Source of the DNA: an uncultured Candidatus Rokubacteria bacterium
Lineage (GTDB): Bacteria; Methylomirabilota; Methylomirabilia; Rokubacteriales; DASRDR01
Direction of reading: 5' to 3'
Assembly (NCBI GenBank): GCA_963826115.1
Contig: CAWGVS010000012.1
Location: 352,001 to 416,000 of the forward strand
Length of the DNA: 64,000 nt
Part shown: positions 1 through 64,000 of the stretch, in pieces
Layout of the letters: every line of letters starts with the position of its first letter
How positions within the stretch are numbered: the first letter of the stretch is position 1
Translations under genes and position numbers: made by a program
Notes under the pieces: model-generated
Told to the model about the DNA's origin: nothing
The model's database searches: none
Seen by the model: only the letters and a program-made list of their open reading frames with translations

Positions 1-258
<258 letters not shown>

Positions 259-322
259 GCCACCCGCCCCCGGGCGGGCGCGCGCAGTACAATACGGACG
301 CGACCCGCTCTTTGACAGACTG

Positions 323-723
<401 letters not shown>

Positions 724-901
724 TTTTCTTGTAACGACTCACAGTTACGATGCACCACCTTACAGCGGCGATCGTGAGGGACAGAACGCCCCCGCACGAA
801 AGCGCGTACCATCAAGAACGCGTGGGGTGCCGACCAGGACCCGCCCTTTTGCATACGGATCGCCCGGCCTCGGCGCTGGCAGGGACGGGCGAGGTGACCC
901 A

Positions 902-1891
902 GTGATTGACCGCCGCGCCGTGGTTGCAGGCCTTGCCCTAGGGACCCTGATGGCGCCCGGCGCTGCCCGTACCCAGCCCGCGCGCAAGATCTACCGCATC
1001 GGGATCCTCGGCAATTTCGAGGTGTCTGACGCGGCCGGGCCCCAGCCACGGAACCCTTCCACCAGCGCGTTCCTGCGCGGCTTGCGTGAGCTCGGTTACG
1101 TGTACGGCGAGCATTTCGTGACCGAGCCTCGCGGGAGCGGGGGCAATCCCTCGCGCTTCGCCGGCCTCGCCGCCGAGTTGGTCCGTCTGCAGGTAGACGT
1201 GATCGTTTCGGGCCCCGCGCTCCCTGCGCTGAAGCAGGCCACCTCGACGATCCCCATCGTCATGGCGGCGGCCGGCGACCCAGTGGGCTCGGGGTATATC
1301 CACAGCCTCGGACATCCGGGCAGGAACTTCACGGGGTTGAGCCTTCAGTCGGTAGAGACGACCGCGAAGCGTCTCGAGGTGGTCAAGCAGCTCGTCCCAG
1401 GTGTCGCGCCCGTGGCGTTCATCTGGGAGCCGAGCAGCTTCTTGTACTGGCAGGCGGCCGAAGCCGCCGCCCAGGGGCGGGGGTGGAAGCTCGTGTCGCT
1501 CGAGATTCGAGACGCTGGCGCGATCGAGGAAGCATTCAAGGCGGCCACTGACGCCCGTGCGGGCACGCTCGTCGTGAGTGGCGCTGGGGTCCTCTTCCCC
1601 CAAGCCCGGCGAGTCGCGGAGCTCGCCGCCAAGCACCAGCTCCCTGCCATGTATGAGCTCCGGGCGTATGTCGAGGCCGGGGGCCTGATCTCCTATGGCC
1701 CCGACATCATCGACATTTGGCGCCGCGCGGCCGGCTATGTAGACAAGATAATAAGGGGCGCCAGGCCTGCCGACCTGCCGGTCGAGCAGCCGACAAAGTT
1801 CGAACTGCTGATAAACCTGAAGGCGGCGAAAGCGCTCGGCCTCACGATCCCGCCCTCGGTGCTGGCGCGGGCGGACGAGGTCATCCAGTAG
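902..1891 (+). CDS. ABC transporter substrate-binding protein (PF04392 ABC_sub_bind type)
   Basis: RR-containing signal peptide, GLRELGY, TIPIVM, DPVGSG, GGLISYG and LPVEQPTKFELLINLK motifs; GTG at 902. Confidence 0.9.
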   Translation: MIDRRAVVAGLALGTLMAPGAARTQPARKIYRIGILGNFEVSDAAGPQPRNPSTSAFLRGLRELGYVYGEHFVTEPRGSGGNPSRFAGLAAELVRLQVDVIVSGPALPALKQATSTIPIVMAAAGDPVGSGYIHSLGHPGRNFTGLSLQSVETTAKRLEVVKQLVPGVAPVAFIWEPSSFLYWQAAEAAAQGRGWKLVSLEIRDAGAIEEAFKAATDARAGTLVVSGAGVLFPQARRVAELAAKHQLPAMYELRAYVEAGGLISYGPDIIDIWRRAAGYVDKIIRGARPADLPVEQPTKFELLINLKAAKALGLTIPPSVLARADEVIQ

Positions 1892-2862
1892 TGGACCGGC
1901 GAGTCTTTCTCGGCACGGTTAGCCTTAGCTTCTTCGTCGCGCCGCTCGTCCCAGACGCGCAGCCGACGGGAAGGAATCCCCGCATCGGCATCCTTCGCCC
2001 TGGCTCGCCGCCCGATCCCCTTCTTGACGCGTTCCGGCAGGGCCTTCGCGAGCTCGGCTACGAAGAGGGGCGCAACATCAGCATCGAATACCGATGGGCG
2101 GAGGGACGGGACGAACGGCTCCCGGGCCTGGCCGCCGACCTTGTTCGCCTCAAGGTGGACGTCATTGTCGCGGGCGCAGGGGCCGTGGAGGCGGCCAAGC
2201 ACGCCACCACCACGATTCCCATCGTCATGCCGGTCTCCGGCGACCCCGTGAGGGCCGGCCTCGTCGCGAGCCTCGCGCGTCCCGGTGGAAACATCACGGG
2301 GTTGACGTCTCTCTCTGGCGAGTTGCCCGGCAAGTGGATGGAACTCCTGAAGGAGATCCTCCCTCGGGTCTCTCTTCTCGCCGTCCTCTGGGATCCCGCG
2401 AGCGATCCGAGCCAAGTGAAAACCTCGGAGATCGCGGCTCGGTCTCTGGGCGTGCGCCTTCACGTGCTGAAGGTGGGTCGCGGAGGCGACTTCGAGCCCG
2501 CGTTGGCCGACGCGAGGAACCATGACGCGGGGGCGCTCATCGTCTTGGGCTCGCCATTCTTCTATGTGCACAGAACCCGCCTCGTCGAACTCGCGGCCAA
2601 GCGGCGGCTGCCGACAATCTATGCTCAGCGGGAGTTCGTCGTGGGTTCCGGCGGCCTCATGTCCTATGGAACCGACTTCCATCATCAGTTCCGGCGGGCC
2701 GCCACCTACGTAGACAAGATCCTGAAGGGCGCCAAGCCCGCGGACCTGCCAGTGGAGCAGCCCACGAAGTTCGAGATGGTGATCAACCTGAAGACCGCGA
2801 AGGCGCTCGGCCTCACGATCCCGCCCTCGGTGCTGGCGCGGGCGGATGAGGTGATCCAATGA
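1891..2862 (+). CDS. ABC transporter substrate-binding protein (PF04392 type), second tandem copy
   Basis: Same motifs; GTG start overlaps the previous TAG. Confidence 0.9.
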   Translation: MDRRVFLGTVSLSFFVAPLVPDAQPTGRNPRIGILRPGSPPDPLLDAFRQGLRELGYEEGRNISIEYRWAEGRDERLPGLAADLVRLKVDVIVAGAGAVEAAKHATTTIPIVMPVSGDPVRAGLVASLARPGGNITGLTSLSGELPGKWMELLKEILPRVSLLAVLWDPASDPSQVKTSEIAARSLGVRLHVLKVGRGGDFEPALADARNHDAGALIVLGSPFFYVHRTRLVELAAKRRLPTIYAQREFVVGSGGLMSYGTDFHHQFRRAATYVDKILKGAKPADLPVEQPTKFEMVINLKTAKALGLTIPPSVLARADEVIQ

Positions 2863-3138
2863 TAGGCCGGCGAGCCTGGCTGGCCGGCTCCCTCGGCCTG
2901 TTCGCTGCGGCACCCCGCGTCCAAGCGCAGACGGGTAACATCTACCGGATCGGGTATCTGACGGTCAACCCGGTGAACGCGCAGAACTCGTCCTCGAACC
3001 CCGGACGATTCCTCCGAGGGCTGCGTGAGCTCGGTTACATTGAGGGTCGCGACATCGTGGTCGAATACCGCAATGCTGGCGGCCGCCCCGAGCAACTCTT
3101 CGACCGGGCGTCGGAGCTCGTTCGGCTCAACGTCGATG
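2859..3138 (+). pseudogene. Third PF04392 substrate-binding protein, truncated
   Basis: ATGA overlap; homology (IGYL...GLRELGYIEGRDIVVEYR...ELVRLNVD) stops abruptly at about 3138 next to the IS21. Confidence 0.82.
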
Positions 3139-3333
3139 CGCTGCCTGGGCCGACGGCTCCGTCCATCGCGCCGCTCATTCTAGCCAGGTCCCGCCCTCCG
3201 GCGCCAGGGCCGCCGAGCCTGATGGCCAGAGGCATGCACAGGCGGAAAGGCCGGCGCTCCGATCCCAGTTTCAGGGCATCCGATGCGAGTCGCCCGGAGA
3301 CCCGGCGACGCTGGCGGACGAGCCTCGGGCGGG

Positions 3334-4088
3334 TCAGCCGTCGCTCCGCTCGGTCTGGAGCCGAGGTCCGCCAGCTCCGCGGGCCGCACGTGAGGACGTG
3401 CGCGTGGTGGAGCAGGCGGTCGAGCAAGGCGGCGACGGCGGCGGTGTCGCCGAGGAGCTTGCCCCAGTCCTCGACGGGACGGTTCGAGGTGAGGAGCGTG
3501 CGACGCGCGTTCGTAGCGGCGCATGATGATCTCGAGGAGGTCCTCGGCGGCGGTCTGGGGCAGCTTCCGCATCCCGAGGTCGTCGATGATGAGCAGCGGC
3601 ACCGTGGTGACGTGGGTCGAGGTAGGCCTTGCGGGTGCCGTCGAGCTGGGCGTCGGCGAGCTCGTCGAGGAGGACGTGGGCCTCGCGGTAGAGGACGCGG
3701 TGGCCCTGCTGGATGACGGCGAGGCCGATCGCCTGGGCGAGGTGGCTCTTGCCGGTGCCGGGGCGGCCGAGGAAGAGCGCGTCCTCGCGCTGGGCGATGA
3801 AGCGGCCGGTGGCGAGCTCGAAGACGAGGGCCCGGTTCATCTTCTTGTTGAAGTCGAAGTCGAAGGTGTCGAGGGTCTTGCCGGCGTCGCGGAAGCCGGC
3901 GTGCTTGAGGCGGCGCTCGAGCAGCCGATCCTGGCGCTGGAGCAGCTCGTCCTGGACGAGGGTGGAGAGGAAGTCGATCGGGGCCAGCTTCTCGGCCTGG
4001 GCCTGGAGGAGCCGGGCTTCGAGCCCGGCGGCCATGCCCGGAGCAGCGGAGCTGGCGCAGGGCGCGCTGCAGTTCGACGAGCGTTCAT
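3334..4088 (-). pseudogene. istB: IS21 helper ATPase IstB, frameshifted
   Basis: KTLDTFDFDFN, Walker A GRPGTGKSH, LLIIDDLG and LDRLLHHAH spread over several frames. Confidence 0.85.
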
Positions 4089-5686
4089 GAGGGGACCTCC
4101 TGGGTCTTCTGCGCGATCACGGTCGCGGTAGTGGGTGAGCTCGCGGATGAGCGGATCGACCTGGCGCAGCGTGAGCGGCGCCGCGGGGCGGCGCTCGAGG
4201 TAGCGGCGGACGAAGCGGTAGGTGGCGACGCCGCACTCCAGGGCCGCCGCGCAGGCGTCGTCGACGACGGCGGGGCCGTACTTCTTGACGAGGGCGAGGA
4301 CGCCGAGGATCCGTCGGACGCCGGGCTGCGCCGTCGCGGCGGTGGATCGCGTCGCACAGCGCGCCCGACGCCGGGCGCCGGCGCGAGTGGCGCGCGGCGA
4401 GCAGCTGCGACCGTGGTCGGCGGCGTCCGCGGCGGCTGATCCGTCGCTGGGATGGCATAGCGGCCCCGGCCGCTGGCGCACGATGCTCGCGGAGCAGCTG
4501 GCCGGTGCGCGGATCGAGCAGCCGCACCTGGCGGCCGTCCCACTGGACGGCGACCTCGCGGCCGATCCAGCCGGGCGGGGCGGCGTAGTAGGCGCCGTCG
4601 ACTTCGACGCAGCCGTCGAGGTGCACCGTGCGGGTGCCGTACCGGTAGTAGCGGAAGGGCTCGACGGGCAGCGGCAGCAGGTGCGGCCGCTCCTCGGCGA
4701 ACATGGCGGCGACCTGGCGCTTGGTGGTGCCGTGGATGCGCGTGTCGGCCCAGCGGGTCTCCCAGCGATCGAGGTAGCGCCTGGGCCTCCTCCAAGCGTC
4801 TCGAAGCGCAGGCCCTTGAGCGGCGTGGCCTGGGCGTGGCCGACGGCCGACTCGACCTTGCCCTTGCGATCGGGATCGCGGACGCGACACGGCAGGGCGA
4901 CGACGCCGTAGTGCGCGAGCACGTCGCGGTAGAGCGGGTTCAGCGCCGGATCGTAGACGTCCGGCGTGAGCACGCCCTCGCGTGAGGTTGTCGAGGACGA
5001 CGACCCGGACCGCCCCGCCGAGCCGGCGGAACGCTCTCCTCGTGCAGCTCGGCCCAGCGCCGGGCGCTCGACTCGAAGGTCAGCAGCCGGACGCTCTTAC
5101 GGCTGTAGCCCAGGGTGAAGACGAACAGCCGCGTGCGGCGGTACTTCCCGGTGCGTCGGATGCCGCACCATCGGCCCCGTCGCCGTAGTCGACCTGGCCT
5201 TCCTCGCCCGGGCGCGGTCACGATGACGGGATGCGCCTCGGGGGCCGCTGAGCCGCGGAGCTTGCGCGACGAAGCGCCGCACGCTGGCGTACCGCCCGGG
5301 GAAGCCGTGGTCGATCGACGAGGTCCTGCCAGATCGCCATGGCGTTGCGGCCCCGGGCGAGGGCCGGCTCGATCAGCTCCCGGTAGGGCTCGCAGGCGCT
5401 GGCCGTCGGGCGCCCGGCTCGGCGCGGCGGGCGGCCAGGGCGGCAGCGGGTTGCCAGACTGGCCGGACGGGCCGCCGAAGTCGGTGGACACCTGACTGGC
5501 CGGATTTGGCGCCGGCGGCCGGCGCCGGACGCGGCGAGCGCGGACCGGGATCCCGGCCGCCTTCAGGTACGCACTGGCCGTCTCGCGCCGCACGCCCGTC
5601 GCCGCTTCGATGCGGCGGAGCGGCCAGCCGAGCCGGCCCAGCGCCAGGACTTGCTGCTGCTTGTCGTCGCCCAAGATGTTCGCCAT
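4085..5686 (-). pseudogene. istA: IS21 transposase IstA, frameshifted
   Basis: N-terminal HTH (RRIEAATGVRRETASAY), LFVFTLGYSRKS, PCRVRDPDRKGKVES and RTVHLDGCVEV in different frames. Confidence 0.85.
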
Positions 5687-5858
5687 GTCGGCGGGGAGAC
5701 CACAGTCCCCTCGCCGCCGTCAACGTCTTGGGGCGCCGCTACCTCACTGGCCGGTTTTCAGGTGTCCACGACTGGCCGGTTTTGGGTGTCCACCGAGGTT
5801 TCTTTGTTTCCGAGGGCTTAGGCGGCAGTTCATAACCCTTGGACGCTCCTATCTCCAC

Positions 5859-7097
5859 TCACGCTCTCGCGGCGATGTGCTCGGCCAGATGGGTGGCGTC
5901 CTCCTCGAGGCCGTATAAGAAGGACGACTTCCGCTTGTACAGCCACTGGAGGCCAAGGAAGGAGAGGCCGGGGATCGCGGTGATACCCCGGCGGTGCGCG
6001 GGCTCGCCTCGTTCGTCGAAGATCGGCAAGTCGATCCACCGGAAGTCGGACCGGAATCCGGTCGCCCAGATGACGGCGCCGATCCCGGCCCCACGGAGAT
6101 CCAGCTCTCGAATCCCCCCTGAGGCAATCGGTGGGGACAGTTCGGGATCGCGCGGCGGCTCCTGGGGTGCATCGATCCCCGTCTTCCGGATGTACTCGTC
6201 GAAGACCTTCAGGAGACCCGTGAGCGCCTCGTCCCCGTTCGCCAGGCTCTCCTCGAGATCTGCCGCCAGGAAGAGTTTCCCGTCCCCGTAGCCCTGCAGG
6301 TGGCCGAGCAGGACGACTCCCTCGCGGGCGTACCGGCGAAGGTCGATGTCGTGGCCCCCGTTCACGCCGGTCCACAGAAGACCAGGCCTCCGCCTGGCCT
6401 CGGGAGACGGCAGACTATCGACGGTCGTCTCCATCACTGCCGGGTATCCCCAGGTCGAACTGTCACGCCCCCGATAGCGGCGCACCATCCGACGGTGGCG
6501 CCCCACGGACAGATACACGCGACGGCCGACCGCCTGGAGATCCTCAACGATCTGACAACCGGAGGTCGCGGATCCCACGACGAGGACGGAGCCGGGCGGG
6601 AGTTGGGCCGGGTTCGTATATCGGTTGGATGCAACCTGGACGACCTCGGGCGGGAATGACGCCGCGAACGGTGGGATGACCGGCTCCTGGAAGGGGCCGG
6701 TCGCGACGACGACGTTCAGGGCCTCGAGCGTGGCGTCGTCGCTTTCGACCACGAGCCGCTCCGTTCCCGGTTTCGCCCGCAGCGCCGTGACGCGCACGCC
6801 GCAGCGGAGCGGCGCCCGGATGGCCGACGCGTAGCCATTAAGGAACCGCACGACCTCGTCGCGCGTGGCGAAGGCGTCTGGATCTCCCGGGAAGGCGTGG
6901 CCCGGCATGGGCGCCGTCCAGTTTGGCGCGAGGAGCGTCAGGGAGTCCCAGCGCTCACTCCGCCAGCGCTCGGCGACGCGTCCGCGCTCCAGCACGACGT
7001 GTTCGCGGCCGAGCTGGCCAAGGTAGTAGCTCAACGCGAGCCCTGCCTGGCCCCCGCCGACTATGACGGTCTCAATGGACTCACGATGCGCGCTCAC
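5859..7097 (-). CDS. Flavin-dependent oxidoreductase / FMO-like pyridine nucleotide-disulfide oxidoreductase
   Basis: GGGQAG FAD motif, RWDSLTL, VVATG, VLVVGSATSG and VIWATGF; likely GTG at 7097. Confidence 0.85.
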   Translation of the reverse strand: MSAHRESIETVIVGGGQAGLALSYYLGQLGREHVVLERGRVAERWRSERWDSLTLLAPNWTAPMPGHAFPGDPDAFATRDEVVRFLNGYASAIRAPLRCGVRVTALRAKPGTERLVVESDDATLEALNVVVATGPFQEPVIPPFAASFPPEVVQVASNRYTNPAQLPPGSVLVVGSATSGCQIVEDLQAVGRRVYLSVGRHRRMVRRYRGRDSSTWGYPAVMETTVDSLPSPEARRRPGLLWTGVNGGHDIDLRRYAREGVVLLGHLQGYGDGKLFLAADLEESLANGDEALTGLLKVFDEYIRKTGIDAPQEPPRDPELSPPIASGGIRELDLRGAGIGAVIWATGFRSDFRWIDLPIFDERGEPAHRRGITAIPGLSFLGLQWLYKRKSSFLYGLEEDATHLAEHIAARA

Positions 7098-7227
7098 CGG
7101 ATCTTCCGCGTCCGATCCCCCACGATAGAGGTGACTACTCCCAGTGACTCCGCAATCGGAGCACCCCGGCGCCGGTCTGGGCGTCGACGACCTTCGTGTA
7201 GGCCGCCATCGTCCTAGGTCAGCGCCT

Positions 7228-8012
7228 TCAGCCTTCGAGCACGACCTCGTCGCTGATGTGGATGTCGCCCGCGCCTTCCGCGCTAAACCAACGGCCAGCG
7301 TCGGTTTCTCCTGACCAAACGCGTGGGTCAGCGTCGTCAAGATCGACCGGTCACGCTGCCCCGTCTCTGGGTTCGCGTGCGGCGCGAGGCAGCGGCCGAT
7401 GGACGTATGCACACGGAACCGCATCGAGCCAACGCGGACCGTCTTGCCGATCCAGCCTTGCTCCTCAAACGGCTCGAGACCGTCAACCGAAACGTTGGAG
7501 CGAAATCTCAACTCGCTGAGATTTGGATCGTCCAACGCCTTGCCCAACGCCCGCACACTGGCCCGGCCGTGAATCGTGACGTAACCGTCCGGCCGGTCCT
7601 GATAGCGCGGTGTGCGTCCATCGCCGACCAAACGGAGGGGCAGGCGCTCCGGGTGGCCCTTCAGGCCGCTCTCCGGCAAGTCCTTGGCGAAGTTGGCGAC
7701 GGCACCGCAGATCCGCCCACGTCCCGCTGCGTCGAGCCCGTCTTCGATCAACCGCTCACCGTCCAGGCTGATCTCTAGCCGCTGAGTTGCCTCGTCGTAG
7801 CTGAGGCGCAGGCGGGCCAGACCGGGCGTATGCATCAACACCAGCATGCCGTGCTTGCGACTCCAGGCCTCGTCCGGCTCCGGTGTATTGGCGAAGCGAA
7901 ATCCCAGCACCCGGTCACCCGCGATCCGTCCGTCGACGACAGTCAGCGACTCGCGGCGCTCTGGTGTGAAGCCCTTAACGGGGTAGCGGTACAGCGCAGC
8001 GACGGTAGCCAT
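7228..8012 (-). pseudogene. MOSC domain protein with a frameshift near its 3' end
   Basis: LYRYPVKG, GDR, LRFRSNV and GRCLA motifs; the expected ending EGAGDIHISDEVVLEG* lies in another frame (TGA at 7228-7230). Confidence 0.75.
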
Positions 8013-8256
8013 GCGCCGAGTCTAACCTCAGTCAAGCCGGCACGGGCGCTCCGTCTGAGCGCGCTCCGGTATCGCGTCTGCGGCACCGCCGCGCTTCCAG
8101 ATCACTCGGCCCAAGGGGTAGTCCGTCTACCGGAACTCGAGCAGGGTGCCGATCAGGTTATGGGCGCTCCAGATGGTTCTAGGCTCGACATCTCCCGCCC
8201 GGACGCCCTGCGAGATAAGGCAGATTCGGCGAGTAGTTAGCCGGCTCCGTGACGAT

Positions 8257-8290
8257 ACCCGGCTTACAGGCTCCCTCTGGCGCTTTTCTT
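8257..8290 (+). repeat. rnpB 3'-end direct repeat, copy 2
   Basis: 34/34 identical to 697-730; preceded by CGAT instead of the rnpB sequence CAGG. Confidence 0.92.
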
Positions 8291-8494
8291 TACTGGACGG
8301 ACCGTTACGACGCAGCGGCTTACAGGATCACAAGGGCGTACGAAAGTCCTGCACAAGCGCGTGGTACACGCCGTGGGTTCGCCACGCCCCTAGGCTCCGG
8401 CGGAGCGGTCGACAGCGCCTGGGCCGCAGCCTCCAGCGTGGGAATCGCACGTCGCATCTCCGGTTCTCGCGGGCGCCCGCGGCGCCGCGTGCAT

Positions 8495-9313
8495 CTACGG
8501 GACCGATTTCCGCCCCCAGACCTGGAGGAAGAGCGAGGAGACCACGAGCGTGCCCGGGTCGTCCAGGTGACTCCGCAGCGCGGCGGTCAGGTCGCTCAGC
8601 TCGGATTCGCTCGCGAGCCCGTCCTCGACGATTCGCGCACGCGCGTTCTCGACGAAGTCGAGGACGAGACGGCGCCGGTCGTGACCAGGCGGATAGACGT
8701 GCACCAGCGGCACCACTTCGATTTGCGTGACACCCGCCGCTCGCAACATGCGCGGCGCTCGGAGACCGAGGTTGCGGTCGATGCCCTGCCGCGCCGACGC
8801 CGACGCGAGTATCTCGACCAGCCGGTCCTGCGCCGGGTGGGGCGGATCCACGCGCTGGGTGGAGGCGACGGCCTCGTGCAAGGCCACCACCCCGCCAGGC
8901 CGGGTGAGCCGCGCCATCTCGTCGACGATCTGCTAGGGCTCCGGCACGTTCACGAGCACCAGGCGCGCCGTGGCGAGATCGAAGCTGTCGACCGGAAGAC
9001 CGGTCGCGCGGCCATCGCCGCACCACACCTCGACGTTCGCGAGTCCGTTCGCCGCGAGAAATCGGCGCGCCGAGTCGACCTGCTCCGCGTTGCGCTCGAT
9101 ACCCGTGACTCGGCCGGCCGCCCCGACGCGCTCGGCCAGTAATCCGAGACAGCCCTCGGGCCCGCAGCCGATCTCGACCACACGCCAGCCGGCCGTCACG
9201 CCGATCCGGTCGAACAGCGCCGCCGACTCGGCGGCAAGCTCCCGCGCCTGCCGCTCGAGCCGCTCCTGCTCGGCGCGCCGGTAGCCCAGGAAGTACGGAT
9301 CGGGCTCGCTCAT
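8495..9313 (-). pseudogene. Class I SAM-dependent methyltransferase with an in-frame TAG
   Basis: EQERLERQA, VEIGCGPEG, FDLATARLVL...EP*QIVDEMARLTRPGG; TAG at 8933-8935 is in frame with both halves. Confidence 0.82.
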
Positions 9314-9485
9314 CGAGCGTGGCCCCGGCTCAGAGCTTCCCCTCGCCCATGAGCTCGGCCGGATCGCGCAGCCCGCCCTTGCCGAGATAGCCGCCCACGC
9401 TCGCGATCGCGCTTCACGCAACCGCAGCGGCGAACTGCTCGAACAGGTCGCCCGGCAACGAGCGCTCGAGGCGCCCGGTGAAAGG

Positions 9486-9734
9486 TTACTGGTAGATGTT
9501 CAACGCCTTGAGGATGACGATCAGCACCACGGCGCCGAGAATGCTGACGACCCAGGCGCCTTTGGAACCCACCGCCACGATCCCAAGCCGTCCCGCCAGC
9601 CAGAAGCCGAGCACGGAGCCGATGATCCCGACGATGATGTTGGCGATGACGCCCATCTGGGCGCCGGTCTTCATGACGAGGCTGGCCAGCCATCCGATCA
9701 CTCCTCCGATAATCAGGGTCACGATGAGGCCCAT
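9486..9734 (-). CDS. GlsB/YeaQ/YmgE family stress-response membrane protein
   Basis: 82 aa Gly-rich hydrophobic protein (IIGGVIGWLAS...NIIVGIIGS); GGAGGGA RBS. Confidence 0.88.
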   Translation of the reverse strand: MGLIVTLIIGGVIGWLASLVMKTGAQMGVIANIIVGIIGSVLGFWLAGRLGIVAVGSKGAWVVSILGAVVLIVILKALNIYQ

Positions 9735-10691
9735 AGTCCCTCCCTCCGGAGACCGGGTCGTTCGAACGAGGAGTTGACGGTCAATCCTAGCTCAATTCCG
9801 CCCGGTTGCGTGGCCCGCCCGCGCGTCAGCTCGATCAGCGCCGTCACTTCGGCCACCCCGGACATCCACACGCCGTTCGCTTCCGTTCCCGCGCACGACC
9901 TATTCCCGGAACCGTTACCGGCCCGGCGCGAGAGTGAGCGCAACGTGAGAGGCAAGCGGTTCGCCTCTCGCGTGACCAACGCGAGACTTCTCCGGCAGCC
10001 CTTGCGAGAAGCATGCGCCGGTCAGTAGGCCAGGAGGCGCAAGGCCGCGTCACACATGCGGTCCACGGCCTGTCGCCGTGACTCGGACTTTCACGACCGC
10101 GAGCCGCGGGCCGATCAATCGAGCATCCATGGGAGCCGCAGGACGGCGCTGGATCCGTGGCGTAGGCATGGAATCGGTGCGGAAGGCCATCGGGCACGTT
10201 GGCCGCCGAGCTGAGGAGGGCCAGCGCATCTCTCACCCCACGGGATAGCTCCTCCTCGAAGCTCCGGGGCCCGTGCCCCTCACGTCCGATCCCCTCAGCT
10301 CCACTAACCTAGGCAACGGCACAGCCGGACCGACTGCAAGGTCGCCTGCCGTGTTGCCCTTTGATCTGGATCCCCTCCGAGAGGAACCGCCCGAAGGGGC
10401 CAGTCTGCATCTCGCGGGCACGCCTCCCTTTTGTCGACCCCTATCGCCGGGCCGTTGGGCGGGGTAGCGTCGGTGTCATACGGTGGTGGCTCGCGGAGCG
10501 CCACCCGGAACGGGAACCGGGGGCTGGAGGGTGTGTTTCTATTTCCTGGATCCTCCGCGGAGGTCCGTTCGAATGAGACCATCATGGGTACGAGGCCGCC
10601 CAGCGTCTCGGTCGCAACGACCGCCCCGCATGACACACGGCCCGGCGACACGGTCCTGGCAGGTGCGTCGACATTGGGCGTTGCTGGAGGC

Positions 10692-12110
10692 ATGAACGCA
10701 CCGAGGCGGTGGATCTCGGCCCGGGCCGGCCCTCTCACCATGGCCGGGCTCCTCCTCCTGTTCACGATCGCATGCGGTCGCTGGATGATCGTCCTCCACG
10801 AGACAGGGCACGCGGAGACGAACCATGACATCGCGTCGATCAGTCAGGCCGTCTGGAACACGTCCCAGGGCCGGCTCGGCCACGCGACCATCCTCTACGA
10901 GGGCGTCCGGGATCACCTGGAACCCGTACTCCTCGTCTACGCCCTGAACTACACGGTCGGCGGCACGGTCCACACGCTGCTCTACCTCCACGCGCTAGCG
11001 ATTGGCCTCGGCTCACTGCCGTTTTATGCATTCGGCCGCCAGCGCGGCGTCTCCGCAATGGACGCGACGCTCATGGCGACGGGTTACTTGCTCCTGCCCC
11101 CCCTGCATCGACTCATCGAGAAGGACTACTTGCGCACAGACGTGCTGCTCTTCCCGGTACTGGCGCTCCTGGCCTACGCGGTCACCGTGCGGCGCGCCCG
11201 CCTCGCGCTTGCCGCGGCCGCGCTGGCGCTATGTGTGCGGGAGTCTGGGGCGCTGGCGGTCGTAGGTCTCGGACTCCACCGGCTCTGGGTCGAACGGCGC
11301 GTCCCGTCTGGCCTGACGCTGATCGCGGTGGGCGCCCTCTGGATTCCGCTCGTGAACTACGTACTGCTACCGTGGCTTCTCGGTCACCCTACGCTGCACG
11401 CCGTCCAGTTGCGCTCGCCGACCTTGATCGCCGACCAGCTCGCGGCGCTCTGGAGGGAGCGGTGGCCCCTCGGGGTGCTGGCGGCGACCGTCCTGCTACT
11501 GCTCCGACGGCGCTGGGCGGCGCTGCTCGCCCTGGCGCCGCTGCTTGCCCTGCTCTTCTACCGGACGGTCCTCCGCTACTCCGCCACACTGTTCTCGATT
11601 GTGTGGATGAGCATCGTCGACGAGATCGCGCACTGGTCACGCCCGGGGCTGCGGCGAGCCGCACTCATCGCAGCCTCCTGCATCTTCGCGCTCGCCAACG
11701 TGGCCCTCGGCTCGTGGCGCCTCCCCTCGGAGGCAGGAATACGGGATGTCCGTCCGCTGCTTGCTCGGGTACCGCAGGCCGCCAGTGTCTGCGCCGAGTC
11801 GCGCGTGCTCGGCCACCTCTCCTTGCGAGAGCGACTCTACCAGTTCAACCGCGAGCACTACTTTCCGAAGGCGGCTCAGGCCTGCCTGGGCGCCGAGTAC
11901 TTCCTGCTGAATCGGAACGGACGAGACACGTTCTTCGCGCACCGGCTACATGAGGACCGCGCCCAGGCCTTCCGCGACGTGGAAGCTCTCGGTGTCGAAA
12001 CCGTGGCCGAGTCCGGAACCTGGGTGCTCTGGCGTCGTCGCACCCTCGAGGAGCCCCGCGCCTCAGGGGCGCCCCGGGGGACGCGGTTGGGAGGGGGCGC
12101 GGACGACTAG
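10692..12110 (+). CDS. DUF2079-like polytopic membrane protein (putative GT-C glycosyltransferase)
   Basis: DIASISQAVWNT..G, DHLEP and RES motifs, many TM segments; GGAGG RBS before ATG 10692. Confidence 0.65.
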   Translation: MNAPRRWISARAGPLTMAGLLLLFTIACGRWMIVLHETGHAETNHDIASISQAVWNTSQGRLGHATILYEGVRDHLEPVLLVYALNYTVGGTVHTLLYLHALAIGLGSLPFYAFGRQRGVSAMDATLMATGYLLLPPLHRLIEKDYLRTDVLLFPVLALLAYAVTVRRARLALAAAALALCVRESGALAVVGLGLHRLWVERRVPSGLTLIAVGALWIPLVNYVLLPWLLGHPTLHAVQLRSPTLIADQLAALWRERWPLGVLAATVLLLLRRRWAALLALAPLLALLFYRTVLRYSATLFSIVWMSIVDEIAHWSRPGLRRAALIAASCIFALANVALGSWRLPSEAGIRDVRPLLARVPQAASVCAESRVLGHLSLRERLYQFNREHYFPKAAQACLGAEYFLLNRNGRDTFFAHRLHEDRAQAFRDVEALGVETVAESGTWVLWRRRTLEEPRASGAPRGTRLGGGADD

Positions 12111-12394
12111 CTCTCGCGCAGGTCGCGAATTCGCACTCCTGCCTGTTCGGTTGGCTCCCCAACACGCCGCTGGAAGTGCCAGCGAAGGCTGGGCCGCGAC
12201 TTCCCCGCCGAGCTCGAGGACGGTTTGCGGATCGTCGAGAACGCCCCGGTCGGCGTACCCTCGCGTTCGGTCGTCGACCAGGCCCTGACGGAAGACGGTG
12301 CCCGGAGGGAATCGGGCCTTATGAGGGGCCCCGAGGTCGACAAGCCCGTCGACGGACATCCAGGTCCTACACTCTTTTTCGACCGGCCGGCGAT

Positions 12395-12428
12395 ACCCGG
12401 CTTACAGGCTCCCCTGGCGCTCTTCCTT
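12395..12428 (+). repeat. rnpB 3'-end direct repeat, copy 3 (degenerate)
   Basis: ACCCGGCTTACAGGCTCCC-CTGGCGCTCTTCCTT; preceded by CGAT as in copy 2. Confidence 0.88.
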
Positions 12429-12721
12429 CGATGCCGCGTACTTCCACGGCATCGGCTTGCAGCAGCGGCGGGCAATCCCTCGTCCGCGCGCCGGCGTATG
12501 CTGGCGACGGAGGACGCGGCCCATGCGACAGACGAAGATCGTCGTCACGCGCTACGGCGGACCGGAGGTGATCACTGTCGCCGAGCAAGAATGCCCTGCG
12601 CCCATGCCTGGCGAGGTCCGGGTGAAGGTGCTGGCCGCGGGCGTGAGCTTGCCTGACGTACTGGCGCGCGAGGGCGTCCATCCGGAAACCCCGCGCGTGC
12701 CCTATACGCCCGGTTGGGACA

Positions 12722-13866
12722 CTAGTGTCCCGTCACCGAAGTAGAGTTAATATAAGCCATGGCATGCTCCAGGAGGATCGCTATGGCCAATCGCGTGCGT
12801 CCCATCCGCGTGACCGAGGCCGACCGGCATGAACTGGAGCGGCTGCAGCGCGCGTCGTCGATGCGGGCGGGCGTCAGCCGTCGCGCCCGCGCGGTGCTCC
12901 TGATGGCGCACGGACTGTCCGGTGTCGAGGTCGCCACCCGGACGGGGTACACGGTGGTCCAGGTGAGCCGGCTGCGCCGGCGCTTCGCGGAGGGTGGGGT
13001 GGCCGGGTTGCACGAGCGGCCGCGGTCGGGGCGGCCCCCCACGCTCACCGCGCGACAGCGCGCCCGCGTCGTCGCCCTCACCCTGCGCGCGCCGGAGCCC
13101 GGGATGACCCACTGGACCACGCGCGACCTGGCCCGACGCACGGGGGTCTCGCACACGACCGTGCATCGGATCTGGAAGGCCCATGCGCTCCAGCCCCATC
13201 GGCTGACCACGTTCAAGTTCACGACCGATCCCCAGGCCGCGGAGAAGATCGAAGACGTCATCGGGCTGTATCTGCACCCGCCGACGAACGCGATCGTGCT
13301 GTGTCTCGATGAGAAGACGCAGATTCAGGCGTTGAGCCGCACGCAGCCGCTGCTCCCCCTGCGGCCGGGGCTGCCGGCCCGGCAGACCCACGACTACCGA
13401 CGCAACGGGTTGACCAGCCTGTATGCGGCGTTGGACGTGGCCAGCGGACGGGTGCTGGGGGAATGCCGGCCCCGCCACACCGGGGCCGACTTCCTGGCCT
13501 TCCTGAAACGGGTCGCCCACCGGTACCGCGGGCGCGAGTTGCATGTCGTGATGGACAATTCCTCGACGCACTCGACCCCGGCGGTGCAGGCGTGGCTCAC
13601 GGCGCATCCCACCGTGCACCTGCCCTTCACGCCCACGGGCGCCTCGTGGCTGAACATGATCGAGGCGTGGTTCGGGATCCTGACCCGGAAGTCGGTCCGC
13701 CGGGGCTCGTTCGACACCGTCCGCGCCCTGATCCAGCACATCGAGCAGTACATCGCGCACTGGAATGATCACCCAACGCCCTTCATCTGGACGAAGACCC
13801 CGGCCGACATCATCGCCAAGGCCGTCCGGCGCGGTCGTTAACATGACTTCGCGGACGGAACACTAG
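12722..13866 (+). mobile_element. IS630-family insertion sequence
   Basis: Inverted ends CTAGTGTCCCGTCACCGAAGT / ACTTCGCGGACGGAACACTAG (18/21 match), CTAG (TA) target at both sides. Confidence 0.93.
12783..13841 (+). CDS. IS630 family DDE transposase
   Basis: HTH with RSGRP, WTTRDLA, LDEK, MDNSSTH and SWLNMIE (DDE triad); AGGAGG RBS. Confidence 0.93.
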   Translation: MANRVRPIRVTEADRHELERLQRASSMRAGVSRRARAVLLMAHGLSGVEVATRTGYTVVQVSRLRRRFAEGGVAGLHERPRSGRPPTLTARQRARVVALTLRAPEPGMTHWTTRDLARRTGVSHTTVHRIWKAHALQPHRLTTFKFTTDPQAAEKIEDVIGLYLHPPTNAIVLCLDEKTQIQALSRTQPLLPLRPGLPARQTHDYRRNGLTSLYAALDVASGRVLGECRPRHTGADFLAFLKRVAHRYRGRELHVVMDNSSTHSTPAVQAWLTAHPTVHLPFTPTGASWLNMIEAWFGILTRKSVRRGSFDTVRALIQHIEQYIAHWNDHPTPFIWTKTPADIIAKAVRRGR

Positions 13867-13937
13867 TCGGCATCGTGGATCAGATCGGCGAAGGCGTCTC
13901 CGGTTTGGAACTCGGCCAGACGGTTGCGGCCATGCCG

Positions 13938-14066
13938 CGCCGCCGCCAATGCCGCCACGGTCACCGAGAGCCCGATCAGCAGCAGCTGCTGACGGCCCGT
14001 GACCCGCCAGACCGCCCGGTAGAGGTCGAACAGAGTGTCGGCCCGGTACCGCTCCTCGGCACTCAC
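13938..14066 (-). pseudogene. N-terminal fragment of a probable ABC transporter membrane subunit
   Basis: LFDLYRAVWRVTGRQQLLLIGLSVTVAALAAA resembles an ABC exporter N-terminus; it ends at the junction with the MDR remnant. Confidence 0.5.
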
Positions 14067-14345
14067 GTCCGGGCGGCGCCGGAATCGCTGGCGTTCACGC
14101 CCGACGGGGATCCAGGCTCGGTGCTCGGTCGTGACGGCGCCAAGGAGTCGGGAGCGTGTTGGCTCTCCATCACGGTGGCCCTGGCCACGCGATAGACCAC
14201 TACAGTCCTTTCATGGGGCAGGGACCGCCTCATAGTGCCACGGCGCGTCGCTGAAGTGCCCCGGCTCGGAGGGTCACCCCACGGAGGCGGGCCCCGCGCG
14301 ACGAGCCCGGGCATAGGTCCCCTGTCGTCTCGGAGGCGGCGCGGC

Positions 14346-15035
14346 TCAGGAGCTCGGCCCAGGCACCCGTCGCTTTCGCCGCTCAAGCGCGGCGTGCGCC
14401 GCGAACAGGTACCCGCGGCTCCGCTCGGCGTCGAGGCCATACGACAGGCTGCCGGGGCGGACGCGGCGGAGCGCCAGCACCTCCTCGATCATCGCGTGGC
14501 GGTGGCCGAGGTCACGGCTCCGGGCCAGCCAGTCCACCATCTCGCCTATCCGGCCCGGCTGGTCCACCACGTCCCCGATCTCGTACGCGGCCGCGTACCG
14601 GAACATGAGTGTCGTCCGCGTCCACAGGCGCCGGACCGGTCCGCCGCGGGCCGGATCGAGCGCCGCCCCGTCGGTGAAGAGCCGCGCGAGCGTGAACACA
14701 CCGGCCAGGCCCGGGTCTTCCGCGAAGCGGGCCAGCTGGCGGGCGGCCTTCGGGGGGAGCCAGAGGTCGTCGGCGTCGAGCATCGCCACGAACGGGGTCC
14801 GGACGCGGCCGAGGCCCGCCGTCGTCGCGGCCCCGGGCCCGGCGTTCGGCTGCCGGATCACGGTGATCGGTCCCGCGACGGCCGCGGCGACGGCCGCGGT
14901 CTCGTCGGTCGACCCGTCGTCGACGACGACGATCACCTCGGGGAGGAGCGTCTGGCGCAGAACGGACTCGATGGCCGGGCCGATCGTGGCCGCCGCGTTG
15001 TACGCCGGGATGACCACGGTGTACGCGCCCGTCAC
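14346..15035 (-). CDS. Glycosyltransferase family 2
   Basis: VVIPAYNAA, VVDDGSTD and LDADD; GTG overlaps the upstream stop. Confidence 0.9.
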   Translation of the reverse strand: MTGAYTVVIPAYNAAATIGPAIESVLRQTLLPEVIVVVDDGSTDETAAVAAAVAGPITVIRQPNAGPGAATTAGLGRVRTPFVAMLDADDLWLPPKAARQLARFAEDPGLAGVFTLARLFTDGAALDPARGGPVRRLWTRTTLMFRYAAAYEIGDVVDQPGRIGEMVDWLARSRDLGHRHAMIEEVLALRRVRPGSLSYGLDAERSRGYLFAAHAALERRKRRVPGPSS

Positions 15036-15796
15036 TCGCCGAACTCCTCCAGCATCGCCCCCTTCTGGAGGAAGAGCTCCGCGAAGATGGGCGGCAAGCG
15101 GGCGCGGTTCCGCAGGCGGTAGCGCACGGCCCACTTGAGGCTCGCCAGCATGAACTCGCGCTGCCGCTCCTCGACGTTCAGCGTGACGTTCGCGTCGTGG
15201 CGCCGGTAGTAGGCGGCGACTCCGTCGTCCAGCACGAGCCGGCACTCGTGTTCGATGACCCGGAGCACGAAGTCGCTGTCGCACCCCTGACGGAAGCTCT
15301 CGTCGAACCGCCCGACGCGGTCGATCGCGGCCCGGCGGTACATCGCGGCCTGGAGATACGGGCCTCGGAGGCGCTTGGTCGGGCTCCCCGCGGCCGGGGC
15401 CAGCGTCGCGTCGTCGAGCTCCCTGAACATCTCCACCATCCCGTACAGGACGTCGATCGTCGGGTCGGCCTGCAGCAGGGCGTGCTGCCGCGCGATCCGC
15501 CCCGGATAGGACACGTCGTCCGCGTCGAGGAAGGTCACGCACTCGCAGTCGGCATGCAGGTGGTCGAGCCCGGTGTTGCGCGCGGCCGCGATGCCCTTGC
15601 GGGGATTCCGGAGGAGGCGGACCTCCGGGAAGTCGCGGGCGAAGGCCTCGACGATCGTCCGGGTCCCGTCGATGGACCCGTCGTCCACCACGATCACGTC
15701 GAGGTCGACGGCCTGGCGCTCGCGGACGAGCGAGCGAAGGGCCGCCTCGATGAAGCGCGCCGCGTTGAGCGCCGGCATGATGATGCTAACCGGCAC
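15032..15796 (-). CDS. Glycosyltransferase family 2
   Basis: SIIMPALNA, VVDDGSID, ARNTG and FLDADD. Confidence 0.92.
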   Translation of the reverse strand: MPVSIIMPALNAARFIEAALRSLVRERQAVDLDVIVVDDGSIDGTRTIVEAFARDFPEVRLLRNPRKGIAAARNTGLDHLHADCECVTFLDADDVSYPGRIARQHALLQADPTIDVLYGMVEMFRELDDATLAPAAGSPTKRLRGPYLQAAMYRRAAIDRVGRFDESFRQGCDSDFVLRVIEHECRLVLDDGVAAYYRRHDANVTLNVEERQREFMLASLKWAVRYRLRNRARLPPIFAELFLQKGAMLEEFGE

Positions 15797-16877
15797 GGCT
15801 CCCCTCTCGGGCCAGGAAGGCGCCGATCGCGCCGGCGATGTCGGCCGCGTCCTCCGACAGCGTCAGGCGGAACGCGGGGAGGCGCCGCGTGAGGTCGGCC
15901 AGCAGGCGGAAGCCCTCGGCCGTGTCGCCGGGGAGCTGGAACACCCCCGACGGCGCCAGGGCCAGGGCGGCTTCCGAGGCCGTGACCCGCTCCACGGTGG
16001 TGCGGCGGGCGCGGGCGATCTCCGGGATCAGGAGCGCCGTCACCTCCATGCGCTCGACGAGCCCCTTCGGCAGATACCGCATCGCGTCGAGCTCGACCTT
16101 GCCCCGCCAGTTGACCGGGTCCGCGTCGACCGTCGCGATCGGGAGGCCCGCGCGCCGGAGCCCCTCGCGGTCCTGCTTCAGCACGGTGAAGACGGCGTGC
16201 GCCACGACGGGCGGGCCCGGGTCGACCAGCACGTAGTCGTCGCCCACGCTGTCGAGCCCGTTCACGAGTCCGGCGAGCGTCGTGGACGACTTCCCGGATC
16301 CGCTCGGGCCGGCGATCAGGGCGCCCCGTCCCTCCACCCCGAGGGTGGCCGCGTGGGTGAGGCGCAGGCCGGCCCCGGCATAGGCCCAGTGCAGGAAGAG
16401 GCGGAGCGGCGACGCGCACTCCCACGGCGCCAGGCCCAGCTCGGACGACAGCGTCTGCACGCCGATCCCGGTCGCACGGTCGTAGAACTGCCAGGCCGGC
16501 GTGTCGTGATAGTAGAAGCCCCGGAGGTTCCGGACGGCGAGAATCCGCTCGAACTGATGCGAAGAGAACGGCGTCGTCTCGTCCCACGTGGCCGGCGCCG
16601 CCCAGCCGTCCGCCGCCGCGTCCAGCGCGTAGACCTCGAGGCGCGTCGCGCCCGGGTCGTCGCGCTCACGTCTGACGAGCGTGCGCTCGCACAGCGCCGC
16701 GAGCCGAGGACTGGTGAACCAGGCCGTCACGTCGATGCGCGCCACCCGAAGGTCGCGCCGCGTCAGGCTCGCCTTCGGATAGGCGACGGCAGCATCCAGC
16801 CGGTCCCTCGCATAGGCCGGCAGGCCTAGCTCCGACACCGTGAGGGCGGGGGACCCGGACCCACCCTCCACGATCAC
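15786..16877 (-). CDS. HPr kinase-like serine kinase
   Basis: THAA, Walker A GPSGSGKSST and VGDD motifs; GTGA overlap with the PqqD gene. Confidence 0.8.
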   Translation of the reverse strand: MIVEGGSGSPALTVSELGLPAYARDRLDAAVAYPKASLTRRDLRVARIDVTAWFTSPRLAALCERTLVRRERDDPGATRLEVYALDAAADGWAAPATWDETTPFSSHQFERILAVRNLRGFYYHDTPAWQFYDRATGIGVQTLSSELGLAPWECASPLRLFLHWAYAGAGLRLTHAATLGVEGRGALIAGPSGSGKSSTTLAGLVNGLDSVGDDYVLVDPGPPVVAHAVFTVLKQDREGLRRAGLPIATVDADPVNWRGKVELDAMRYLPKGLVERMEVTALLIPEIARARRTTVERVTASEAALALAPSGVFQLPGDTAEGFRLLADLTRRLPAFRLTLSEDAADIAGAIGAFLAREGSRAG

Positions 16878-17716
16878 GGCGTCGGTTGCAGCGTGGGCCA
16901 CCCCGCCTGCTCGTCGACGTCGTGGATGGGATCGCCGTGGATCAGCTCCGCCAGGTCGTCGAACACCTCGATCCCGGGCTCGCCGCCGGTCCAGTCCGCG
17001 GCGATCGGTCCGAGGGGCCCGGCGACGCCGCCGACGCGAGGGCGCACCAGACTGAGCTTGATGAGCCGATCGACGAACGCCGACGACACGTCCGTCAGCT
17101 CGGGACACGCTTCTCCGATGCCGAGCAGGATGGCTCCGGGGGTGTGGCCGGCCAGGAGTGCCGACCAGATCGGCGAGGCGATCCCGTGCAAGCTATAGTA
17201 GTGGCCGTTGTTCAGGTTGAGAATGACCATCTGCCCATCGAAGTCCTCGGCCACGACGTCGGGCGCGTTGATCTCATACCGAGTGGCTCGCTCGACGTCG
17301 GTCAGGACCTCGACTCGGCCGGCGCTGTCCTGAATCAGTGCCGCCAGATCCTCGAAGACCTCGATCTTGGGCTCGCCGCCAGCCCAGTCCGCGGGGACCG
17401 GCCCGGACGACCCGTCGGCGCCGTCGACACGAGGGCGCACCAGCCGGAGCTTGACGACCCGATCGATGAACGCGGCCGACGCGTTCGTCAGCTCGGAGCG
17501 CGCCGTCTCGATGCTGAGCAGGATGGCCCCCGGGGGGTGCCCCGCCAGCAGCGCCGACCAGATCCGCGGGGCGATGCCGTGGAGGCTGTAGTAGTGTCCG
17601 TTGCCCAGGTTGAGAATGACCATCTGCCCATCGAAATCCTCGGCGACCACGTCGGGCGCGTTGATCCCATAACGGGCGGACCGATCTATGCTGCTCACGA
17701 CCATATTGCGGCCCAC
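16874..17716 (-). CDS. Tandem PqqD/RRE-domain protein
   Basis: Two near-identical repeats INAPDVVAEDFDGQMVILNLxNGHYYSLHGIA..IW; C-terminal DPIHDVDEQAGWP tail. Confidence 0.8.
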   Translation of the reverse strand: MGRNMVVSSIDRSARYGINAPDVVAEDFDGQMVILNLGNGHYYSLHGIAPRIWSALLAGHPPGAILLSIETARSELTNASAAFIDRVVKLRLVRPRVDGADGSSGPVPADWAGGEPKIEVFEDLAALIQDSAGRVEVLTDVERATRYEINAPDVVAEDFDGQMVILNLNNGHYYSLHGIASPIWSALLAGHTPGAILLGIGEACPELTDVSSAFVDRLIKLSLVRPRVGGVAGPLGPIAADWTGGEPGIEVFDDLAELIHGDPIHDVDEQAGWPTLQPTP

Positions 17717-17907
17717 GTCCTCCCTCTAAGCCCCGCATTGTATTACACTCCGGCAGCGGCCCCGCATGCGCCGGGGCCGGCCGCAGCGACGCGTCAGCGG
17801 TACAATCGATGCTCGAAGCCGATGTCGTGCGGCCTCCGCGGTCTCAGGTTGGCGCCGGCTCCCAGCGGGGCCGGTTCTCGTTGCGTCACGCCGGTCGGTG
17901 ACCGCCG

Positions 17908-19107
17908 ATGCTGATGACGGAGCTCGGGTTCTCCCCGCCCCGTCCCGACGAGGAAGCGCGAATCGTCGCCCGGGACGCCCGGGGCGAACTCCCGCTCGCC
18001 ATCCAGCAAGATCCCGTCCTCCGGATCCCGGCCGCGGTGCTCAGCGCGGATCCCCTCATCTCGTACTCCGGCAGCCGGATGAGCGCCGCGCGCCTCGGCC
18101 TGGCCGGCGTCGCAGGCCCGGCGCTGCGCGACCGGCCCGCGTGGTTCCTGCTCTCGCCCACGTGGTCGCTCGAGGAGGACGGGGCTGTCGAGATCCTCCG
18201 CGGGCTCGCCGCCCTGCATCGCCGCCAGAGCCCGCAGCACCGGCTGATCTTCGTGTGCAACACGCCCCGGGAGGTCAGCCTCCTGCAGGCCCGCGGCGAG
18301 GCGGCCTTCTTTTTCAACAAGACGGCCCTCACGGTCGAGCGGATCTTCCGGCCCCTCGACGGTGCGCCCCCGGACTTCGAGGCTATCTACAACGCGCGAC
18401 TCCTCCCGTGGAAGCGTCACGAGCTGACGCTCGAGATCCCGCGCTGCGCATTCCTCTACTATCGCGACGAGACCCAACCCAACGCGGTCGGTGACGAAGC
18501 CGCCATCCGGGCCCGGCATGCCGCCGCTCCGGGGCACGTGTTCATCAACGTCACCGGGGAGGATGGCGTGCCGGTTCGACTGTCGCCGGGGGAGGTCAAC
18601 CAGCACCTGAACCGCGCCCGAGTGGGCCTTTGCCTGTCGGAGCGGGAAGGGGCAATGTTCGCCAGCATGGAGTATCTCCTGTCGGGCCTGGCCATCGTCA
18701 CCACCCCGAGCATCGGCGGGCGGGACATCTACTACGATGCGGAGTATTGCTGGACGGTCCCGCCCGACGCCCGGTCGGTGGGCGCGGCCGTTCGGGCGCT
18801 CGTCGACCGGGCGATTCCCCGGGCGCGCGTTCGCGAGCGGACGCTCGGCCAGATCGAGACTCACCGGGCGCGCTTCCTGGGACTGATCAATGCCATCCGC
18901 GAGGAGAGCGGCGCGCCGCCGCTGCGGTCGTCGTGGCCGTTTCGCAAGCCCGTGACGATGCAGTGGCTCCCGCCCGGAGAAGCCGTGGACCGCGCGGTGC
19001 ACGGCGTGGTCGATGCCTTCGAGACCGGGGCCAGGCGCCTCGTTCAGTTGCCCAGGTGGCGCCACGCGCTACGCCGCCTGAAGCGGCGGCTGGAGGGATC
19101 CGCATGA
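17908..19107 (+). CDS. GT-B glycosyltransferase (GT4-like)
   Basis: PWKRH and EGAMFASMEYLLSGLAIVTT (EX7E) motif. Confidence 0.7.
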   Translation: MLMTELGFSPPRPDEEARIVARDARGELPLAIQQDPVLRIPAAVLSADPLISYSGSRMSAARLGLAGVAGPALRDRPAWFLLSPTWSLEEDGAVEILRGLAALHRRQSPQHRLIFVCNTPREVSLLQARGEAAFFFNKTALTVERIFRPLDGAPPDFEAIYNARLLPWKRHELTLEIPRCAFLYYRDETQPNAVGDEAAIRARHAAAPGHVFINVTGEDGVPVRLSPGEVNQHLNRARVGLCLSEREGAMFASMEYLLSGLAIVTTPSIGGRDIYYDAEYCWTVPPDARSVGAAVRALVDRAIPRARVRERTLGQIETHRARFLGLINAIREESGAPPLRSSWPFRKPVTMQWLPPGEAVDRAVHGVVDAFETGARRLVQLPRWRHALRRLKRRLEGSA

Positions 19108-19544
19108 CAGGAGCGAAGTCGAGCCGCCGGCGCGCGTGGGTCCTCCTCGGCGTCGCCCTCCTCGCCACCGCGTGCGGCAGCAGCGGGGGCGGTGCCGGGT
19201 CGTCCGGCGCCCCGGTCATCGACAACCTGCGTGTCACGTACTCCCCCGCGGCCCCGATCGTCGGAGCGCTCGTCCAGGTCGGGCTCCTCGTGGACGTGGT
19301 CGACGCCGACGGGGACTGGGTGGGCGGCCTGTGCCGCTTCGTCACGGGCAACCAGCTGGAGGTGCCGGTCTCCACGTCGGGCCTGCCGGCAAACGCAACC
19401 AGCGGCACCGCCATCTGCGCCTTCGTCGAGACGTTCACGAACGACCAGGTCCGCATCGACCTGGTCCTGGTAGACCGGACGGGCCACGAGTCGAACGTCG
19501 TGAGCGGCGAGGTCGTCCTCCAGGGACGAGGCCCGCGCCGCTAA
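19104..19544 (+). CDS. Putative lipoprotein
   Basis: Signal peptide with lipobox LATAC and a Gly/Ser linker; ATGA overlap. Confidence 0.6.
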   Translation: MTGAKSSRRRAWVLLGVALLATACGSSGGGAGSSGAPVIDNLRVTYSPAAPIVGALVQVGLLVDVVDADGDWVGGLCRFVTGNQLEVPVSTSGLPANATSGTAICAFVETFTNDQVRIDLVLVDRTGHESNVVSGEVVLQGRGPRR

Positions 19545-19580
19545 CCGGCGACCGCGCCGGCGCGGCCATCGGGACGGCGC

Positions 19581-19898
19581 CTAGAAGGCCCCCCGCCGGG
19601 TCCGGCTGAACGTCGGCAACAGGACCGCGCTCATCGCCAGGACCGCGAGCGCGGTCGTGACCGCGCCGGTCGCGGTGTCGAAGACGGCCAGCACCGAGTC
19701 GCCGGCCATGTCGATGACGCGACCCTGGTGGGCCTCGACCTGCGCGGTGAACTCGGCCCGCGCCGCGTCGAGGGCGGCGACCGTCGCCCGCTCGTCCGCG
19801 GCCATGAGGCGCGAGTATCCGGCGACGTCCGCCACCAGGATGACCGCCAGCCGCTGCCGGATCCCGGAGTCGCTCAGGGGAGCCGCCGCGGCCCGCAC
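19581..19898 (-). pseudogene. Adenylate/guanylate cyclase N-terminal fragment
   Basis: RLAVILVADVAGYSRLM...GRVIDMAGDSVLAVF; the second half of the catalytic domain is missing. Confidence 0.75.
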
Positions 19899-19914
19899 GC
19901 GAAGCGGGGGCGCG

Positions 19915-20763
19915 TCACGCGAGCCCCAGGAGCTCGAGCGGGCGCTCGTAGAGGATCTGGTCGATGAGCTCGGGCGGGATCGGCGGCAGCCGCACGCCGT
20001 CCTCCCAGTCGTTGATGGCCTGAAAGGCCCTGGCGGCCTCCCGCGTCGTCGCCACCGGGAAGTCGGAGCCGAACAGGAGCCGGTCGGTCACGCGGTACTC
20101 CATGGCCGTCCGGAGGCCGTTGTAGAGCTGCCACGGCCGATGGAAGCGCGCGGAGAGATCCGCGAAGACGTTCTCGTTCTTGCGCATCAGCATCACCGTC
20201 TCTTGCATCATCGGCTGGCCGAGGTGCGCGACGATCATGCGGAGCCGGGGGAACGCCCGCCCGATCCGGTCGAGGAGCAAGGGGCTCCCCCACTCGAGCG
20301 CGGCGTCCGGGTCGTAGGCCCCACCCATGTGGAACATGACCGGGGCGCGGAACTGGTCGGCCATCTCGTAGAGGCGCCAGGCCGGCGGGCTCCAGGGATC
20401 GAAGCCGTGGTAGACCGGCGAGAGCTTGAGCCCGCGAAGACCGAGCCGCGTGACCGCGCGCTCGAACTCGCGGGCGGCGTCCGCCTCGGTCGGGTCCACC
20501 GTCGCGAACCCCACGGCCCGGCCCGGGTAGCGCCCGACGTACTCCGCGATGAAGTCGTTCGGGATGCTCCGCCCCCAGGCGGTCGGCATCTTGATCACGA
20601 CGAACTTCTCGGCCCCGCCGTCGGCGACGCCGCGGCGGTGGTGCTCCGGGCCGCCCTCGCCGCCCATCACGCCGCGGGCCGCCATCGCCGCGCGCGCCTC
20701 GGGCCGCACGTGCTCGGGCAGGTAGCAGTGGGTGTGCCAGTCGATGAGCTGCCGGGAGGGCAT
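19915..20763 (-). CDS. Amidohydrolase family 2 protein
   Basis: IDWHTH, GLKLSP, VMFHMG, VAHLG and LLFGSDFP. Confidence 0.9.
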   Translation of the reverse strand: MPSRQLIDWHTHCYLPEHVRPEARAAMAARGVMGGEGGPEHHRRGVADGGAEKFVVIKMPTAWGRSIPNDFIAEYVGRYPGRAVGFATVDPTEADAAREFERAVTRLGLRGLKLSPVYHGFDPWSPPAWRLYEMADQFRAPVMFHMGGAYDPDAALEWGSPLLLDRIGRAFPRLRMIVAHLGQPMMQETVMLMRKNENVFADLSARFHRPWQLYNGLRTAMEYRVTDRLLFGSDFPVATTREAARAFQAINDWEDGVRLPPIPPELIDQILYERPLELLGLA

Positions 20764-20786
20764 CGCGCCGCCGGTCCGGAAAGCCC

Positions 20787-21923
20787 TCAGCGCAGGTCGG
20801 CGCGGAACGCCGGCATCACCTTCGTCGCGAAGAGCTCGAGGTTTCTCAGGATCAGCCGCTGCGGGATCCCCGGATGCGCGTACTCCACGAGCAGGGTCTC
20901 GAGCCCACAGACCTCCACCAGCTCCTGGACCCGCGCGGCCACGTGCTCGGGCGAGCCCACCAGGAGGGTGCGCGGCTCGAGGAACGCCCAGTCGAGCTTC
21001 GTCCCGGGGAGGAGCTCCTCGCCCGGATTCGTGAAGACGTCGCGCCCGCGGAAGGGGTCGTTGTAGACAAAGGCCGACAGGATCGGCCCCTCGGCCTCGC
21101 GGCGGGCAGCCTCCATCGTCGGCGCCACGTAGAGGTTGCGCAGCACGGCCTGGCCGGCCGACGGCGACACCGGCCGGCCCTCGGTCCGCGACCGGATCTC
21201 CGCGTAGAGCTCCATGCGCTGCCGGACCCGGCGCGGCGGCGGCTGCCAGTAGCACGCCTGGAGCCCGAGCTCGGCGGCCAGACTCACCGAACGATCGGTC
21301 GAGACGGTCATCCAGAGCGGCGGGTGCGGCCGCTGGTACGGCTTCGGCGTCACGCGGAGCTTCAGGACCCGGTCGCCCTCCTGCCACGTCGGGTCCGGCG
21401 GATAGCTCGGGTGCGCGAACCGCGTGTCCGGCGCGGGGAACGTGTAGTTCGGCCCCTGATGGGCGAAGCGCTCCTCGGTCCAGCACTTCCGCACGATCTC
21501 GATCGTCTCGCGAAAGAGCTCGCGGTTCTCCTGGTCCTTGCGGGGGTCGGCGTGCGGATGGAACTGGGGGCCCTCGTACGGCCAGATGCCGCGGCCGAAG
21601 CCCACGTCTACCCGGCCTCGGGTGAGATTGTCCAGGACGGCGAGCTCCTCGGCCAGCCGGATCGGATGCCACCAGGGCGCGATGTTCGCCATCTGGCCGA
21701 TCCGCATCCGGGTCGTCCGCACCGCCAGGTCCGCCCCGACGAGAAGCGGGCTCGGGAGGTCGCCGAGACCGTACGGGCCGAAGTGGTGCTCGCCCATCCA
21801 CACCGCGTCGAAGCCGAGCGCCTCCGCCAGGACGACCTGCTCGCGCAGGTTGTCGAGGACGTCCGCCGGCGTCTCCGCGCCGCCGCCGCAGTCGTAGAGG
21901 GTCGTGAAGAGGCCGAATCGCAT
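20787..21923 (-). CDS. LLM-class flavin-dependent oxidoreductase (luciferase-like)
   Basis: GFDAVWMGEHH, HPIRLAEE, GRVDVGFGRG and PKPYQRPHPP. Confidence 0.92.
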   Translation of the reverse strand: MRFGLFTTLYDCGGGAETPADVLDNLREQVVLAEALGFDAVWMGEHHFGPYGLGDLPSPLLVGADLAVRTTRMRIGQMANIAPWWHPIRLAEELAVLDNLTRGRVDVGFGRGIWPYEGPQFHPHADPRKDQENRELFRETIEIVRKCWTEERFAHQGPNYTFPAPDTRFAHPSYPPDPTWQEGDRVLKLRVTPKPYQRPHPPLWMTVSTDRSVSLAAELGLQACYWQPPPRRVRQRMELYAEIRSRTEGRPVSPSAGQAVLRNLYVAPTMEAARREAEGPILSAFVYNDPFRGRDVFTNPGEELLPGTKLDWAFLEPRTLLVGSPEHVAARVQELVEVCGLETLLVEYAHPGIPQRLILRNLELFATKVMPAFRADLR

Positions 21924-22079
21924 CCGAATCCTCCCGCCAGGACTGGAGATCGCCGCGCGCGTCGCGCCCGCGTCCACCGCGGCGCTCGCGCCGGAGGCCA
22001 CTCTAGCCCCGGCCTCCGGGCGCAGCAAGGGCGCGGCGGGGCGAACGGGAGTCCCGGCCGGCCGGGCCGGTGGGCGCGG

Positions 22080-22760
22080 CTAGTGGTAGCCGCGCTGCCC
22101 CGCGACGGGAGCGCGGCGGGGGCGGAGGGACGGCTTCAGCTTGAGCTGCCAGGCGAGGTCCTGGGCGGCCGCGCCAAGGGTCACCGGCTGGCCGGTCGCC
22201 TCCTCGGCGCCCTCCATCCGCGGATGCCAGACCCGCACGACGTAGCGTCCCGCCGGCAGGCCCTCCAGCCGCGCCCGGCCGTCGGCGCCGGTGCGGGCGA
22301 GATACGGAGTCTCCGCGACGTAGATGTAGCCGAGCATCCAGTCGTGGATGTTGCAGCCGATCGTCACGATGCCGGGCCGATCGAACACGACGGGCTCGGC
22401 GGGCGTGCCCGCGTAGAGCGGCAGCTCGAACCGCTTGGCGGGCGAGAACGAGTACACGTGGTGGCGGACGTCGTCCTTGTTGGGGAAGAAGACGGGGGAG
22501 CCTATCACCACCGGCTTCACGTGCGGCACGAACTCGAGGTTGACCTGGTCCACGATCTCACGCGCCGGCTTGGGCGACGTCGCGGGCCGGCCCTCGGGGA
22601 GCGCGGAGACCACCGCGTCCTCGACCGGCTGGTCCCGAAGGTCCCGCACCACCGCGGTCACGTCGCCAGCCGAGGCCGGACGGGCCGCACCGGCCCAGAC
22701 GCTCGCCCACACGCTGGACAGGACCGCCATCGTCACCAGCACGCACCGCACGCGCCCCAT
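22080..22760 (-). CDS. Cupredoxin-like secreted protein ('methylamine utilization'/carboxypeptidase-regulatory-like)
   Basis: Signal peptide; FPNKDDVRHHVYS and GCNIHDWM. Confidence 0.8.
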   Translation of the reverse strand: MGRVRCVLVTMAVLSSVWASVWAGAARPASAGDVTAVVRDLRDQPVEDAVVSALPEGRPATSPKPAREIVDQVNLEFVPHVKPVVIGSPVFFPNKDDVRHHVYSFSPAKRFELPLYAGTPAEPVVFDRPGIVTIGCNIHDWMLGYIYVAETPYLARTGADGRARLEGLPAGRYVVRVWHPRMEGAEEATGQPVTLGAAAQDLAWQLKLKPSLRPRRAPVAGQRGYH

Positions 22761-22761
22761 T

Positions 22762-23637
22762 CTAGTAGCTGAAGAGGAGGGTCCCGCGCACGACGTTGTT
22801 GTGGTAGTCGAGCCCGCCCTCGGCCAGGCCGATCTGGTGCTCGTACCCCACGTTGAGCGACCACCGCGCGCCGAGGGCGACGCTCAGTCCCGCGGCCAGG
22901 ATGTGCGTGGTCGCCTCGAGCTTGTACGCGAAGACGTCCGAGCCGAACGCCGGATCCGCCACCACGGCGTCCGACGCCGCGAAGATCTCGGGGTTGCGCT
23001 GGGTGCTCGACGCCACGTCGCCGAAGCGGGCCGCGTAGCCCGCGAAGACCGCAAGGATCGCCGTCGCCTGGAAGTCGGCGCGGATCGACACCGTGTGGGC
23101 TTGCTGATCGAACACGTCAGCCGGCAGGCGCGCCGTGACCGCACGCTCGTGATCGGCGGTGCGGCCGTCGAAGGCGTAGTCGGCGCGGAGGGCCCAGCGC
23201 GCCCCGAAGCGCTTCCCCACCCCCGCCGTCGCGCGGTAGTACCAGCCGGCGCGCACGTCGTCGCGGTACTGGAGCCGGCCTCCGGACGCCGCCACGCGCA
23301 CCCACGGAGCCTCCGCCCCCAGCCCGAGCTTGCTCCGGAACGCGGCGGTCACGCCGAGCGCGACGTGGTCGAGCCCGGAGTACCGCTCGTAGAGGTCGCC
23401 CACGAGGTCCCCCGTGAGCGAGACGACGTGGCGATCGGTCAGGTAGGCCGCGAACCCCGCGGCGGCCGTTGTCGCGAACGCGGCCGCGCCCTTGATGTCG
23501 TGGTCCTTCGACGCGAAGCTCAGGTTGTCCTCGTAGACCACGCCCGTCTCGACGTCGGCAATCCAGGCGGCGCCCGCCGGGTCGGCGAGAACCAGGAGGA
23601 GGACGGAGGCCGCGAGGACACCACCCGCAGTCCGCAT
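22762..23637 (-). CDS. Putative outer-membrane beta-barrel protein
   Basis: Signal peptide, alternating amphipathic strands and terminal aromatic (LLFSY). Confidence 0.6.
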   Translation of the reverse strand: MRTAGGVLAASVLLLVLADPAGAAWIADVETGVVYEDNLSFASKDHDIKGAAAFATTAAAGFAAYLTDRHVVSLTGDLVGDLYERYSGLDHVALGVTAAFRSKLGLGAEAPWVRVAASGGRLQYRDDVRAGWYYRATAGVGKRFGARWALRADYAFDGRTADHERAVTARLPADVFDQQAHTVSIRADFQATAILAVFAGYAARFGDVASSTQRNPEIFAASDAVVADPAFGSDVFAYKLEATTHILAAGLSVALGARWSLNVGYEHQIGLAEGGLDYHNNVVRGTLLFSY

Positions 23638-24031
23638 GTGGGTCGCACTTCCGTTATCACGGGGCTGGCGAGGGGGTGAAGGAATATCTGACACTTTCAC
23701 GTTTTCGCGTCGCCGCACGCGGATTCTGTCAGTCCGGCCCCGCGAAGCGGACGCGCCCGCCGGATCCGCCCGGCGGCGCGGGCGGGGAGCGCGTGTGAGA
23801 ACGGGCGTTTGCGAGCCGCGATCCACGGCGGCGCCCCGCGCGCCGCCTGGCAAGACTCTTGCTCCTCTCTGGACGGCCGGGGCCTCCGTCCGACCGCCCG
23901 GCCACGAGTCCGCTGGACCGCCAGCCCGTCACGGGAGGATCGCCTGGTGAGTTGCCCGTCCCGGATCACCTCAGCCCGCGGGGCCGCCGGCCCGCGGTCT
24001 CGCCGCATGCCGCGAGGGCGCTGAGGCGGCC

Positions 24032-26644
24032 GTGGCGTTCCGCAGCTTCCAGGCGCGTGTCATCGTGTCGTTCCTCGCCCTCATCACGCTCGTCCAGGTC
24101 GGGGCGTTCGTCGCGGTCAACTCGGCCATCACGCGGAGCGCGCGGGGCTACGTGAAGGCGCAGCTCGCCACGGCCGCCCGGGTGTTCGACCAGGTGATCG
24201 AGGCCCGGAATCGCCGGCTGATCGAGGCGGCGCGCCTCCTGTCGGAGGACTTCGCGTTCAAGCAGGTCCTGGCGGTGAGCGACCGCGCGACCCTCATCTC
24301 GGCGATGGACAACCATCGCCGCCGCATCGGGTCCGACCTCATGATGGTGGTCTCGCTCGAGAACAAGCTCGTCGCCGACACCGCGCGCCACGAGGCGCCG
24401 GGCATCGACTACGCCGCGCTCTTCGGCTTCCCCACGCTCGTGGAGGCCGCCCAGGAGAGCGGCGAGGCGTCGGCCTTCGCCGTCGTCGACGGCCACCTCT
24501 ATCAGCTCGTGGTCGTGCCGCTGCGCGCGCCCGCGCCGATCGCCTGGCTCGGCATGGGCTTTCTGATCGACGAGCGCCTGGCGGCGGAGCTCCAGCGGAC
24601 CACGTCGTCCCACGTCTCGTTCGTGCGGGCCGGCCCCGCCAATGTGTGGACGGCCTTCGCGTCCACCCTGCCCCCGACCGCCCAGCGGTCGCTGGTGGAG
24701 GCCCTCAGCCGGCCGGAGTCCCCGAACGGCGGGTGGATCTTCGGCCCCCGCGGCACCGAGTACGACACGCTCGTGCTGCAGCTCCCGTCGTCCACCCCGA
24801 CCGACATCCGCGTGACGCTCCACCGCTCGCTGGCCGACGCCATGGAGCCGTACCGGACGCTCCAGGCGGCGCTCCTCGCCCTGTTCGGCCTGGCGGCGTG
24901 CGTCTCGGTCGTCGGCGGCGTCTGGGTCGCGCGCGGCGTCAGCCGCCCGGTGCGCGAGCTGGTCGCCGCTGCCCGCGGGATCGAGGCCGGGCAGTACGGC
25001 GCGGTCGTCGAGATGCGCCGGCGCGACGAGCTCGGCGATCTGGCCGCCACCTTCAACCGGATGACCGGCGCCGTCGCCGAGCGCGAGGAGCGGCTCCGCG
25101 AGAGCGAGGAGCGATTTCGCACGATGACCGAGTCGGCGGTCGACGCGGTCGTCACGGCCGACGCCGCCGGGGAGATCGTGTCCTGGAACCGCGGCGCCCG
25201 GGCCGTCTTCGGCTACGGGCCGGCGGAGGTGCTGGGGACGCCGCTCGCGCGCCTCCTGCCCGAGCATCACCGCGAGCGCGACGCGGAGGGCCGCGAGCGG
25301 ATCGCGTCCGCGGATGTGACGCCGGCGCTCGAGCGGCCCGTGGAGCTCCACGGCGTGCGGAAGGACGGCCGGGTCTTCCCCATCGAGCTGTCACTCGCCC
25401 GGTGGGAGACACGGCGGGGAGCCTTCCTCACCGTGATCATCCGCGACGTCACCGAGCGCCGCCAGCTGGAGGAGCAGTTCCGGCAGGCCCAGAAGATGGA
25501 GAGCATCGGGCGGCTGGCGGGGGGCCTGGCGCACGACTTCAACAACCTCTTGACGGTGATCGGCGGCCACGCCGATCTCCTGCACGGGCGCCTCAAGCCG
25601 GACGACCCGCTCCACCGGCGGATCTCCCTGATCCAGGAGGCCGCCGCCCACGCGGCCGACCTCACGAAGCAGCTCCTCGCCTTCAGCCGGAAGCAGGTCC
25701 TCGCGCCGCAGGTCCTGGATCTGAACGGCATCGTCACGGAGCTCGAGCCGATGCTCCGGCGCCTGATCGGCGAGGACATCGACCTCGTCACGGCCCCCGC
25801 GCGCGGGCTGGGCAACGTCAAGGCGGACCCGGCGCAGATCAAGCAGATCCTCTTCAACCTCGTCGTGAACGCCCGGGACGCCATGCCGCAGGGCGGCAAG
25901 CTCACGATCGAGACCGAGAACGTCGAGCTGGACGAGCACTACGCGCGGCTCCACCCCGACGTCGCCGCCGGCACCTACGTCATGCTCGCGGTGACCGACA
26001 CCGGCGTCGGCATGGACCCGGAGACGCGATCCCGCATCTTCGAGCCCTTCTTCACGACGAAGCCAGCCGGCCTCGGCACCGGCCTCGGCCTGGCGACCGT
26101 GTACGGCATCGTGAAGCAGAGCAACGGCGCCATCTCCGTCTACAGCGAGCCGGGGCTGGGCACGGCCTTCAAGGTGTACCTGCCGCGCGTCCTCGAGCCC
26201 GCGGACGCGGTGGTGGCAGCCCCCGTTGCCGGCGTCCGGGGCGGCTCCGAGACCATCCTCCTCGTGGAGGACAACGAGATGGTGCGCACGCTCACGTGCG
26301 AGATCCTGAAGCGCCAGGGCTACACCGTCGTGGAGGCGCAGCACGGGGCGGACGCGCTGGACCTCGCCCGGCGCTACCACGGGCCCATCCATCTCCTGCT
26401 GACGGACGTCGTCATGCCGGAGATGAGCGGCCCCGAGCTCGTGAGCCGGCTCGCGCCGCTCCGGCCCCAGATGAAGATCGTCTACATGTCCGGGTACACG
26501 GCGGACGCCATCGACCACCAGGGGATGCTGGACGAGGGCATCGAGTTCCTCGCGAAGCCCATCGGCCTCGACACCCTGGTGCGGAAGCTCCGCGAGGTCC
26601 TGGACGGGCGGGGGCGCGTGCCCCTCGCGGAAGCCGCGCGCTGA
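24032..26644 (+). CDS. Hybrid sensor histidine kinase (Cache-HAMP-PAS-HisKA-HATPase-REC)
   Basis: DELGDLAATFNRM (HAMP), PAS, AHDFNNLL, NARDAM, DTGVGM, GTGLGL and LLLTDVVMP. Confidence 0.93.
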   Translation: MAFRSFQARVIVSFLALITLVQVGAFVAVNSAITRSARGYVKAQLATAARVFDQVIEARNRRLIEAARLLSEDFAFKQVLAVSDRATLISAMDNHRRRIGSDLMMVVSLENKLVADTARHEAPGIDYAALFGFPTLVEAAQESGEASAFAVVDGHLYQLVVVPLRAPAPIAWLGMGFLIDERLAAELQRTTSSHVSFVRAGPANVWTAFASTLPPTAQRSLVEALSRPESPNGGWIFGPRGTEYDTLVLQLPSSTPTDIRVTLHRSLADAMEPYRTLQAALLALFGLAACVSVVGGVWVARGVSRPVRELVAAARGIEAGQYGAVVEMRRRDELGDLAATFNRMTGAVAEREERLRESEERFRTMTESAVDAVVTADAAGEIVSWNRGARAVFGYGPAEVLGTPLARLLPEHHRERDAEGRERIASADVTPALERPVELHGVRKDGRVFPIELSLARWETRRGAFLTVIIRDVTERRQLEEQFRQAQKMESIGRLAGGLAHDFNNLLTVIGGHADLLHGRLKPDDPLHRRISLIQEAAAHAADLTKQLLAFSRKQVLAPQVLDLNGIVTELEPMLRRLIGEDIDLVTAPARGLGNVKADPAQIKQILFNLVVNARDAMPQGGKLTIETENVELDEHYARLHPDVAAGTYVMLAVTDTGVGMDPETRSRIFEPFFTTKPAGLGTGLGLATVYGIVKQSNGAISVYSEPGLGTAFKVYLPRVLEPADAVVAAPVAGVRGGSETILLVEDNEMVRTLTCEILKRQGYTVVEAQHGADALDLARRYHGPIHLLLTDVVMPEMSGPELVSRLAPLRPQMKIVYMSGYTADAIDHQGMLDEGIEFLAKPIGLDTLVRKLREVLDGRGRVPLAEAAR

Positions 26645-26656
26645 GCCCGGGCCGCC

Positions 26657-27184
26657 CTACCCCGGCCGGTCCACCGGCGCCCGGGACTGGGCCTGGGTCC
26701 ACGGGAACGCGGCGAGCGTCTCGCGGGCGCGATCGCGCATGAAGTCCGCGACGACCTGGATGGGCGGCCAGTCCGGCTGCGCGTTCACCCACGCGGCCGC
26801 CGCCGACAGGTCGGCGCCCAGGAGCGACCGGTAGGTCGGCACGTCCGTCGCCCGCGCCGCGAACACGACGCGGCCGATCCCGAGCTGGGTGATGACGAAG
26901 GCGCAGAGGAGGCACGGCTCGCAGCTCGTGTAGAGCGTGGCGCCGCGGAGCGCCTGCCACGCGCCGAGCCGCCGCCACGCGTCCCGGATCGCGACGATCT
27001 CGCCGTGCGCGGCGGGGTCCCGGTCGGCGCGCACCGTGTTGTGGCCCTCGCCGGCCAGGGCGCCGTCCCGGTCCACGACCACCGCGCCGAACGGGGTCTG
27101 CCCGCCGCGAACGGCGGCCTCGGCCAGCTCGAGCGCCCGCGTCATGAAGGCCGCGTCGCGCGCCGGGTCCGCGCCCGATGCCAT
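26657..27184 (-). CDS. Nucleoside/guanine deaminase family protein
   Basis: PFGAVVV, AHGE and EPCLLC zinc motif. Confidence 0.88.
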   Translation of the reverse strand: MASGADPARDAAFMTRALELAEAAVRGGQTPFGAVVVDRDGALAGEGHNTVRADRDPAAHGEIVAIRDAWRRLGAWQALRGATLYTSCEPCLLCAFVITQLGIGRVVFAARATDVPTYRSLLGADLSAAAAWVNAQPDWPPIQVVADFMRDRARETLAAFPWTQAQSRAPVDRPG

Positions 27185-27200
27185 CAGGCGCCCGCGCCCC

Positions 27201-27803
27201 TCAGGCGGGCCACTCGCGCTCGGCGCGCCAGGTGACCCCGTCGCGGTAGTCGAGGTACCGCGTGCGGCGGAGCACCGGCGCGCGCCCGGCGCCCATCCCT
27301 CCGGGCAGGACGCCCAGGTGGAGCCGCACGTCCGTGTAGTGGCGGGGCGCCAGCTCGCGCACGGCGTGCGCGTGCCGATCACCGGCCCCCCAGTGCTCGC
27401 GGGCCGCGTCCCCGTCGAGGAGGATGAGGTTCCCCCAGTCCCCGCCGCCGACCTCGATCGAGCTGTAGCTGAGGACGCCCGGATGGGCGGGAAACTCCGC
27501 GATGAGCTCGTCGTCCCGCACGCGGAGCGGGGCGGCATCGACGTCGCGCCGCTTCGCCGCGAAGAAGCCGACCCAGCCGAGGTCGCGGCCGTCGCCGAGC
27601 CGGCCCGGGTCGCAGACGATGGTCCGGTGCGCCCGGCCGTCCGGCTCGTGCGCTTCCACGACGAGCGGCCCCGGCGCGGCCGGACTCCCGGGCCGGCCGG
27701 ACACCCGTCGCACCGCCGCCAGCATCAACCGCACGGCCGCCAGGTCGTGGGCCGTCCGGGCGGGATCGGTGAACCCGCGCCCCGCGGCCGTCTCCGTTGA
27801 CAT
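27201..27803 (-). CDS. Hypothetical protein
   Basis: Globular-looking ORF closely linked to the deaminase. Confidence 0.6.
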   Translation of the reverse strand: MSTETAAGRGFTDPARTAHDLAAVRLMLAAVRRVSGRPGSPAAPGPLVVEAHEPDGRAHRTIVCDPGRLGDGRDLGWVGFFAAKRRDVDAAPLRVRDDELIAEFPAHPGVLSYSSIEVGGGDWGNLILLDGDAAREHWGAGDRHAHAVRELAPRHYTDVRLHLGVLPGGMGAGRAPVLRRTRYLDYRDGVTWRAEREWPA

Positions 27804-27904
27804 GAGCCGCTCGCACTCGTTCACGGTCGCCTCCGTTGCGCCGATCATTCCCGCCAGGCATCCGTCGTGTCAACGGGCCCGCCTGCGGGTCGTAGAATGG
27901 GCGC

Positions 27905-28705
27905 GTGCTTCGCGTCGCGTCCTTCCTGGCCGACAACGCCCGGCCGCTCTACGGAGCGATCACCCGCTACCTCGGGGACCGCCTCGCGATGCGGGCCGAG
28001 TTCTCGGCCGGCGTGCTGGCGGACCTGCGCCCCTGGCTGGACGCGAGCGCCATCGACGTCGCATTCCTCTGCGGGTGGCCGTACGCCACGCAGCACGACC
28101 GTCCCGGGGCGCCGATCGAGCTCCTCTGCGCGCCCGTGATGACCGGGCCGCGTTACGGCGCGCGCCCCGTCTACTTCACTGACGTGATCGTTCGCCACAG
28201 CCACGCGGCGCGCACCTTCGCCGACCTTCGCGGCGCGACCTGGGCGTACAACAACACCGGGTCCCACTCCGGCTACAACGTCGTGCGCCACCACCTGCTC
28301 GAGCTCGGCGAGACGCGCGGCTACTTCGGGCGCGTCGTCTCCGGCGGCACGCACCAAGGCTCGATCCAGCTGGTCCTCGACGGCGCGATCGACGCCGCCG
28401 GCGTCGACAGCACGGTGATCGAGACCGAGGTCGCCGCCCGCCCGGAGCTTGCGACGGCGCTCCGCACGATCCTCACGCTCGGGCCGAGCGCCATCCCGCC
28501 CGTCGTGGTCCCGCGGGGCCTCGACCCGGCGCTCAAGGCGCGCCTCCGGGACCTCTTCCTCCGCATGGCGGCCGACCCCGCCGGGCGCGCCGTCCTCGCG
28601 GCACACCGCGTGGCCAGTTTCGTCTCGGTGCGGGACGCGGACTACGATGCGATCCGCGCGATGGCGCGGCGGGCCGAGGCCGCCGGCTTCCTGACCCTCC
28701 GCTGA
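27905..28705 (+). CDS. PhnD/SsuA/transferrin family substrate-binding protein
   Basis: DVAFLCGWPY, SHSGYN, SGGTHQGS and DADYDAIR. Confidence 0.85.
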   Translation: MLRVASFLADNARPLYGAITRYLGDRLAMRAEFSAGVLADLRPWLDASAIDVAFLCGWPYATQHDRPGAPIELLCAPVMTGPRYGARPVYFTDVIVRHSHAARTFADLRGATWAYNNTGSHSGYNVVRHHLLELGETRGYFGRVVSGGTHQGSIQLVLDGAIDAAGVDSTVIETEVAARPELATALRTILTLGPSAIPPVVVPRGLDPALKARLRDLFLRMAADPAGRAVLAAHRVASFVSVRDADYDAIRAMARRAEAAGFLTLR

Positions 28706-28717
28706 CGGCGCCCGCCG

Positions 28718-29959
28718 TCAGCTCAGGAGCTTCGCGTCGTAGGGATACGTGCAGAGGAGCTCGCAGCCCGAGGGCGTCACCACCACCTGGTCCTCCAGCT
28801 TGACACCGAAGGACGCCCCGACCTTGCCCGCGTAGCACTCGAGGTTTAGGACCATGTTCTCCTTCAGCTCGCGGTGCGGCAGGATGCGCCGCGGGCCGCG
28901 GTCGTCGTCCACGTAGGGGATGCCCGGGCCCTCGTCCTCCAGCCCCGCCTGGTGGACCATCCCCGGGTAGCGCATCGCGCGATACGCCTCGGGGAGCCTC
29001 GGCGCCTTCTCGGCGAACTCGGCGAACGTCATGCCCGGGCGGACGAGCTCGACCATCCCGGTCACGCAGTCGTACGCGACCCGGTAGGCCTCCTTCTGGG
29101 CGGGTGACGGATCGTTCCCGCAGAGGAACGTGCGGGAGACGTCGATCACGTACCCCTCGTAGCCGTTCGCGTCGGTGTCCACGCCGACCAGGTCGCCGGG
29201 CTGGACGATCTTGTCGTGGGCCTCGGTGAGCCAGGGATTCGTGTTGGTGCCGGACGCGACGAGCCGCGTGAAGAGGAACTCGCCGTGGCGGCGGAGAAGC
29301 GAGTCGCTCAGCACGGCGAGGAGGTCGAGCTCCCGGATCCCGGGACGGATGGCCGCCTCGAACTCGGCGAGCATCGCGTCCCCGATGCCCCCGTTGAGGG
29401 CCATGAGCTGGACCTCCTCCGGGGTCTTCACCTCCCGCGCGTCGACCGTCGCCGGGCTCGCGTCGACGATCTGGAAGCCCTCGGCCTGGAGCGCGAGGAA
29501 CCCGATCGCGTCCAGGCGGTCGACGGCCAGCCGCTCCCGGTCCAGGCCCATCTCGCGCAGCACCGAGCGCAGCGACTGGGCCCACTCCCGCGCCTTCGCC
29601 GCGGACTCGGTCCCGCCGAACTGCCAGCCGTACGCCATGCGCACGTCCTGGACCAGCTTCTGGGCGACGTGGACCGACCCCTTGTACTCGAAGAGGACGG
29701 GCGCGCCCTCGGCGGGCACCACGCAGTACCGGGCGAACGTCCCCGCCGTCCAGACGCCCATCACGTCGACGCCCGTCGCGTAGCGGATGTTGGCCGTGCC
29801 GTAGAAGAGGCACACGGGCAGGCCGTGCCGCTTCATCTCCGCCTGGAGCCGCGCGAGGCGGCCGCGGCGGAGGGCTCCCATGTCGATCTCGGAGACGTTC
29901 GGCACCCGCAGGTTGCTGATGCGGGGGCGGGCGAGGGCGCGACCACGCTCGGTGATCAT
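28718..29959 (-). CDS. M24 family metallopeptidase-fold protein, DddP-like
   Basis: NIRYATG, RLVASGTNTNPW, GDLVGVDTD, DVSRT, HQAGL.DE.P, LECY and GVKLEDQV. Confidence 0.82.
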   Translation of the reverse strand: MITERGRALARPRISNLRVPNVSEIDMGALRRGRLARLQAEMKRHGLPVCLFYGTANIRYATGVDVMGVWTAGTFARYCVVPAEGAPVLFEYKGSVHVAQKLVQDVRMAYGWQFGGTESAAKAREWAQSLRSVLREMGLDRERLAVDRLDAIGFLALQAEGFQIVDASPATVDAREVKTPEEVQLMALNGGIGDAMLAEFEAAIRPGIRELDLLAVLSDSLLRRHGEFLFTRLVASGTNTNPWLTEAHDKIVQPGDLVGVDTDANGYEGYVIDVSRTFLCGNDPSPAQKEAYRVAYDCVTGMVELVRPGMTFAEFAEKAPRLPEAYRAMRYPGMVHQAGLEDEGPGIPYVDDDRGPRRILPHRELKENMVLNLECYAGKVGASFGVKLEDQVVVTPSGCELLCTYPYDAKLLS

Positions 29960-30056
29960 GGACGGGGGGTCTCCTTTCGCAGGCGGGCTCGGCCGCCCGG
30001 TCGCTCGGACGCGCCGGAGAGGGCGACGGCAGTATCGGCGAGGCGTCCGACGCCGA

Positions 30057-30530
30057 TCAAGGGCCGGTCACGCGCGCGCGCCGGGGCAGCGATTGCCGGT
30101 CCGTCACCACGGGCTCGGCCCGCAGCGTCTGCGTGAACCCCGCGGCGTCGAACGCGATCTCCCCCGCTCGGGGCCAGTTGAGGGCGATCCGCCATCGACG
30201 CGCGCGACGCGCGCCGGGGGCCGACGGGCCCCGACACTCGATACGGTCGATCGAGGCCTCGTGGAGCAGCACGCCCGTGCTGCCCCAGGCGATCGCGATC
30301 CGCAGGTCCGAGACCGTGTGGAATCGGAGGGTCGCCGGCGCCACGCGAAACTGGACCCGCCCGGGACCGCCCACGTCACAGAGCCACTCGACGATGAAGT
30401 CGATGTCGAGGACCAGGTCGCAGGTCCAGTCCCCCGCGTCCGGATCCGGCGGATGGAGCTCCAGGCCCCAGAGGGCGCAGTCGTGCCAGGTGAGCCGCTC
30501 GAAGTCCGCGTCCGTCCACCTCGCCGTCAC
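30057..30530 (-). CDS. Conserved hypothetical protein
   Basis: WTDADFERLTWHD...LVLDIDFIVEW...APATLRF; lies between operon genes. Confidence 0.65.
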   Translation of the reverse strand: MTARWTDADFERLTWHDCALWGLELHPPDPDAGDWTCDLVLDIDFIVEWLCDVGGPGRVQFRVAPATLRFHTVSDLRIAIAWGSTGVLLHEASIDRIECRGPSAPGARRARRWRIALNWPRAGEIAFDAAGFTQTLRAEPVVTDRQSLPRRARVTGP

Positions 30531-30560
30531 GGTCGCTCCCGAGAGGCTCCCGTGGCCGTC

Positions 30561-32150
30561 TCAAGGGCGACGCAGCACACGGCCGGCGCGCGCGCCCGTG
30601 TGACGGCCGTCCCGGATCGTCATCTCGCCGGCCACCAGGACGTGCTCGATCCCCGCGGGAAATTGATGGGGCTCGGCGTACGTGGCGACGTCCCGGACCG
30701 TGGCCGGATCGAAGACGACCAGGTCCGCGTCGGCGCCCACCTGCACCCGCCCCTTGGCCCGGAGCCCGAGCTTCTCGGCCGGCCGGTACGCCGCCTTGTG
30801 AACCGCGGCCTCGAGCGAGAGCACGCCGGTCTCGCGCACGTAGTGGCCGAGGATCCGGGGGTAGGTCCCGTAGCAGCGGGGATGCGGCTTCCCCTCGGCG
30901 AGCGGGCCGCGGGGCGTCAGCACGAGCCCGTCCGAGCCGAACATGGCGAGCGGATGCCGCATCACGTGGCGGACGTCGTCCTCGCTCATCACGAAGTGGA
31001 CCATCATCCCCCGCGCGCTCGACTCGTCGAGGAGGGCGAGGAGCGTCTCGACGGGGTCGGTCCGGCGCCGGGCGGCGATGTCGGCGACCGACCCGCCCTC
31101 GTCGGCCTTCCCGGGCCCGTCGGGCATCCAGGACACGATGGTCTGGTCCCATTCCCGCCCCTGCTCGCCGATCTCCCGCACGAGCCGCGCCCGGTCGGCC
31201 GGCGCGCGGAGCCGGCCGAGGAGCGCGGCGAGCCCGCCCTCGTGCGCCCAGTCCGGCACGATCTGGGTCAACGGCGCGCTCCCCGCCGTGTACGGATAGA
31301 CGTCGAAGGTCACGTCCTGGCCGCGCGCCTGCGCCCACTCGGAGAGCTGCGTGGCGTGCTGGATGCGGCCCCAGTAGGGCCGGAACGCCGCCTTGTGGTG
31401 CGAGATCTGGACGGGCGCGCCGGACCGCTCGCCGACCTCGATCGCCTCGGCCACCGCGCGGAGCAACGAGGACCCTTCTCCGCGGATGTGGCTCGCGTAG
31501 AGTCCGCCCGCCTCGGCCGCCACGCGCGCGAGCTCGACGAGCTCCTCGGTGTCGGCGTAGGCGCCCGGCGGATACACGAGTCCCGTGGAGAGCCCGAAGC
31601 AGCCATCGCGCATCGCCCCGCGGACGAGCTCCTGCATCGCCGCGAGCTCGCCCGCCGTGGGCGGCCGCTGGGCGTAGCCCATGACCGACGCGCGCACCGT
31701 GACGTGCCCGATCAGCGGGGCGACGTGGAGACCGAGCCCCCCGGCCCCCAGCCGGTCTGCGAACTCGCCGTAGGACCGCCAGCCCCAGTCGAGGTCGTGG
31801 ACGAAGCTCCCGAAGAAGCCGTGGAGCGACCGCACCGTCTCCGCGTGCGCGTCGGTGAGCGGCGCCGGGCTGAACCCGCAGTTCCCGACGACCTCGGTGG
31901 TCACGCCCTGATGGATCTTGCTGTCCCCGCCCGGACAGAGCAGGAGCGACAGGTCGGAGTGGGTGTGCATGTCGATGAAGCCCGGGCAGACGACCCGGCC
32001 CCCCGCGTCGATCCGCTCGCCGGCCGGCGCCGCCCCGAGATCGCCGATCGCCGCGATGCGGCCCCGTCGGATGCCGACGTCGGCCCGGTAGGCGCGGGCG
32101 CCGGTGCCGTCCACCACGAGCCCGCCGGTCAGCGTGCGATCCAGGTCCAT
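30561..32150 (-). CDS. N-acyl-D-amino-acid deacylase (D-aminoacylase)
   Basis: PGFIDMHTHSD, GVTTEVVGNCG, SHIRGE, SHHK and HPRCYGTYPR. Confidence 0.92.
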   Translation of the reverse strand: MDLDRTLTGGLVVDGTGARAYRADVGIRRGRIAAIGDLGAAPAGERIDAGGRVVCPGFIDMHTHSDLSLLLCPGGDSKIHQGVTTEVVGNCGFSPAPLTDAHAETVRSLHGFFGSFVHDLDWGWRSYGEFADRLGAGGLGLHVAPLIGHVTVRASVMGYAQRPPTAGELAAMQELVRGAMRDGCFGLSTGLVYPPGAYADTEELVELARVAAEAGGLYASHIRGEGSSLLRAVAEAIEVGERSGAPVQISHHKAAFRPYWGRIQHATQLSEWAQARGQDVTFDVYPYTAGSAPLTQIVPDWAHEGGLAALLGRLRAPADRARLVREIGEQGREWDQTIVSWMPDGPGKADEGGSVADIAARRRTDPVETLLALLDESSARGMMVHFVMSEDDVRHVMRHPLAMFGSDGLVLTPRGPLAEGKPHPRCYGTYPRILGHYVRETGVLSLEAAVHKAAYRPAEKLGLRAKGRVQVGADADLVVFDPATVRDVATYAEPHQFPAGIEHVLVAGEMTIRDGRHTGARAGRVLRRP

Positions 32151-32186
32151 CGTCCGTTCCTTCGCCGCCGCGCTTCGGCGCGGGGC

Positions 32187-33050
32187 TCACATCCGCCGGG
32201 CGAGCCGGGGATCCAGGAGGTCCCGGAGGCCGTCGCCCAGCAGGTTGATCGAGAGCACCGTCGAGGCCAGAAACAGCCCCGGGAACAGGAGGAGCCAGAA
32301 CGCCACGCGCACGTGAGCGCGCGCCTCCGCCATGATGTTGCCCCAGCTCGGGATCTCCGGCGGCGTGCCCGCGCCCAGGAACGAGAGCGCCGCCTCGATG
32401 AGGACCGCGGAGGCGCAGACGTACGTCCCCTGGACGATCAGGGGCGCGATCGTGTTCGGGAGCACGTGGCGGAGCACGGTCCGCCCCACGCCGGCGCCGA
32501 GCGCCACCGACGCCTCCACGAACGGCTGCTCGCGGAGGCTCAGGACCACGCCGCGCACGAGCCGGACGACCCGGGGCGTCTGCGGGATGACGAGCGCGAT
32601 GACGACGTTCCGGACGCTCGCGCCGGTGAGCGCGACGAAGGTGATCGCCAGCAGGAGGTCCGGCAGCGCCATGATGCCGTCCATCACGCGCATGACGATC
32701 GCGTCCAGCCCCCGGACGAAGCCCGCGAAGACGCCGAGCCCGAGGCCGATCGCCGACGTGACCGTCGCCACGATCAGCCCCACGACGAGCGAGATCCGGC
32801 TCCCGAAGATGACCCGGCTGTAGGAGTCGCGGCCGTACATGTCCGTGCCGAACCAGTGGGCCGCGCTGGGCGGGCGGAGGCGCTTGCCGGGCGCCATCTC
32901 GATCGGGTCCACCGTGTGGAGCAGCGGCGCCAGCACGGCCACGGCCGTCACGAGGAGGAGCAGCACGCCGCCGGCGACGACGGTCGGGTGCCGCCGCACG
33001 AAGCGGCCGGCGGCGCCGCGTCGGCCGGTCGGGGGCGCCGGCGCGGTCAG
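32187..33050 (-). CDS. Dpp/Opp ABC permease (DppC-type); start uncertain
   Basis: HWFGTDMYGRD, RHVLPN, EAALSFLG and GDGLRD. Confidence 0.88.
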   Translation of the reverse strand: MTAPAPPTGRRGAAGRFVRRHPTVVAGGVLLLLVTAVAVLAPLLHTVDPIEMAPGKRLRPPSAAHWFGTDMYGRDSYSRVIFGSRISLVVGLIVATVTSAIGLGLGVFAGFVRGLDAIVMRVMDGIMALPDLLLAITFVALTGASVRNVVIALVIPQTPRVVRLVRGVVLSLREQPFVEASVALGAGVGRTVLRHVLPNTIAPLIVQGTYVCASAVLIEAALSFLGAGTPPEIPSWGNIMAEARAHVRVAFWLLLFPGLFLASTVLSINLLGDGLRDLLDPRLARRM

Positions 33051-33988
33051 TACCGGATCCGCGGGTCGAGGACCACGTAGCACAGGTCCACCACGAGATT
33101 GACCAGCACGTACACGGCCGAGGAGAGGATCGTCACGCCCTGGATGATCGAGTAGTCGCGCTGGAGCACCGCGTCGGCGGTCAGGCGCCCGAGCCCCGGC
33201 AGCGCGAACACGCTCTCGGTGATCACGACGCCCGAGATGAGGAGGGTCAGGCTGACGCCGATGGTCGTGACGATCGGCACCGCGGCGTTCTTCAGCGCGT
33301 GCGTGAACAGGATCCGCCCCGGCCACTGGCCCTTCGCATGCGCCGTCCGGATGTAGTCGGCGCCCAGCACCTCCAGCACGCTCGCGCGCGTGATGCGGGT
33401 GATGAGGGCCATGTAGATCAACCCGAGGGTCAGGGTCGGCAGGATCAGGTGACGGACGAACGGCCCGAAGCCGCCCGCGAGGGGCGCGTAGCCCTGTACC
33501 GGCAGGAGGTCGAGGCGGACCGAGAAGCCGTAGATCATCAGGAAGCCGAGCCAGAACACGGGGATCGAGAAGCCGCCCACCGCGAAGACCATCACCGCCC
33601 GGTCGATCCAGGTGCCCGCGCGCCAGGCCGCCAGGAGGCCGAGCGGCACCGACAGCCCCACCGCGAACACGAGCGTCGAGAGCGCGAGCGCCAGCGTCGG
33701 CTCGAGGCGCTGGGCGATCAGCGTGCGGACGGGCAGCCGCGAGTGAAGCGAGCGCCCGAGGTCGCCCCGGGCCAGGCTCCCGACGTACACCGCGAGCTGC
33801 ACGTAGATCGGCTGGTCGAGCCCGAGCGCCGTCCGGATCTTCCCGATCGCCTCGGGCGTAGCGTAGTCCCCGGCGATGATGGCCGCGGGATCGCCGGGCG
33901 CGAGCCGGAGCAGGACGAACACGAACAGCACGACGACGGCCATCACGGGAAAGACGGCGAGGACACGGCGGAGAGCGTACGCGAGCAC
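33047..33988 (-). CDS. Dpp/Opp ABC permease (DppB-type)
   Basis: PGDPA, GDLGRS, DYIRTAHAKG and DPRIRY. Confidence 0.92.
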   Translation of the reverse strand: MLAYALRRVLAVFPVMAVVVLFVFVLLRLAPGDPAAIIAGDYATPEAIGKIRTALGLDQPIYVQLAVYVGSLARGDLGRSLHSRLPVRTLIAQRLEPTLALALSTLVFAVGLSVPLGLLAAWRAGTWIDRAVMVFAVGGFSIPVFWLGFLMIYGFSVRLDLLPVQGYAPLAGGFGPFVRHLILPTLTLGLIYMALITRITRASVLEVLGADYIRTAHAKGQWPGRILFTHALKNAAVPIVTTIGVSLTLLISGVVITESVFALPGLGRLTADAVLQRDYSIIQGVTILSSAVYVLVNLVVDLCYVVLDPRIRY

Positions 33989-34008
33989 GGGCGGGACGCG
34001 CGCGGATG

Positions 34009-34043
34009 GCCCGGGGCGGAGCCGGCGTGCCTCCGCCCCGGGC
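34009..34043. terminator. Stem-loop between the SBP and permease genes
   Basis: GCCCGGGGCGGAG / CTCCGCCCCGGGC 13-bp stem, no U-tract. Confidence 0.55.
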
Positions 34044-34055
34044 GTCAGGCCGCGG

Positions 34056-35654
34056 TTACTTCCGGACCATGTTCCAGAACTGCACGTAGGGCGCGGTCGA
34101 CGTGTACTCCAGCCGATCCTTGCGCCACGCGCTGTCCCTGTTGAACTCGCCCACGGGGATGTACGGGAGGTTCTCCATGAGGGCCGCGTGGTACTCCGTC
34201 AGCAGCTTCTTGAACTCGGGCGAGCCGGGAGCGGCGTTGCCGAGCTCGTCGAGCGCCTTCGAGGCGCGCGGGGAGCACGGCCAGCCGAACCACGCGCGCT
34301 CGCAGAGCGTCGAGATGTTCGAGTGGCCCCACGGATCGGCCAGGGCCACGCTGTTCGACGTCGTGTGGAAGATGTGCCAGCCGGCGGGGTTCTTGCTCGG
34401 CGGGTCCTTCACCGGCCGCCGCGAGGTCAGCGTCCCCCAGTCCATGACCTGGAGGTCGACGTTCACGCCGAGCTTCCGGAGCATCGCCGCGGTGGTGAGC
34501 GACGCGGCGTTGATCGTCGCGATGTCGCTCGGGGCCATCACGACGATCTTCTCGCCCTTGTAGCCGGCCTCCTGGAGGAGTTGCTTGGCCTTCGCGAGGT
34601 CCTGCTTCTGGTACGGCTCGGACCCCGTCGCGTTGTCGAGCCACTGCCCGCAGCCGAGGAACGTCCAGCAGACGGTCCAGTTCTCCTGATCCCCGGCGAT
34701 CGCCTGAAGATAGTCTTTCTGGTCGACCATGAGGGCCAGCGCCTGGCGCGCCTTCACGTTGTCGAAGGGCGGCGCCAGATGGTTCGGATGGATCTGCATC
34801 TGCTCGACGTCGACCTTCTTCATGGTGACGTTCGGGTCCTTGCGGAGGATCGGCCACTGGTCGATGTGGGGCTGCTGGATGAAGTCGACCTCGCCCTTCT
34901 GGAGGGCGGCGACCGCCGTGGACGGGTCGGGGATGACCACCCACTCCACGCGGTCGACGGTGGCGCGGCGGGCGCCGGCGTAGTAGTCGGGCGGGTCGGT
35001 CCGCGGGACGTAGTCCTTGTTGCGGAGGTACACGGTCTTGACCCCGGGGACCCATTCCTTCTCGGAGAAGATGTACGGCCCCGACCCGATCTTCTCGCCC
35101 TCGAACGCCTTGTCGGCGGGCTGCACCGCCTGCCGCTCGGGGATGATGAACGGCACGTAGCTGTACTCCTTGGCGAGCGCCCGGAGCACGAGTCCGTACG
35201 GCTCCTTCAGCTTCAGGACGAGCGTCTTGTCGTCCGTCGCCTCGAGCGAGGCCGTCTTGGCCATGAGCTTCTGCCCGGCGGCGTCCTTCACCGCCCAGCG
35301 CTTCAACGACGCGACGGCGTCGATCGCCCGCACCGGCTGCCCGTCGTGCCACTTGAGCCCGCTCCGGAGCACGAAGGTGTACGTGAGCTTGTCGGGGCTC
35401 ACCCGGAACGTGTCCACCATCTGGGGCTTGGGATTCCCCTTCGAGTCGAGCGCAAAGAGGGTCTCGTAGATCATGTAGGCGTGCTGCTGCGTGATGTTCG
35501 CGGTGGTCCAGTGGGGATCGACCCACTTGACCTCGGCGTGCATCACCGCCCGCACGGTCTTCTCGCCCTGGGCGAACGCCGGCGAGCCCAGCGCCAGGAG
35601 CGCGCCGACCAGCGCCGCGTATCCAGCCGCCCGGATGCTCGGAAACCTGCTCAT
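34056..35654 (-). CDS. ABC substrate-binding protein, family 5 (DppA-like)
   Basis: Signal peptide, YETLF, LKWHDG and GSGPY. Confidence 0.92.
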   Translation of the reverse strand: MSRFPSIRAAGYAALVGALLALGSPAFAQGEKTVRAVMHAEVKWVDPHWTTANITQQHAYMIYETLFALDSKGNPKPQMVDTFRVSPDKLTYTFVLRSGLKWHDGQPVRAIDAVASLKRWAVKDAAGQKLMAKTASLEATDDKTLVLKLKEPYGLVLRALAKEYSYVPFIIPERQAVQPADKAFEGEKIGSGPYIFSEKEWVPGVKTVYLRNKDYVPRTDPPDYYAGARRATVDRVEWVVIPDPSTAVAALQKGEVDFIQQPHIDQWPILRKDPNVTMKKVDVEQMQIHPNHLAPPFDNVKARQALALMVDQKDYLQAIAGDQENWTVCWTFLGCGQWLDNATGSEPYQKQDLAKAKQLLQEAGYKGEKIVVMAPSDIATINAASLTTAAMLRKLGVNVDLQVMDWGTLTSRRPVKDPPSKNPAGWHIFHTTSNSVALADPWGHSNISTLCERAWFGWPCSPRASKALDELGNAAPGSPEFKKLLTEYHAALMENLPYIPVGEFNRDSAWRKDRLEYTSTAPYVQFWNMVRK

Positions 35655-35868
35655 GGTCGCCTCCTGCTCGCGCGCGAGCGTCTCGGCAGCGTCGCGCGGG
35701 GCTGCGCACGGTCACGGATCGGGGTGCGAGCGGTCGAACCGACCGCCAGGCCACTGTCGGCCACAAGCCGCGACGGCGTCAAGGGGCCTGCCGCCACGCG
35801 GCGCGCCGGCGGCCCGCCTTGACCGCGCGGGGGAGGCCGGCGAAGAATCGCGGCGGGAGGCTCCGCGC

Positions 35869-37365
35869 ATGAAGCTCTTCACCGCCGGCGTCGCGACCGA
35901 GTCCAACACGTTCGCCCCCATGCCCACGGGGCTCGACGACTACACCGTCTTCCGCGGCGCGCCGCCCGAGGAGCGGCCGACGAGCTTCACGCAGCCCTTC
36001 CTCGTCTGGCGGCGGCTCGCGGCCGAGCGCGGCTTCCACGTGGTCACGAGCCTGGGCGCGTCCGCGCCGCCGGCCGGCCCCACCGTGCGACAGGTCTGGG
36101 AGGGCTTCCGCGACGAGATCCTGCAGGACCTCCGCCGCGCGATGCCAGTCGATGGCGTGCTCCTGAACCTCCACGGCGCGATGGTCGCCGACGGCTACGA
36201 CGACTGCGAGGGCGACATCCTGGCCCGCGTGCGCGCGATCGTCGGGCCGGCGGTGCCGGTCGGCGCGGAGCTCGATCCGCACTGCCACGTGACGCCGCTC
36301 ATGGTGGCGCAGGCGACGGCGCTGGTTCTCTACAAGGAGTTCCCCCACACCGACTTCGCCGAGCGGGCGGCCGACCTCTTCCGGCTGATCGTGGACGCGG
36401 CCGGGGGCCGGACCCGGCCCCACATGGCCCTCTGGGACTGCCGGATGCTCGGGAGCTACTTCACGACGCTCCAGCCGATGAAGGGCTTCGTCGACGACGT
36501 GAAGGCGCGCGAGGGGAAGGACGGCGTGCTCTCGATCTCCCCCGTCCACGGCTTCCCGTACGGCGACGTGCCGGGGAACGGCACGAAGATGCTGGTCATC
36601 ACCGACGCGCGGCCGGCCGAGGGCGCCCGCCTCGCGGAGACGCTCGGCCTCCGCTGGATCGCGCTCCGCGGGCGCACCCACCCGCCGATGCTCACGGTGG
36701 CGGAGGCGGTGGAGCGCGCGCGCCGCGTGTCGGGCCGGCCGGTGGTGGCGGCCGACGTGGCGGACAATCCCGGCGGCGGCTTCCCCGGCGACAGCACGGT
36801 GGTCCTGCGCGAGCTGGTCGAGCTCGGGGTGACCGACTGCGCGTTCGCGACGATCTGGGACCCGGTCGCGGTGACGTTCGCCCGCGCCGCCGGCCCCGGC
36901 ACGCGCCTCCGGATGCGGATCGGCGGAAAGGCGGGCCTCCTGTCCGGCGACCCGCTGGACCTCGACGTGACGGTCGCCGCGGTGACCGACGACCTCTACC
37001 AGCGCTACGCGGGCGTTGGCAGCTCACTCGGCCCGGCCGCGCGCGTCACGACGGCGGGCGGCCTCGACATCGTCCTCGCGAGCCGCCGGAATCAGGTCCG
37101 GAGCCCCGACGTCTTCCGCGGCCTCGGGCTCGATCCCCTCGCCACCAAGCTCCTGGTGGTCAAGTCCACGAACCACTTCCGCGCGGAGTTCGAGAAGATC
37201 GCCGCCGAGATCCTCTACGTGGCGCCGCCCGACGTCTTCTCGGCGGTCCCGTTCACGCGCATCCCGCGGCCGAAGTGGCCGCTCGATCCCGATGCGTTCG
37301 CCGATCTGGAGGCGGCCGGCCTGGTGCCGGCCGGCGGGCCGCGCACGGATCGCGCGCCCGACTGA
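35869..37365 (+). CDS. M81 family metallopeptidase (MlrC-like)
   Basis: TESNTF, LHGAM, DPHCH, FPHTD, DNPGGG and VKSTNHFRA. Confidence 0.9.
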   Translation: MKLFTAGVATESNTFAPMPTGLDDYTVFRGAPPEERPTSFTQPFLVWRRLAAERGFHVVTSLGASAPPAGPTVRQVWEGFRDEILQDLRRAMPVDGVLLNLHGAMVADGYDDCEGDILARVRAIVGPAVPVGAELDPHCHVTPLMVAQATALVLYKEFPHTDFAERAADLFRLIVDAAGGRTRPHMALWDCRMLGSYFTTLQPMKGFVDDVKAREGKDGVLSISPVHGFPYGDVPGNGTKMLVITDARPAEGARLAETLGLRWIALRGRTHPPMLTVAEAVERARRVSGRPVVAADVADNPGGGFPGDSTVVLRELVELGVTDCAFATIWDPVAVTFARAAGPGTRLRMRIGGKAGLLSGDPLDLDVTVAAVTDDLYQRYAGVGSSLGPAARVTTAGGLDIVLASRRNQVRSPDVFRGLGLDPLATKLLVVKSTNHFRAEFEKIAAEILYVAPPDVFSAVPFTRIPRPKWPLDPDAFADLEAAGLVPAGGPRTDRAPD

Positions 37366-37413
37366 TCCGCGCGGCGGGTCCGCCGAAGACGGCCGGCCGC
37401 TGACGACGGGCGC

Positions 37414-38481
37414 CTAGACGAGGCGACGCGAGCCGCCGCGCCGCCGCGCTTCGGAAGGGGCGGCCGGACGGCCGCGGAGCCCGCCGCCGATGCGCGTCCG
37501 GAGCGTCGTTCCCAGAAGTCGGAGCCGACCGCATGCGGGGAGGCCGAGGGCCAGCACCGCCAGCGCCCGCGCCATCACGGGCAGCGACCACGGTAGATAC
37601 CGCGCCATGCGGCCGAGGCTCCGGCATCCGTGCAGGCGCTGGCCCCGGTCGGCGGCCACGAGGATCTCCGCGAACGCCGGGCGGGTCCCGAGAAAGGTCC
37701 GCCACCGCCGATAGGCGACCTCCCCGCACGTGGCGCGGATCACCGTCCGCCACTTCTCGTCGAGCCGCGCCGCATCCCGGGCGAGCAGGGCGCCATTCCG
37801 CGAGAGCTGCGGGCCGGCGTGCTCGTGGCGAACCACCAGCGCGTCGGTCGTGCTGACGAAGTCCGTCCGGCTGGCGAGCCGGAGCCACAGATCCTGGTCC
37901 TCCATGGCACGGAGCTCCCCGTCGAGCCCGCCGACGTCCGCCAGCAGGGCGCGCCGGAGGAGCGTCGCCGAGACCAGCGGCAGCCAGCCCGCCACGAGCC
38001 GATCGAAGACGCGCCCGGACCAGACCGCGGCCGGCAGCACCGTCTCCTGGCCGGTCCGCGCGTCGAGACGCCGGGCGCGACAGGAGATCACGTCGGCCCC
38101 AGGGTGCGCGCGGGCCAGGGCCAGCTGGCACTCGAGGTAGCGCGGCGTCCACTCGTTGTCGTCGTCGAGGAAGGCCACCCACTCGCCTCGCGCGTGCGCG
38201 AGGGCCGTATTCCGCGCGCAGCCGACGCCGGCGTTCCGCGCGTGCCGCAGGACGCGCAGGCGCGGCTCGGCGAGGCGCGCGAGCACCTCGGGGGTCGCGT
38301 CGGTGGAGCCGTCGTCCACGACCAGGATCTCGAGGTCCGTGACGGTCTGGGCGCGGACGCTCGCCAGCGCGCGCCCGACCAGGTGCGCGCGGTTCCACGT
38401 GCAGACGACGGCCGTGACGCGGGGCGACGGGCCCGGCAGGCCGCCGGCGCCGGCCCGGGCGGCCGGCTCGGGAGCGCTCAC
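37414..38481 (-). CDS. Glycosyltransferase family 2
   Basis: VVCTWNR, VVDDGSTD, ARNTA, FLDDD and EDQDLW. Confidence 0.88.
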   Translation of the reverse strand: MSAPEPAARAGAGGLPGPSPRVTAVVCTWNRAHLVGRALASVRAQTVTDLEILVVDDGSTDATPEVLARLAEPRLRVLRHARNAGVGCARNTALAHARGEWVAFLDDDNEWTPRYLECQLALARAHPGADVISCRARRLDARTGQETVLPAAVWSGRVFDRLVAGWLPLVSATLLRRALLADVGGLDGELRAMEDQDLWLRLASRTDFVSTTDALVVRHEHAGPQLSRNGALLARDAARLDEKWRTVIRATCGEVAYRRWRTFLGTRPAFAEILVAADRGQRLHGCRSLGRMARYLPWSLPVMARALAVLALGLPACGRLRLLGTTLRTRIGGGLRGRPAAPSEARRRGGSRRLV

Positions 38482-40091
38482 CGCAAGAGCGCCGTCACGA
38501 GCTGCCGGACGTCGGCGGGCGCCACGGGAGCGCGATTGCCCACCACCTGGATGGCCAGCGCGCCCGCGACGCCCCCGAGGAATCCCACCAGGTCCAGGGG
38601 CAATCCGGCCGCCACGGCCGGCGCCGTGAGGGACAGGTACGCGTCCCCCGCGCCCGTGCGGTCGACGACCGCATGCGAGAGCGCCGGCACCTCCCACCGG
38701 ACCCCGTCGGGGCCGCACGTGAGCGCCCCGTGGCGGCCCCGCGTCACCGCAACCGCCGCCGCGCCCAACCGGGCGCGGAGGGCGTCGGCCAGCTCCTCGA
38801 TCGGGCGCCAGCGCTCCCCCAGCGCCAGGCGGATCTCCGGCTCGTCGATGCACGCGTAGTCCGCCCGCGGGTACTTCGTGATCAGGTTGTAGCCGAGATT
38901 CGCCGCGTTGGCCTGCGTGTTCACCGCGAGGAACCGCGCGCCCTCGGCGAGGACCCGCGCCGCGCGCGCGCCGAGAAACCCGTGACCGTAGTCCGCCACG
39001 ATCACCACGTCGTAGCCGGGCAGCGCACCGGCCAGGTCCCGTAGCAGCGCCTCCTCGCTCGGCGCCGGGAGCGGCGCGTCCTCCAGCACCGCGACCTCGA
39101 ACATCTTGACGAGCTCGGGCTCCCACAGGTACCGGCGCTTCGTGATCGTCGGCGCGTCCGGACGGATGACGAAGCGCGGCGTCACGTTCGGCCGCAGGCT
39201 CGACCGGACGAACCGCTCGTCGGACGCCTCGTCGCCGAGGACGGCCACCAGATCGACCGCGCGGCAGAATCCGGCCACGTGGTTGGCGCACGCCAGCGCC
39301 CCTCCGGCGTGGCGCTCCTGCCGCACCTCGCGCGTGGTGACGATCGCCTCCTTCGGCGACTTGCCGAGCGGCACGCAGTAGCGGTACTCGTCGAGGATCG
39401 CCTCGCCGAGCACCAGCACCCGGAGCTCGCGCAGGGCCGCCAGTCCCGCCAGCACGTCGTCGACACCGTGGCGCGTCCGGAAGCGGTCGACGAAGCGGCG
39501 CGCCGCCTCGGGCAGGGCGCCGTCGAGCGCGCGCCCACCGAGCGGGCTGTGCCCCGCGGGCGGGCTGGCCGTGCCGTCACCGTCGGCGCGACGATCCGGC
39601 CGACGCCCCCCGCCGTCGAGCGCCGCCAGGAGGGCCGTGGAGGAGAAAACCTCCTCGTGGGTGAAGCACATCTGCCCGCCCACCTCCTGCAGCGCCTCCA
39701 TCTCCATCTGCAGTCGCGCGGGCGGGCGCGAGAGGGACTCGAACTCCTGGCCCTTGACGTAGTAGTCCGGCCGGAGGAGCCGGATCGCCGCCGCCGCCGC
39801 CGGCTCCCGATCGATCGCCACGAAGTCCACGCAGTCCAGGGCGGCCACGGCCTCCGCCCGGAGACGCTCCGGGAAGACGGGCCGCCCGGGTCCCTTGGTG
39901 ACATGCCGGTCGGGGGTGAGCGTCACGACGAGGGCGTCGCCCATCTGCCGCGCCGCCTGGAGATGCTTGATGTGGCCGATGTGCAGGAGGTCGAAGCACC
40001 CGTGGCAGTGCACCACCTTGCGGCCGCCGCGCCTGAGCCGGTCGAGCTCCTGCGCGACCGCCTCGAGCGACAGGATCTTGCGCTCTGTCAT
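38478..40091 (-). CDS. Cytidylyltransferase + PfkB kinase bifunctional protein (HldE/RfaE-like)
   Basis: HGCFDLLHIGH at the N-terminus; DYGHG and DRTGAGD PfkB motifs at the C-terminus. Confidence 0.88.
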   Translation of the reverse strand: MTERKILSLEAVAQELDRLRRGGRKVVHCHGCFDLLHIGHIKHLQAARQMGDALVVTLTPDRHVTKGPGRPVFPERLRAEAVAALDCVDFVAIDREPAAAAAIRLLRPDYYVKGQEFESLSRPPARLQMEMEALQEVGGQMCFTHEEVFSSTALLAALDGGGRRPDRRADGDGTASPPAGHSPLGGRALDGALPEAARRFVDRFRTRHGVDDVLAGLAALRELRVLVLGEAILDEYRYCVPLGKSPKEAIVTTREVRQERHAGGALACANHVAGFCRAVDLVAVLGDEASDERFVRSSLRPNVTPRFVIRPDAPTITKRRYLWEPELVKMFEVAVLEDAPLPAPSEEALLRDLAGALPGYDVVIVADYGHGFLGARAARVLAEGARFLAVNTQANAANLGYNLITKYPRADYACIDEPEIRLALGERWRPIEELADALRARLGAAAVAVTRGRHGALTCGPDGVRWEVPALSHAVVDRTGAGDAYLSLTAPAVAAGLPLDLVGFLGGVAGALAIQVVGNRAPVAPADVRQLVTALLR

Positions 40092-40286
40092 CCCTGGCTC
40101 CCCTCGGGCGACGCTGGCGACCTGGCGAGGCCGTCCCCTCGCCCGAACGGCGTCGGGGCGCGGGACGGCCGCCGGAGGCGACGCGGCACCTGCGCCATCG
40201 CCGCGACGCGAAGGCCGGCGAGAATTCGCGGGCGCGGCTATCGGCCGGGGGTCACGCGCGACGCCGGCCGGCGCTCGCGCCGCCCG

Positions 40287-41270
40287 TCAGCGGCGGCGCG
40301 CCGGCACGCGGCCAGGCAGGCCGTCCCGAAGCGGACGGATGTAGTCCGGCCCGATGCCGCAGCAACCGCCGATGATCTGGACCCCGTCCTGGACCCACTT
40401 GCGCGCGATGTCGAGAAACTCCGCCGGGGTCAGGTCGTTCTTGTCCAGGGGATCCGGATTGGGGTCCACGTAGTCCTCGCGGCCGGCCTCCGGGTACACG
40501 CCGATGGGCCCGGCCCACTTCTCCCGGACGATGGGGAGCGCCGCGTCCGTGGACTTCACGTTCGAGTGGAACACGTTGATCACCTTGCCGCCGAGCGAGA
40601 CGAGCTCGTCGAGCCCCCGGTCGAGGGCGACGTCCGACGAGTACCCGACCCGCGGCGTGGGATCGTCCGCCTCGACCCGGCACTTGATGCCGATCCACGT
40701 CGGGAGGCCGGTCGCGAGGCACGCCTGCACGACCCACTTCCGGTGCTCCATGCCTCCCGTCGACTCCGCCAGCATGAAGTCGACGCCCGCCGCGGCGAGG
40801 GTCTCCGCCTGCTCGCGGAGATTGGCCTGGGTCTGCTCCGCCGTGATCGCGGTCCGCCGCTGCGCCGTGCCGTAGACGCGGCGCCGTGGCTCGGCGCCCG
40901 TCACGAGCCCGTAGTTCGACACCGCGCCGCCGATGTACACGGGACGATCGCGCGCCATCTTGTCGCGGGCGTCCCGAGCCAGCATGACGGCGCGGATGTT
41001 CAGCTCCGCCGTCAGGTCACCCAGGCCGAGGGGCTCCAGGTTGTGTCGCGCCGACGAGTAGGTGTTGGTCGTCAGAACGTCGATACCCGCCTTGACGTAG
41101 GTCTCGTGGAGCTGCCTCACGGTATAGGGATGCGTCTGTAGCGCGGCCGCCGCCCACGCGGTGCCGTGCATGGGCACGCCGGTGTTCTGGAGCCCGGTAC
41201 CCACGGCGCCGTCGAGGATGATGACGTCCCCGCGGTCGAGACGGTTCTGGAGGTCCTGGTACGTGGTCAT
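40287..41270 (-). CDS. Homocysteine S-methyltransferase family protein
   Basis: ILDGAVGT, TTNTY, GVDFMLAE and IIGGCCGIGP. Confidence 0.88.
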   Translation of the reverse strand: MTTYQDLQNRLDRGDVIILDGAVGTGLQNTGVPMHGTAWAAAALQTHPYTVRQLHETYVKAGIDVLTTNTYSSARHNLEPLGLGDLTAELNIRAVMLARDARDKMARDRPVYIGGAVSNYGLVTGAEPRRRVYGTAQRRTAITAEQTQANLREQAETLAAAGVDFMLAESTGGMEHRKWVVQACLATGLPTWIGIKCRVEADDPTPRVGYSSDVALDRGLDELVSLGGKVINVFHSNVKSTDAALPIVREKWAGPIGVYPEAGREDYVDPNPDPLDKNDLTPAEFLDIARKWVQDGVQIIGGCCGIGPDYIRPLRDGLPGRVPARRR

Positions 41271-41455
41271 TCTCGTGCCTCCCGAGGCTGGGCGATGTGA
41301 GCCGCCGCCCGTACGCGTCGGGGCGACGGCTCGAGGCGAGCATAGGGTCGCCGTCCGGGAGCCGCAAGGCCCCACCCGGCCCGTCAGCCCCCCGCGCCTT
41401 GACACCCGCAGGCGTTCCGGGGGATTGTGGGGCACCCGGCGCGGGCGGAGGTCAG

Positions 41456-42184
41456 ATGATCTGCTACGTCGATCTCGAGCATCCGGAGCTGGGACCGTCC
41501 ATGCTGTCGGAAGGCCCGGACGCGACCCAGCGCAAAGCCGATCTCTTGACGGTCAAGGCGCGCTTCGAGCGCCTGAGCGGTACCCCTTGCCTGCTGGTCC
41601 ACTTCACCCAGGTAGACCGGGCGTGGCTCGAGCGGCTCGGCGTGCGGGCCGTGGTCGTGAGCGGGCACTCGACGCTGATCGACGACTACGACCCCCGGAC
41701 CCTGGCCCCGCTGGTCGAGCTCATCCGGGAGACGCCGGACCCGGTCCTCGGGCTCTGCGGCGGCCACCAGCTGATCGGCCTCGCCTTCGGCGAGCGCCCG
41801 GCGCCGATGGGCGCGCTCGCCGCGGGCGCGCCCGACCCGCATCCGGAGGTGGCCCCGGGCATGAAGAAGGAGTGGGGGCCGTCGCGCGTCCGCGTCACCG
41901 CGCGCGATCCGCTCTTCCAGGGCCTGCCCGAGACGGTCGTGGTCGAGCAGCGGCACTTCTGGGAGCTGAAGGCGGTGCCGCCGGGCTTCGTGCGGCTCGC
42001 GGGCTCCGAGGCCTGCCCGGTTCAGGCGATCCGCCACGAGCGCCGGCCGCTCTACGGCGTGCAGTTTCACCCCGAGCGGTACACGGAGCTCCATCCGGAC
42101 GGACGGACCATCCTGGCGAACTTCTTCCGGCTCGTCGGCCCGGCGGCCGCCCCGGCGGGGGCGGTCGCGCTGGCGCGAGCCTGA
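41456..42184 (+). CDS. Class I glutamine amidotransferase-like protein
   Basis: LGLCGGHQ nucleophile and GVQFHPE. Confidence 0.87.
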   Translation: MICYVDLEHPELGPSMLSEGPDATQRKADLLTVKARFERLSGTPCLLVHFTQVDRAWLERLGVRAVVVSGHSTLIDDYDPRTLAPLVELIRETPDPVLGLCGGHQLIGLAFGERPAPMGALAAGAPDPHPEVAPGMKKEWGPSRVRVTARDPLFQGLPETVVVEQRHFWELKAVPPGFVRLAGSEACPVQAIRHERRPLYGVQFHPERYTELHPDGRTILANFFRLVGPAAAPAGAVALARA

Positions 42185-42293
42185 GGTCCGCGACCCCAGA
42201 CGCGCTGCCGGCGACCCCACGCCCGGGCACCGAGCGGAGGGACGACGAGGCAGCGTCCGCGCGGCGGGCTTCCACCAGAGAGGAGAGCACGCG

Positions 42294-43907
42294 ATGCACG
42301 AGTACATCCCGGAGCTGAAGGAGCAATTCCGGACGGGTGAGATCACCCGCCGCGAGTTCGTCCGCACCGCCACGCTGCTCGGCATGTCGGCGGCGGCCGC
42401 GGGCGCGATCGTCGGCGCCCCCGGGCTCGCGCGGCCGGCCCGCGCCCAGAAGCGGGGCGGCGTCCTGCGGGTCGCGACCCGGGTCCAGAAGATGAAGGAC
42501 CCCGCGACCTTCGACTGGATTCCCATGTCGAACGTCGGACGCCTGATCGCCGAGTACCTCACGCTCACCGACCAGGACAACGTCACGCACCCCTACCTCC
42601 TCGAGAAGTGGGAGGCGTCGAGCGACATCAAGACCTGGACGCTCTTCCTCCGCAAGGGCGTTCAGTTCCAGATGGGCGCCAAGCGCCGGGAGTTCGACTC
42701 CGCCGACGTCGCCTGGAACCTCAAGCGCTGGCTGGCGAAGGAGACGGGCTCGTCCATCCGCGGCCTGATGAGCTATCTCCAGCCGGACGGCATCGAGGAA
42801 GTCAACAAGTACACCGTGAAGCTCCACCTCACGAGCCGCCAGATGGCCGTGCCCGAGCACCTCTTCCACTACCCGGCGGTGGTCCTGCCGCGGGAGTGGG
42901 GCGGCGACTTCCTGAAGGAGCCGTGGGGCACCGGGGCGTACACGCTCGACAAGTACGTCGTCAGCGAGCAAGCCTCCCTGAAGCGCCGCCCGGACTACTG
43001 GCAGAAGGACAAGCCGTACCTCGACGAGGTCCGGTTCCTCGACCTCGGCGAGCAGGCGGCCGCGCACGCGGCGGCCCTGGCGTCGAAGCAGGTGGATCTC
43101 ATCACCAGCGACGTGCTGGACGTGTCGGCGATCGACGTCGTCGAGCGCATCTCGCACGCCCAGCTCCTCGAGGTCAAGACCGCCCAGACCGCCGTCATCC
43201 GGATGCGCGCGGACAAGAAGCCGTTCGACGACGTCCGCGTCCGCAACGCCATGAAGCTCGTCCAGGACCACGCGAAGCTCCTCGAGGTCGCGCACCGCGG
43301 TCGGGGCTCGGAGGGGGCCGACCATCACGTGGCGCCGGTCCACCCCGGGTACTCGCCCGAGGCCCCGCAGAAGCAGGACATCGCCAAGGCGAAGGCCCTC
43401 CTGGCCGCCGCCGGCTACGGGAGCGGCATCGACGTGGAGCTCGACTGCAAGCCCTCCCCCGCCTGGGAGGTGCTGTGCATGCAGGCCTACAAGGAGATGG
43501 CGGCGGAGGCGGGGATCCGCGTCAAGCTCAACATCCTGCCGTCGGCGAAGTTCTGGGAGATCTGGGACAAGACGACGCTCGGGTTCACCGCCTGGACCCA
43601 CCGGCCCCTCGACACCATGGTCCTGTCCCTCGCCTACCGCTGCCGCGACGGGAAGCCGGTGCCGTGGAACGAGACCCAGTGGTGTGACGCCACCTTCGAG
43701 AAGATGATCGACGAGGCCGAGGGGATCCTGGACCACAAGGAGCGCAAGAAGCTCATGGCCAAGATCCAGGTCTATCAGCGGGAGAACGGGACCATCGGCG
43801 TGCCGTTCTGGCGGTCGGTGTTCGAGGGCGCGGACAAGCGCCTGAAGGGCTACCGGGCGCACCCCACCTCGTACCTCCTGATCAACGAGGCGACGCTCGA
43901 CGCCTGA
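42294..43907 (+). CDS. ABC substrate-binding protein, family 5 (Tat signal)
   Basis: ITRREF Tat motif, GTGAY and PFDDVRVR. Confidence 0.92.
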   Translation: MHEYIPELKEQFRTGEITRREFVRTATLLGMSAAAAGAIVGAPGLARPARAQKRGGVLRVATRVQKMKDPATFDWIPMSNVGRLIAEYLTLTDQDNVTHPYLLEKWEASSDIKTWTLFLRKGVQFQMGAKRREFDSADVAWNLKRWLAKETGSSIRGLMSYLQPDGIEEVNKYTVKLHLTSRQMAVPEHLFHYPAVVLPREWGGDFLKEPWGTGAYTLDKYVVSEQASLKRRPDYWQKDKPYLDEVRFLDLGEQAAAHAAALASKQVDLITSDVLDVSAIDVVERISHAQLLEVKTAQTAVIRMRADKKPFDDVRVRNAMKLVQDHAKLLEVAHRGRGSEGADHHVAPVHPGYSPEAPQKQDIAKAKALLAAAGYGSGIDVELDCKPSPAWEVLCMQAYKEMAAEAGIRVKLNILPSAKFWEIWDKTTLGFTAWTHRPLDTMVLSLAYRCRDGKPVPWNETQWCDATFEKMIDEAEGILDHKERKKLMAKIQVYQRENGTIGVPFWRSVFEGADKRLKGYRAHPTSYLLINEATLDA

Positions 43908-43937
43908 TCGGTCGCCACGACTGATCCCACTGTCCGC

Positions 43938-43971
43938 TTCCGGGCGCGGCCGACGCCGGCCGCGCCCGGAA
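43938..43971. terminator. Stem-loop after the SBP gene
   Basis: TTCCGGGCGCGGCCG / CGGCCGCGCCCGGAA 15-bp stem. Confidence 0.55.
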
Positions 43972-43990
43972 CCGGCCGTGTGAACCGACC

Positions 43991-44935
43991 ATGAGCCGGT
44001 TCTTCCTTCGCCGTCTCCTCTTCATGCTGCTGACGATGTTCGTCGTCTCGCTGATCGTCTTCGTGATCAGCGAGGTCGTGCCCCTCGACGTCGCCCGCAA
44101 CATTCTGGGCCCCTACGCCTCGGCGGACTCGATCGAGCACCTCCGCAAGCAGATGGGGCTCGACCTCCCGGTGATGACGCGCTACGTCCACTGGCTGGGC
44201 CGCCTCCTCCAGGGAGACCTGGGGATCTCGACGAACTACCAGGCGCCGGTCGCGTCGCTGCTCTGGCGGCGCGTCGCCAACTCCGCGATCCTGGCGGGCG
44301 CGGCCTTCGCGATGATCATGCCGCTCGCCCTCCTGCTCGGCGTCATCGCGGGGATGCGGGAGGGTGGCCGGCTGGACCGGCTGATCTCCGTCGGCAGCCT
44401 CGTGAGCACGTCGGTCCCGACGTTCGCGAGCGGCGTGTTCCTGATCCTGATCTTCACCTTCTGGCTCGGCTGGCTGCCGGGCTCGAGCGTGCTGGACCGG
44501 GAGAACTGGGCGTACGAGTCCCCGATCAAGCTCATCATGCCGGTCCTGACGCTGATGCTCGTGGACATCGGCTACGTGGCGCGCATGACGCGGGCCAGCA
44601 TGGCCGAGGTCATGAACAGCGGCTACGTGCGGACGGCGATCCTCAAGGGCCTGCCGTACTGGCAGGTCATCTTCCGGCACGCCCTCCGCAACGCCCTCCT
44701 GGCGCCGATCACCGTGATCATGCTCCACATCAACTGGCTGATGGGCGGCATCGTCGTCGTGGAGTCCCTCTTCGGCTTCCACGGTTTCGGCAAGATGATG
44801 CTGGACGCCTCGCTCAACAAGGACGTGCCGGTCATCGAGGCGGGCGCCCTGGTCGCGATCGCGATCGCGGTCGGCACCCAGCTGGTCGCGGACCTCCTCT
44901 ACACCGCGCTCAACCCGCGCATCCGGATGACATGA
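43991..44935 (+). CDS. Dpp/Opp ABC permease (DppB-type)
   Basis: GDLGIS, YVRTAILKG, HALRNAL and NPRIR. Confidence 0.92.
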   Translation: MSRFFLRRLLFMLLTMFVVSLIVFVISEVVPLDVARNILGPYASADSIEHLRKQMGLDLPVMTRYVHWLGRLLQGDLGISTNYQAPVASLLWRRVANSAILAGAAFAMIMPLALLLGVIAGMREGGRLDRLISVGSLVSTSVPTFASGVFLILIFTFWLGWLPGSSVLDRENWAYESPIKLIMPVLTLMLVDIGYVARMTRASMAEVMNSGYVRTAILKGLPYWQVIFRHALRNALLAPITVIMLHINWLMGGIVVVESLFGFHGFGKMMLDASLNKDVPVIEAGALVAIAIAVGTQLVADLLYTALNPRIRMT

Positions 44936-45827
44936 GCCCCGGCGACGTCCTGCTCGAGGAAGCCGCCTCTCCGCCCCTCGCCCCGGCCCGGCCCTCGGCG
45001 CTCCGCCGGATCGGCCAGAGCGTGCCGCGGATCCTCGAGTCGCGGGTCGGCACGCTCGGGCTCGCGATCGTGCTCTTCTGGGTCGCGGTCGCCGTCCTGG
45101 CGCCGCTCATCTCCCCGTACTCGCCCACCGGGCTCGTGGGGAAGGTCATCCAGCCGCCGTCGGCCCGCCACTGGCTGGGCACGGACGAGATCGGGCGGGA
45201 CGTCCTGAGCCGGATCATCTGGGGGAGCCAGACGATCCTCCTCCTGGCCCCGACCGCGGTCGCGGCGGCCCTGGTGGTGGGCGGGCTCATGGGCCTGGTG
45301 GCGGGCTACCGCGGGGGGCTGGTCGACGAGCTCATCATGCGGCTCAGCGACATCATCCTGGCCTTCCCGGTGCTGCTCCTCTACATGATCATCATCGCCG
45401 CGGTCGGGCCGTCGGCGCTCAACATCGTCTTCGCGGTGACCTTCGCCAGTAGCCCCGCCATCGCGCGGATCGTGCGGAGCCTCGTCCTCGAGCTGAAGAG
45501 CCGCGAGTTCGTCGCCGCCGCGCGGCTCCGGGGCGAGTCCTCCTGGTACATCATGCTGGTGGAGATCCTGCCGAACGCGAAGGGCCCGCTCATCGTCGAC
45601 ATCTGCATCCGGATCGGCTACGTCGCCTTCACGATCGGCACGCTCGGCTTCCTCGGGCTCGGCCTCCGGCCACCGACCCCCGACTGGGGCGGCATGGTCA
45701 ACGCCGCGCGCAACTACATCCTCATCGCGCCCTGGGTGGCGGCCTTTCCCGCCCTCGCGATCTCCTCGCTCGTCGTCGGGTTGAACCTCTTCGCCGACGG
45801 GCTCCGCGAGATCTCGCTGAAGGACTG

Positions 45828-45828
<1 letters not shown>
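44932..45828 (+). CDS. Dpp/Opp ABC permease (DppC-type)
   Basis: HWLGTDEIGRD, EILPN and PDWG. Confidence 0.92.
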
Positions 45829-47894
<2,066 letters not shown>

Positions 47895-47921
47895 CCGGCC
47901 GGCCGCTCCGGCGCCCGCGCC

Positions 47922-48713
47922 TCAGTCGCCGGGCGCGGGGTCCGACCAGCGCGTCCGCGGCCGCGGCTCGCGCATCCCGTCCACGTAGATCGCGTCGACG
48001 CGCTCGTTGTAGAAGCAGACGAGATTCTCGATCTTCCCGCACTCGGGGATCGGGTGGCGGTAGTACCACGCGATGTCCCGGACCACCGTGCCGCCGGTCC
48101 GCACCGAGTAGTAGCTCGCCACGCCCTTGTACGGGCACTCGGTCTCGGTGTCCGTGGGCTCGAGGAGGTCCATCCGGACGTCGGCCCGGGGCACGTAGTA
48201 GCGGGTCGGCAGCCCCGTCTCGAAGAGAAGGGCCGGGCGTCGCGTGTCGGCCACGACCGCGCCCGCCACTTCCACCCGCACGTGGCGCGAGCTGTGGAGG
48301 ACGTCGATCCGCTTGTAGGGATCGCGGGCGTGGACGTAGACCTCGTCGTCCTCCTCGAGCCAGGCGTCCATTTGCGCCCACTCGAAGGTGATGTGGTCGC
48401 GCAGCGCGAGCCGGCCCGGCGGCGGGTCCGGGTAGCCCCACGCGGCATGCTCGGCCGTCCGGTCCCCTGCCCGCACCGTCCAGCAGGTGGCCCCCTCGCG
48501 CGGGCACGGCGCGGTGTGGCCGGCGGGCATGAGGACATCGGGGCACACGTCCGCGCGCGGGAAGTAGTAGACCGGGATGCGCCCGGGCTCCCGCAGCAAG
48601 AGAACGCGCTTGCTGTCGGCGACGAGCTGGCCCCCGAAGCGGACCCGCACCCAGCGCGGGCTCGGCTCGAGCTCGTGCCGGAGGTCTGCGGTGGAGGGGT
48701 CGGCTGGATTCAT
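47922..48713 (-). CDS. DUF427 double-domain protein
   Basis: Two repeats ADS/ADT..LL.E....YY.P..DV and CP.KG.A. Confidence 0.85.
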   Translation of the reverse strand: MNPADPSTADLRHELEPSPRWVRVRFGGQLVADSKRVLLLREPGRIPVYYFPRADVCPDVLMPAGHTAPCPREGATCWTVRAGDRTAEHAAWGYPDPPPGRLALRDHITFEWAQMDAWLEEDDEVYVHARDPYKRIDVLHSSRHVRVEVAGAVVADTRRPALLFETGLPTRYYVPRADVRMDLLEPTDTETECPYKGVASYYSVRTGGTVVRDIAWYYRHPIPECGKIENLVCFYNERVDAIYVDGMREPRPRTRWSDPAPGD

Positions 48714-48945
48714 GGCGCCTCCTGTCGGGCCGGGTCGCCGCCCGGCGCCCCACGGCCCTCGATGGTCTGTCGGGAACTCACCACGGCTCGGCATCGAGCG
48801 TCAAGGCCGGCCCCCGCCTTGACGAGCTTCGCCCTCCCGGCGCACCGTAGGAGCCAGGCTCGGCGGCGCCCGGCGGGCGCCCCGACGGTCTGTCACCACT
48901 CCAGATCACGTCGCCGGCGGTCAAGGGCGCCCAGGAGGAGAGCCA

Positions 48946-50472
48946 ATGAAGCGGGTTGTGCTCGGACTGGCCGTGTTGCTCGCGCTCGGGCTCGGCCTTC
49001 GGGCCGAGGGCTGGGCGGCCCCCAGGGGGACGCTGACGATCGGCATCCCGACGGACATCAACACCCTCGATCCCCACATGGGCCCCGAGGTGAACAGCCT
49101 GAACGTCGCCTACTCGACGATGGAGGCGCTCCTCCGGCTCGATGCCCAGGGGAACGTCAAGCCGCAGCTGGCCGAATCGTGGGAGGTCGTCGACAACACG
49201 ACGTACGTCTTCCGTCTCCGGAAGAACGTCAAGTTCTCCAACGGGGAGCCGTTGACCGGGAAGGCGGTCGAGTACAGCTGGAAGCGGAGCCAGGAGAAGC
49301 ACCGGGCCAACAAGACCAACTGGGCGACCGTTTCCCGGATCGACCACCTCGACGACTACACCATCCGGATCGTCACCGAGAAGCCCGACCCGGTCTTTCT
49401 GAAGAAGATGGCCGGCGTGACCGGGGCGATCTTCCCGCCCAAGGCGACGGCGGAGGGTGGCGACGAGGCGGCCTCGTTGAAGCCGATCGGGACCGGGCCG
49501 TACATCCTGTCGGCCTGGGTGAAGGGCGAGCACATCACCTTCAAGGCGAACCCGAACTACTACCTGCCGGACGTGCCGAAGGTGGAGACGCTCGTGTGGC
49601 GCGCCATTCCCGAGGCGGCGGCGCGAGTGGCCGCGCTCCAGACGGGCCAGGTCGACATCGCGCTCCGGATCCCGCCCAACCAGGTGCCGGCGCTCGAGCG
49701 GGATCCGAACCTCCGCGTCTCGTCCGCGCTGTCGACGCGGACCTACTACATCGCCTTCAACAACATGACGACGGGCAAGGGCACGCCGATCATGGACGCG
49801 CGCGTCCGGCGGGCGATGAACCACGGGACCGACCTCGACGCCATCATCAAGAGCGTCTTCAACGGCCAAGCCCAGCGCGTGAACAGCCTGATCGGCAACG
49901 TGCAGTTCGGGTACGACTCGACGCTGCCGCCGATGGCGTACGACGTGGCCAAGGCCAAGCAGCTCCTCGCCGAGGCCGGCGTCCCCAACGGCTTCAAGGT
50001 CGGGCTGGCGTGTCCGAGCGGGGCCTATACCAACGACAAGGAGGCCTGCCAGGCGATCGCCGGATCGCTCGCCAAGATCGGCATCGAGATCGATGTCCAG
50101 ATCATGGAGTCGAACCGCTTCTGGGACCTGGAGGCGAAGAAGCAGCTTCCGCCGCTCTTCTTCGACGGCGTGGGGGATCGCTTCCAGGACCCGGCCACCC
50201 AGCTGCGGGGGGTCGCCCACCCCGCCTCGAACTGGACGGCCTTCGAGAAGAAAGAGTTCTCGGAGCTGATCGACCAGGGCGGGAGCACCGTCGACCAGGC
50301 GCAGCGGAAGCAGATCTACGCCAAGCTCGCGCGCGAGATGCAGGCGGACCCGCCCTTCCTCTTCCTCTGGCAGGTGAAGAACTTCGAGGGCGTGCGAAAG
50401 CGCGTCCAGGGTTACACGACCCGCCCGACCGAGGACATGGGCCACGTCGCCTTCGACGTGGGGGTCGAGTAG
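48946..50472 (+). CDS. ABC substrate-binding protein, family 5
   Basis: TLDPH, LAESWE, VKFSNG and PIGTGPY. Confidence 0.92.
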   Translation: MKRVVLGLAVLLALGLGLRAEGWAAPRGTLTIGIPTDINTLDPHMGPEVNSLNVAYSTMEALLRLDAQGNVKPQLAESWEVVDNTTYVFRLRKNVKFSNGEPLTGKAVEYSWKRSQEKHRANKTNWATVSRIDHLDDYTIRIVTEKPDPVFLKKMAGVTGAIFPPKATAEGGDEAASLKPIGTGPYILSAWVKGEHITFKANPNYYLPDVPKVETLVWRAIPEAAARVAALQTGQVDIALRIPPNQVPALERDPNLRVSSALSTRTYYIAFNNMTTGKGTPIMDARVRRAMNHGTDLDAIIKSVFNGQAQRVNSLIGNVQFGYDSTLPPMAYDVAKAKQLLAEAGVPNGFKVGLACPSGAYTNDKEACQAIAGSLAKIGIEIDVQIMESNRFWDLEAKKQLPPLFFDGVGDRFQDPATQLRGVAHPASNWTAFEKKEFSELIDQGGSTVDQAQRKQIYAKLAREMQADPPFLFLWQVKNFEGVRKRVQGYTTRPTEDMGHVAFDVGVE

Positions 50473-50486
50473 CCTTCGCGGAACCC

Positions 50487-50515
50487 GGCGGGCCGGTCGC
50501 GCTGACCGGCCCGCC
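50487..50515. terminator. Stem-loop after the SBP gene
   Basis: GGCGGGCCGGTC / GACCGGCCCGCC 12-bp stem. Confidence 0.55.
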
Positions 50516-50630
50516 CCTCTCCCTCATGTCCGGTCGGCGCGGCCCCCGCGGTCGTTGACGAGCGCGTGACCGCGTCAGGTCCGCGGCGGACCGCCTCCGT
50601 GGCTCCCGCCGCCGTTCGGCTGAGAGTGCG

Positions 50631-51548
50631 GTGACCGCCTACCTCCTCACGCGCGCCGCGCAGTCGCTGTTCGCGATGGGCTGCGTCCTCGCCCTCGTGT
50701 TCTTCATGGTGCGGCTGACCGGCGACCCGACGGTCGTGATGTTGCCCCAGGATGCGAGCAAGGAGGACGTCGCGCAGTTCCGGAAGGCCATGGGCTTCGA
50801 CCGGCCGCTCGCCGTCCAGTTCGGGGACTTCGTCAGCCGGGCGGTCGTGGGCGACTTCGGGAAGTCCCTCCAGTACCGAACGTCCGCGTGGTCTCTCATC
50901 ATGGAGCGCTTGCCCGCCACGCTGGAGCTCGCCGTCGTCGCGATGCTCTTCGCCATCCTCGTAGGCATCCCTCTCGGGATTCTGGGGGCGACCCGGCAGG
51001 GCTCCGCGTGGGACGCGCTCGCCCAGGGGGTGGCGCTGCTCGGCCAGGCGCTGCCCGCGTACTGGGTGGGGCTCATCCTGATCATCGTCCTGTCGGTGCA
51101 GCTCAATCTCCTGCCGGTGGCCGGCCGGTCTGGCTGGAGCTCGCTCGTCATGCCGATGGTGACCCTCGGCATGGGCACACTCGGCCGCCTGACCCAGCTC
51201 GCCCGCTCGGTGATGCTCGACACGCTGGGGCAGGACTACATCCGCACCGCGTGGGCGAAGGGCCTGGCGCCGCGCGCCGTCCGGTACCGGCACGCCCTCA
51301 AGAACGCGGCCATCCCGCTGATCACGCTGATCGGGGTCAACTTCGGGTACATGCTGGGCGGTGCGGTCCTGATCGAGAGCGTGTTCTCGTATCCGGGCAT
51401 CGGGCGCCTGGCCGCTCAGGCGATCTTCCAGCGCGACTTCCCGCTGGTGCAGGCCGTCGCCTTCTTCGCGTCCCTGGTCGTCATCGTCGTCAACCTCGCC
51501 ACCGATCTCGTGTACGGTCTCGTGAATCCCCAGGTCCGGCTCCGGTGA
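50631..51548 (+). CDS. Dpp/Nik ABC permease (DppB-type)
   Basis: GDFGKS, ERLPATLEL and DYIRTAWAKG. Confidence 0.92.
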   Translation: MTAYLLTRAAQSLFAMGCVLALVFFMVRLTGDPTVVMLPQDASKEDVAQFRKAMGFDRPLAVQFGDFVSRAVVGDFGKSLQYRTSAWSLIMERLPATLELAVVAMLFAILVGIPLGILGATRQGSAWDALAQGVALLGQALPAYWVGLILIIVLSVQLNLLPVAGRSGWSSLVMPMVTLGMGTLGRLTQLARSVMLDTLGQDYIRTAWAKGLAPRAVRYRHALKNAAIPLITLIGVNFGYMLGGAVLIESVFSYPGIGRLAAQAIFQRDFPLVQAVAFFASLVVIVVNLATDLVYGLVNPQVRLR

Positions 51549-52357
51549 GGTGGCGCGGCCGGCCGTGGGCCTCGGCGGGCGCGGCGCTCGTCGTGCTCGT
51601 CCTCCTCGCAGCCGTGTTCGCGCCGGTCCTGTCTCCGCACCCGCCAACCTTGCAGGACCTCGCCCGGAGCCAGCAGCCGCCAGCGTGGCTCGAGGGCGGC
51701 ACCTGGGAGAACCCGCTCGGCACGGACCACCTGGGCCGCGACGTCCTGAGCCGCATCCTCTACGGGAGTCGCGTGTCGCTCATCGTCGGGATCGGCGGCG
51801 TGGCCCTCGCCCTCAGCCTCGGCCTCGTGGTGGGCCTCGTGGCCGGCTACCGGCGGGGCTGGGTCGACGACGTCGCAATGCGGCTCTGCGACGTCCAGCT
51901 CTCGCTCCCCTACCTCCTCTTCGTCGTGGCGATCGTCGGCGTGCTCGGCCCGAGCCTGCGGAACGTCGTGCTCGTGTTCGGGATCGCCGACTTCCCCCTC
52001 TTCGCGCGGATGGCGCGGGGCGAGACGCTGCGCCTCCGGGCGGCGCCGTTCGTCGAGTCGGCGGTGGCGACCGGCGCGTCGCATCTCCGCATCCTGCTCC
52101 GCCACGTCCTGCCCAACATGGCGGGCGTCCTGCTGGTCGTTTCGGCGTTCGAGATGGCGGCGATGATCCTCTACGAGGCCGGGGTGGGCTTCCTCGGGCT
52201 CTCGGTGCCGCCGACCATCCCGAGCTGGGGCAACATGCTGGCCGACGGCCGCAACTACCTGACCACGTCCTGGTGGATCGCGACGTTCCCGGGTCTGGCC
52301 ATCGTGGTCGGCACGCTCGGCATCAACCTTCTCGGCAACCGGCTGCGCCGGACCTGA
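51545..52357 (+). CDS. Dpp/Opp ABC permease (DppC-type)
   Basis: LGTDHLGRD, RHVLPN and PSWGNML; GTGA overlap. Confidence 0.9.
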   Translation: MRWRGRPWASAGAALVVLVLLAAVFAPVLSPHPPTLQDLARSQQPPAWLEGGTWENPLGTDHLGRDVLSRILYGSRVSLIVGIGGVALALSLGLVVGLVAGYRRGWVDDVAMRLCDVQLSLPYLLFVVAIVGVLGPSLRNVVLVFGIADFPLFARMARGETLRLRAAPFVESAVATGASHLRILLRHVLPNMAGVLLVVSAFEMAAMILYEAGVGFLGLSVPPTIPSWGNMLADGRNYLTTSWWIATFPGLAIVVGTLGINLLGNRLRRT

Positions 52358-52435
52358 CGGCCGGAGCGCGCGCCGCCGCGTGATCACGACCCCCACACGA
52401 TCGCGACGAACCGACCGATCGCGGAGGACCCGAAG

Positions 52436-53422
52436 ATGCCCAGGCGAAGCGTGACGGAGAGGCTCCGGAGCGGCGAGGTGCTGCTCATGGACGGCGGGAC
52501 CGGCTCGGAGCTCCAGCGGCGCGGGGTCGAGGTGCTGCTGGGCTCGAAGGGCGACAAGCTCGGGCCCTGGTCGGCGACCGCGAACCTGGACGCCGGGGAT
52601 GTGGTCCAGCAGGTCCACCAGGACTACCTGCGCGTGGGCGCCGACATCATCATCAGCAACAACTTCCGGACCACGCGCACGCGGCTCGCGCCCGTGGGTC
52701 TCGGGGACCGGTGGCAGGAGTACGCGCGCGCGGGTGGGCGGCTCGCGGTCCAGGCCCGGAACGCGATCAACCCCGAGGCGTACGTGGCCGGCGGGATGGC
52801 CGCCCCCGGACTCGGCATGCTCCACGAGCAACCCGGGACCGACGTCCAGATCATGGGCGACGAGGCGTACCGCCGGGAGTTCGCCGAGCACTCGCGGGTC
52901 CTGGCGGAGACCGGCGTCGACGTCATGCTGCCGGAGTTCGTCAACTACATCGCGGATTGCGTGGCGGCGGTGGACGCCTGCGCCGAAGCGGGCCGCCCCG
53001 TGTGGCTCGGCGTGCCGACCGTGACGACCGAGGGCATCACGCGGAACGGCGAGACCATGGAGGGCCTCGCGCACGCGCTGCGGGGCCATCCGGTCGCGGC
53101 GATCCTCTTGATGTGCAGCCGGCCCGAGGCCATCAGCGCGACCCTGCCGCGCCTTCGCCAGGCCTTCGACGGCCCGATCGGCGCCTACCCGAACGTCGGC
53201 TACAACCCGATGGCGCCGGTGGGCGGCCGCGTGCACCTCGGGCCCGACATCATCTCGGCGCAGGCCACCAGCCCGACGCAGCTGGCGCAGTACGCCGAGG
53301 AGTGGATCGAGATCGGCGCCCAGATCGTCGGGGGCTGCTGCGCCACCGGCCCCGAGCACATCATGGCCATGAAGGTCGTGGTGGACCACGCCCGCGCCGG
53401 GCGCCCGCGCGTCGGCGCGTAG
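52436..53422 (+). CDS. Homocysteine S-methyltransferase family protein
   Basis: LMDGGTGSEL, HQDYLRVGADII, LLMCS and IVGGCC. Confidence 0.88.
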   Translation: MPRRSVTERLRSGEVLLMDGGTGSELQRRGVEVLLGSKGDKLGPWSATANLDAGDVVQQVHQDYLRVGADIIISNNFRTTRTRLAPVGLGDRWQEYARAGGRLAVQARNAINPEAYVAGGMAAPGLGMLHEQPGTDVQIMGDEAYRREFAEHSRVLAETGVDVMLPEFVNYIADCVAAVDACAEAGRPVWLGVPTVTTEGITRNGETMEGLAHALRGHPVAAILLMCSRPEAISATLPRLRQAFDGPIGAYPNVGYNPMAPVGGRVHLGPDIISAQATSPTQLAQYAEEWIEIGAQIVGGCCATGPEHIMAMKVVVDHARAGRPRVGA

Positions 53423-53433
53423 GCGTCCCGGGC

Positions 53434-55464
53434 ATGCGCATCGTCGAGGCGCCCCCCGGGACGTACCGGGAGATCGAGAACGTCTGGATCCCCGCCGGCA
53501 CGTCCGGCCACCGCATGGCGGCGCGGCTCTGGCTCCCCGCCGGCGCGGAGTCGCGCCCGGTGCCCGCCATCCTCACCTACCTCCCGTACCGGAAGCGCGA
53601 CTCGACCCGCGCCGGTGACGATCCCATGCACCGGTACTTCGCCGGCCACGGCTACGCGTGTCTCCGCGTCGACATGCGCGGGTCCGGCGACTCCGACGGC
53701 CTGATGGACGACGAGTACGCGCCGCAGGAGCTCACCGACGGCAAGGCCGTGATCGCGTGGATCGCGGCCCAGCCCTGGTGCTCGGGCAAGGTCGGCATGA
53801 TCGGGAGCTCCTGGGGCGGGTTCAACGCGCTCCAGATCGCCGCGCTCCGGCCGCCCGCCCTCGCGGCGATCGTCACGAACTGCTCGACCGACGACCGCTA
53901 CACGGACGACATGCACTACATGGGCGGGTGCCTCCTGAACGACATGCTCGACTGGGGCTCGTCGTTCTTCGCGCGGCTCCACCGGCCACCGGACCCCGAG
54001 ATCTCGGGGCCCGACTGGCGCCGGAAGTGGCGGGAGCGCCTCGATCTCCTGGCATTCCCGGTCGCGGTGTGGCTCCGCCACCAGCGCCGCGACGCCTACT
54101 GGAAGCACGGCTCGGTGAACGAGGACTACGCGGCGATCCGGTGCCCGGTCTTCGCGACGGGCGGCTGGATGGACGGCTACTCGAACGCCATCCCGCGCCT
54201 CCTCGCTCGCCTCACGGTGCCGCGGCTCGGCCTGATCGGCGCCTGGGGCCACAAGTACGGCCACCAGGCCGTCCCCGGCCCGGCGATCGGCTATCTCCAG
54301 GAGTGCGTCCGCTGGTTCGACCACTGGCTGAAGGGCCGGGACACCGGGATCATGAAGGAGCCGATGCTGCGCGCCTTCATGCAGGAGGCGGTGCCCCCGG
54401 TCGGCGACTACCCGGTCTGTCCCGGCCGCTGGATCGCCGAGCCCGTCTGGCCGCCGCGGCGCGCGACCCGGCCGCGCCGCCTCCACCTGAACGCGGGGGG
54501 CGCGCTCGGCGCCCGCGCGGGCCGCGCCGTGGCGCTCACGCACCGCTCCGAGCAGACGATCGGCGTCGCCGCCGGGGAGTGGTGCCCCCACGGCATCGGC
54601 GGCTACGGCCCCCAGTGCCCGACCGACCAGCGCGAGGACGACGCGCGGAGCCTCGTCTTCGAGACGGCGCCGCTCCGCCGCCCGCTCGAGATCCTGGGCC
54701 AGCCGGCGGTGCGCCTCACGCTCGCCGTCGACCAGCCGGTGGCCTTCGTCGCCGTGCGGCTGAACGACGTCTTCCCCGACGGCCGCGTGTCGCGCGTCAC
54801 CTTCGGCGTCCTCAACCTCGCGCACCGGGACTCCCACGAGACGCCGACGCCGGTGCCGGTCGGCAAGCGCCTCACGGTCCGCGTGCCGCTCAATGACGTC
54901 GCGTACTCCTTCAAGACCGGCCACCGGATCCGCGTGGCCCTCTCGACGACCTACTGGCCGATGGTCTGGCCCGCGCCGGCGCCGGTCACGCTCCGGCTCA
55001 CCACCGGCGCGAGCGCGCTGGAGCTGCCAGTGCGCGCGCGGCGCCCGATCGACCGGACGGTCCGGTTCGGGCCGCCGGAGCAGGGCCCGCCGATGGCCAA
55101 GACCGTGGTCGAGCCGCCGACGTCCGTCCGCGTGATCGAGCGCGACGTGGTCGCGGGGTCGACCACCATCCGGGCCGAGGAGAACGAGGGCCGCGCGGTC
55201 ATCGCCGACACCGGCGTCGAGATGGGCCGGTGGGTCAAGGAGCGCCTCACGATCACCGAGGGCGATCCGCTCAGCGCGGAGACCGAGATGGGGAGCGTCT
55301 TCAGCTACGCGAAGGGCGCCTGGCGGACCCGGGTCTCGGGCCGCTGCCGCCTGCGGGCGAGCGCGACCGAGTGGCTCCTCTCCGCCGACCTCGACGCCTG
55401 GGAGGGCGACCAGCCGGTCCTGAGCCGCCACCTCGAGGTGCCGATCCCGCGCGATCTGATGTAG
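53434..55464 (+). CDS. CocE/NonD family hydrolase (peptidase S15)
   Basis: YLPYRK, VDMRGSGDS, GSSWGG nucleophile and GAWGH. Confidence 0.92.
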   Translation: MRIVEAPPGTYREIENVWIPAGTSGHRMAARLWLPAGAESRPVPAILTYLPYRKRDSTRAGDDPMHRYFAGHGYACLRVDMRGSGDSDGLMDDEYAPQELTDGKAVIAWIAAQPWCSGKVGMIGSSWGGFNALQIAALRPPALAAIVTNCSTDDRYTDDMHYMGGCLLNDMLDWGSSFFARLHRPPDPEISGPDWRRKWRERLDLLAFPVAVWLRHQRRDAYWKHGSVNEDYAAIRCPVFATGGWMDGYSNAIPRLLARLTVPRLGLIGAWGHKYGHQAVPGPAIGYLQECVRWFDHWLKGRDTGIMKEPMLRAFMQEAVPPVGDYPVCPGRWIAEPVWPPRRATRPRRLHLNAGGALGARAGRAVALTHRSEQTIGVAAGEWCPHGIGGYGPQCPTDQREDDARSLVFETAPLRRPLEILGQPAVRLTLAVDQPVAFVAVRLNDVFPDGRVSRVTFGVLNLAHRDSHETPTPVPVGKRLTVRVPLNDVAYSFKTGHRIRVALSTTYWPMVWPAPAPVTLRLTTGASALELPVRARRPIDRTVRFGPPEQGPPMAKTVVEPPTSVRVIERDVVAGSTTIRAEENEGRAVIADTGVEMGRWVKERLTITEGDPLSAETEMGSVFSYAKGAWRTRVSGRCRLRASATEWLLSADLDAWEGDQPVLSRHLEVPIPRDLM

Positions 55465-55581
55465 CGGTCCGGGCCCGCGCCGCGGCAGGGGGGTCGGGGC
55501 AACGGCGCTCGTTGGACGGAGCCCAAGCCCGGTCCGTTCGCCAGTTTGACTCGCTCCCGGCGTTTTGCCACGATCGCCGCG

Positions 55582-56919
55582 ATGCCCCTGCCCTCCCGAG
55601 ACCTCGGCGCTCGCGCGCGCGTGGAGGCCGCCTTCGCGCGCGAGGAGCGCCGCGGGCTCATGCTGGCGACCGCCACACGCTCGGCCGCGGTGGCGATCAT
55701 CATCGCGTGGTTGGCGCTGACGAACCCCGAGCCGGCTCTGGCCTTCGCGTGGGTGCTCGGGACCGCCGGATTCTTTCTCGTTACCGGCCTGGCTCAGTTC
55801 GCGATGTACTTCCGGGGCACGGCGTCGCCGACCACCCCGTACCTCTTCATGCTGCTCGACGCGCTGGCTCTGGCCGCCGTCCTGCTGCTCCCCAACCCCT
55901 TTGCCGCGGTCGGCCTGCCGCAGGCCTTGCCGCTGCGCTACGCGTCGTTCATGTATTTCTTCCTCTTCCTCATGCAGGCGGCCTTCTCGTTCCGGCCGCG
56001 CCTTCTGCTGTGGACGGGGCTGTGCGGGATGGTGGCCTGGACGTCGGGGTTCCTCTGGATCGTGACCCGACCCGAGACCGTCCTCGACCCGCCGGGCAGC
56101 AAGAGCCGCGGGACCATGCTCGCGACGTACCTCGACCCGAACTACGTATCCGTTCTCAAGTATCAGAACGAGATGCTCGCCTTCCTGCTGGTGAGCGCCG
56201 GGCTGGCCCTCCTCGTCCGCCGCTCGCGCGCCCTGGTGGCGGAGCGGGCCGAGGCCGAGCGCACCCGCAGCAACCTCGCCCGGTACTTCTCACCCAAGGT
56301 GGTCGACACGCTCGCCGAGCGTGACGAACCCCTGGGCCGCGTGCGCCGGCAGGCCGTCGGCGTGCTCTTCGCCGACCTGGTGGGGTTCACCACGATGGCC
56401 GAAGAGATGACGCCGGAGGAGGTCATGGCGCTCCTCCGGGACTTCCACGGGCGGATGGAGGAGATGGTGTTCCGGCACGGCGGCTGTCTCGAGAAGTTCA
56501 TCGGGGATGCGCTGCTCGCGACGTTCGGCGTGCCGGATCCGGGGCCTCGGGACGCGACCGACACGATCGCCTGCGCGCGCGGGATGCAAGCCGCCCTCGC
56601 GGCCTGGAATCGCGAGCGGGCGGAGCGCGGGCTGCCGGCGCTGCGGATGGGTCTGGGGCTCCACTACGGCCCGGTGGTGGCCGGCGACATCGGGAGCCGC
56701 CGGAGTATGGCCTTCGCGACGGTCGGTGACACGACGAACGTCACCAGCCGCCTGCAGAGCCTCACCCGCGAGCTGGGTGTCGACCTCGTTGTCAGCGGCG
56801 CGCTGGTCGCCGCCGTCGAGCGCGAGGCGGCCGACCCCGACGCGCTGCGGGGCCTCACCTCGCGCGGCCGGCATGCGCTGCGCGGCCGCGATGCGCCGAT
56901 CGATCTGTGGGCGGAGTAG
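55582..56919 (+). CDS. Membrane-bound class III adenylate/guanylate cyclase
   Basis: About 6 TM segments, LFADLVGFT, KFIGDA, GLHYG and GDTTNVTSRL. Confidence 0.92.
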   Translation: MPLPSRDLGARARVEAAFAREERRGLMLATATRSAAVAIIIAWLALTNPEPALAFAWVLGTAGFFLVTGLAQFAMYFRGTASPTTPYLFMLLDALALAAVLLLPNPFAAVGLPQALPLRYASFMYFFLFLMQAAFSFRPRLLLWTGLCGMVAWTSGFLWIVTRPETVLDPPGSKSRGTMLATYLDPNYVSVLKYQNEMLAFLLVSAGLALLVRRSRALVAERAEAERTRSNLARYFSPKVVDTLAERDEPLGRVRRQAVGVLFADLVGFTTMAEEMTPEEVMALLRDFHGRMEEMVFRHGGCLEKFIGDALLATFGVPDPGPRDATDTIACARGMQAALAAWNRERAERGLPALRMGLGLHYGPVVAGDIGSRRSMAFATVGDTTNVTSRLQSLTRELGVDLVVSGALVAAVEREAADPDALRGLTSRGRHALRGRDAPIDLWAE

Positions 56920-57023
56920 GCGCGGGCCCGGCGCGATCACCGCCACCCGCGATTCTCGGATCGACGACAATCGCCGAATGTCCCCGAGCTCTGGGACCAC
57001 ACACTGAACGAAACTCCTGTCTC

Positions 57024-57050
57024 GGCTCCAACGGGATTCGAACCCGTGGT
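57024..57050 (-). repeat. Isolated tRNA 3'-end fragment (T-arm plus acceptor strand, Glu-like); putative att site
   Basis: Minus strand CACGGG-TTCGAAT-CCCGT-TGGAGCC: perfect T stem-loop with no D or anticodon arm. Confidence 0.72.
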
Positions 57051-57601
57051 TTAGTCACGACCACGCTTTCGCCGTCAACTCCACTGACTTACGCGCGGCA
57101 TGATTCTGAACAAGCGTCCATCACTCAAGCTTCAGCATGCACGGCCTGACGGCATGCAGAGTTAGAGACGACGCTCAAACCGCGACCTGCGCCTTGAGAA
57201 GGCGGATCTTCCCTGGTCGCCACGCTCCGCGACGGGCCGACCTCGCCGTCAGCCCAACGAGCGCATACCCTGGGTCGCCGGACTCTAGCGGCGGCTGGCC
57301 GGTCCAGCAAGGGCCAGCGTGGGCCGGGACGGACTCGGGTGAGAACCGGCTCCCACGGGTCGGCGGGTAGACTGGGACAGCAGCGGCTGAGGGTGGACGC
57401 CGGGACCGACGGCGGGTCACGATGCCGTGGCCCACCGACCCGGCGGTGGCCCGGGCGCCAGCCCGAGCACGCCGAGCAGGCGCCGCGCCGCATGGGGCTC
57501 GGTCACCGTGCCCACGATCCGGCACGCGCCGGCACCGCGGGGACAGACGAGAACTTCGATCGCGAGCCCTCGACTCGCGAATCGCGCGACGACGGGGGGC
57601 G

Positions 57602-57850
57602 TTACTTGTAGACGTTCAGCGCCTTGAGGATAGCGATCAGCACCACGGCGCCGATGATACTGATCATCCAGGCGCCCACCGAGCCCACCGCCACGATCCC
57701 GAGCGCCCCTGCCAGCCAGAACCCGAGCACAGCGCCGATGATCCCGATGACGATATTGGCGATGATGCCCATCTGGGCGCTCGTCTTCATGACGAGGCTG
57801 GCCAACCATCCGATCACTCCCCCGATAATCAGGGTCACGATGAGGCTCAT
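57602..57850 (-). CDS. GlsB/YeaQ/YmgE family membrane protein
   Basis: 68/82 aa identical to the 9486-9734 protein. Confidence 0.88.
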   Translation of the reverse strand: MSLIVTLIIGGVIGWLASLVMKTSAQMGIIANIVIGIIGAVLGFWLAGALGIVAVGSVGAWMISIIGAVVLIAILKALNVYK

Positions 57851-57883
57851 AGCCCCTCCCTCCGCAGACGGGTCGTTCGATCG

Positions 57884-58150
57884 CTATCCCGCGGGCGCCG
57901 GTGCGACGCCGGGGCCTCCTTGCTCGCCGTCCCTGCCGATCCGGTAGAGGACCCACCCGCTGGCCCCCTGACCGCCCAGGCGCTCGGCCCGCTCGAAGAG
58001 GCTCAAGCGGCCTGTCCGCCGAGCCGGTGGGTGCTCCGCAAGGACCGCCTTCCAGCCGAGCGCCACGGCCTCCGCCGGTAGGGGCGCTTCGATGCTGTAA
58101 CGCGCCAGGATGCCTCGCCTCTCGTTGTAGAACTGCATCCGCCACTTCAT
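57884..58150 (-). CDS. Small hypothetical protein
   Basis: GAGGAGG RBS, 88 aa. Confidence 0.55.
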   Translation of the reverse strand: MKWRMQFYNERRGILARYSIEAPLPAEAVALGWKAVLAEHPPARRTGRLSLFERAERLGGQGASGWVLYRIGRDGEQGGPGVAPAPAG

Positions 58151-58208
58151 CGCCGACCTCCTCGCCGACCCTACCGCGCGTCCCGGTCGGCGCCAGGCCA
58201 GTCCAGCC

Positions 58209-58571
58209 TCACAGGTCCTTCAGCCGGTCCGTCATCTCCTGGATCCGCTGCCGCTGGTCGTCTCCTTCGCCGCCTTGGGGCGGCGGCACGGCTGTGGCCA
58301 TGTCCGCGCGCTTCCGATTGGCCGCCGCGATCCACTTGTCGATCTGTTCCATCCACACCCGGACCCGAGCTTCCTCGCTCGTGAAGATCAGCTCCCGATG
58401 CTTCACGGTGATTCGACTCGGATGACACGGCTCAGTCCATTCCTCGGGCGCCTGAAAGACCCGCCGCCACTCACGTGAGGGGGTCGCGTTGAGCGTCACG
58501 CTCAACTGGAACTCCGAGCCTCGCACGCCGATGGGAATCGGCGGACCGGTACGCGTGATCTCATCCACCAT
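58209..58571 (-). CDS. Hypothetical protein
   Basis: GGAGG RBS; MVDEITRTGPP... Confidence 0.55.
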   Translation of the reverse strand: MVDEITRTGPPIPIGVRGSEFQLSVTLNATPSREWRRVFQAPEEWTEPCHPSRITVKHRELIFTSEEARVRVWMEQIDKWIAAANRKRADMATAVPPPQGGEGDDQRQRIQEMTDRLKDL

Positions 58572-58800
58572 GTGAGCCTCCGGTACTTTGCCCCTGGGCC
58601 GTGGGTGTGCTCTCAGCGACCGGCGCCGCTTCCGCTGGGCGGGCGTCCCTCGACGAGGGCGCCTGCGCGCGGTGCTGCGCCGCCGCGAGGCACCCCCCAT
58701 GAATCACGTTGTCTCGCCTCAGGAACGCGAGCCCGGTGCCTTGAGAAATGGATCGCGCGCAGACCGGACAGACAGGATCGCGCGTGTCGCCGGATGCCAT
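58561..58800 (-). CDS. Small putative zinc-finger protein
   Basis: CPVC...HGGC motif. Confidence 0.45.
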   Translation of the reverse strand: MASGDTRDPVCPVCARSISQGTGLAFLRRDNVIHGGCLAAAQHRAQAPSSRDARPAEAAPVAESTPTAQGQSTGGSHGG

Positions 58801-58852
58801 GATTTCACCGCCTCTTGTTGTGCCGAGGCTCCGCCTCTCGCCGAGAGGGGCC

Positions 58853-59167
58853 TCAGGGCTCCCTGCGCGCACCCGATGCCCCCGTCAGCGACTCCCCGTC
58901 AACCTCGATGAAGACGAGCGCGGGCGGCCATTCAGCGTGATTCACCCAGACTGCGGACGCGAGGGATCCCGTCCGTGGATCCATGCCTTGCCAGACACCG
59001 CCTGCCGGGTGGCGATCACGTCGGCTGGTCGTCGTCTCCCGCTTGCATTCCTCGAATCCTTCCTGTGAGAGGACGTTCACGATGTCCTCCGGCGTCGCGA
59101 CCCAGCCGCGCTCCCGTTCGATCCAGGTGATGTGGCTATGCTCCTGGAGCGCCTTGAACCCTCTCAT
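58853..59167 (-). CDS. Hypothetical protein
   Basis: GGGGAG RBS; MRGFKALQEHSHITW... Confidence 0.55.
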   Translation of the reverse strand: MRGFKALQEHSHITWIERERGWVATPEDIVNVLSQEGFEECKRETTTSRRDRHPAGGVWQGMDPRTGSLASAVWVNHAEWPPALVFIEVDGESLTGASGARREP

Positions 59168-59262
59168 CGCATGGTGCTCCCCGTATGCATGAAGACCCTG
59201 GGAGACGCGATGCCGGGCCCCCGCAGCATGGAGGGTCATCCGGCCGCGGCGCCGCCCCGATC

Positions 59263-59655
59263 CTAGCTGCTCGGCATCAGTAGCGTGGCGCAGGCCTCGG
59301 CCACTCGGCGATCCGGCTCCTGCTCACCCGGCATCGTTGCCCATCCCTGCTTGCCGACATACTCGCCGCGTTGCCACGTGCTCTCGTCCTTCATGGCCAC
59401 GAGCTTCGGGCCCTTTCCCGAATCCCGCGCGGACTGGGTGACACAGATCGGGGCCAGGCGCTGGACGACCGCGTCACGGGCCATGGTCTCCGCCGTCTGC
59501 CGGGCAGTGCCCCCCGTGACCCAGCCGCCCCAGCTGAAGCCGACGATCATCGTGAGCACCATCGAGGCGACGCAACACCAGAAGAGCGCCGTCTTGCTCG
59601 GTCGGGCGTCACTCCACCGCTGTCCCCAACTCACCTTGTCTCTCTTCGCATCCAT
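59263..59655 (-). CDS. Conserved single-TM hypothetical protein
   Basis: GGAGGAGG RBS; GFSWGGWVTGGTA, LAPICV, GWATMPG and VAEAC. Confidence 0.7.
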   Translation of the reverse strand: MDAKRDKVSWGQRWSDARPSKTALFWCCVASMVLTMIVGFSWGGWVTGGTARQTAETMARDAVVQRLAPICVTQSARDSGKGPKLVAMKDESTWQRGEYVGKQGWATMPGEQEPDRRVAEACATLLMPSS

Positions 59656-59674
59656 GTTGGCTCCTCCTCCACGA

Positions 59675-59965
59675 TCACGACGTTGGTCGGATGCCGGCGC
59701 GGGTGCGCCGGGCGGAATCCTCGGGGGCGGGAAGGATCGTACGCTGGGCAATGATCAGGCCCGTCGCGCCGACCGCCGCGACGATGGTCGCCGCCATCAG
59801 GCTCGGGTTGGGTGCGACCAGCGGGCTCTGGAAGAACCAGCTCACGGCCACGCTCCCGACAAGACCGAGCGCGATGTCCCATCCCCGCCCGTAACCTCGC
59901 TTCATGACGAACCCGGCCACCAGGCCCGCCAGCACTGCCACGAGCACCCACATGACGAGATTCAT
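59675..59965 (-). CDS. GlsB/YeaQ/YmgE-like membrane protein
   Basis: LAGLVAGFVMK.G.G..WDIALGLVGS. Confidence 0.65.
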   Translation of the reverse strand: MNLVMWVLVAVLAGLVAGFVMKRGYGRGWDIALGLVGSVAVSWFFQSPLVAPNPSLMAATIVAAVGATGLIIAQRTILPAPEDSARRTRAGIRPTS

Positions 59966-59978
59966 GACTGTTGCCCCT

Positions 59979-61067
59979 TCATGGGTTGTCCTTGCGCCGC
60001 CTGGCTGACCCGTCGCCGTCTCCCGTGTGTGCGGCCCGGCGCGGGACGCCCGGACGGCACGAGGACCGCGTCGCCGGGCTCAGGAGGGTTGGGCCGTCGC
60101 GATGGCCGTCGTCTCGCGCCAAGATGGCGCCCAGCATCTGAATGGCGCGCTGATTGAGCGCCCGGTCGTCGACGATCACCAGCATCGTGGGCCCAACGAG
60201 GGCCTGAACTCGCTCGGCGGCCGAGGTGGAGCACACAACGACGTTCACCCGCCGCACCAGCCGATTTAGCCCAGGCCCCTCGAGCGAGCCGGCCTCGACC
60301 CGCGCAATGTTCGGCAGGGCCGCATTGGCGATCGAGTGCTCCAGGTTGTGGGCTGTTTCGGCCTCGGCGGACACCACGCCGACCCGCGTCCCCGACGGCA
60401 ACTGGGCCAGGCGGTGGAGGGTCTCGAGATGGGCTTCCGCGAGAAGCGCGAGCACCGGCACTCCCCGGCCCTCCAGCAGCCGCTCCACGCCCGGCAGGTG
60501 CCCGAAGCTCGTGACCGCCGCTCGCCAGTGACCCGCTCGCTTCCGACGCCGCACGGCCCCCGCCAACTCGCTGAGCAGCACCTTGTCGACCCGGACCGGG
60601 AGCTGCGCCTCGAGCTCCCGGGCGAAGAAGTCGAGCTCCGCGTGGCTACACTCGATCAGGAGGATCTCGACGGTCCCTCGGCGAGCGGCCAGCCCGGCGC
60701 CGGCCACGCTGAGGACACCTATCGTCACGTCGTCCGGGGTCATGCCGAGGGCGGCGGCGCGGATCACCGTGTCCTTCAAGAAGTCTTCGCGCAGCGTCGG
60801 GGAGGGGCGCGTCGGCAAGGTCGAGGCCACGAACACCCGCCGGCCGCGCCGTGCCTCCACGTACCCGGTCCGCTTGAGGTCCTCGATCGCGCGCGCCACG
60901 GTGTTCGGATTGATGCCGAGAAAGCCGGCCAGCTCCCGGATGCTCGGCAACGGCTGATTCCGCGGGACGCCACCGCCCTCGATGACGTGCTTCAACTGCT
61001 CCGCCAGCTGCCAGCGGATCGGGATCGGGCTGTGCGCGTCTACCCGGAGGCGCATCGCGATCTTCAT
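59979..61067 (-). CDS. GntR family (YtrA-like) transcriptional regulator with a C-terminal extension
   Basis: PIRWQL, LPSIRELA..LGINPNTVARA..DL...GYV. Confidence 0.88.
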   Translation of the reverse strand: MKIAMRLRVDAHSPIPIRWQLAEQLKHVIEGGGVPRNQPLPSIRELAGFLGINPNTVARAIEDLKRTGYVEARRGRRVFVASTLPTRPSPTLREDFLKDTVIRAAALGMTPDDVTIGVLSVAGAGLAARRGTVEILLIECSHAELDFFARELEAQLPVRVDKVLLSELAGAVRRRKRAGHWRAAVTSFGHLPGVERLLEGRGVPVLALLAEAHLETLHRLAQLPSGTRVGVVSAEAETAHNLEHSIANAALPNIARVEAGSLEGPGLNRLVRRVNVVVCSTSAAERVQALVGPTMLVIVDDRALNQRAIQMLGAILARDDGHRDGPTLLSPATRSSCRPGVPRRAAHTGDGDGSARRRKDNP

Positions 61068-61108
61068 ACTGTATTACAACAATAGTACAGTGGTACGGCG
61101 CGTGTCAA
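61068..61108 (-). promoter_or_regulatory. Sigma70-like promoter overlapped by a palindromic GntR/YtrA-type operator
   Basis: Minus strand TTGACA-N18-TATTGT; palindrome ACTGTATTA-CAACAA-TAGTACAGT (61068-61091) abuts the ATG. Confidence 0.7.
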
Positions 61109-61587
61109 CAGGCTCGACCCCGACGCGATGCGACTTCGGCCCAGACGGCGCGCGTACAGCATGGGCGAACCGTCGCCGGGATCGAGAACCGGAGCGGTTC
61201 CCCTCGGGCAACGAGAACACCGCTCGCCGGGCGGGGCCTGAAGAACGAGGCGGCGCTCCGGCTCAGCCCGTGTGACCCACCCGGCGAGGCTCGCCGATCG
61301 GGAATCGGCGAGGATCACCCCCGTCCTCTACGCCGCCGGGTGGACTGCGATCACCCCGAGGCGGCCCATCGGTTCTCGGACCTGCCCGGAGGCAGGACGT
61401 GGCGGCGTTCTTGAAACGGTCATGGACGCTGATGGATTCTCGATCGGCTTCCCGGGCGATGACATGCGCGCCTGCACGCCATCCGTGTGAATCCCCCGGT
61501 GCAACACCTGGCCGCCGCAGGCCGGGCCCTTGTCGAACGCCATTTCCTCGGGGCCGCCCGCGGCCTGCTCGCGCGGCCGCCTCGCCG

Positions 61588-62751
61588 TCATAGGAGGTAC
61601 CGCTCGGCATGAAGGAGCGCCATCACCTTCTCCTCGGCCCTGAGCCAACCGAACTCCGTCAAACCTCCATCCTGCGAAGCGACGAAGGCCACGGATTCCC
61701 GGATCCGGCAGCAGAATTCCGCTGCCGCACGGTGGCGGGCACCTCCGAGCTCTCGAATCGAGCGCAACACCCCTCCGGCCTTGGCCCGACCCGCCTCGAC
61801 GCAGACGATGTCCCCGATGGCGACTTGACCGGATTGAATCATCGCGCCGAAGGCGTGCAGCCTCAGATCCATGTCGAGCACCGTCGCGCCGTCTACGGCC
61901 GTGACTTGGCCCACCGTGTCCGCGGCATTCTGCAGATGCTCCGATTCAACGAGTGCGTTCACGGCGTATGGGTTCGGGAGCAGGCGATCCAGGGCGTCAC
62001 GGAGACCGCGAAACGGTGGAGAACACTGATACTTCGGCGCATCGCTCAGCGCGTCTCTCCAGTCGGATGTGTCGCTAGGCACCAAGAGGACGATGCCGCC
62101 GTGACCGGTCCGGCGCATCGAGTCCACGACCCGGGTGGTCCAGTAGGCGTTCACGAACCGATCGTCGGCGGGGGTGTCGGCCGGTAGCGCCAGCCGCGTC
62201 AGGCGGACCAGCGTGTCGTAGTCTTCGTCTTCGAGGAAGGTCGCTTCGCCAGCGTGATAGATCATGACGTTGCGAAGCATGCCCTTGACCACCAGGAGCC
62301 CCGGGCCCTTGACGTCGACGCACAACGCGGTGGACGTCATGGGGGTGAGGCCCCAGATCTCGAGTCTCGACGCCCCCTCCGCTCGGATACCAAGGCCGCG
62401 TCGCTCTCGGTGGACGGCCGGAGCCAGCTTCACGACCGCCTCGATGCCCAGCGGTATGGAGTGCTCGAACACCAGATCCTCATCGGTCGAAGGCGCCTGA
62501 AGCAACAGCGGCACGGCGACCGGTCGACCCTCCTCCTGCTGAAGACTCGCCCAGAATGCAGTGTTCAACAGCACGCTGACATGATCGTTCGATGGTATCG
62601 ACACTGGGTGCGTCGCCCTGCGCGGCAGGGTACTGAGTAGCCGCATCAACGTCGACACGGTGCGGGCGTCGCCGGGCAGCCTGCTCGCGAGGCCCACGCG
62701 GGTGAATGCGTCGAGCAATGGGCCATTTGCCTTCTCTTCGCTAAGGGACAC
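61588..62751 (-). CDS. DisA_N/DAC-type dinucleotide cyclase with an N-terminal putative sensor (DACNV-like)
   Basis: AFWASLQQEEGR, HGGIVL, catalytic VDGA and GARHRAA, and ASQDG. Confidence 0.78.
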   Translation of the reverse strand: MSLSEEKANGPLLDAFTRVGLASRLPGDARTVSTLMRLLSTLPRRATHPVSIPSNDHVSVLLNTAFWASLQQEEGRPVAVPLLLQAPSTDEDLVFEHSIPLGIEAVVKLAPAVHRERRGLGIRAEGASRLEIWGLTPMTSTALCVDVKGPGLLVVKGMLRNVMIYHAGEATFLEDEDYDTLVRLTRLALPADTPADDRFVNAYWTTRVVDSMRRTGHGGIVLLVPSDTSDWRDALSDAPKYQCSPPFRGLRDALDRLLPNPYAVNALVESEHLQNAADTVGQVTAVDGATVLDMDLRLHAFGAMIQSGQVAIGDIVCVEAGRAKAGGVLRSIRELGGARHRAAAEFCCRIRESVAFVASQDGGLTEFGWLRAEEKVMALLHAERYLL

Positions 62752-63055
62752 GCGTCCTCCCCCTGACTGATGTCCGTCGGGCTGACCGACTCTCGCGCAG
62801 CACCCTAAGACCGCCCCCGGGCACGGCTCGCTACGCCGGTCGCTCTCACCGAGTGCTCGCCACCGCCCGCTCTCTCCTACCGCCTGAACGCGGGTACGCC
62901 CACGGCCCCGAGGAGGGGCTGCCTAGTCTGAACGCTCGCCGACTCGCATGACCGCGCCATGCCGAGGAGATTCGACCCGCGCCGCGTTCATCGCGCTTCC
63001 CCTCCAGGAGCCGGCCGACCCCGGGGTGTTCTCAGCACCGTGCGGACGCGTCGTC

Positions 63056-63214
63056 CTACCGTCGGTCTCGAGGCAGCTTGACCCACTGGCGCGTCTTGTC
63101 ATCGAAGCGCCACACGTCGCCCGCCTCATCGAGGGCGTAGAGGAGGATCTCGCCACCCTGAACCGACGTGGTGATCTGCACGAACTTCGGGTCTTTCTTG
63201 TTCTCGTCGCGCAT
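63056..63214 (-). CDS. Small hypothetical protein (52 aa)
   Basis: GGGGAG RBS; KFVQI...LYALDEAGDVW. Confidence 0.5.
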   Translation of the reverse strand: MRDENKKDPKFVQITTSVQGGEILLYALDEAGDVWRFDDKTRQWVKLPRDRR

Positions 63215-63637
63215 CTCTACTCCCCGCAGTGCCGTGACCGGCACGCCAAGGGCTCGGAGGTTCATCAAGTGTGGGTGCCCGCGACCAGCGTTCCTAGTCA
63301 CGCTCGTCTCTACAATTCTCTGCGTGAGGCGATTCATGGCCCGGTCGTGGCGCTGCAGCATTCCGGCGAAGTGATCGACCATGGGTCGCAACCATGTCGG
63401 GTTCGCTCCCGCCCCGCCCGACCCTACCGCGCCCCGGCCTCGGGCGCCAGACGGCTTCCCCCGGATCGTGGTAACATTCGTTCGCCTTCCACCGGGCTCC
63501 CCGTGTGACGCTCCGGGCGTCGTGCCCTCTGGCATCTGGCTTGGGTACTCCCAGCCGTTCTGCATTGGCGCTCCGACGCTCGGGGCGCGCCGTGAGGATC
63601 TGCTGATGCCGGATGAATGTCTCCTCCGTGAGCAAGA

Positions 63638-63937
63638 GTGCCGGGCAATCCGCCATGGAACGCTCCCTCACCGGCGCCCGGATCGCTGACCATGCCATCC
63701 GTCTGGCACCCGACGGGCCCTCCGCCGCCGCTCTCGCCGCACGCCGCCGCTGTGGATCGCCTCCGCCGCGCCGTCAACGCGGTCCGGGATGCCCAGGAGA
63801 TGCTGGAGCGCCTGGTGCGCACCGGACCTCTCGCGAAGCGGCCGACCCTGCAGGCGGCCATCGTGGACCTCGAATGGACTGCCGGGGCACTGTCGACCGC
63901 TCTACTCGCGCTCCAGCAGGAACCCGCCGGCTCCTGA
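63638..63937 (+). CDS. Hypothetical helical protein
   Basis: ORF with amphipathic helices; start uncertain. Confidence 0.35.
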   Translation: MPGNPPWNAPSPAPGSLTMPSVWHPTGPPPPLSPHAAAVDRLRRAVNAVRDAQEMLERLVRTGPLAKRPTLQAAIVDLEWTAGALSTALLALQQEPAGS

Positions 63938-64000
63938 TCGGTCGGGCGCCGGGCCCGGCGCTCGCCCCGAAGTCGCCCACGGCATAGTGGCACGGTGGAA

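What the first reader, a model, noticed from the sequence alone, without database searches (positions are those of the whole stretch)
697..12428. RNase P RNA gene used as an integration hotspot: tandem, integrase-less cargo cassettes bounded by rnpB 3'-end repeats
Seen: the last 27 nt of rnpB plus 7 nt of trailer (ACCCGGCTTACAGGCTCCCTCTGGCGCTTTTCTT, 697-730) recur exactly at 8257-8290 and with few changes at 12395-12428. Copies 2 and 3 are both preceded by CGAT where rnpB has CAGG, which fixes a common left edge of identity. The segments between repeats (about 7.5 kb and 4.1 kb) hold unrelated accessory or decaying genes and no recognisable tyrosine or serine integrase. Established: islands that integrate into tRNA/tmRNA 3' ends regenerate the gene and leave displaced 3' fragments, and tandem integration gives this geometry. 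E. coli has short tandem repeats after rnpB, but not kb-scale cargo between them. Inference: an rnpB-targeting recombinase, acting in trans or since deleted, has repeatedly inserted gene cassettes here, giving an integron-like gene-capture array at an unusual RNA target.
Basis: partly seen in the sequence, partly recalled or inferred. Interest (0 to 1): 0.85.

Follow-up and report, generated by a model that had tools for sequence, protein, structure and literature searches.

The report
Integration hotspot at RNase P gene

Summary
The 34-mer ending rnpB (697-730) recurs exactly at 8257-8290 and, with a 1-nt deletion and 2 changes, at 12395-12428. These are its only copies in the 6.24-Mb genome.

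The main inference also holds. In congeners the gap between rnpB and the next conserved gene ranges from about 0.8 kb (empty site) to about 35 kb. It is filled with different cargo, separated by same-strand rnpB-tail fragments.

A clade of Xer-like tyrosine integrases sits convergent to rnpB, about 100 nt from its 3' end, in several relatives. Most of these genes are frameshifted, truncated or reduced to stubs. The window has one such stub at 10113-10255, so its second segment is really two cassettes.

Homologous integrases occur in predicted phage contigs. There they lie beside a lone 26-nt copy of the rnpB tail, which looks like an attP.

The array is best read as serial site-specific integration at rnpB followed by integrase decay, like tandem islands at tRNA or tmRNA genes. 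Movement of integrase-less cassettes in trans is not excluded. Five of five repeat-bounded segments checked in a sister family had no integrase. True integron features are absent.

I found no paper in the held library that describes rnpB as an attachment site.

The parts
328..722 (+). rnpB, bacterial class-A RNase P RNA, full length
   Evidence: Rfam RF00010, 275.9 bits, model 1-367 of 367
697..730 (+). att copy 1 (attL-like): last 26 nt of rnpB plus 8 nt of trailer. The shared left edge across genomes is C698 (CCCGGCTTACAGG...)
731..826 (+). Left arm of cassette 1. Homologous to the rnpB trailers of G014, G011 and G003 and to the arm after copy 2. Carries a second partial core (CCTTACAG)
827..3716 (+). 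Three tandem ABC_sub_bind (PF04392) paralogs: 827-1891, 1717-2862, and a third copy (2859-3716) without a Pfam hit
   Evidence: Pfam 133 and 154 bits; ~970-nt repeat spacing (D1 and D3)
3334..5686 (-). IS21-family remnant: istB fragment 3334-4116 and istA pieces in three frames. Single copy in the genome
   Evidence: PF01695 95 bits, profile 9-146 of 238; NF033546 pieces
5859..8012 (-). 717-aa ORF joining a MOSC part (residues 1-~260) to an FAD monooxygenase part. Position 7216-7219 matches a cassette edge in G003, so cassette 1 may be composite
8100..8256 (+). Conserved right arm of cassette 1, ending ...GACGAT. Shared at 76-85% with cassettes of other cargo in G003, G008, G010 and G013
8257..8290 (+). 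att copy 2, displaced rnpB tail, 34 of 34 identical to copy 1
8495..9421 (-). SAM-methyltransferase pseudogene. TAG at 8933-8935 where G012 and G013 have Gln
9486..9791 (-). Transglycosylase-associated small membrane protein (PF04226)
10000..10079 (+). Right arm of cassette 2a (...GGTCCACGGCCTGTCGCCGT). In G012, G003 and G013 this arm abuts an intact rnpB fragment
10080..10100 (+). Degenerate, 3'-truncated fourth rnpB fragment (about 10 of 14 positions kept)
   Evidence: alignment A3; my own reading of the columns
10113..10255 (-). Tyrosine-integrase C-terminal stub (..LPHRFHAYAT.. / ..AVLRLPWMLD*), frameshifted and with an internal deletion
   Evidence: tblastn E 0.001, 13 of 19 and 9 of 11 identities to the G013 integrase; frames
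10431..12110 (+). DUF2079 membrane protein, cargo of cassette 2b
   Evidence: PF09852, 77 bits
12290..12394 (+). Right arm of cassette 2b (second arm subfamily, ...GGCGAT). Shared with cassettes in G014 and G010
12395..12428 (+). att copy 3, displaced rnpB tail with 1 deletion and 2 substitutions
12429..19911 (.). Further accessory DNA with no homolog at this locus in four congeners. Contents: start of an ADH-like gene (ADH_N match only 19.3 bits, below the 23.5-bit cut-off; ATG about 12523 to 12744) followed immediately by an IS630 transposase (12759-13841), then GT2, PqqD-domain and GT1 genes. No rnpB fragment at its far end
19912..22079 (.). Conserved synteny resumes (luciferase-like monooxygenase 20790-22079 on the minus strand)

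Best explanation
The last ~26-34 nt of rnpB, starting at CCCGGCTTACAGG, is the attachment core (attB) for a clade of small Xer-like tyrosine integrases. These integrases are carried by temperate phages and small genomic islands of Rokubacteria-type bacteria.

Each incoming element carries a copy of the rnpB tail. Integration rebuilds rnpB and pushes the older tail downstream. Repeated integration, into rnpB or into a displaced tail, has stacked at least four cassettes behind rnpB in this window.

The integrase genes, which sit at the rnpB-proximal end of each element and are convergent with rnpB, then decay or are deleted. What remains is att-bounded cargo that is now immobile in this genome.

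Shown: the repeats, their restriction to this locus, the variable arrays, an empty site, the integrases next to rnpB, and the rnpB-tail mimic in phage contigs. Inferred: that these integrases catalyse the events, and that every cassette once had its own integrase.
For: 1. Locus-restricted repeats. There are three copies in 6.24 Mb, all behind rnpB. In five genomes, 16 of 16 fragments found by a fragment HMM lie on rnpB's strand between rnpB and the next conserved gene.

2. Hypervariable gap. Upstream and downstream synteny is conserved. The rnpB-to-core distance is about 0.8 kb in G009, 3.2 kb in G012, 19.2 kb here, 31 kb in G014, 32.6 kb in G008 and 35 kb in G013.

3. Spread across the order. 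The 14-mer core occurs at least twice in 19 of the 90 genomes that have it (183 searched). The reversed-pattern control gave 2 hits in 183. Eleven genomes have same-contig, same-strand pairs.

4. Integrases at the expected place. They are convergent with rnpB and 20-180 nt from its 3' end.
- Intact: G047 type, 294 aa.
- Open frame but HxxR changed to HRFH: G036, with a 16-nt direct repeat bounding a 4.6-kb island.
- Frameshifted: G002, L086, L087, L088.
- Truncated: G013, 224 aa.
- Stubs: L089, L072, L092, L093, G008 and this window.
- Of 16 metagenome loci with a homolog, 8 have rnpB adjacent, 7 end less than 120 nt after the gene, and 1 does not.

5. attP-like sites. None of 5 viral records holds rnpB. 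Four carry one rnpB-tail core (at most 1 mismatch in 14), 90-730 nt beyond the integrase stop on the opposite strand. In L094 the match is 26 nt, identical to sister-family rnpB tails. G186 has terminase, portal and head genes.

6. Tree. A clade with 91/94 support holds the G036, G047 and G013 integrases together with viral L094, L095 and L097. It lies apart from this genome's own integrases. G047 pairs with viral L094 at 96/81.

7. Foreign composition. Cassette ORFs have GC3 of 0.77-0.82, against 0.90-0.96 for nearby core genes.
Against: Most att-bounded segments show no integrase at all.
- Cassettes 1 and 2a here keep intact arms but have no stub.
- Five of five repeat-bounded segments in the sister family have no PF00589 match. 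One of them has a perfect 54-nt repeat.

The cargo that was annotated is ordinary cellular genes, with no phage structural or conjugation genes.

Cassettes are more alike between species than the flanking core DNA. Cassette 2a is 94% and 90% identical to G012 against 85-88% for core DNA. Cassettes are 87-89% identical to G003 against 75-80%. This could mean later lateral movement without a resident integrase.

The integrase clade also has members that are not beside rnpB: G159, G106 and L067.

No recombination was observed directly. The public runs gave contigs only.
Confidence: 0.6

Rival explanations
1. Capture in trans. Many cassettes never had an integrase. They are minimal elements (left arm, cargo, right arm, core) that are inserted, excised or carried along by a phage- or island-borne Xer-like integrase supplied in trans. 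One route is excision of a composite 'phage plus neighbouring cassette' circle through distal att copies. This would give an integron-like or CIME-like gene-capture array.
For: - Five of five repeat-bounded segments in the sister family lack any PF00589 match. G174's 11-kb segment has a perfect 54-nt repeat and only a two-component system and a DDE transposase.
- Window cassettes 1 and 2a keep both arms but have no integrase trace.
- Arms are conserved between cassettes with different cargo.
- Cassettes are more similar between species than core DNA.
- The integrases lack an arm-binding domain, so short sites may suffice (the last step is inference).
Against: - A graded decay series of integrases at the expected position shows that loss in cis does happen.
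- Cassette order is compatible with vertical descent plus newer insertions next to rnpB.
- Higher cassette identity could come from homologous exchange through the conserved flanks.
- No circular or composite form was seen.
Confidence: 0.28
2. Old scars plus homologous exchange. A few ancient integrations left rnpB-tail fragments. Today's diversity comes mainly from homologous recombination, IS activity and deletions in a permissive gap, not from continuing site-specific integration.
For: - IS21 and IS630 copies lie inside the array.
- Fragment-less junctions occur at 7216-7219 and 10080, and no fragment marks the far end near 19.9 kb.
- G008's 32.6-kb gap has no displaced fragment.
Against: - Copies 1 and 2 are 34 of 34 identical, and G174 has a perfect 54-nt repeat.
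- Different genomes hold different cassettes, each with arms and fragments.
- Phage contigs carry a matching attP-like site.
Confidence: 0.07
3. Artefact or chance. The repeats are assembly joins of a metagenome-assembled genome, or a reused terminator motif unrelated to recombination.
For: The genome is a 12-contig assembly with 5.3% estimated contamination. Several short-read contigs of relatives break at or near the core.
Against: - The same architecture recurs in many independent assemblies.
- Contigs from an independent run bridge rnpB into cassette 1 and bridge copy 2 (X6 records 17 and 22).
- The motif occurs nowhere else in the genome.
- Integrases and conserved arms flank it.
Confidence: 0.03

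Closest known systems
Tandem genomic islands and prophages at the 3' ends of tRNA and tmRNA (ssrA) genes (recalled: K. P. Williams' work on integration sublocations and 'traffic at the tmRNA gene'; not read here)
   Same: A tyrosine integrase targets the 3' part of a stable-RNA gene. The element supplies a replacement tail. Displaced tails mark the borders of tandem islands. The integrase lies at the gene-proximal end.
   Different: The target is rnpB. I found no paper in the held library describing that target. The TIGER/Islander announcement, read whole, sorts sites only into tRNA/tmRNA, CDS and intergenic. Most cassettes here are small, hold non-phage cargo and lack an integrase.
CIMEs and accretion-mobilisation at ICE attachment sites in streptococci (recalled; not read here)
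   Same: att-flanked elements without recombination genes sit in tandem with, or derive from, integrase-bearing elements that use the same site.
   Different: No conjugation genes were seen. The integrase relatives are in phage-like contigs. Mobilisation in cis or in trans is untested.
Integrons
   Same: An array of cargo units separated by recombination sites beside a fixed anchor, with a simple tyrosine recombinase lacking an arm-binding domain.
   Different: No integrase gene beside the anchor in this genome. The sites are direct copies of a gene tail, not attC hairpins. Units are multi-gene and on both strands. The integrases score far below the integron-integrase cut-off (TIGR02249: 72-86 bits against 265).
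dusA-specific integrases (PMC4482086; search listing and abstract only)
   Same: An integrase family tied to one conserved host gene in many genomes, with prophages and islands as cargo.
   Different: dusA is a protein-coding gene hit at its 5' end. Here an RNA gene is hit at its 3' end, with tandem arrays.

Membership tests
Site-specific integrative island or prophage at the 3' end of a stable-RNA gene | Direct repeats made of the gene's 3' end, with the displaced copies distal and on the same strand | tested here: met
   Three copies in the window. 16 of 16 fragments in five genomes lie on rnpB's strand within the gap.
Site-specific integrative island or prophage at the 3' end of a stable-RNA gene | The target gene is regenerated intact | tested here: met
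   Full-length RF00010 match, 275.9 bits.
Site-specific integrative island or prophage at the 3' end of a stable-RNA gene | An integrase gene inside the element next to an att site | tested here: inconclusive
   The window has only a stub at 10113-10255, and no PF00589 match near the locus. The feature is met in relatives: G047 intact; G036, G002 and G013 damaged.
Site-specific integrative island or prophage at the 3' end of a stable-RNA gene | An unoccupied site in a relative | tested here: met
   In G009 contig C34, 120 nt of genuine rnpB 3' end is followed by about 790 nt and then the conserved downstream gene.
Site-specific integrative island or prophage at the 3' end of a stable-RNA gene | attP with the same core in the free element | tested here: inconclusive
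   Four viral records carry a single interior rnpB-tail core beside the integrase and no rnpB. All are linear fragments, 29-84% complete, so a provirus border is not fully excluded.
Site-specific integrative island or prophage at the 3' end of a stable-RNA gene | Observed integration or excision | not testable with these tools
   Only contigs were available for the runs found.
Integron | An intI gene adjacent to attI at the head of the array | tested here: not met
   No PF00589 match within the window's array. The related integrases are below the integron-integrase cut-off.
Integron | attC sites (imperfect inverted repeats) between mostly single-ORF cassettes in one orientation | tested here: not met
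   The separators are direct copies of the rnpB tail. Cassettes hold 1 to more than 5 genes on both strands. attC folding itself was not tested.
CIME-like integrase-less att-flanked element | Flanked by functional-looking att sites, with no recombinase, and related to integrase-bearing elements at the same site | tested here: met
   Cassettes 1 and 2a. Integrase-bearing relatives.
CIME-like integrase-less att-flanked element | Mobilisation by a helper element | not testable with these tools
   No experiment or read-level data.
Xer-like 'simple' tyrosine recombinase | Core-binding plus catalytic domains with R..K..HxxR..H..Y, and no N-terminal arm-binding domain | tested here: met
   Alignment A1. 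Best NCBIfam matches are XerC/XerD at 137-183 bits (XerC 165-183), below the 330-335-bit cut-offs, for proteins of 294-343 aa. G036 has HRFH in place of HxxR.

The most novel reading that the evidence does not exclude
In Rokubacteria the rnpB tail anchors a gene-capture platform. Integrase-less cassettes, each made of short conserved arms, cargo and a copy of the rnpB tail, are inserted, shuffled and passed between species by Xer-like integrases supplied in trans by temperate phages. This would be functionally an integron whose recombination site is the end of an essential ribozyme gene.
Probability: 0.25. Interest if true: 0.85.

Novelty: new variant of a known kind. Interest (0 to 1): 0.62.

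Why it matters
It adds the RNase P RNA gene to the short list of stable-RNA genes used as attachment sites, and it does so in an uncultured phylum that has no genetic tools.

It yields a candidate integrase-attP-attB set (G047- or L094-type integrase, 26-nt core) that can be tested directly and might be used for site-specific insertion.

It links uncultured phage contigs to hosts through an attP-rnpB match.

The excess of integrase-free cassettes with intact arms offers a tractable test of whether gene capture in trans, which is well established for integrons, also occurs at RNA-gene attachment sites.

Tried and rejected
- A fuzzy-regex scan of the whole genome timed out. It was replaced by blastn-short.
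- The search for a resident integrase found no PF00589 match in or near the array and no close homolog of the rnpB-type integrase anywhere in the genome. The best matches are 33-36% identical Xer-like genes.
- A fragment HMM found no further rnpB fragments between 12.4 and 19.9 kb.
- The G064 integrase lies convergent to rnpB, but it was dropped from the clade because it groups with an unrelated integrase of this genome. No distal repeat was found in 12 kb.
- G039 and L086 have a Xer-like gene upstream of rnpB. This is a different arrangement and was not counted.
- Homologs in G159, G106 and L067 are not beside rnpB.
- Public runs: every holder had a word share of 0.15 or less, and all were contigs. 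The four laid runs gave no test of excision or circles. The joints listed (2846 to 8169; 9827 back to 8258) come from related organisms at 90% likeness and were not used as evidence.
- Literature: eight searches and passages from six papers gave no description of rnpB as an attachment site. The TIGER/Islander note was read whole. Its database file and all supplementary files could not be seen and may list such islands as 'intergenic'. PMC7192596 is not held.
- Structure prediction, complex prediction, the protein atlas and the large protein searches were not used.
- Unpublished genomes G038, G045 and G176 enter only the tallies, with one match each. No specific claim rests on them.

Full report
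**Observation**

Rfam places a full-length class-A RNase P RNA gene at 328-722 on the plus strand (275.9 bits). Its last 26 nt plus 8 nt of trailer (697-730) recur exactly at 8257-8290 (0 of 100 shuffles matched). A third copy at 12395-12428 has one deleted T and two T>C changes. Copies 2 and 3 follow CGAT, whereas rnpB has CAGG. Similarity between copies 1 and 2 runs on to 69 nt at 83%.

The window is G000:C12:352001-416000, in a 6.24-Mb, 72%-GC, 12-contig assembly. blastn-short of the three repeat regions against all contigs found only these three places. The motif is therefore not a dispersed repeat.

**What lies between the copies**

Segment 1 (731-8256) holds:
- three tandem ABC_sub_bind paralogs;
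- an IS21 remnant, with an istB fragment and istA pieces in three frames;
- a 717-aa ORF that joins a MOSC part to an FAD-monooxygenase part.

Segment 2 (8291-12394) holds:
- a methyltransferase with a TAG at 8933-8935, where G012 and G013 have Gln;
- a small Transgly_assoc protein;
- a DUF2079 membrane protein.

ORFs in these segments have GC3 of 0.77-0.82, against 0.90-0.96 for core genes further on. No PF00589 match lies in or near the array.

A tblastn with integrases found in relatives detects a stub at about 10113-10255 on the minus strand (LPHRFHAYAT ... AVLRLPWMLD*; E 0.001). Just left of it, 10000-10079 aligns with the right arm that abuts an intact rnpB fragment in G012, G003 and G013. 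The window continues there with a degenerate, truncated fragment. Segment 2 is thus two cassettes: 2a (8291-10079) and 2b (10080-12394). Position 7216-7219 matches a cassette edge in G003, so segment 1 may also be composite.

**Relatives**

With rnpB plus trailer as query, 9 of 14 congeners show extra copies of just the rnpB tail (query positions 370/371-403). G013 has up to five on the rnpB contig.

Flanking synteny is conserved on both sides, but the gap between rnpB and the next conserved gene (window about 19912) differs greatly:

| Genome | rnpB-to-core gap |
|---|---|
| G009 | about 0.8 kb |
| G012 | 3.2 kb (one cassette, the homolog of 2a) |
| This window | 19.2 kb |
| G014 | 31 kb |
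| G008 | 32.6 kb |
| G013 | 35 kb |

G009's contig starts with 120 nt of genuine rnpB 3' end. That includes 87 nt upstream of the shared edge, so it is an unoccupied or nearly unoccupied site.

A fragment HMM finds 16 fragments in five genomes. All are on rnpB's strand and all lie inside this gap.

Across the order, the 14-mer CCCGGCTTACAGGC occurs in 90 of 183 genomes and at least twice in 19 of those 90. The reversed-pattern control gave 2 hits in 183. Eleven genomes have same-contig, same-strand pairs. In the sister family the repeats are 16 to 54 nt long and 3.3-11.1 kb apart.

The left edge of identity is the same everywhere: CCCGG. Public record titles of related contigs name them as Candidatus Rokubacteria, Rokuibacteriota or Methylomirabilota genomes assembled from metagenomes.

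**The recombinase**

PF00589 scans of ten congeners place a tyrosine integrase directly behind rnpB, convergent with it, in G013 and G002. The G013 copy is a 224-aa frame inside a 724-bp cassette. The G002 copy is frameshifted.

Homologs in the same position:
- G036: open frame, but HxxR reads HRFH. It lies inside a 4.6-kb island bounded by a 16-nt repeat.
- G047 type: 294 aa, intact.
- L072: stub.
- Metagenome contigs: 8 of 16 have rnpB adjacent. L078 and L079 are intact. L086, L087 and L088 are frameshifted. L089, L092 and L093 are stubs. Seven further contigs end less than 120 nt after the gene. One has a tRNA instead.

Together these form a decay series from intact genes to stubs of a few dozen residues.

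The proteins are Xer-like: their best NCBIfam matches are XerC at 165-183 bits against a cut-off of 335. At 294-343 aa they have no room for an arm-binding domain.

In a tree, G036, G047 and the G013 fragment fall in a clade with 91/94 support, apart from this genome's own integrases. That clade also holds members not beside rnpB (G159, G106, L067). G064's integrase is convergent with rnpB but does not belong to the clade.

**Phage link**

Seven IMG/VR loci encode homologs at 30-43% identity. None of the five records searched holds rnpB. Four carry a single rnpB-tail core, with at most 1 mismatch in 14, lying 90-730 nt beyond the integrase stop on the opposite strand. By my estimate about 0.004 such matches per locus are expected by chance.

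In L094 the match is 26 nt and identical to sister-family rnpB tails. Its integrase is sister to G047's at 96/81 support. G186 (51 kb) encodes large terminase, portal and head-protease proteins. G183 encodes primase, RuvC, ParB and an exonuclease. These are most simply read as attP sites, though all the records are incomplete linear contigs.

**Arms**

Sequences on both sides of the fragments fall into families that recur with different cargo. One is a ~160-nt right arm ending GACGAT (window 8100-8256; G003, G008, G010, G013). A second right arm ends GTCGAT (window 12290-12394; G014, G010). Left arms carry an ..ACTTACG..-like motif and often a second partial core.

**Which model**

The evidence firmly supports site-specific integration at the rnpB tail. 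Whether every cassette arrived with its own integrase is open.

For loss in cis:
- the decay series described above;
- the stub in cassette 2b.

For movement in trans:
- cassettes 1 and 2a keep their arms but show no integrase trace;
- five of five repeat-bounded segments in the sister family lack PF00589, and one of them has a perfect 54-nt repeat with only a two-component system and a transposase;
- the annotated cargo is cellular, not phage;
- cassettes are more alike between species than the flanking core DNA.

I put serial integration followed by integrase decay at about 0.6 and capture in trans at about 0.28.

**Limits**

- No recombination was observed. The runs found hold the stretch only in part and as contigs.
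- Two contigs of one independent run do bridge rnpB into cassette 1 and bridge copy 2, which argues against misassembly.
- The far end of the window's variable region (12429-19911) has no fragment, and its origin is unexplained.
- I found no paper in the held library that treats rnpB as an attachment site. Supplementary files and the TIGER/Islander data file could not be seen.
- The comparisons with tmRNA-gene traffic and with CIMEs rest on recall.

Noticed in passing
window 8316-8338 and 755-770; L047/L078 about 63 nt after the rnpB tail; G183:C1:10024-10037: A second, partial copy of the core (CGGCTTACAGG-like) sits 56-112 nt from the main core, in the arm between the core and the integrase stop. 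It appears in chromosomal and viral copies alike and may be an accessory binding site.
   Followed up: partly
window 5859-8012 (-): A 717-aa ORF fuses a MOSC protein to an FAD monooxygenase exactly where G003 has a cassette border. A read-through fusion may have formed when a fragment was lost.
   Followed up: partly
window 12523-13841: The start of an ADH-like gene (ADH_N match 19.3 bits, below the 23.5-bit Pfam cut-off) begins about 95 nt after copy 3 and is followed within 15 nt by an IS630 transposase gene (12759-13841), which may interrupt it. A second IS630 copy, 84% identical, lies on contig C10.
   Followed up: partly
G000:C12 about 350.2-352.3 kb (window -1772..255): A roughly 2-kb ORF (window -1772..255, not annotated here) lies between the conserved upstream gene and rnpB only in this genome and G013. 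The upstream side therefore also varies.
   Followed up: no
L032 13402-14109 (-) (G013): A resolvase-type serine recombinase (PF00239, 143 bits) starts about 130 nt after a displaced fragment. In G008 and elsewhere in G013, the same left arm precedes integrase stubs.
   Followed up: partly
L041 (G009:C22) 8202 and 10376: Two rnpB-tail-like fragments lie on a separate 15.8-kb contig of the genome that has the empty site. One has a sister-family-type sequence. This could be another element or bin contamination.
   Followed up: no
L108 2-714 (G039); L086 3614-4435: A Xer-like gene lies just upstream of rnpB and co-directional with it in two sister-family sequences. This arrangement differs from the convergent integrases.
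   Followed up: no
window 3500-5314: Metagenome contigs laid on the IS21 remnant differ from the window by many single-base indels, and depth there is very high. This fits a widespread IS whose copy here is frameshifted. Assembly indel errors cannot be excluded.
   Followed up: no
window 15032-19104: The distal variable DNA holds a cluster of GT2, a PqqD-domain protein with an HPr-kinase-like neighbour, and GT1. It may be a peptide- or glycan-modification set.
   Followed up: no
L037, L038, L042 (G004): Three rnpB-tail copies on three contigs are followed by nearly the same left arm. The same cassette start appears to be repeated, with assembly breaks at the core.
   Followed up: no
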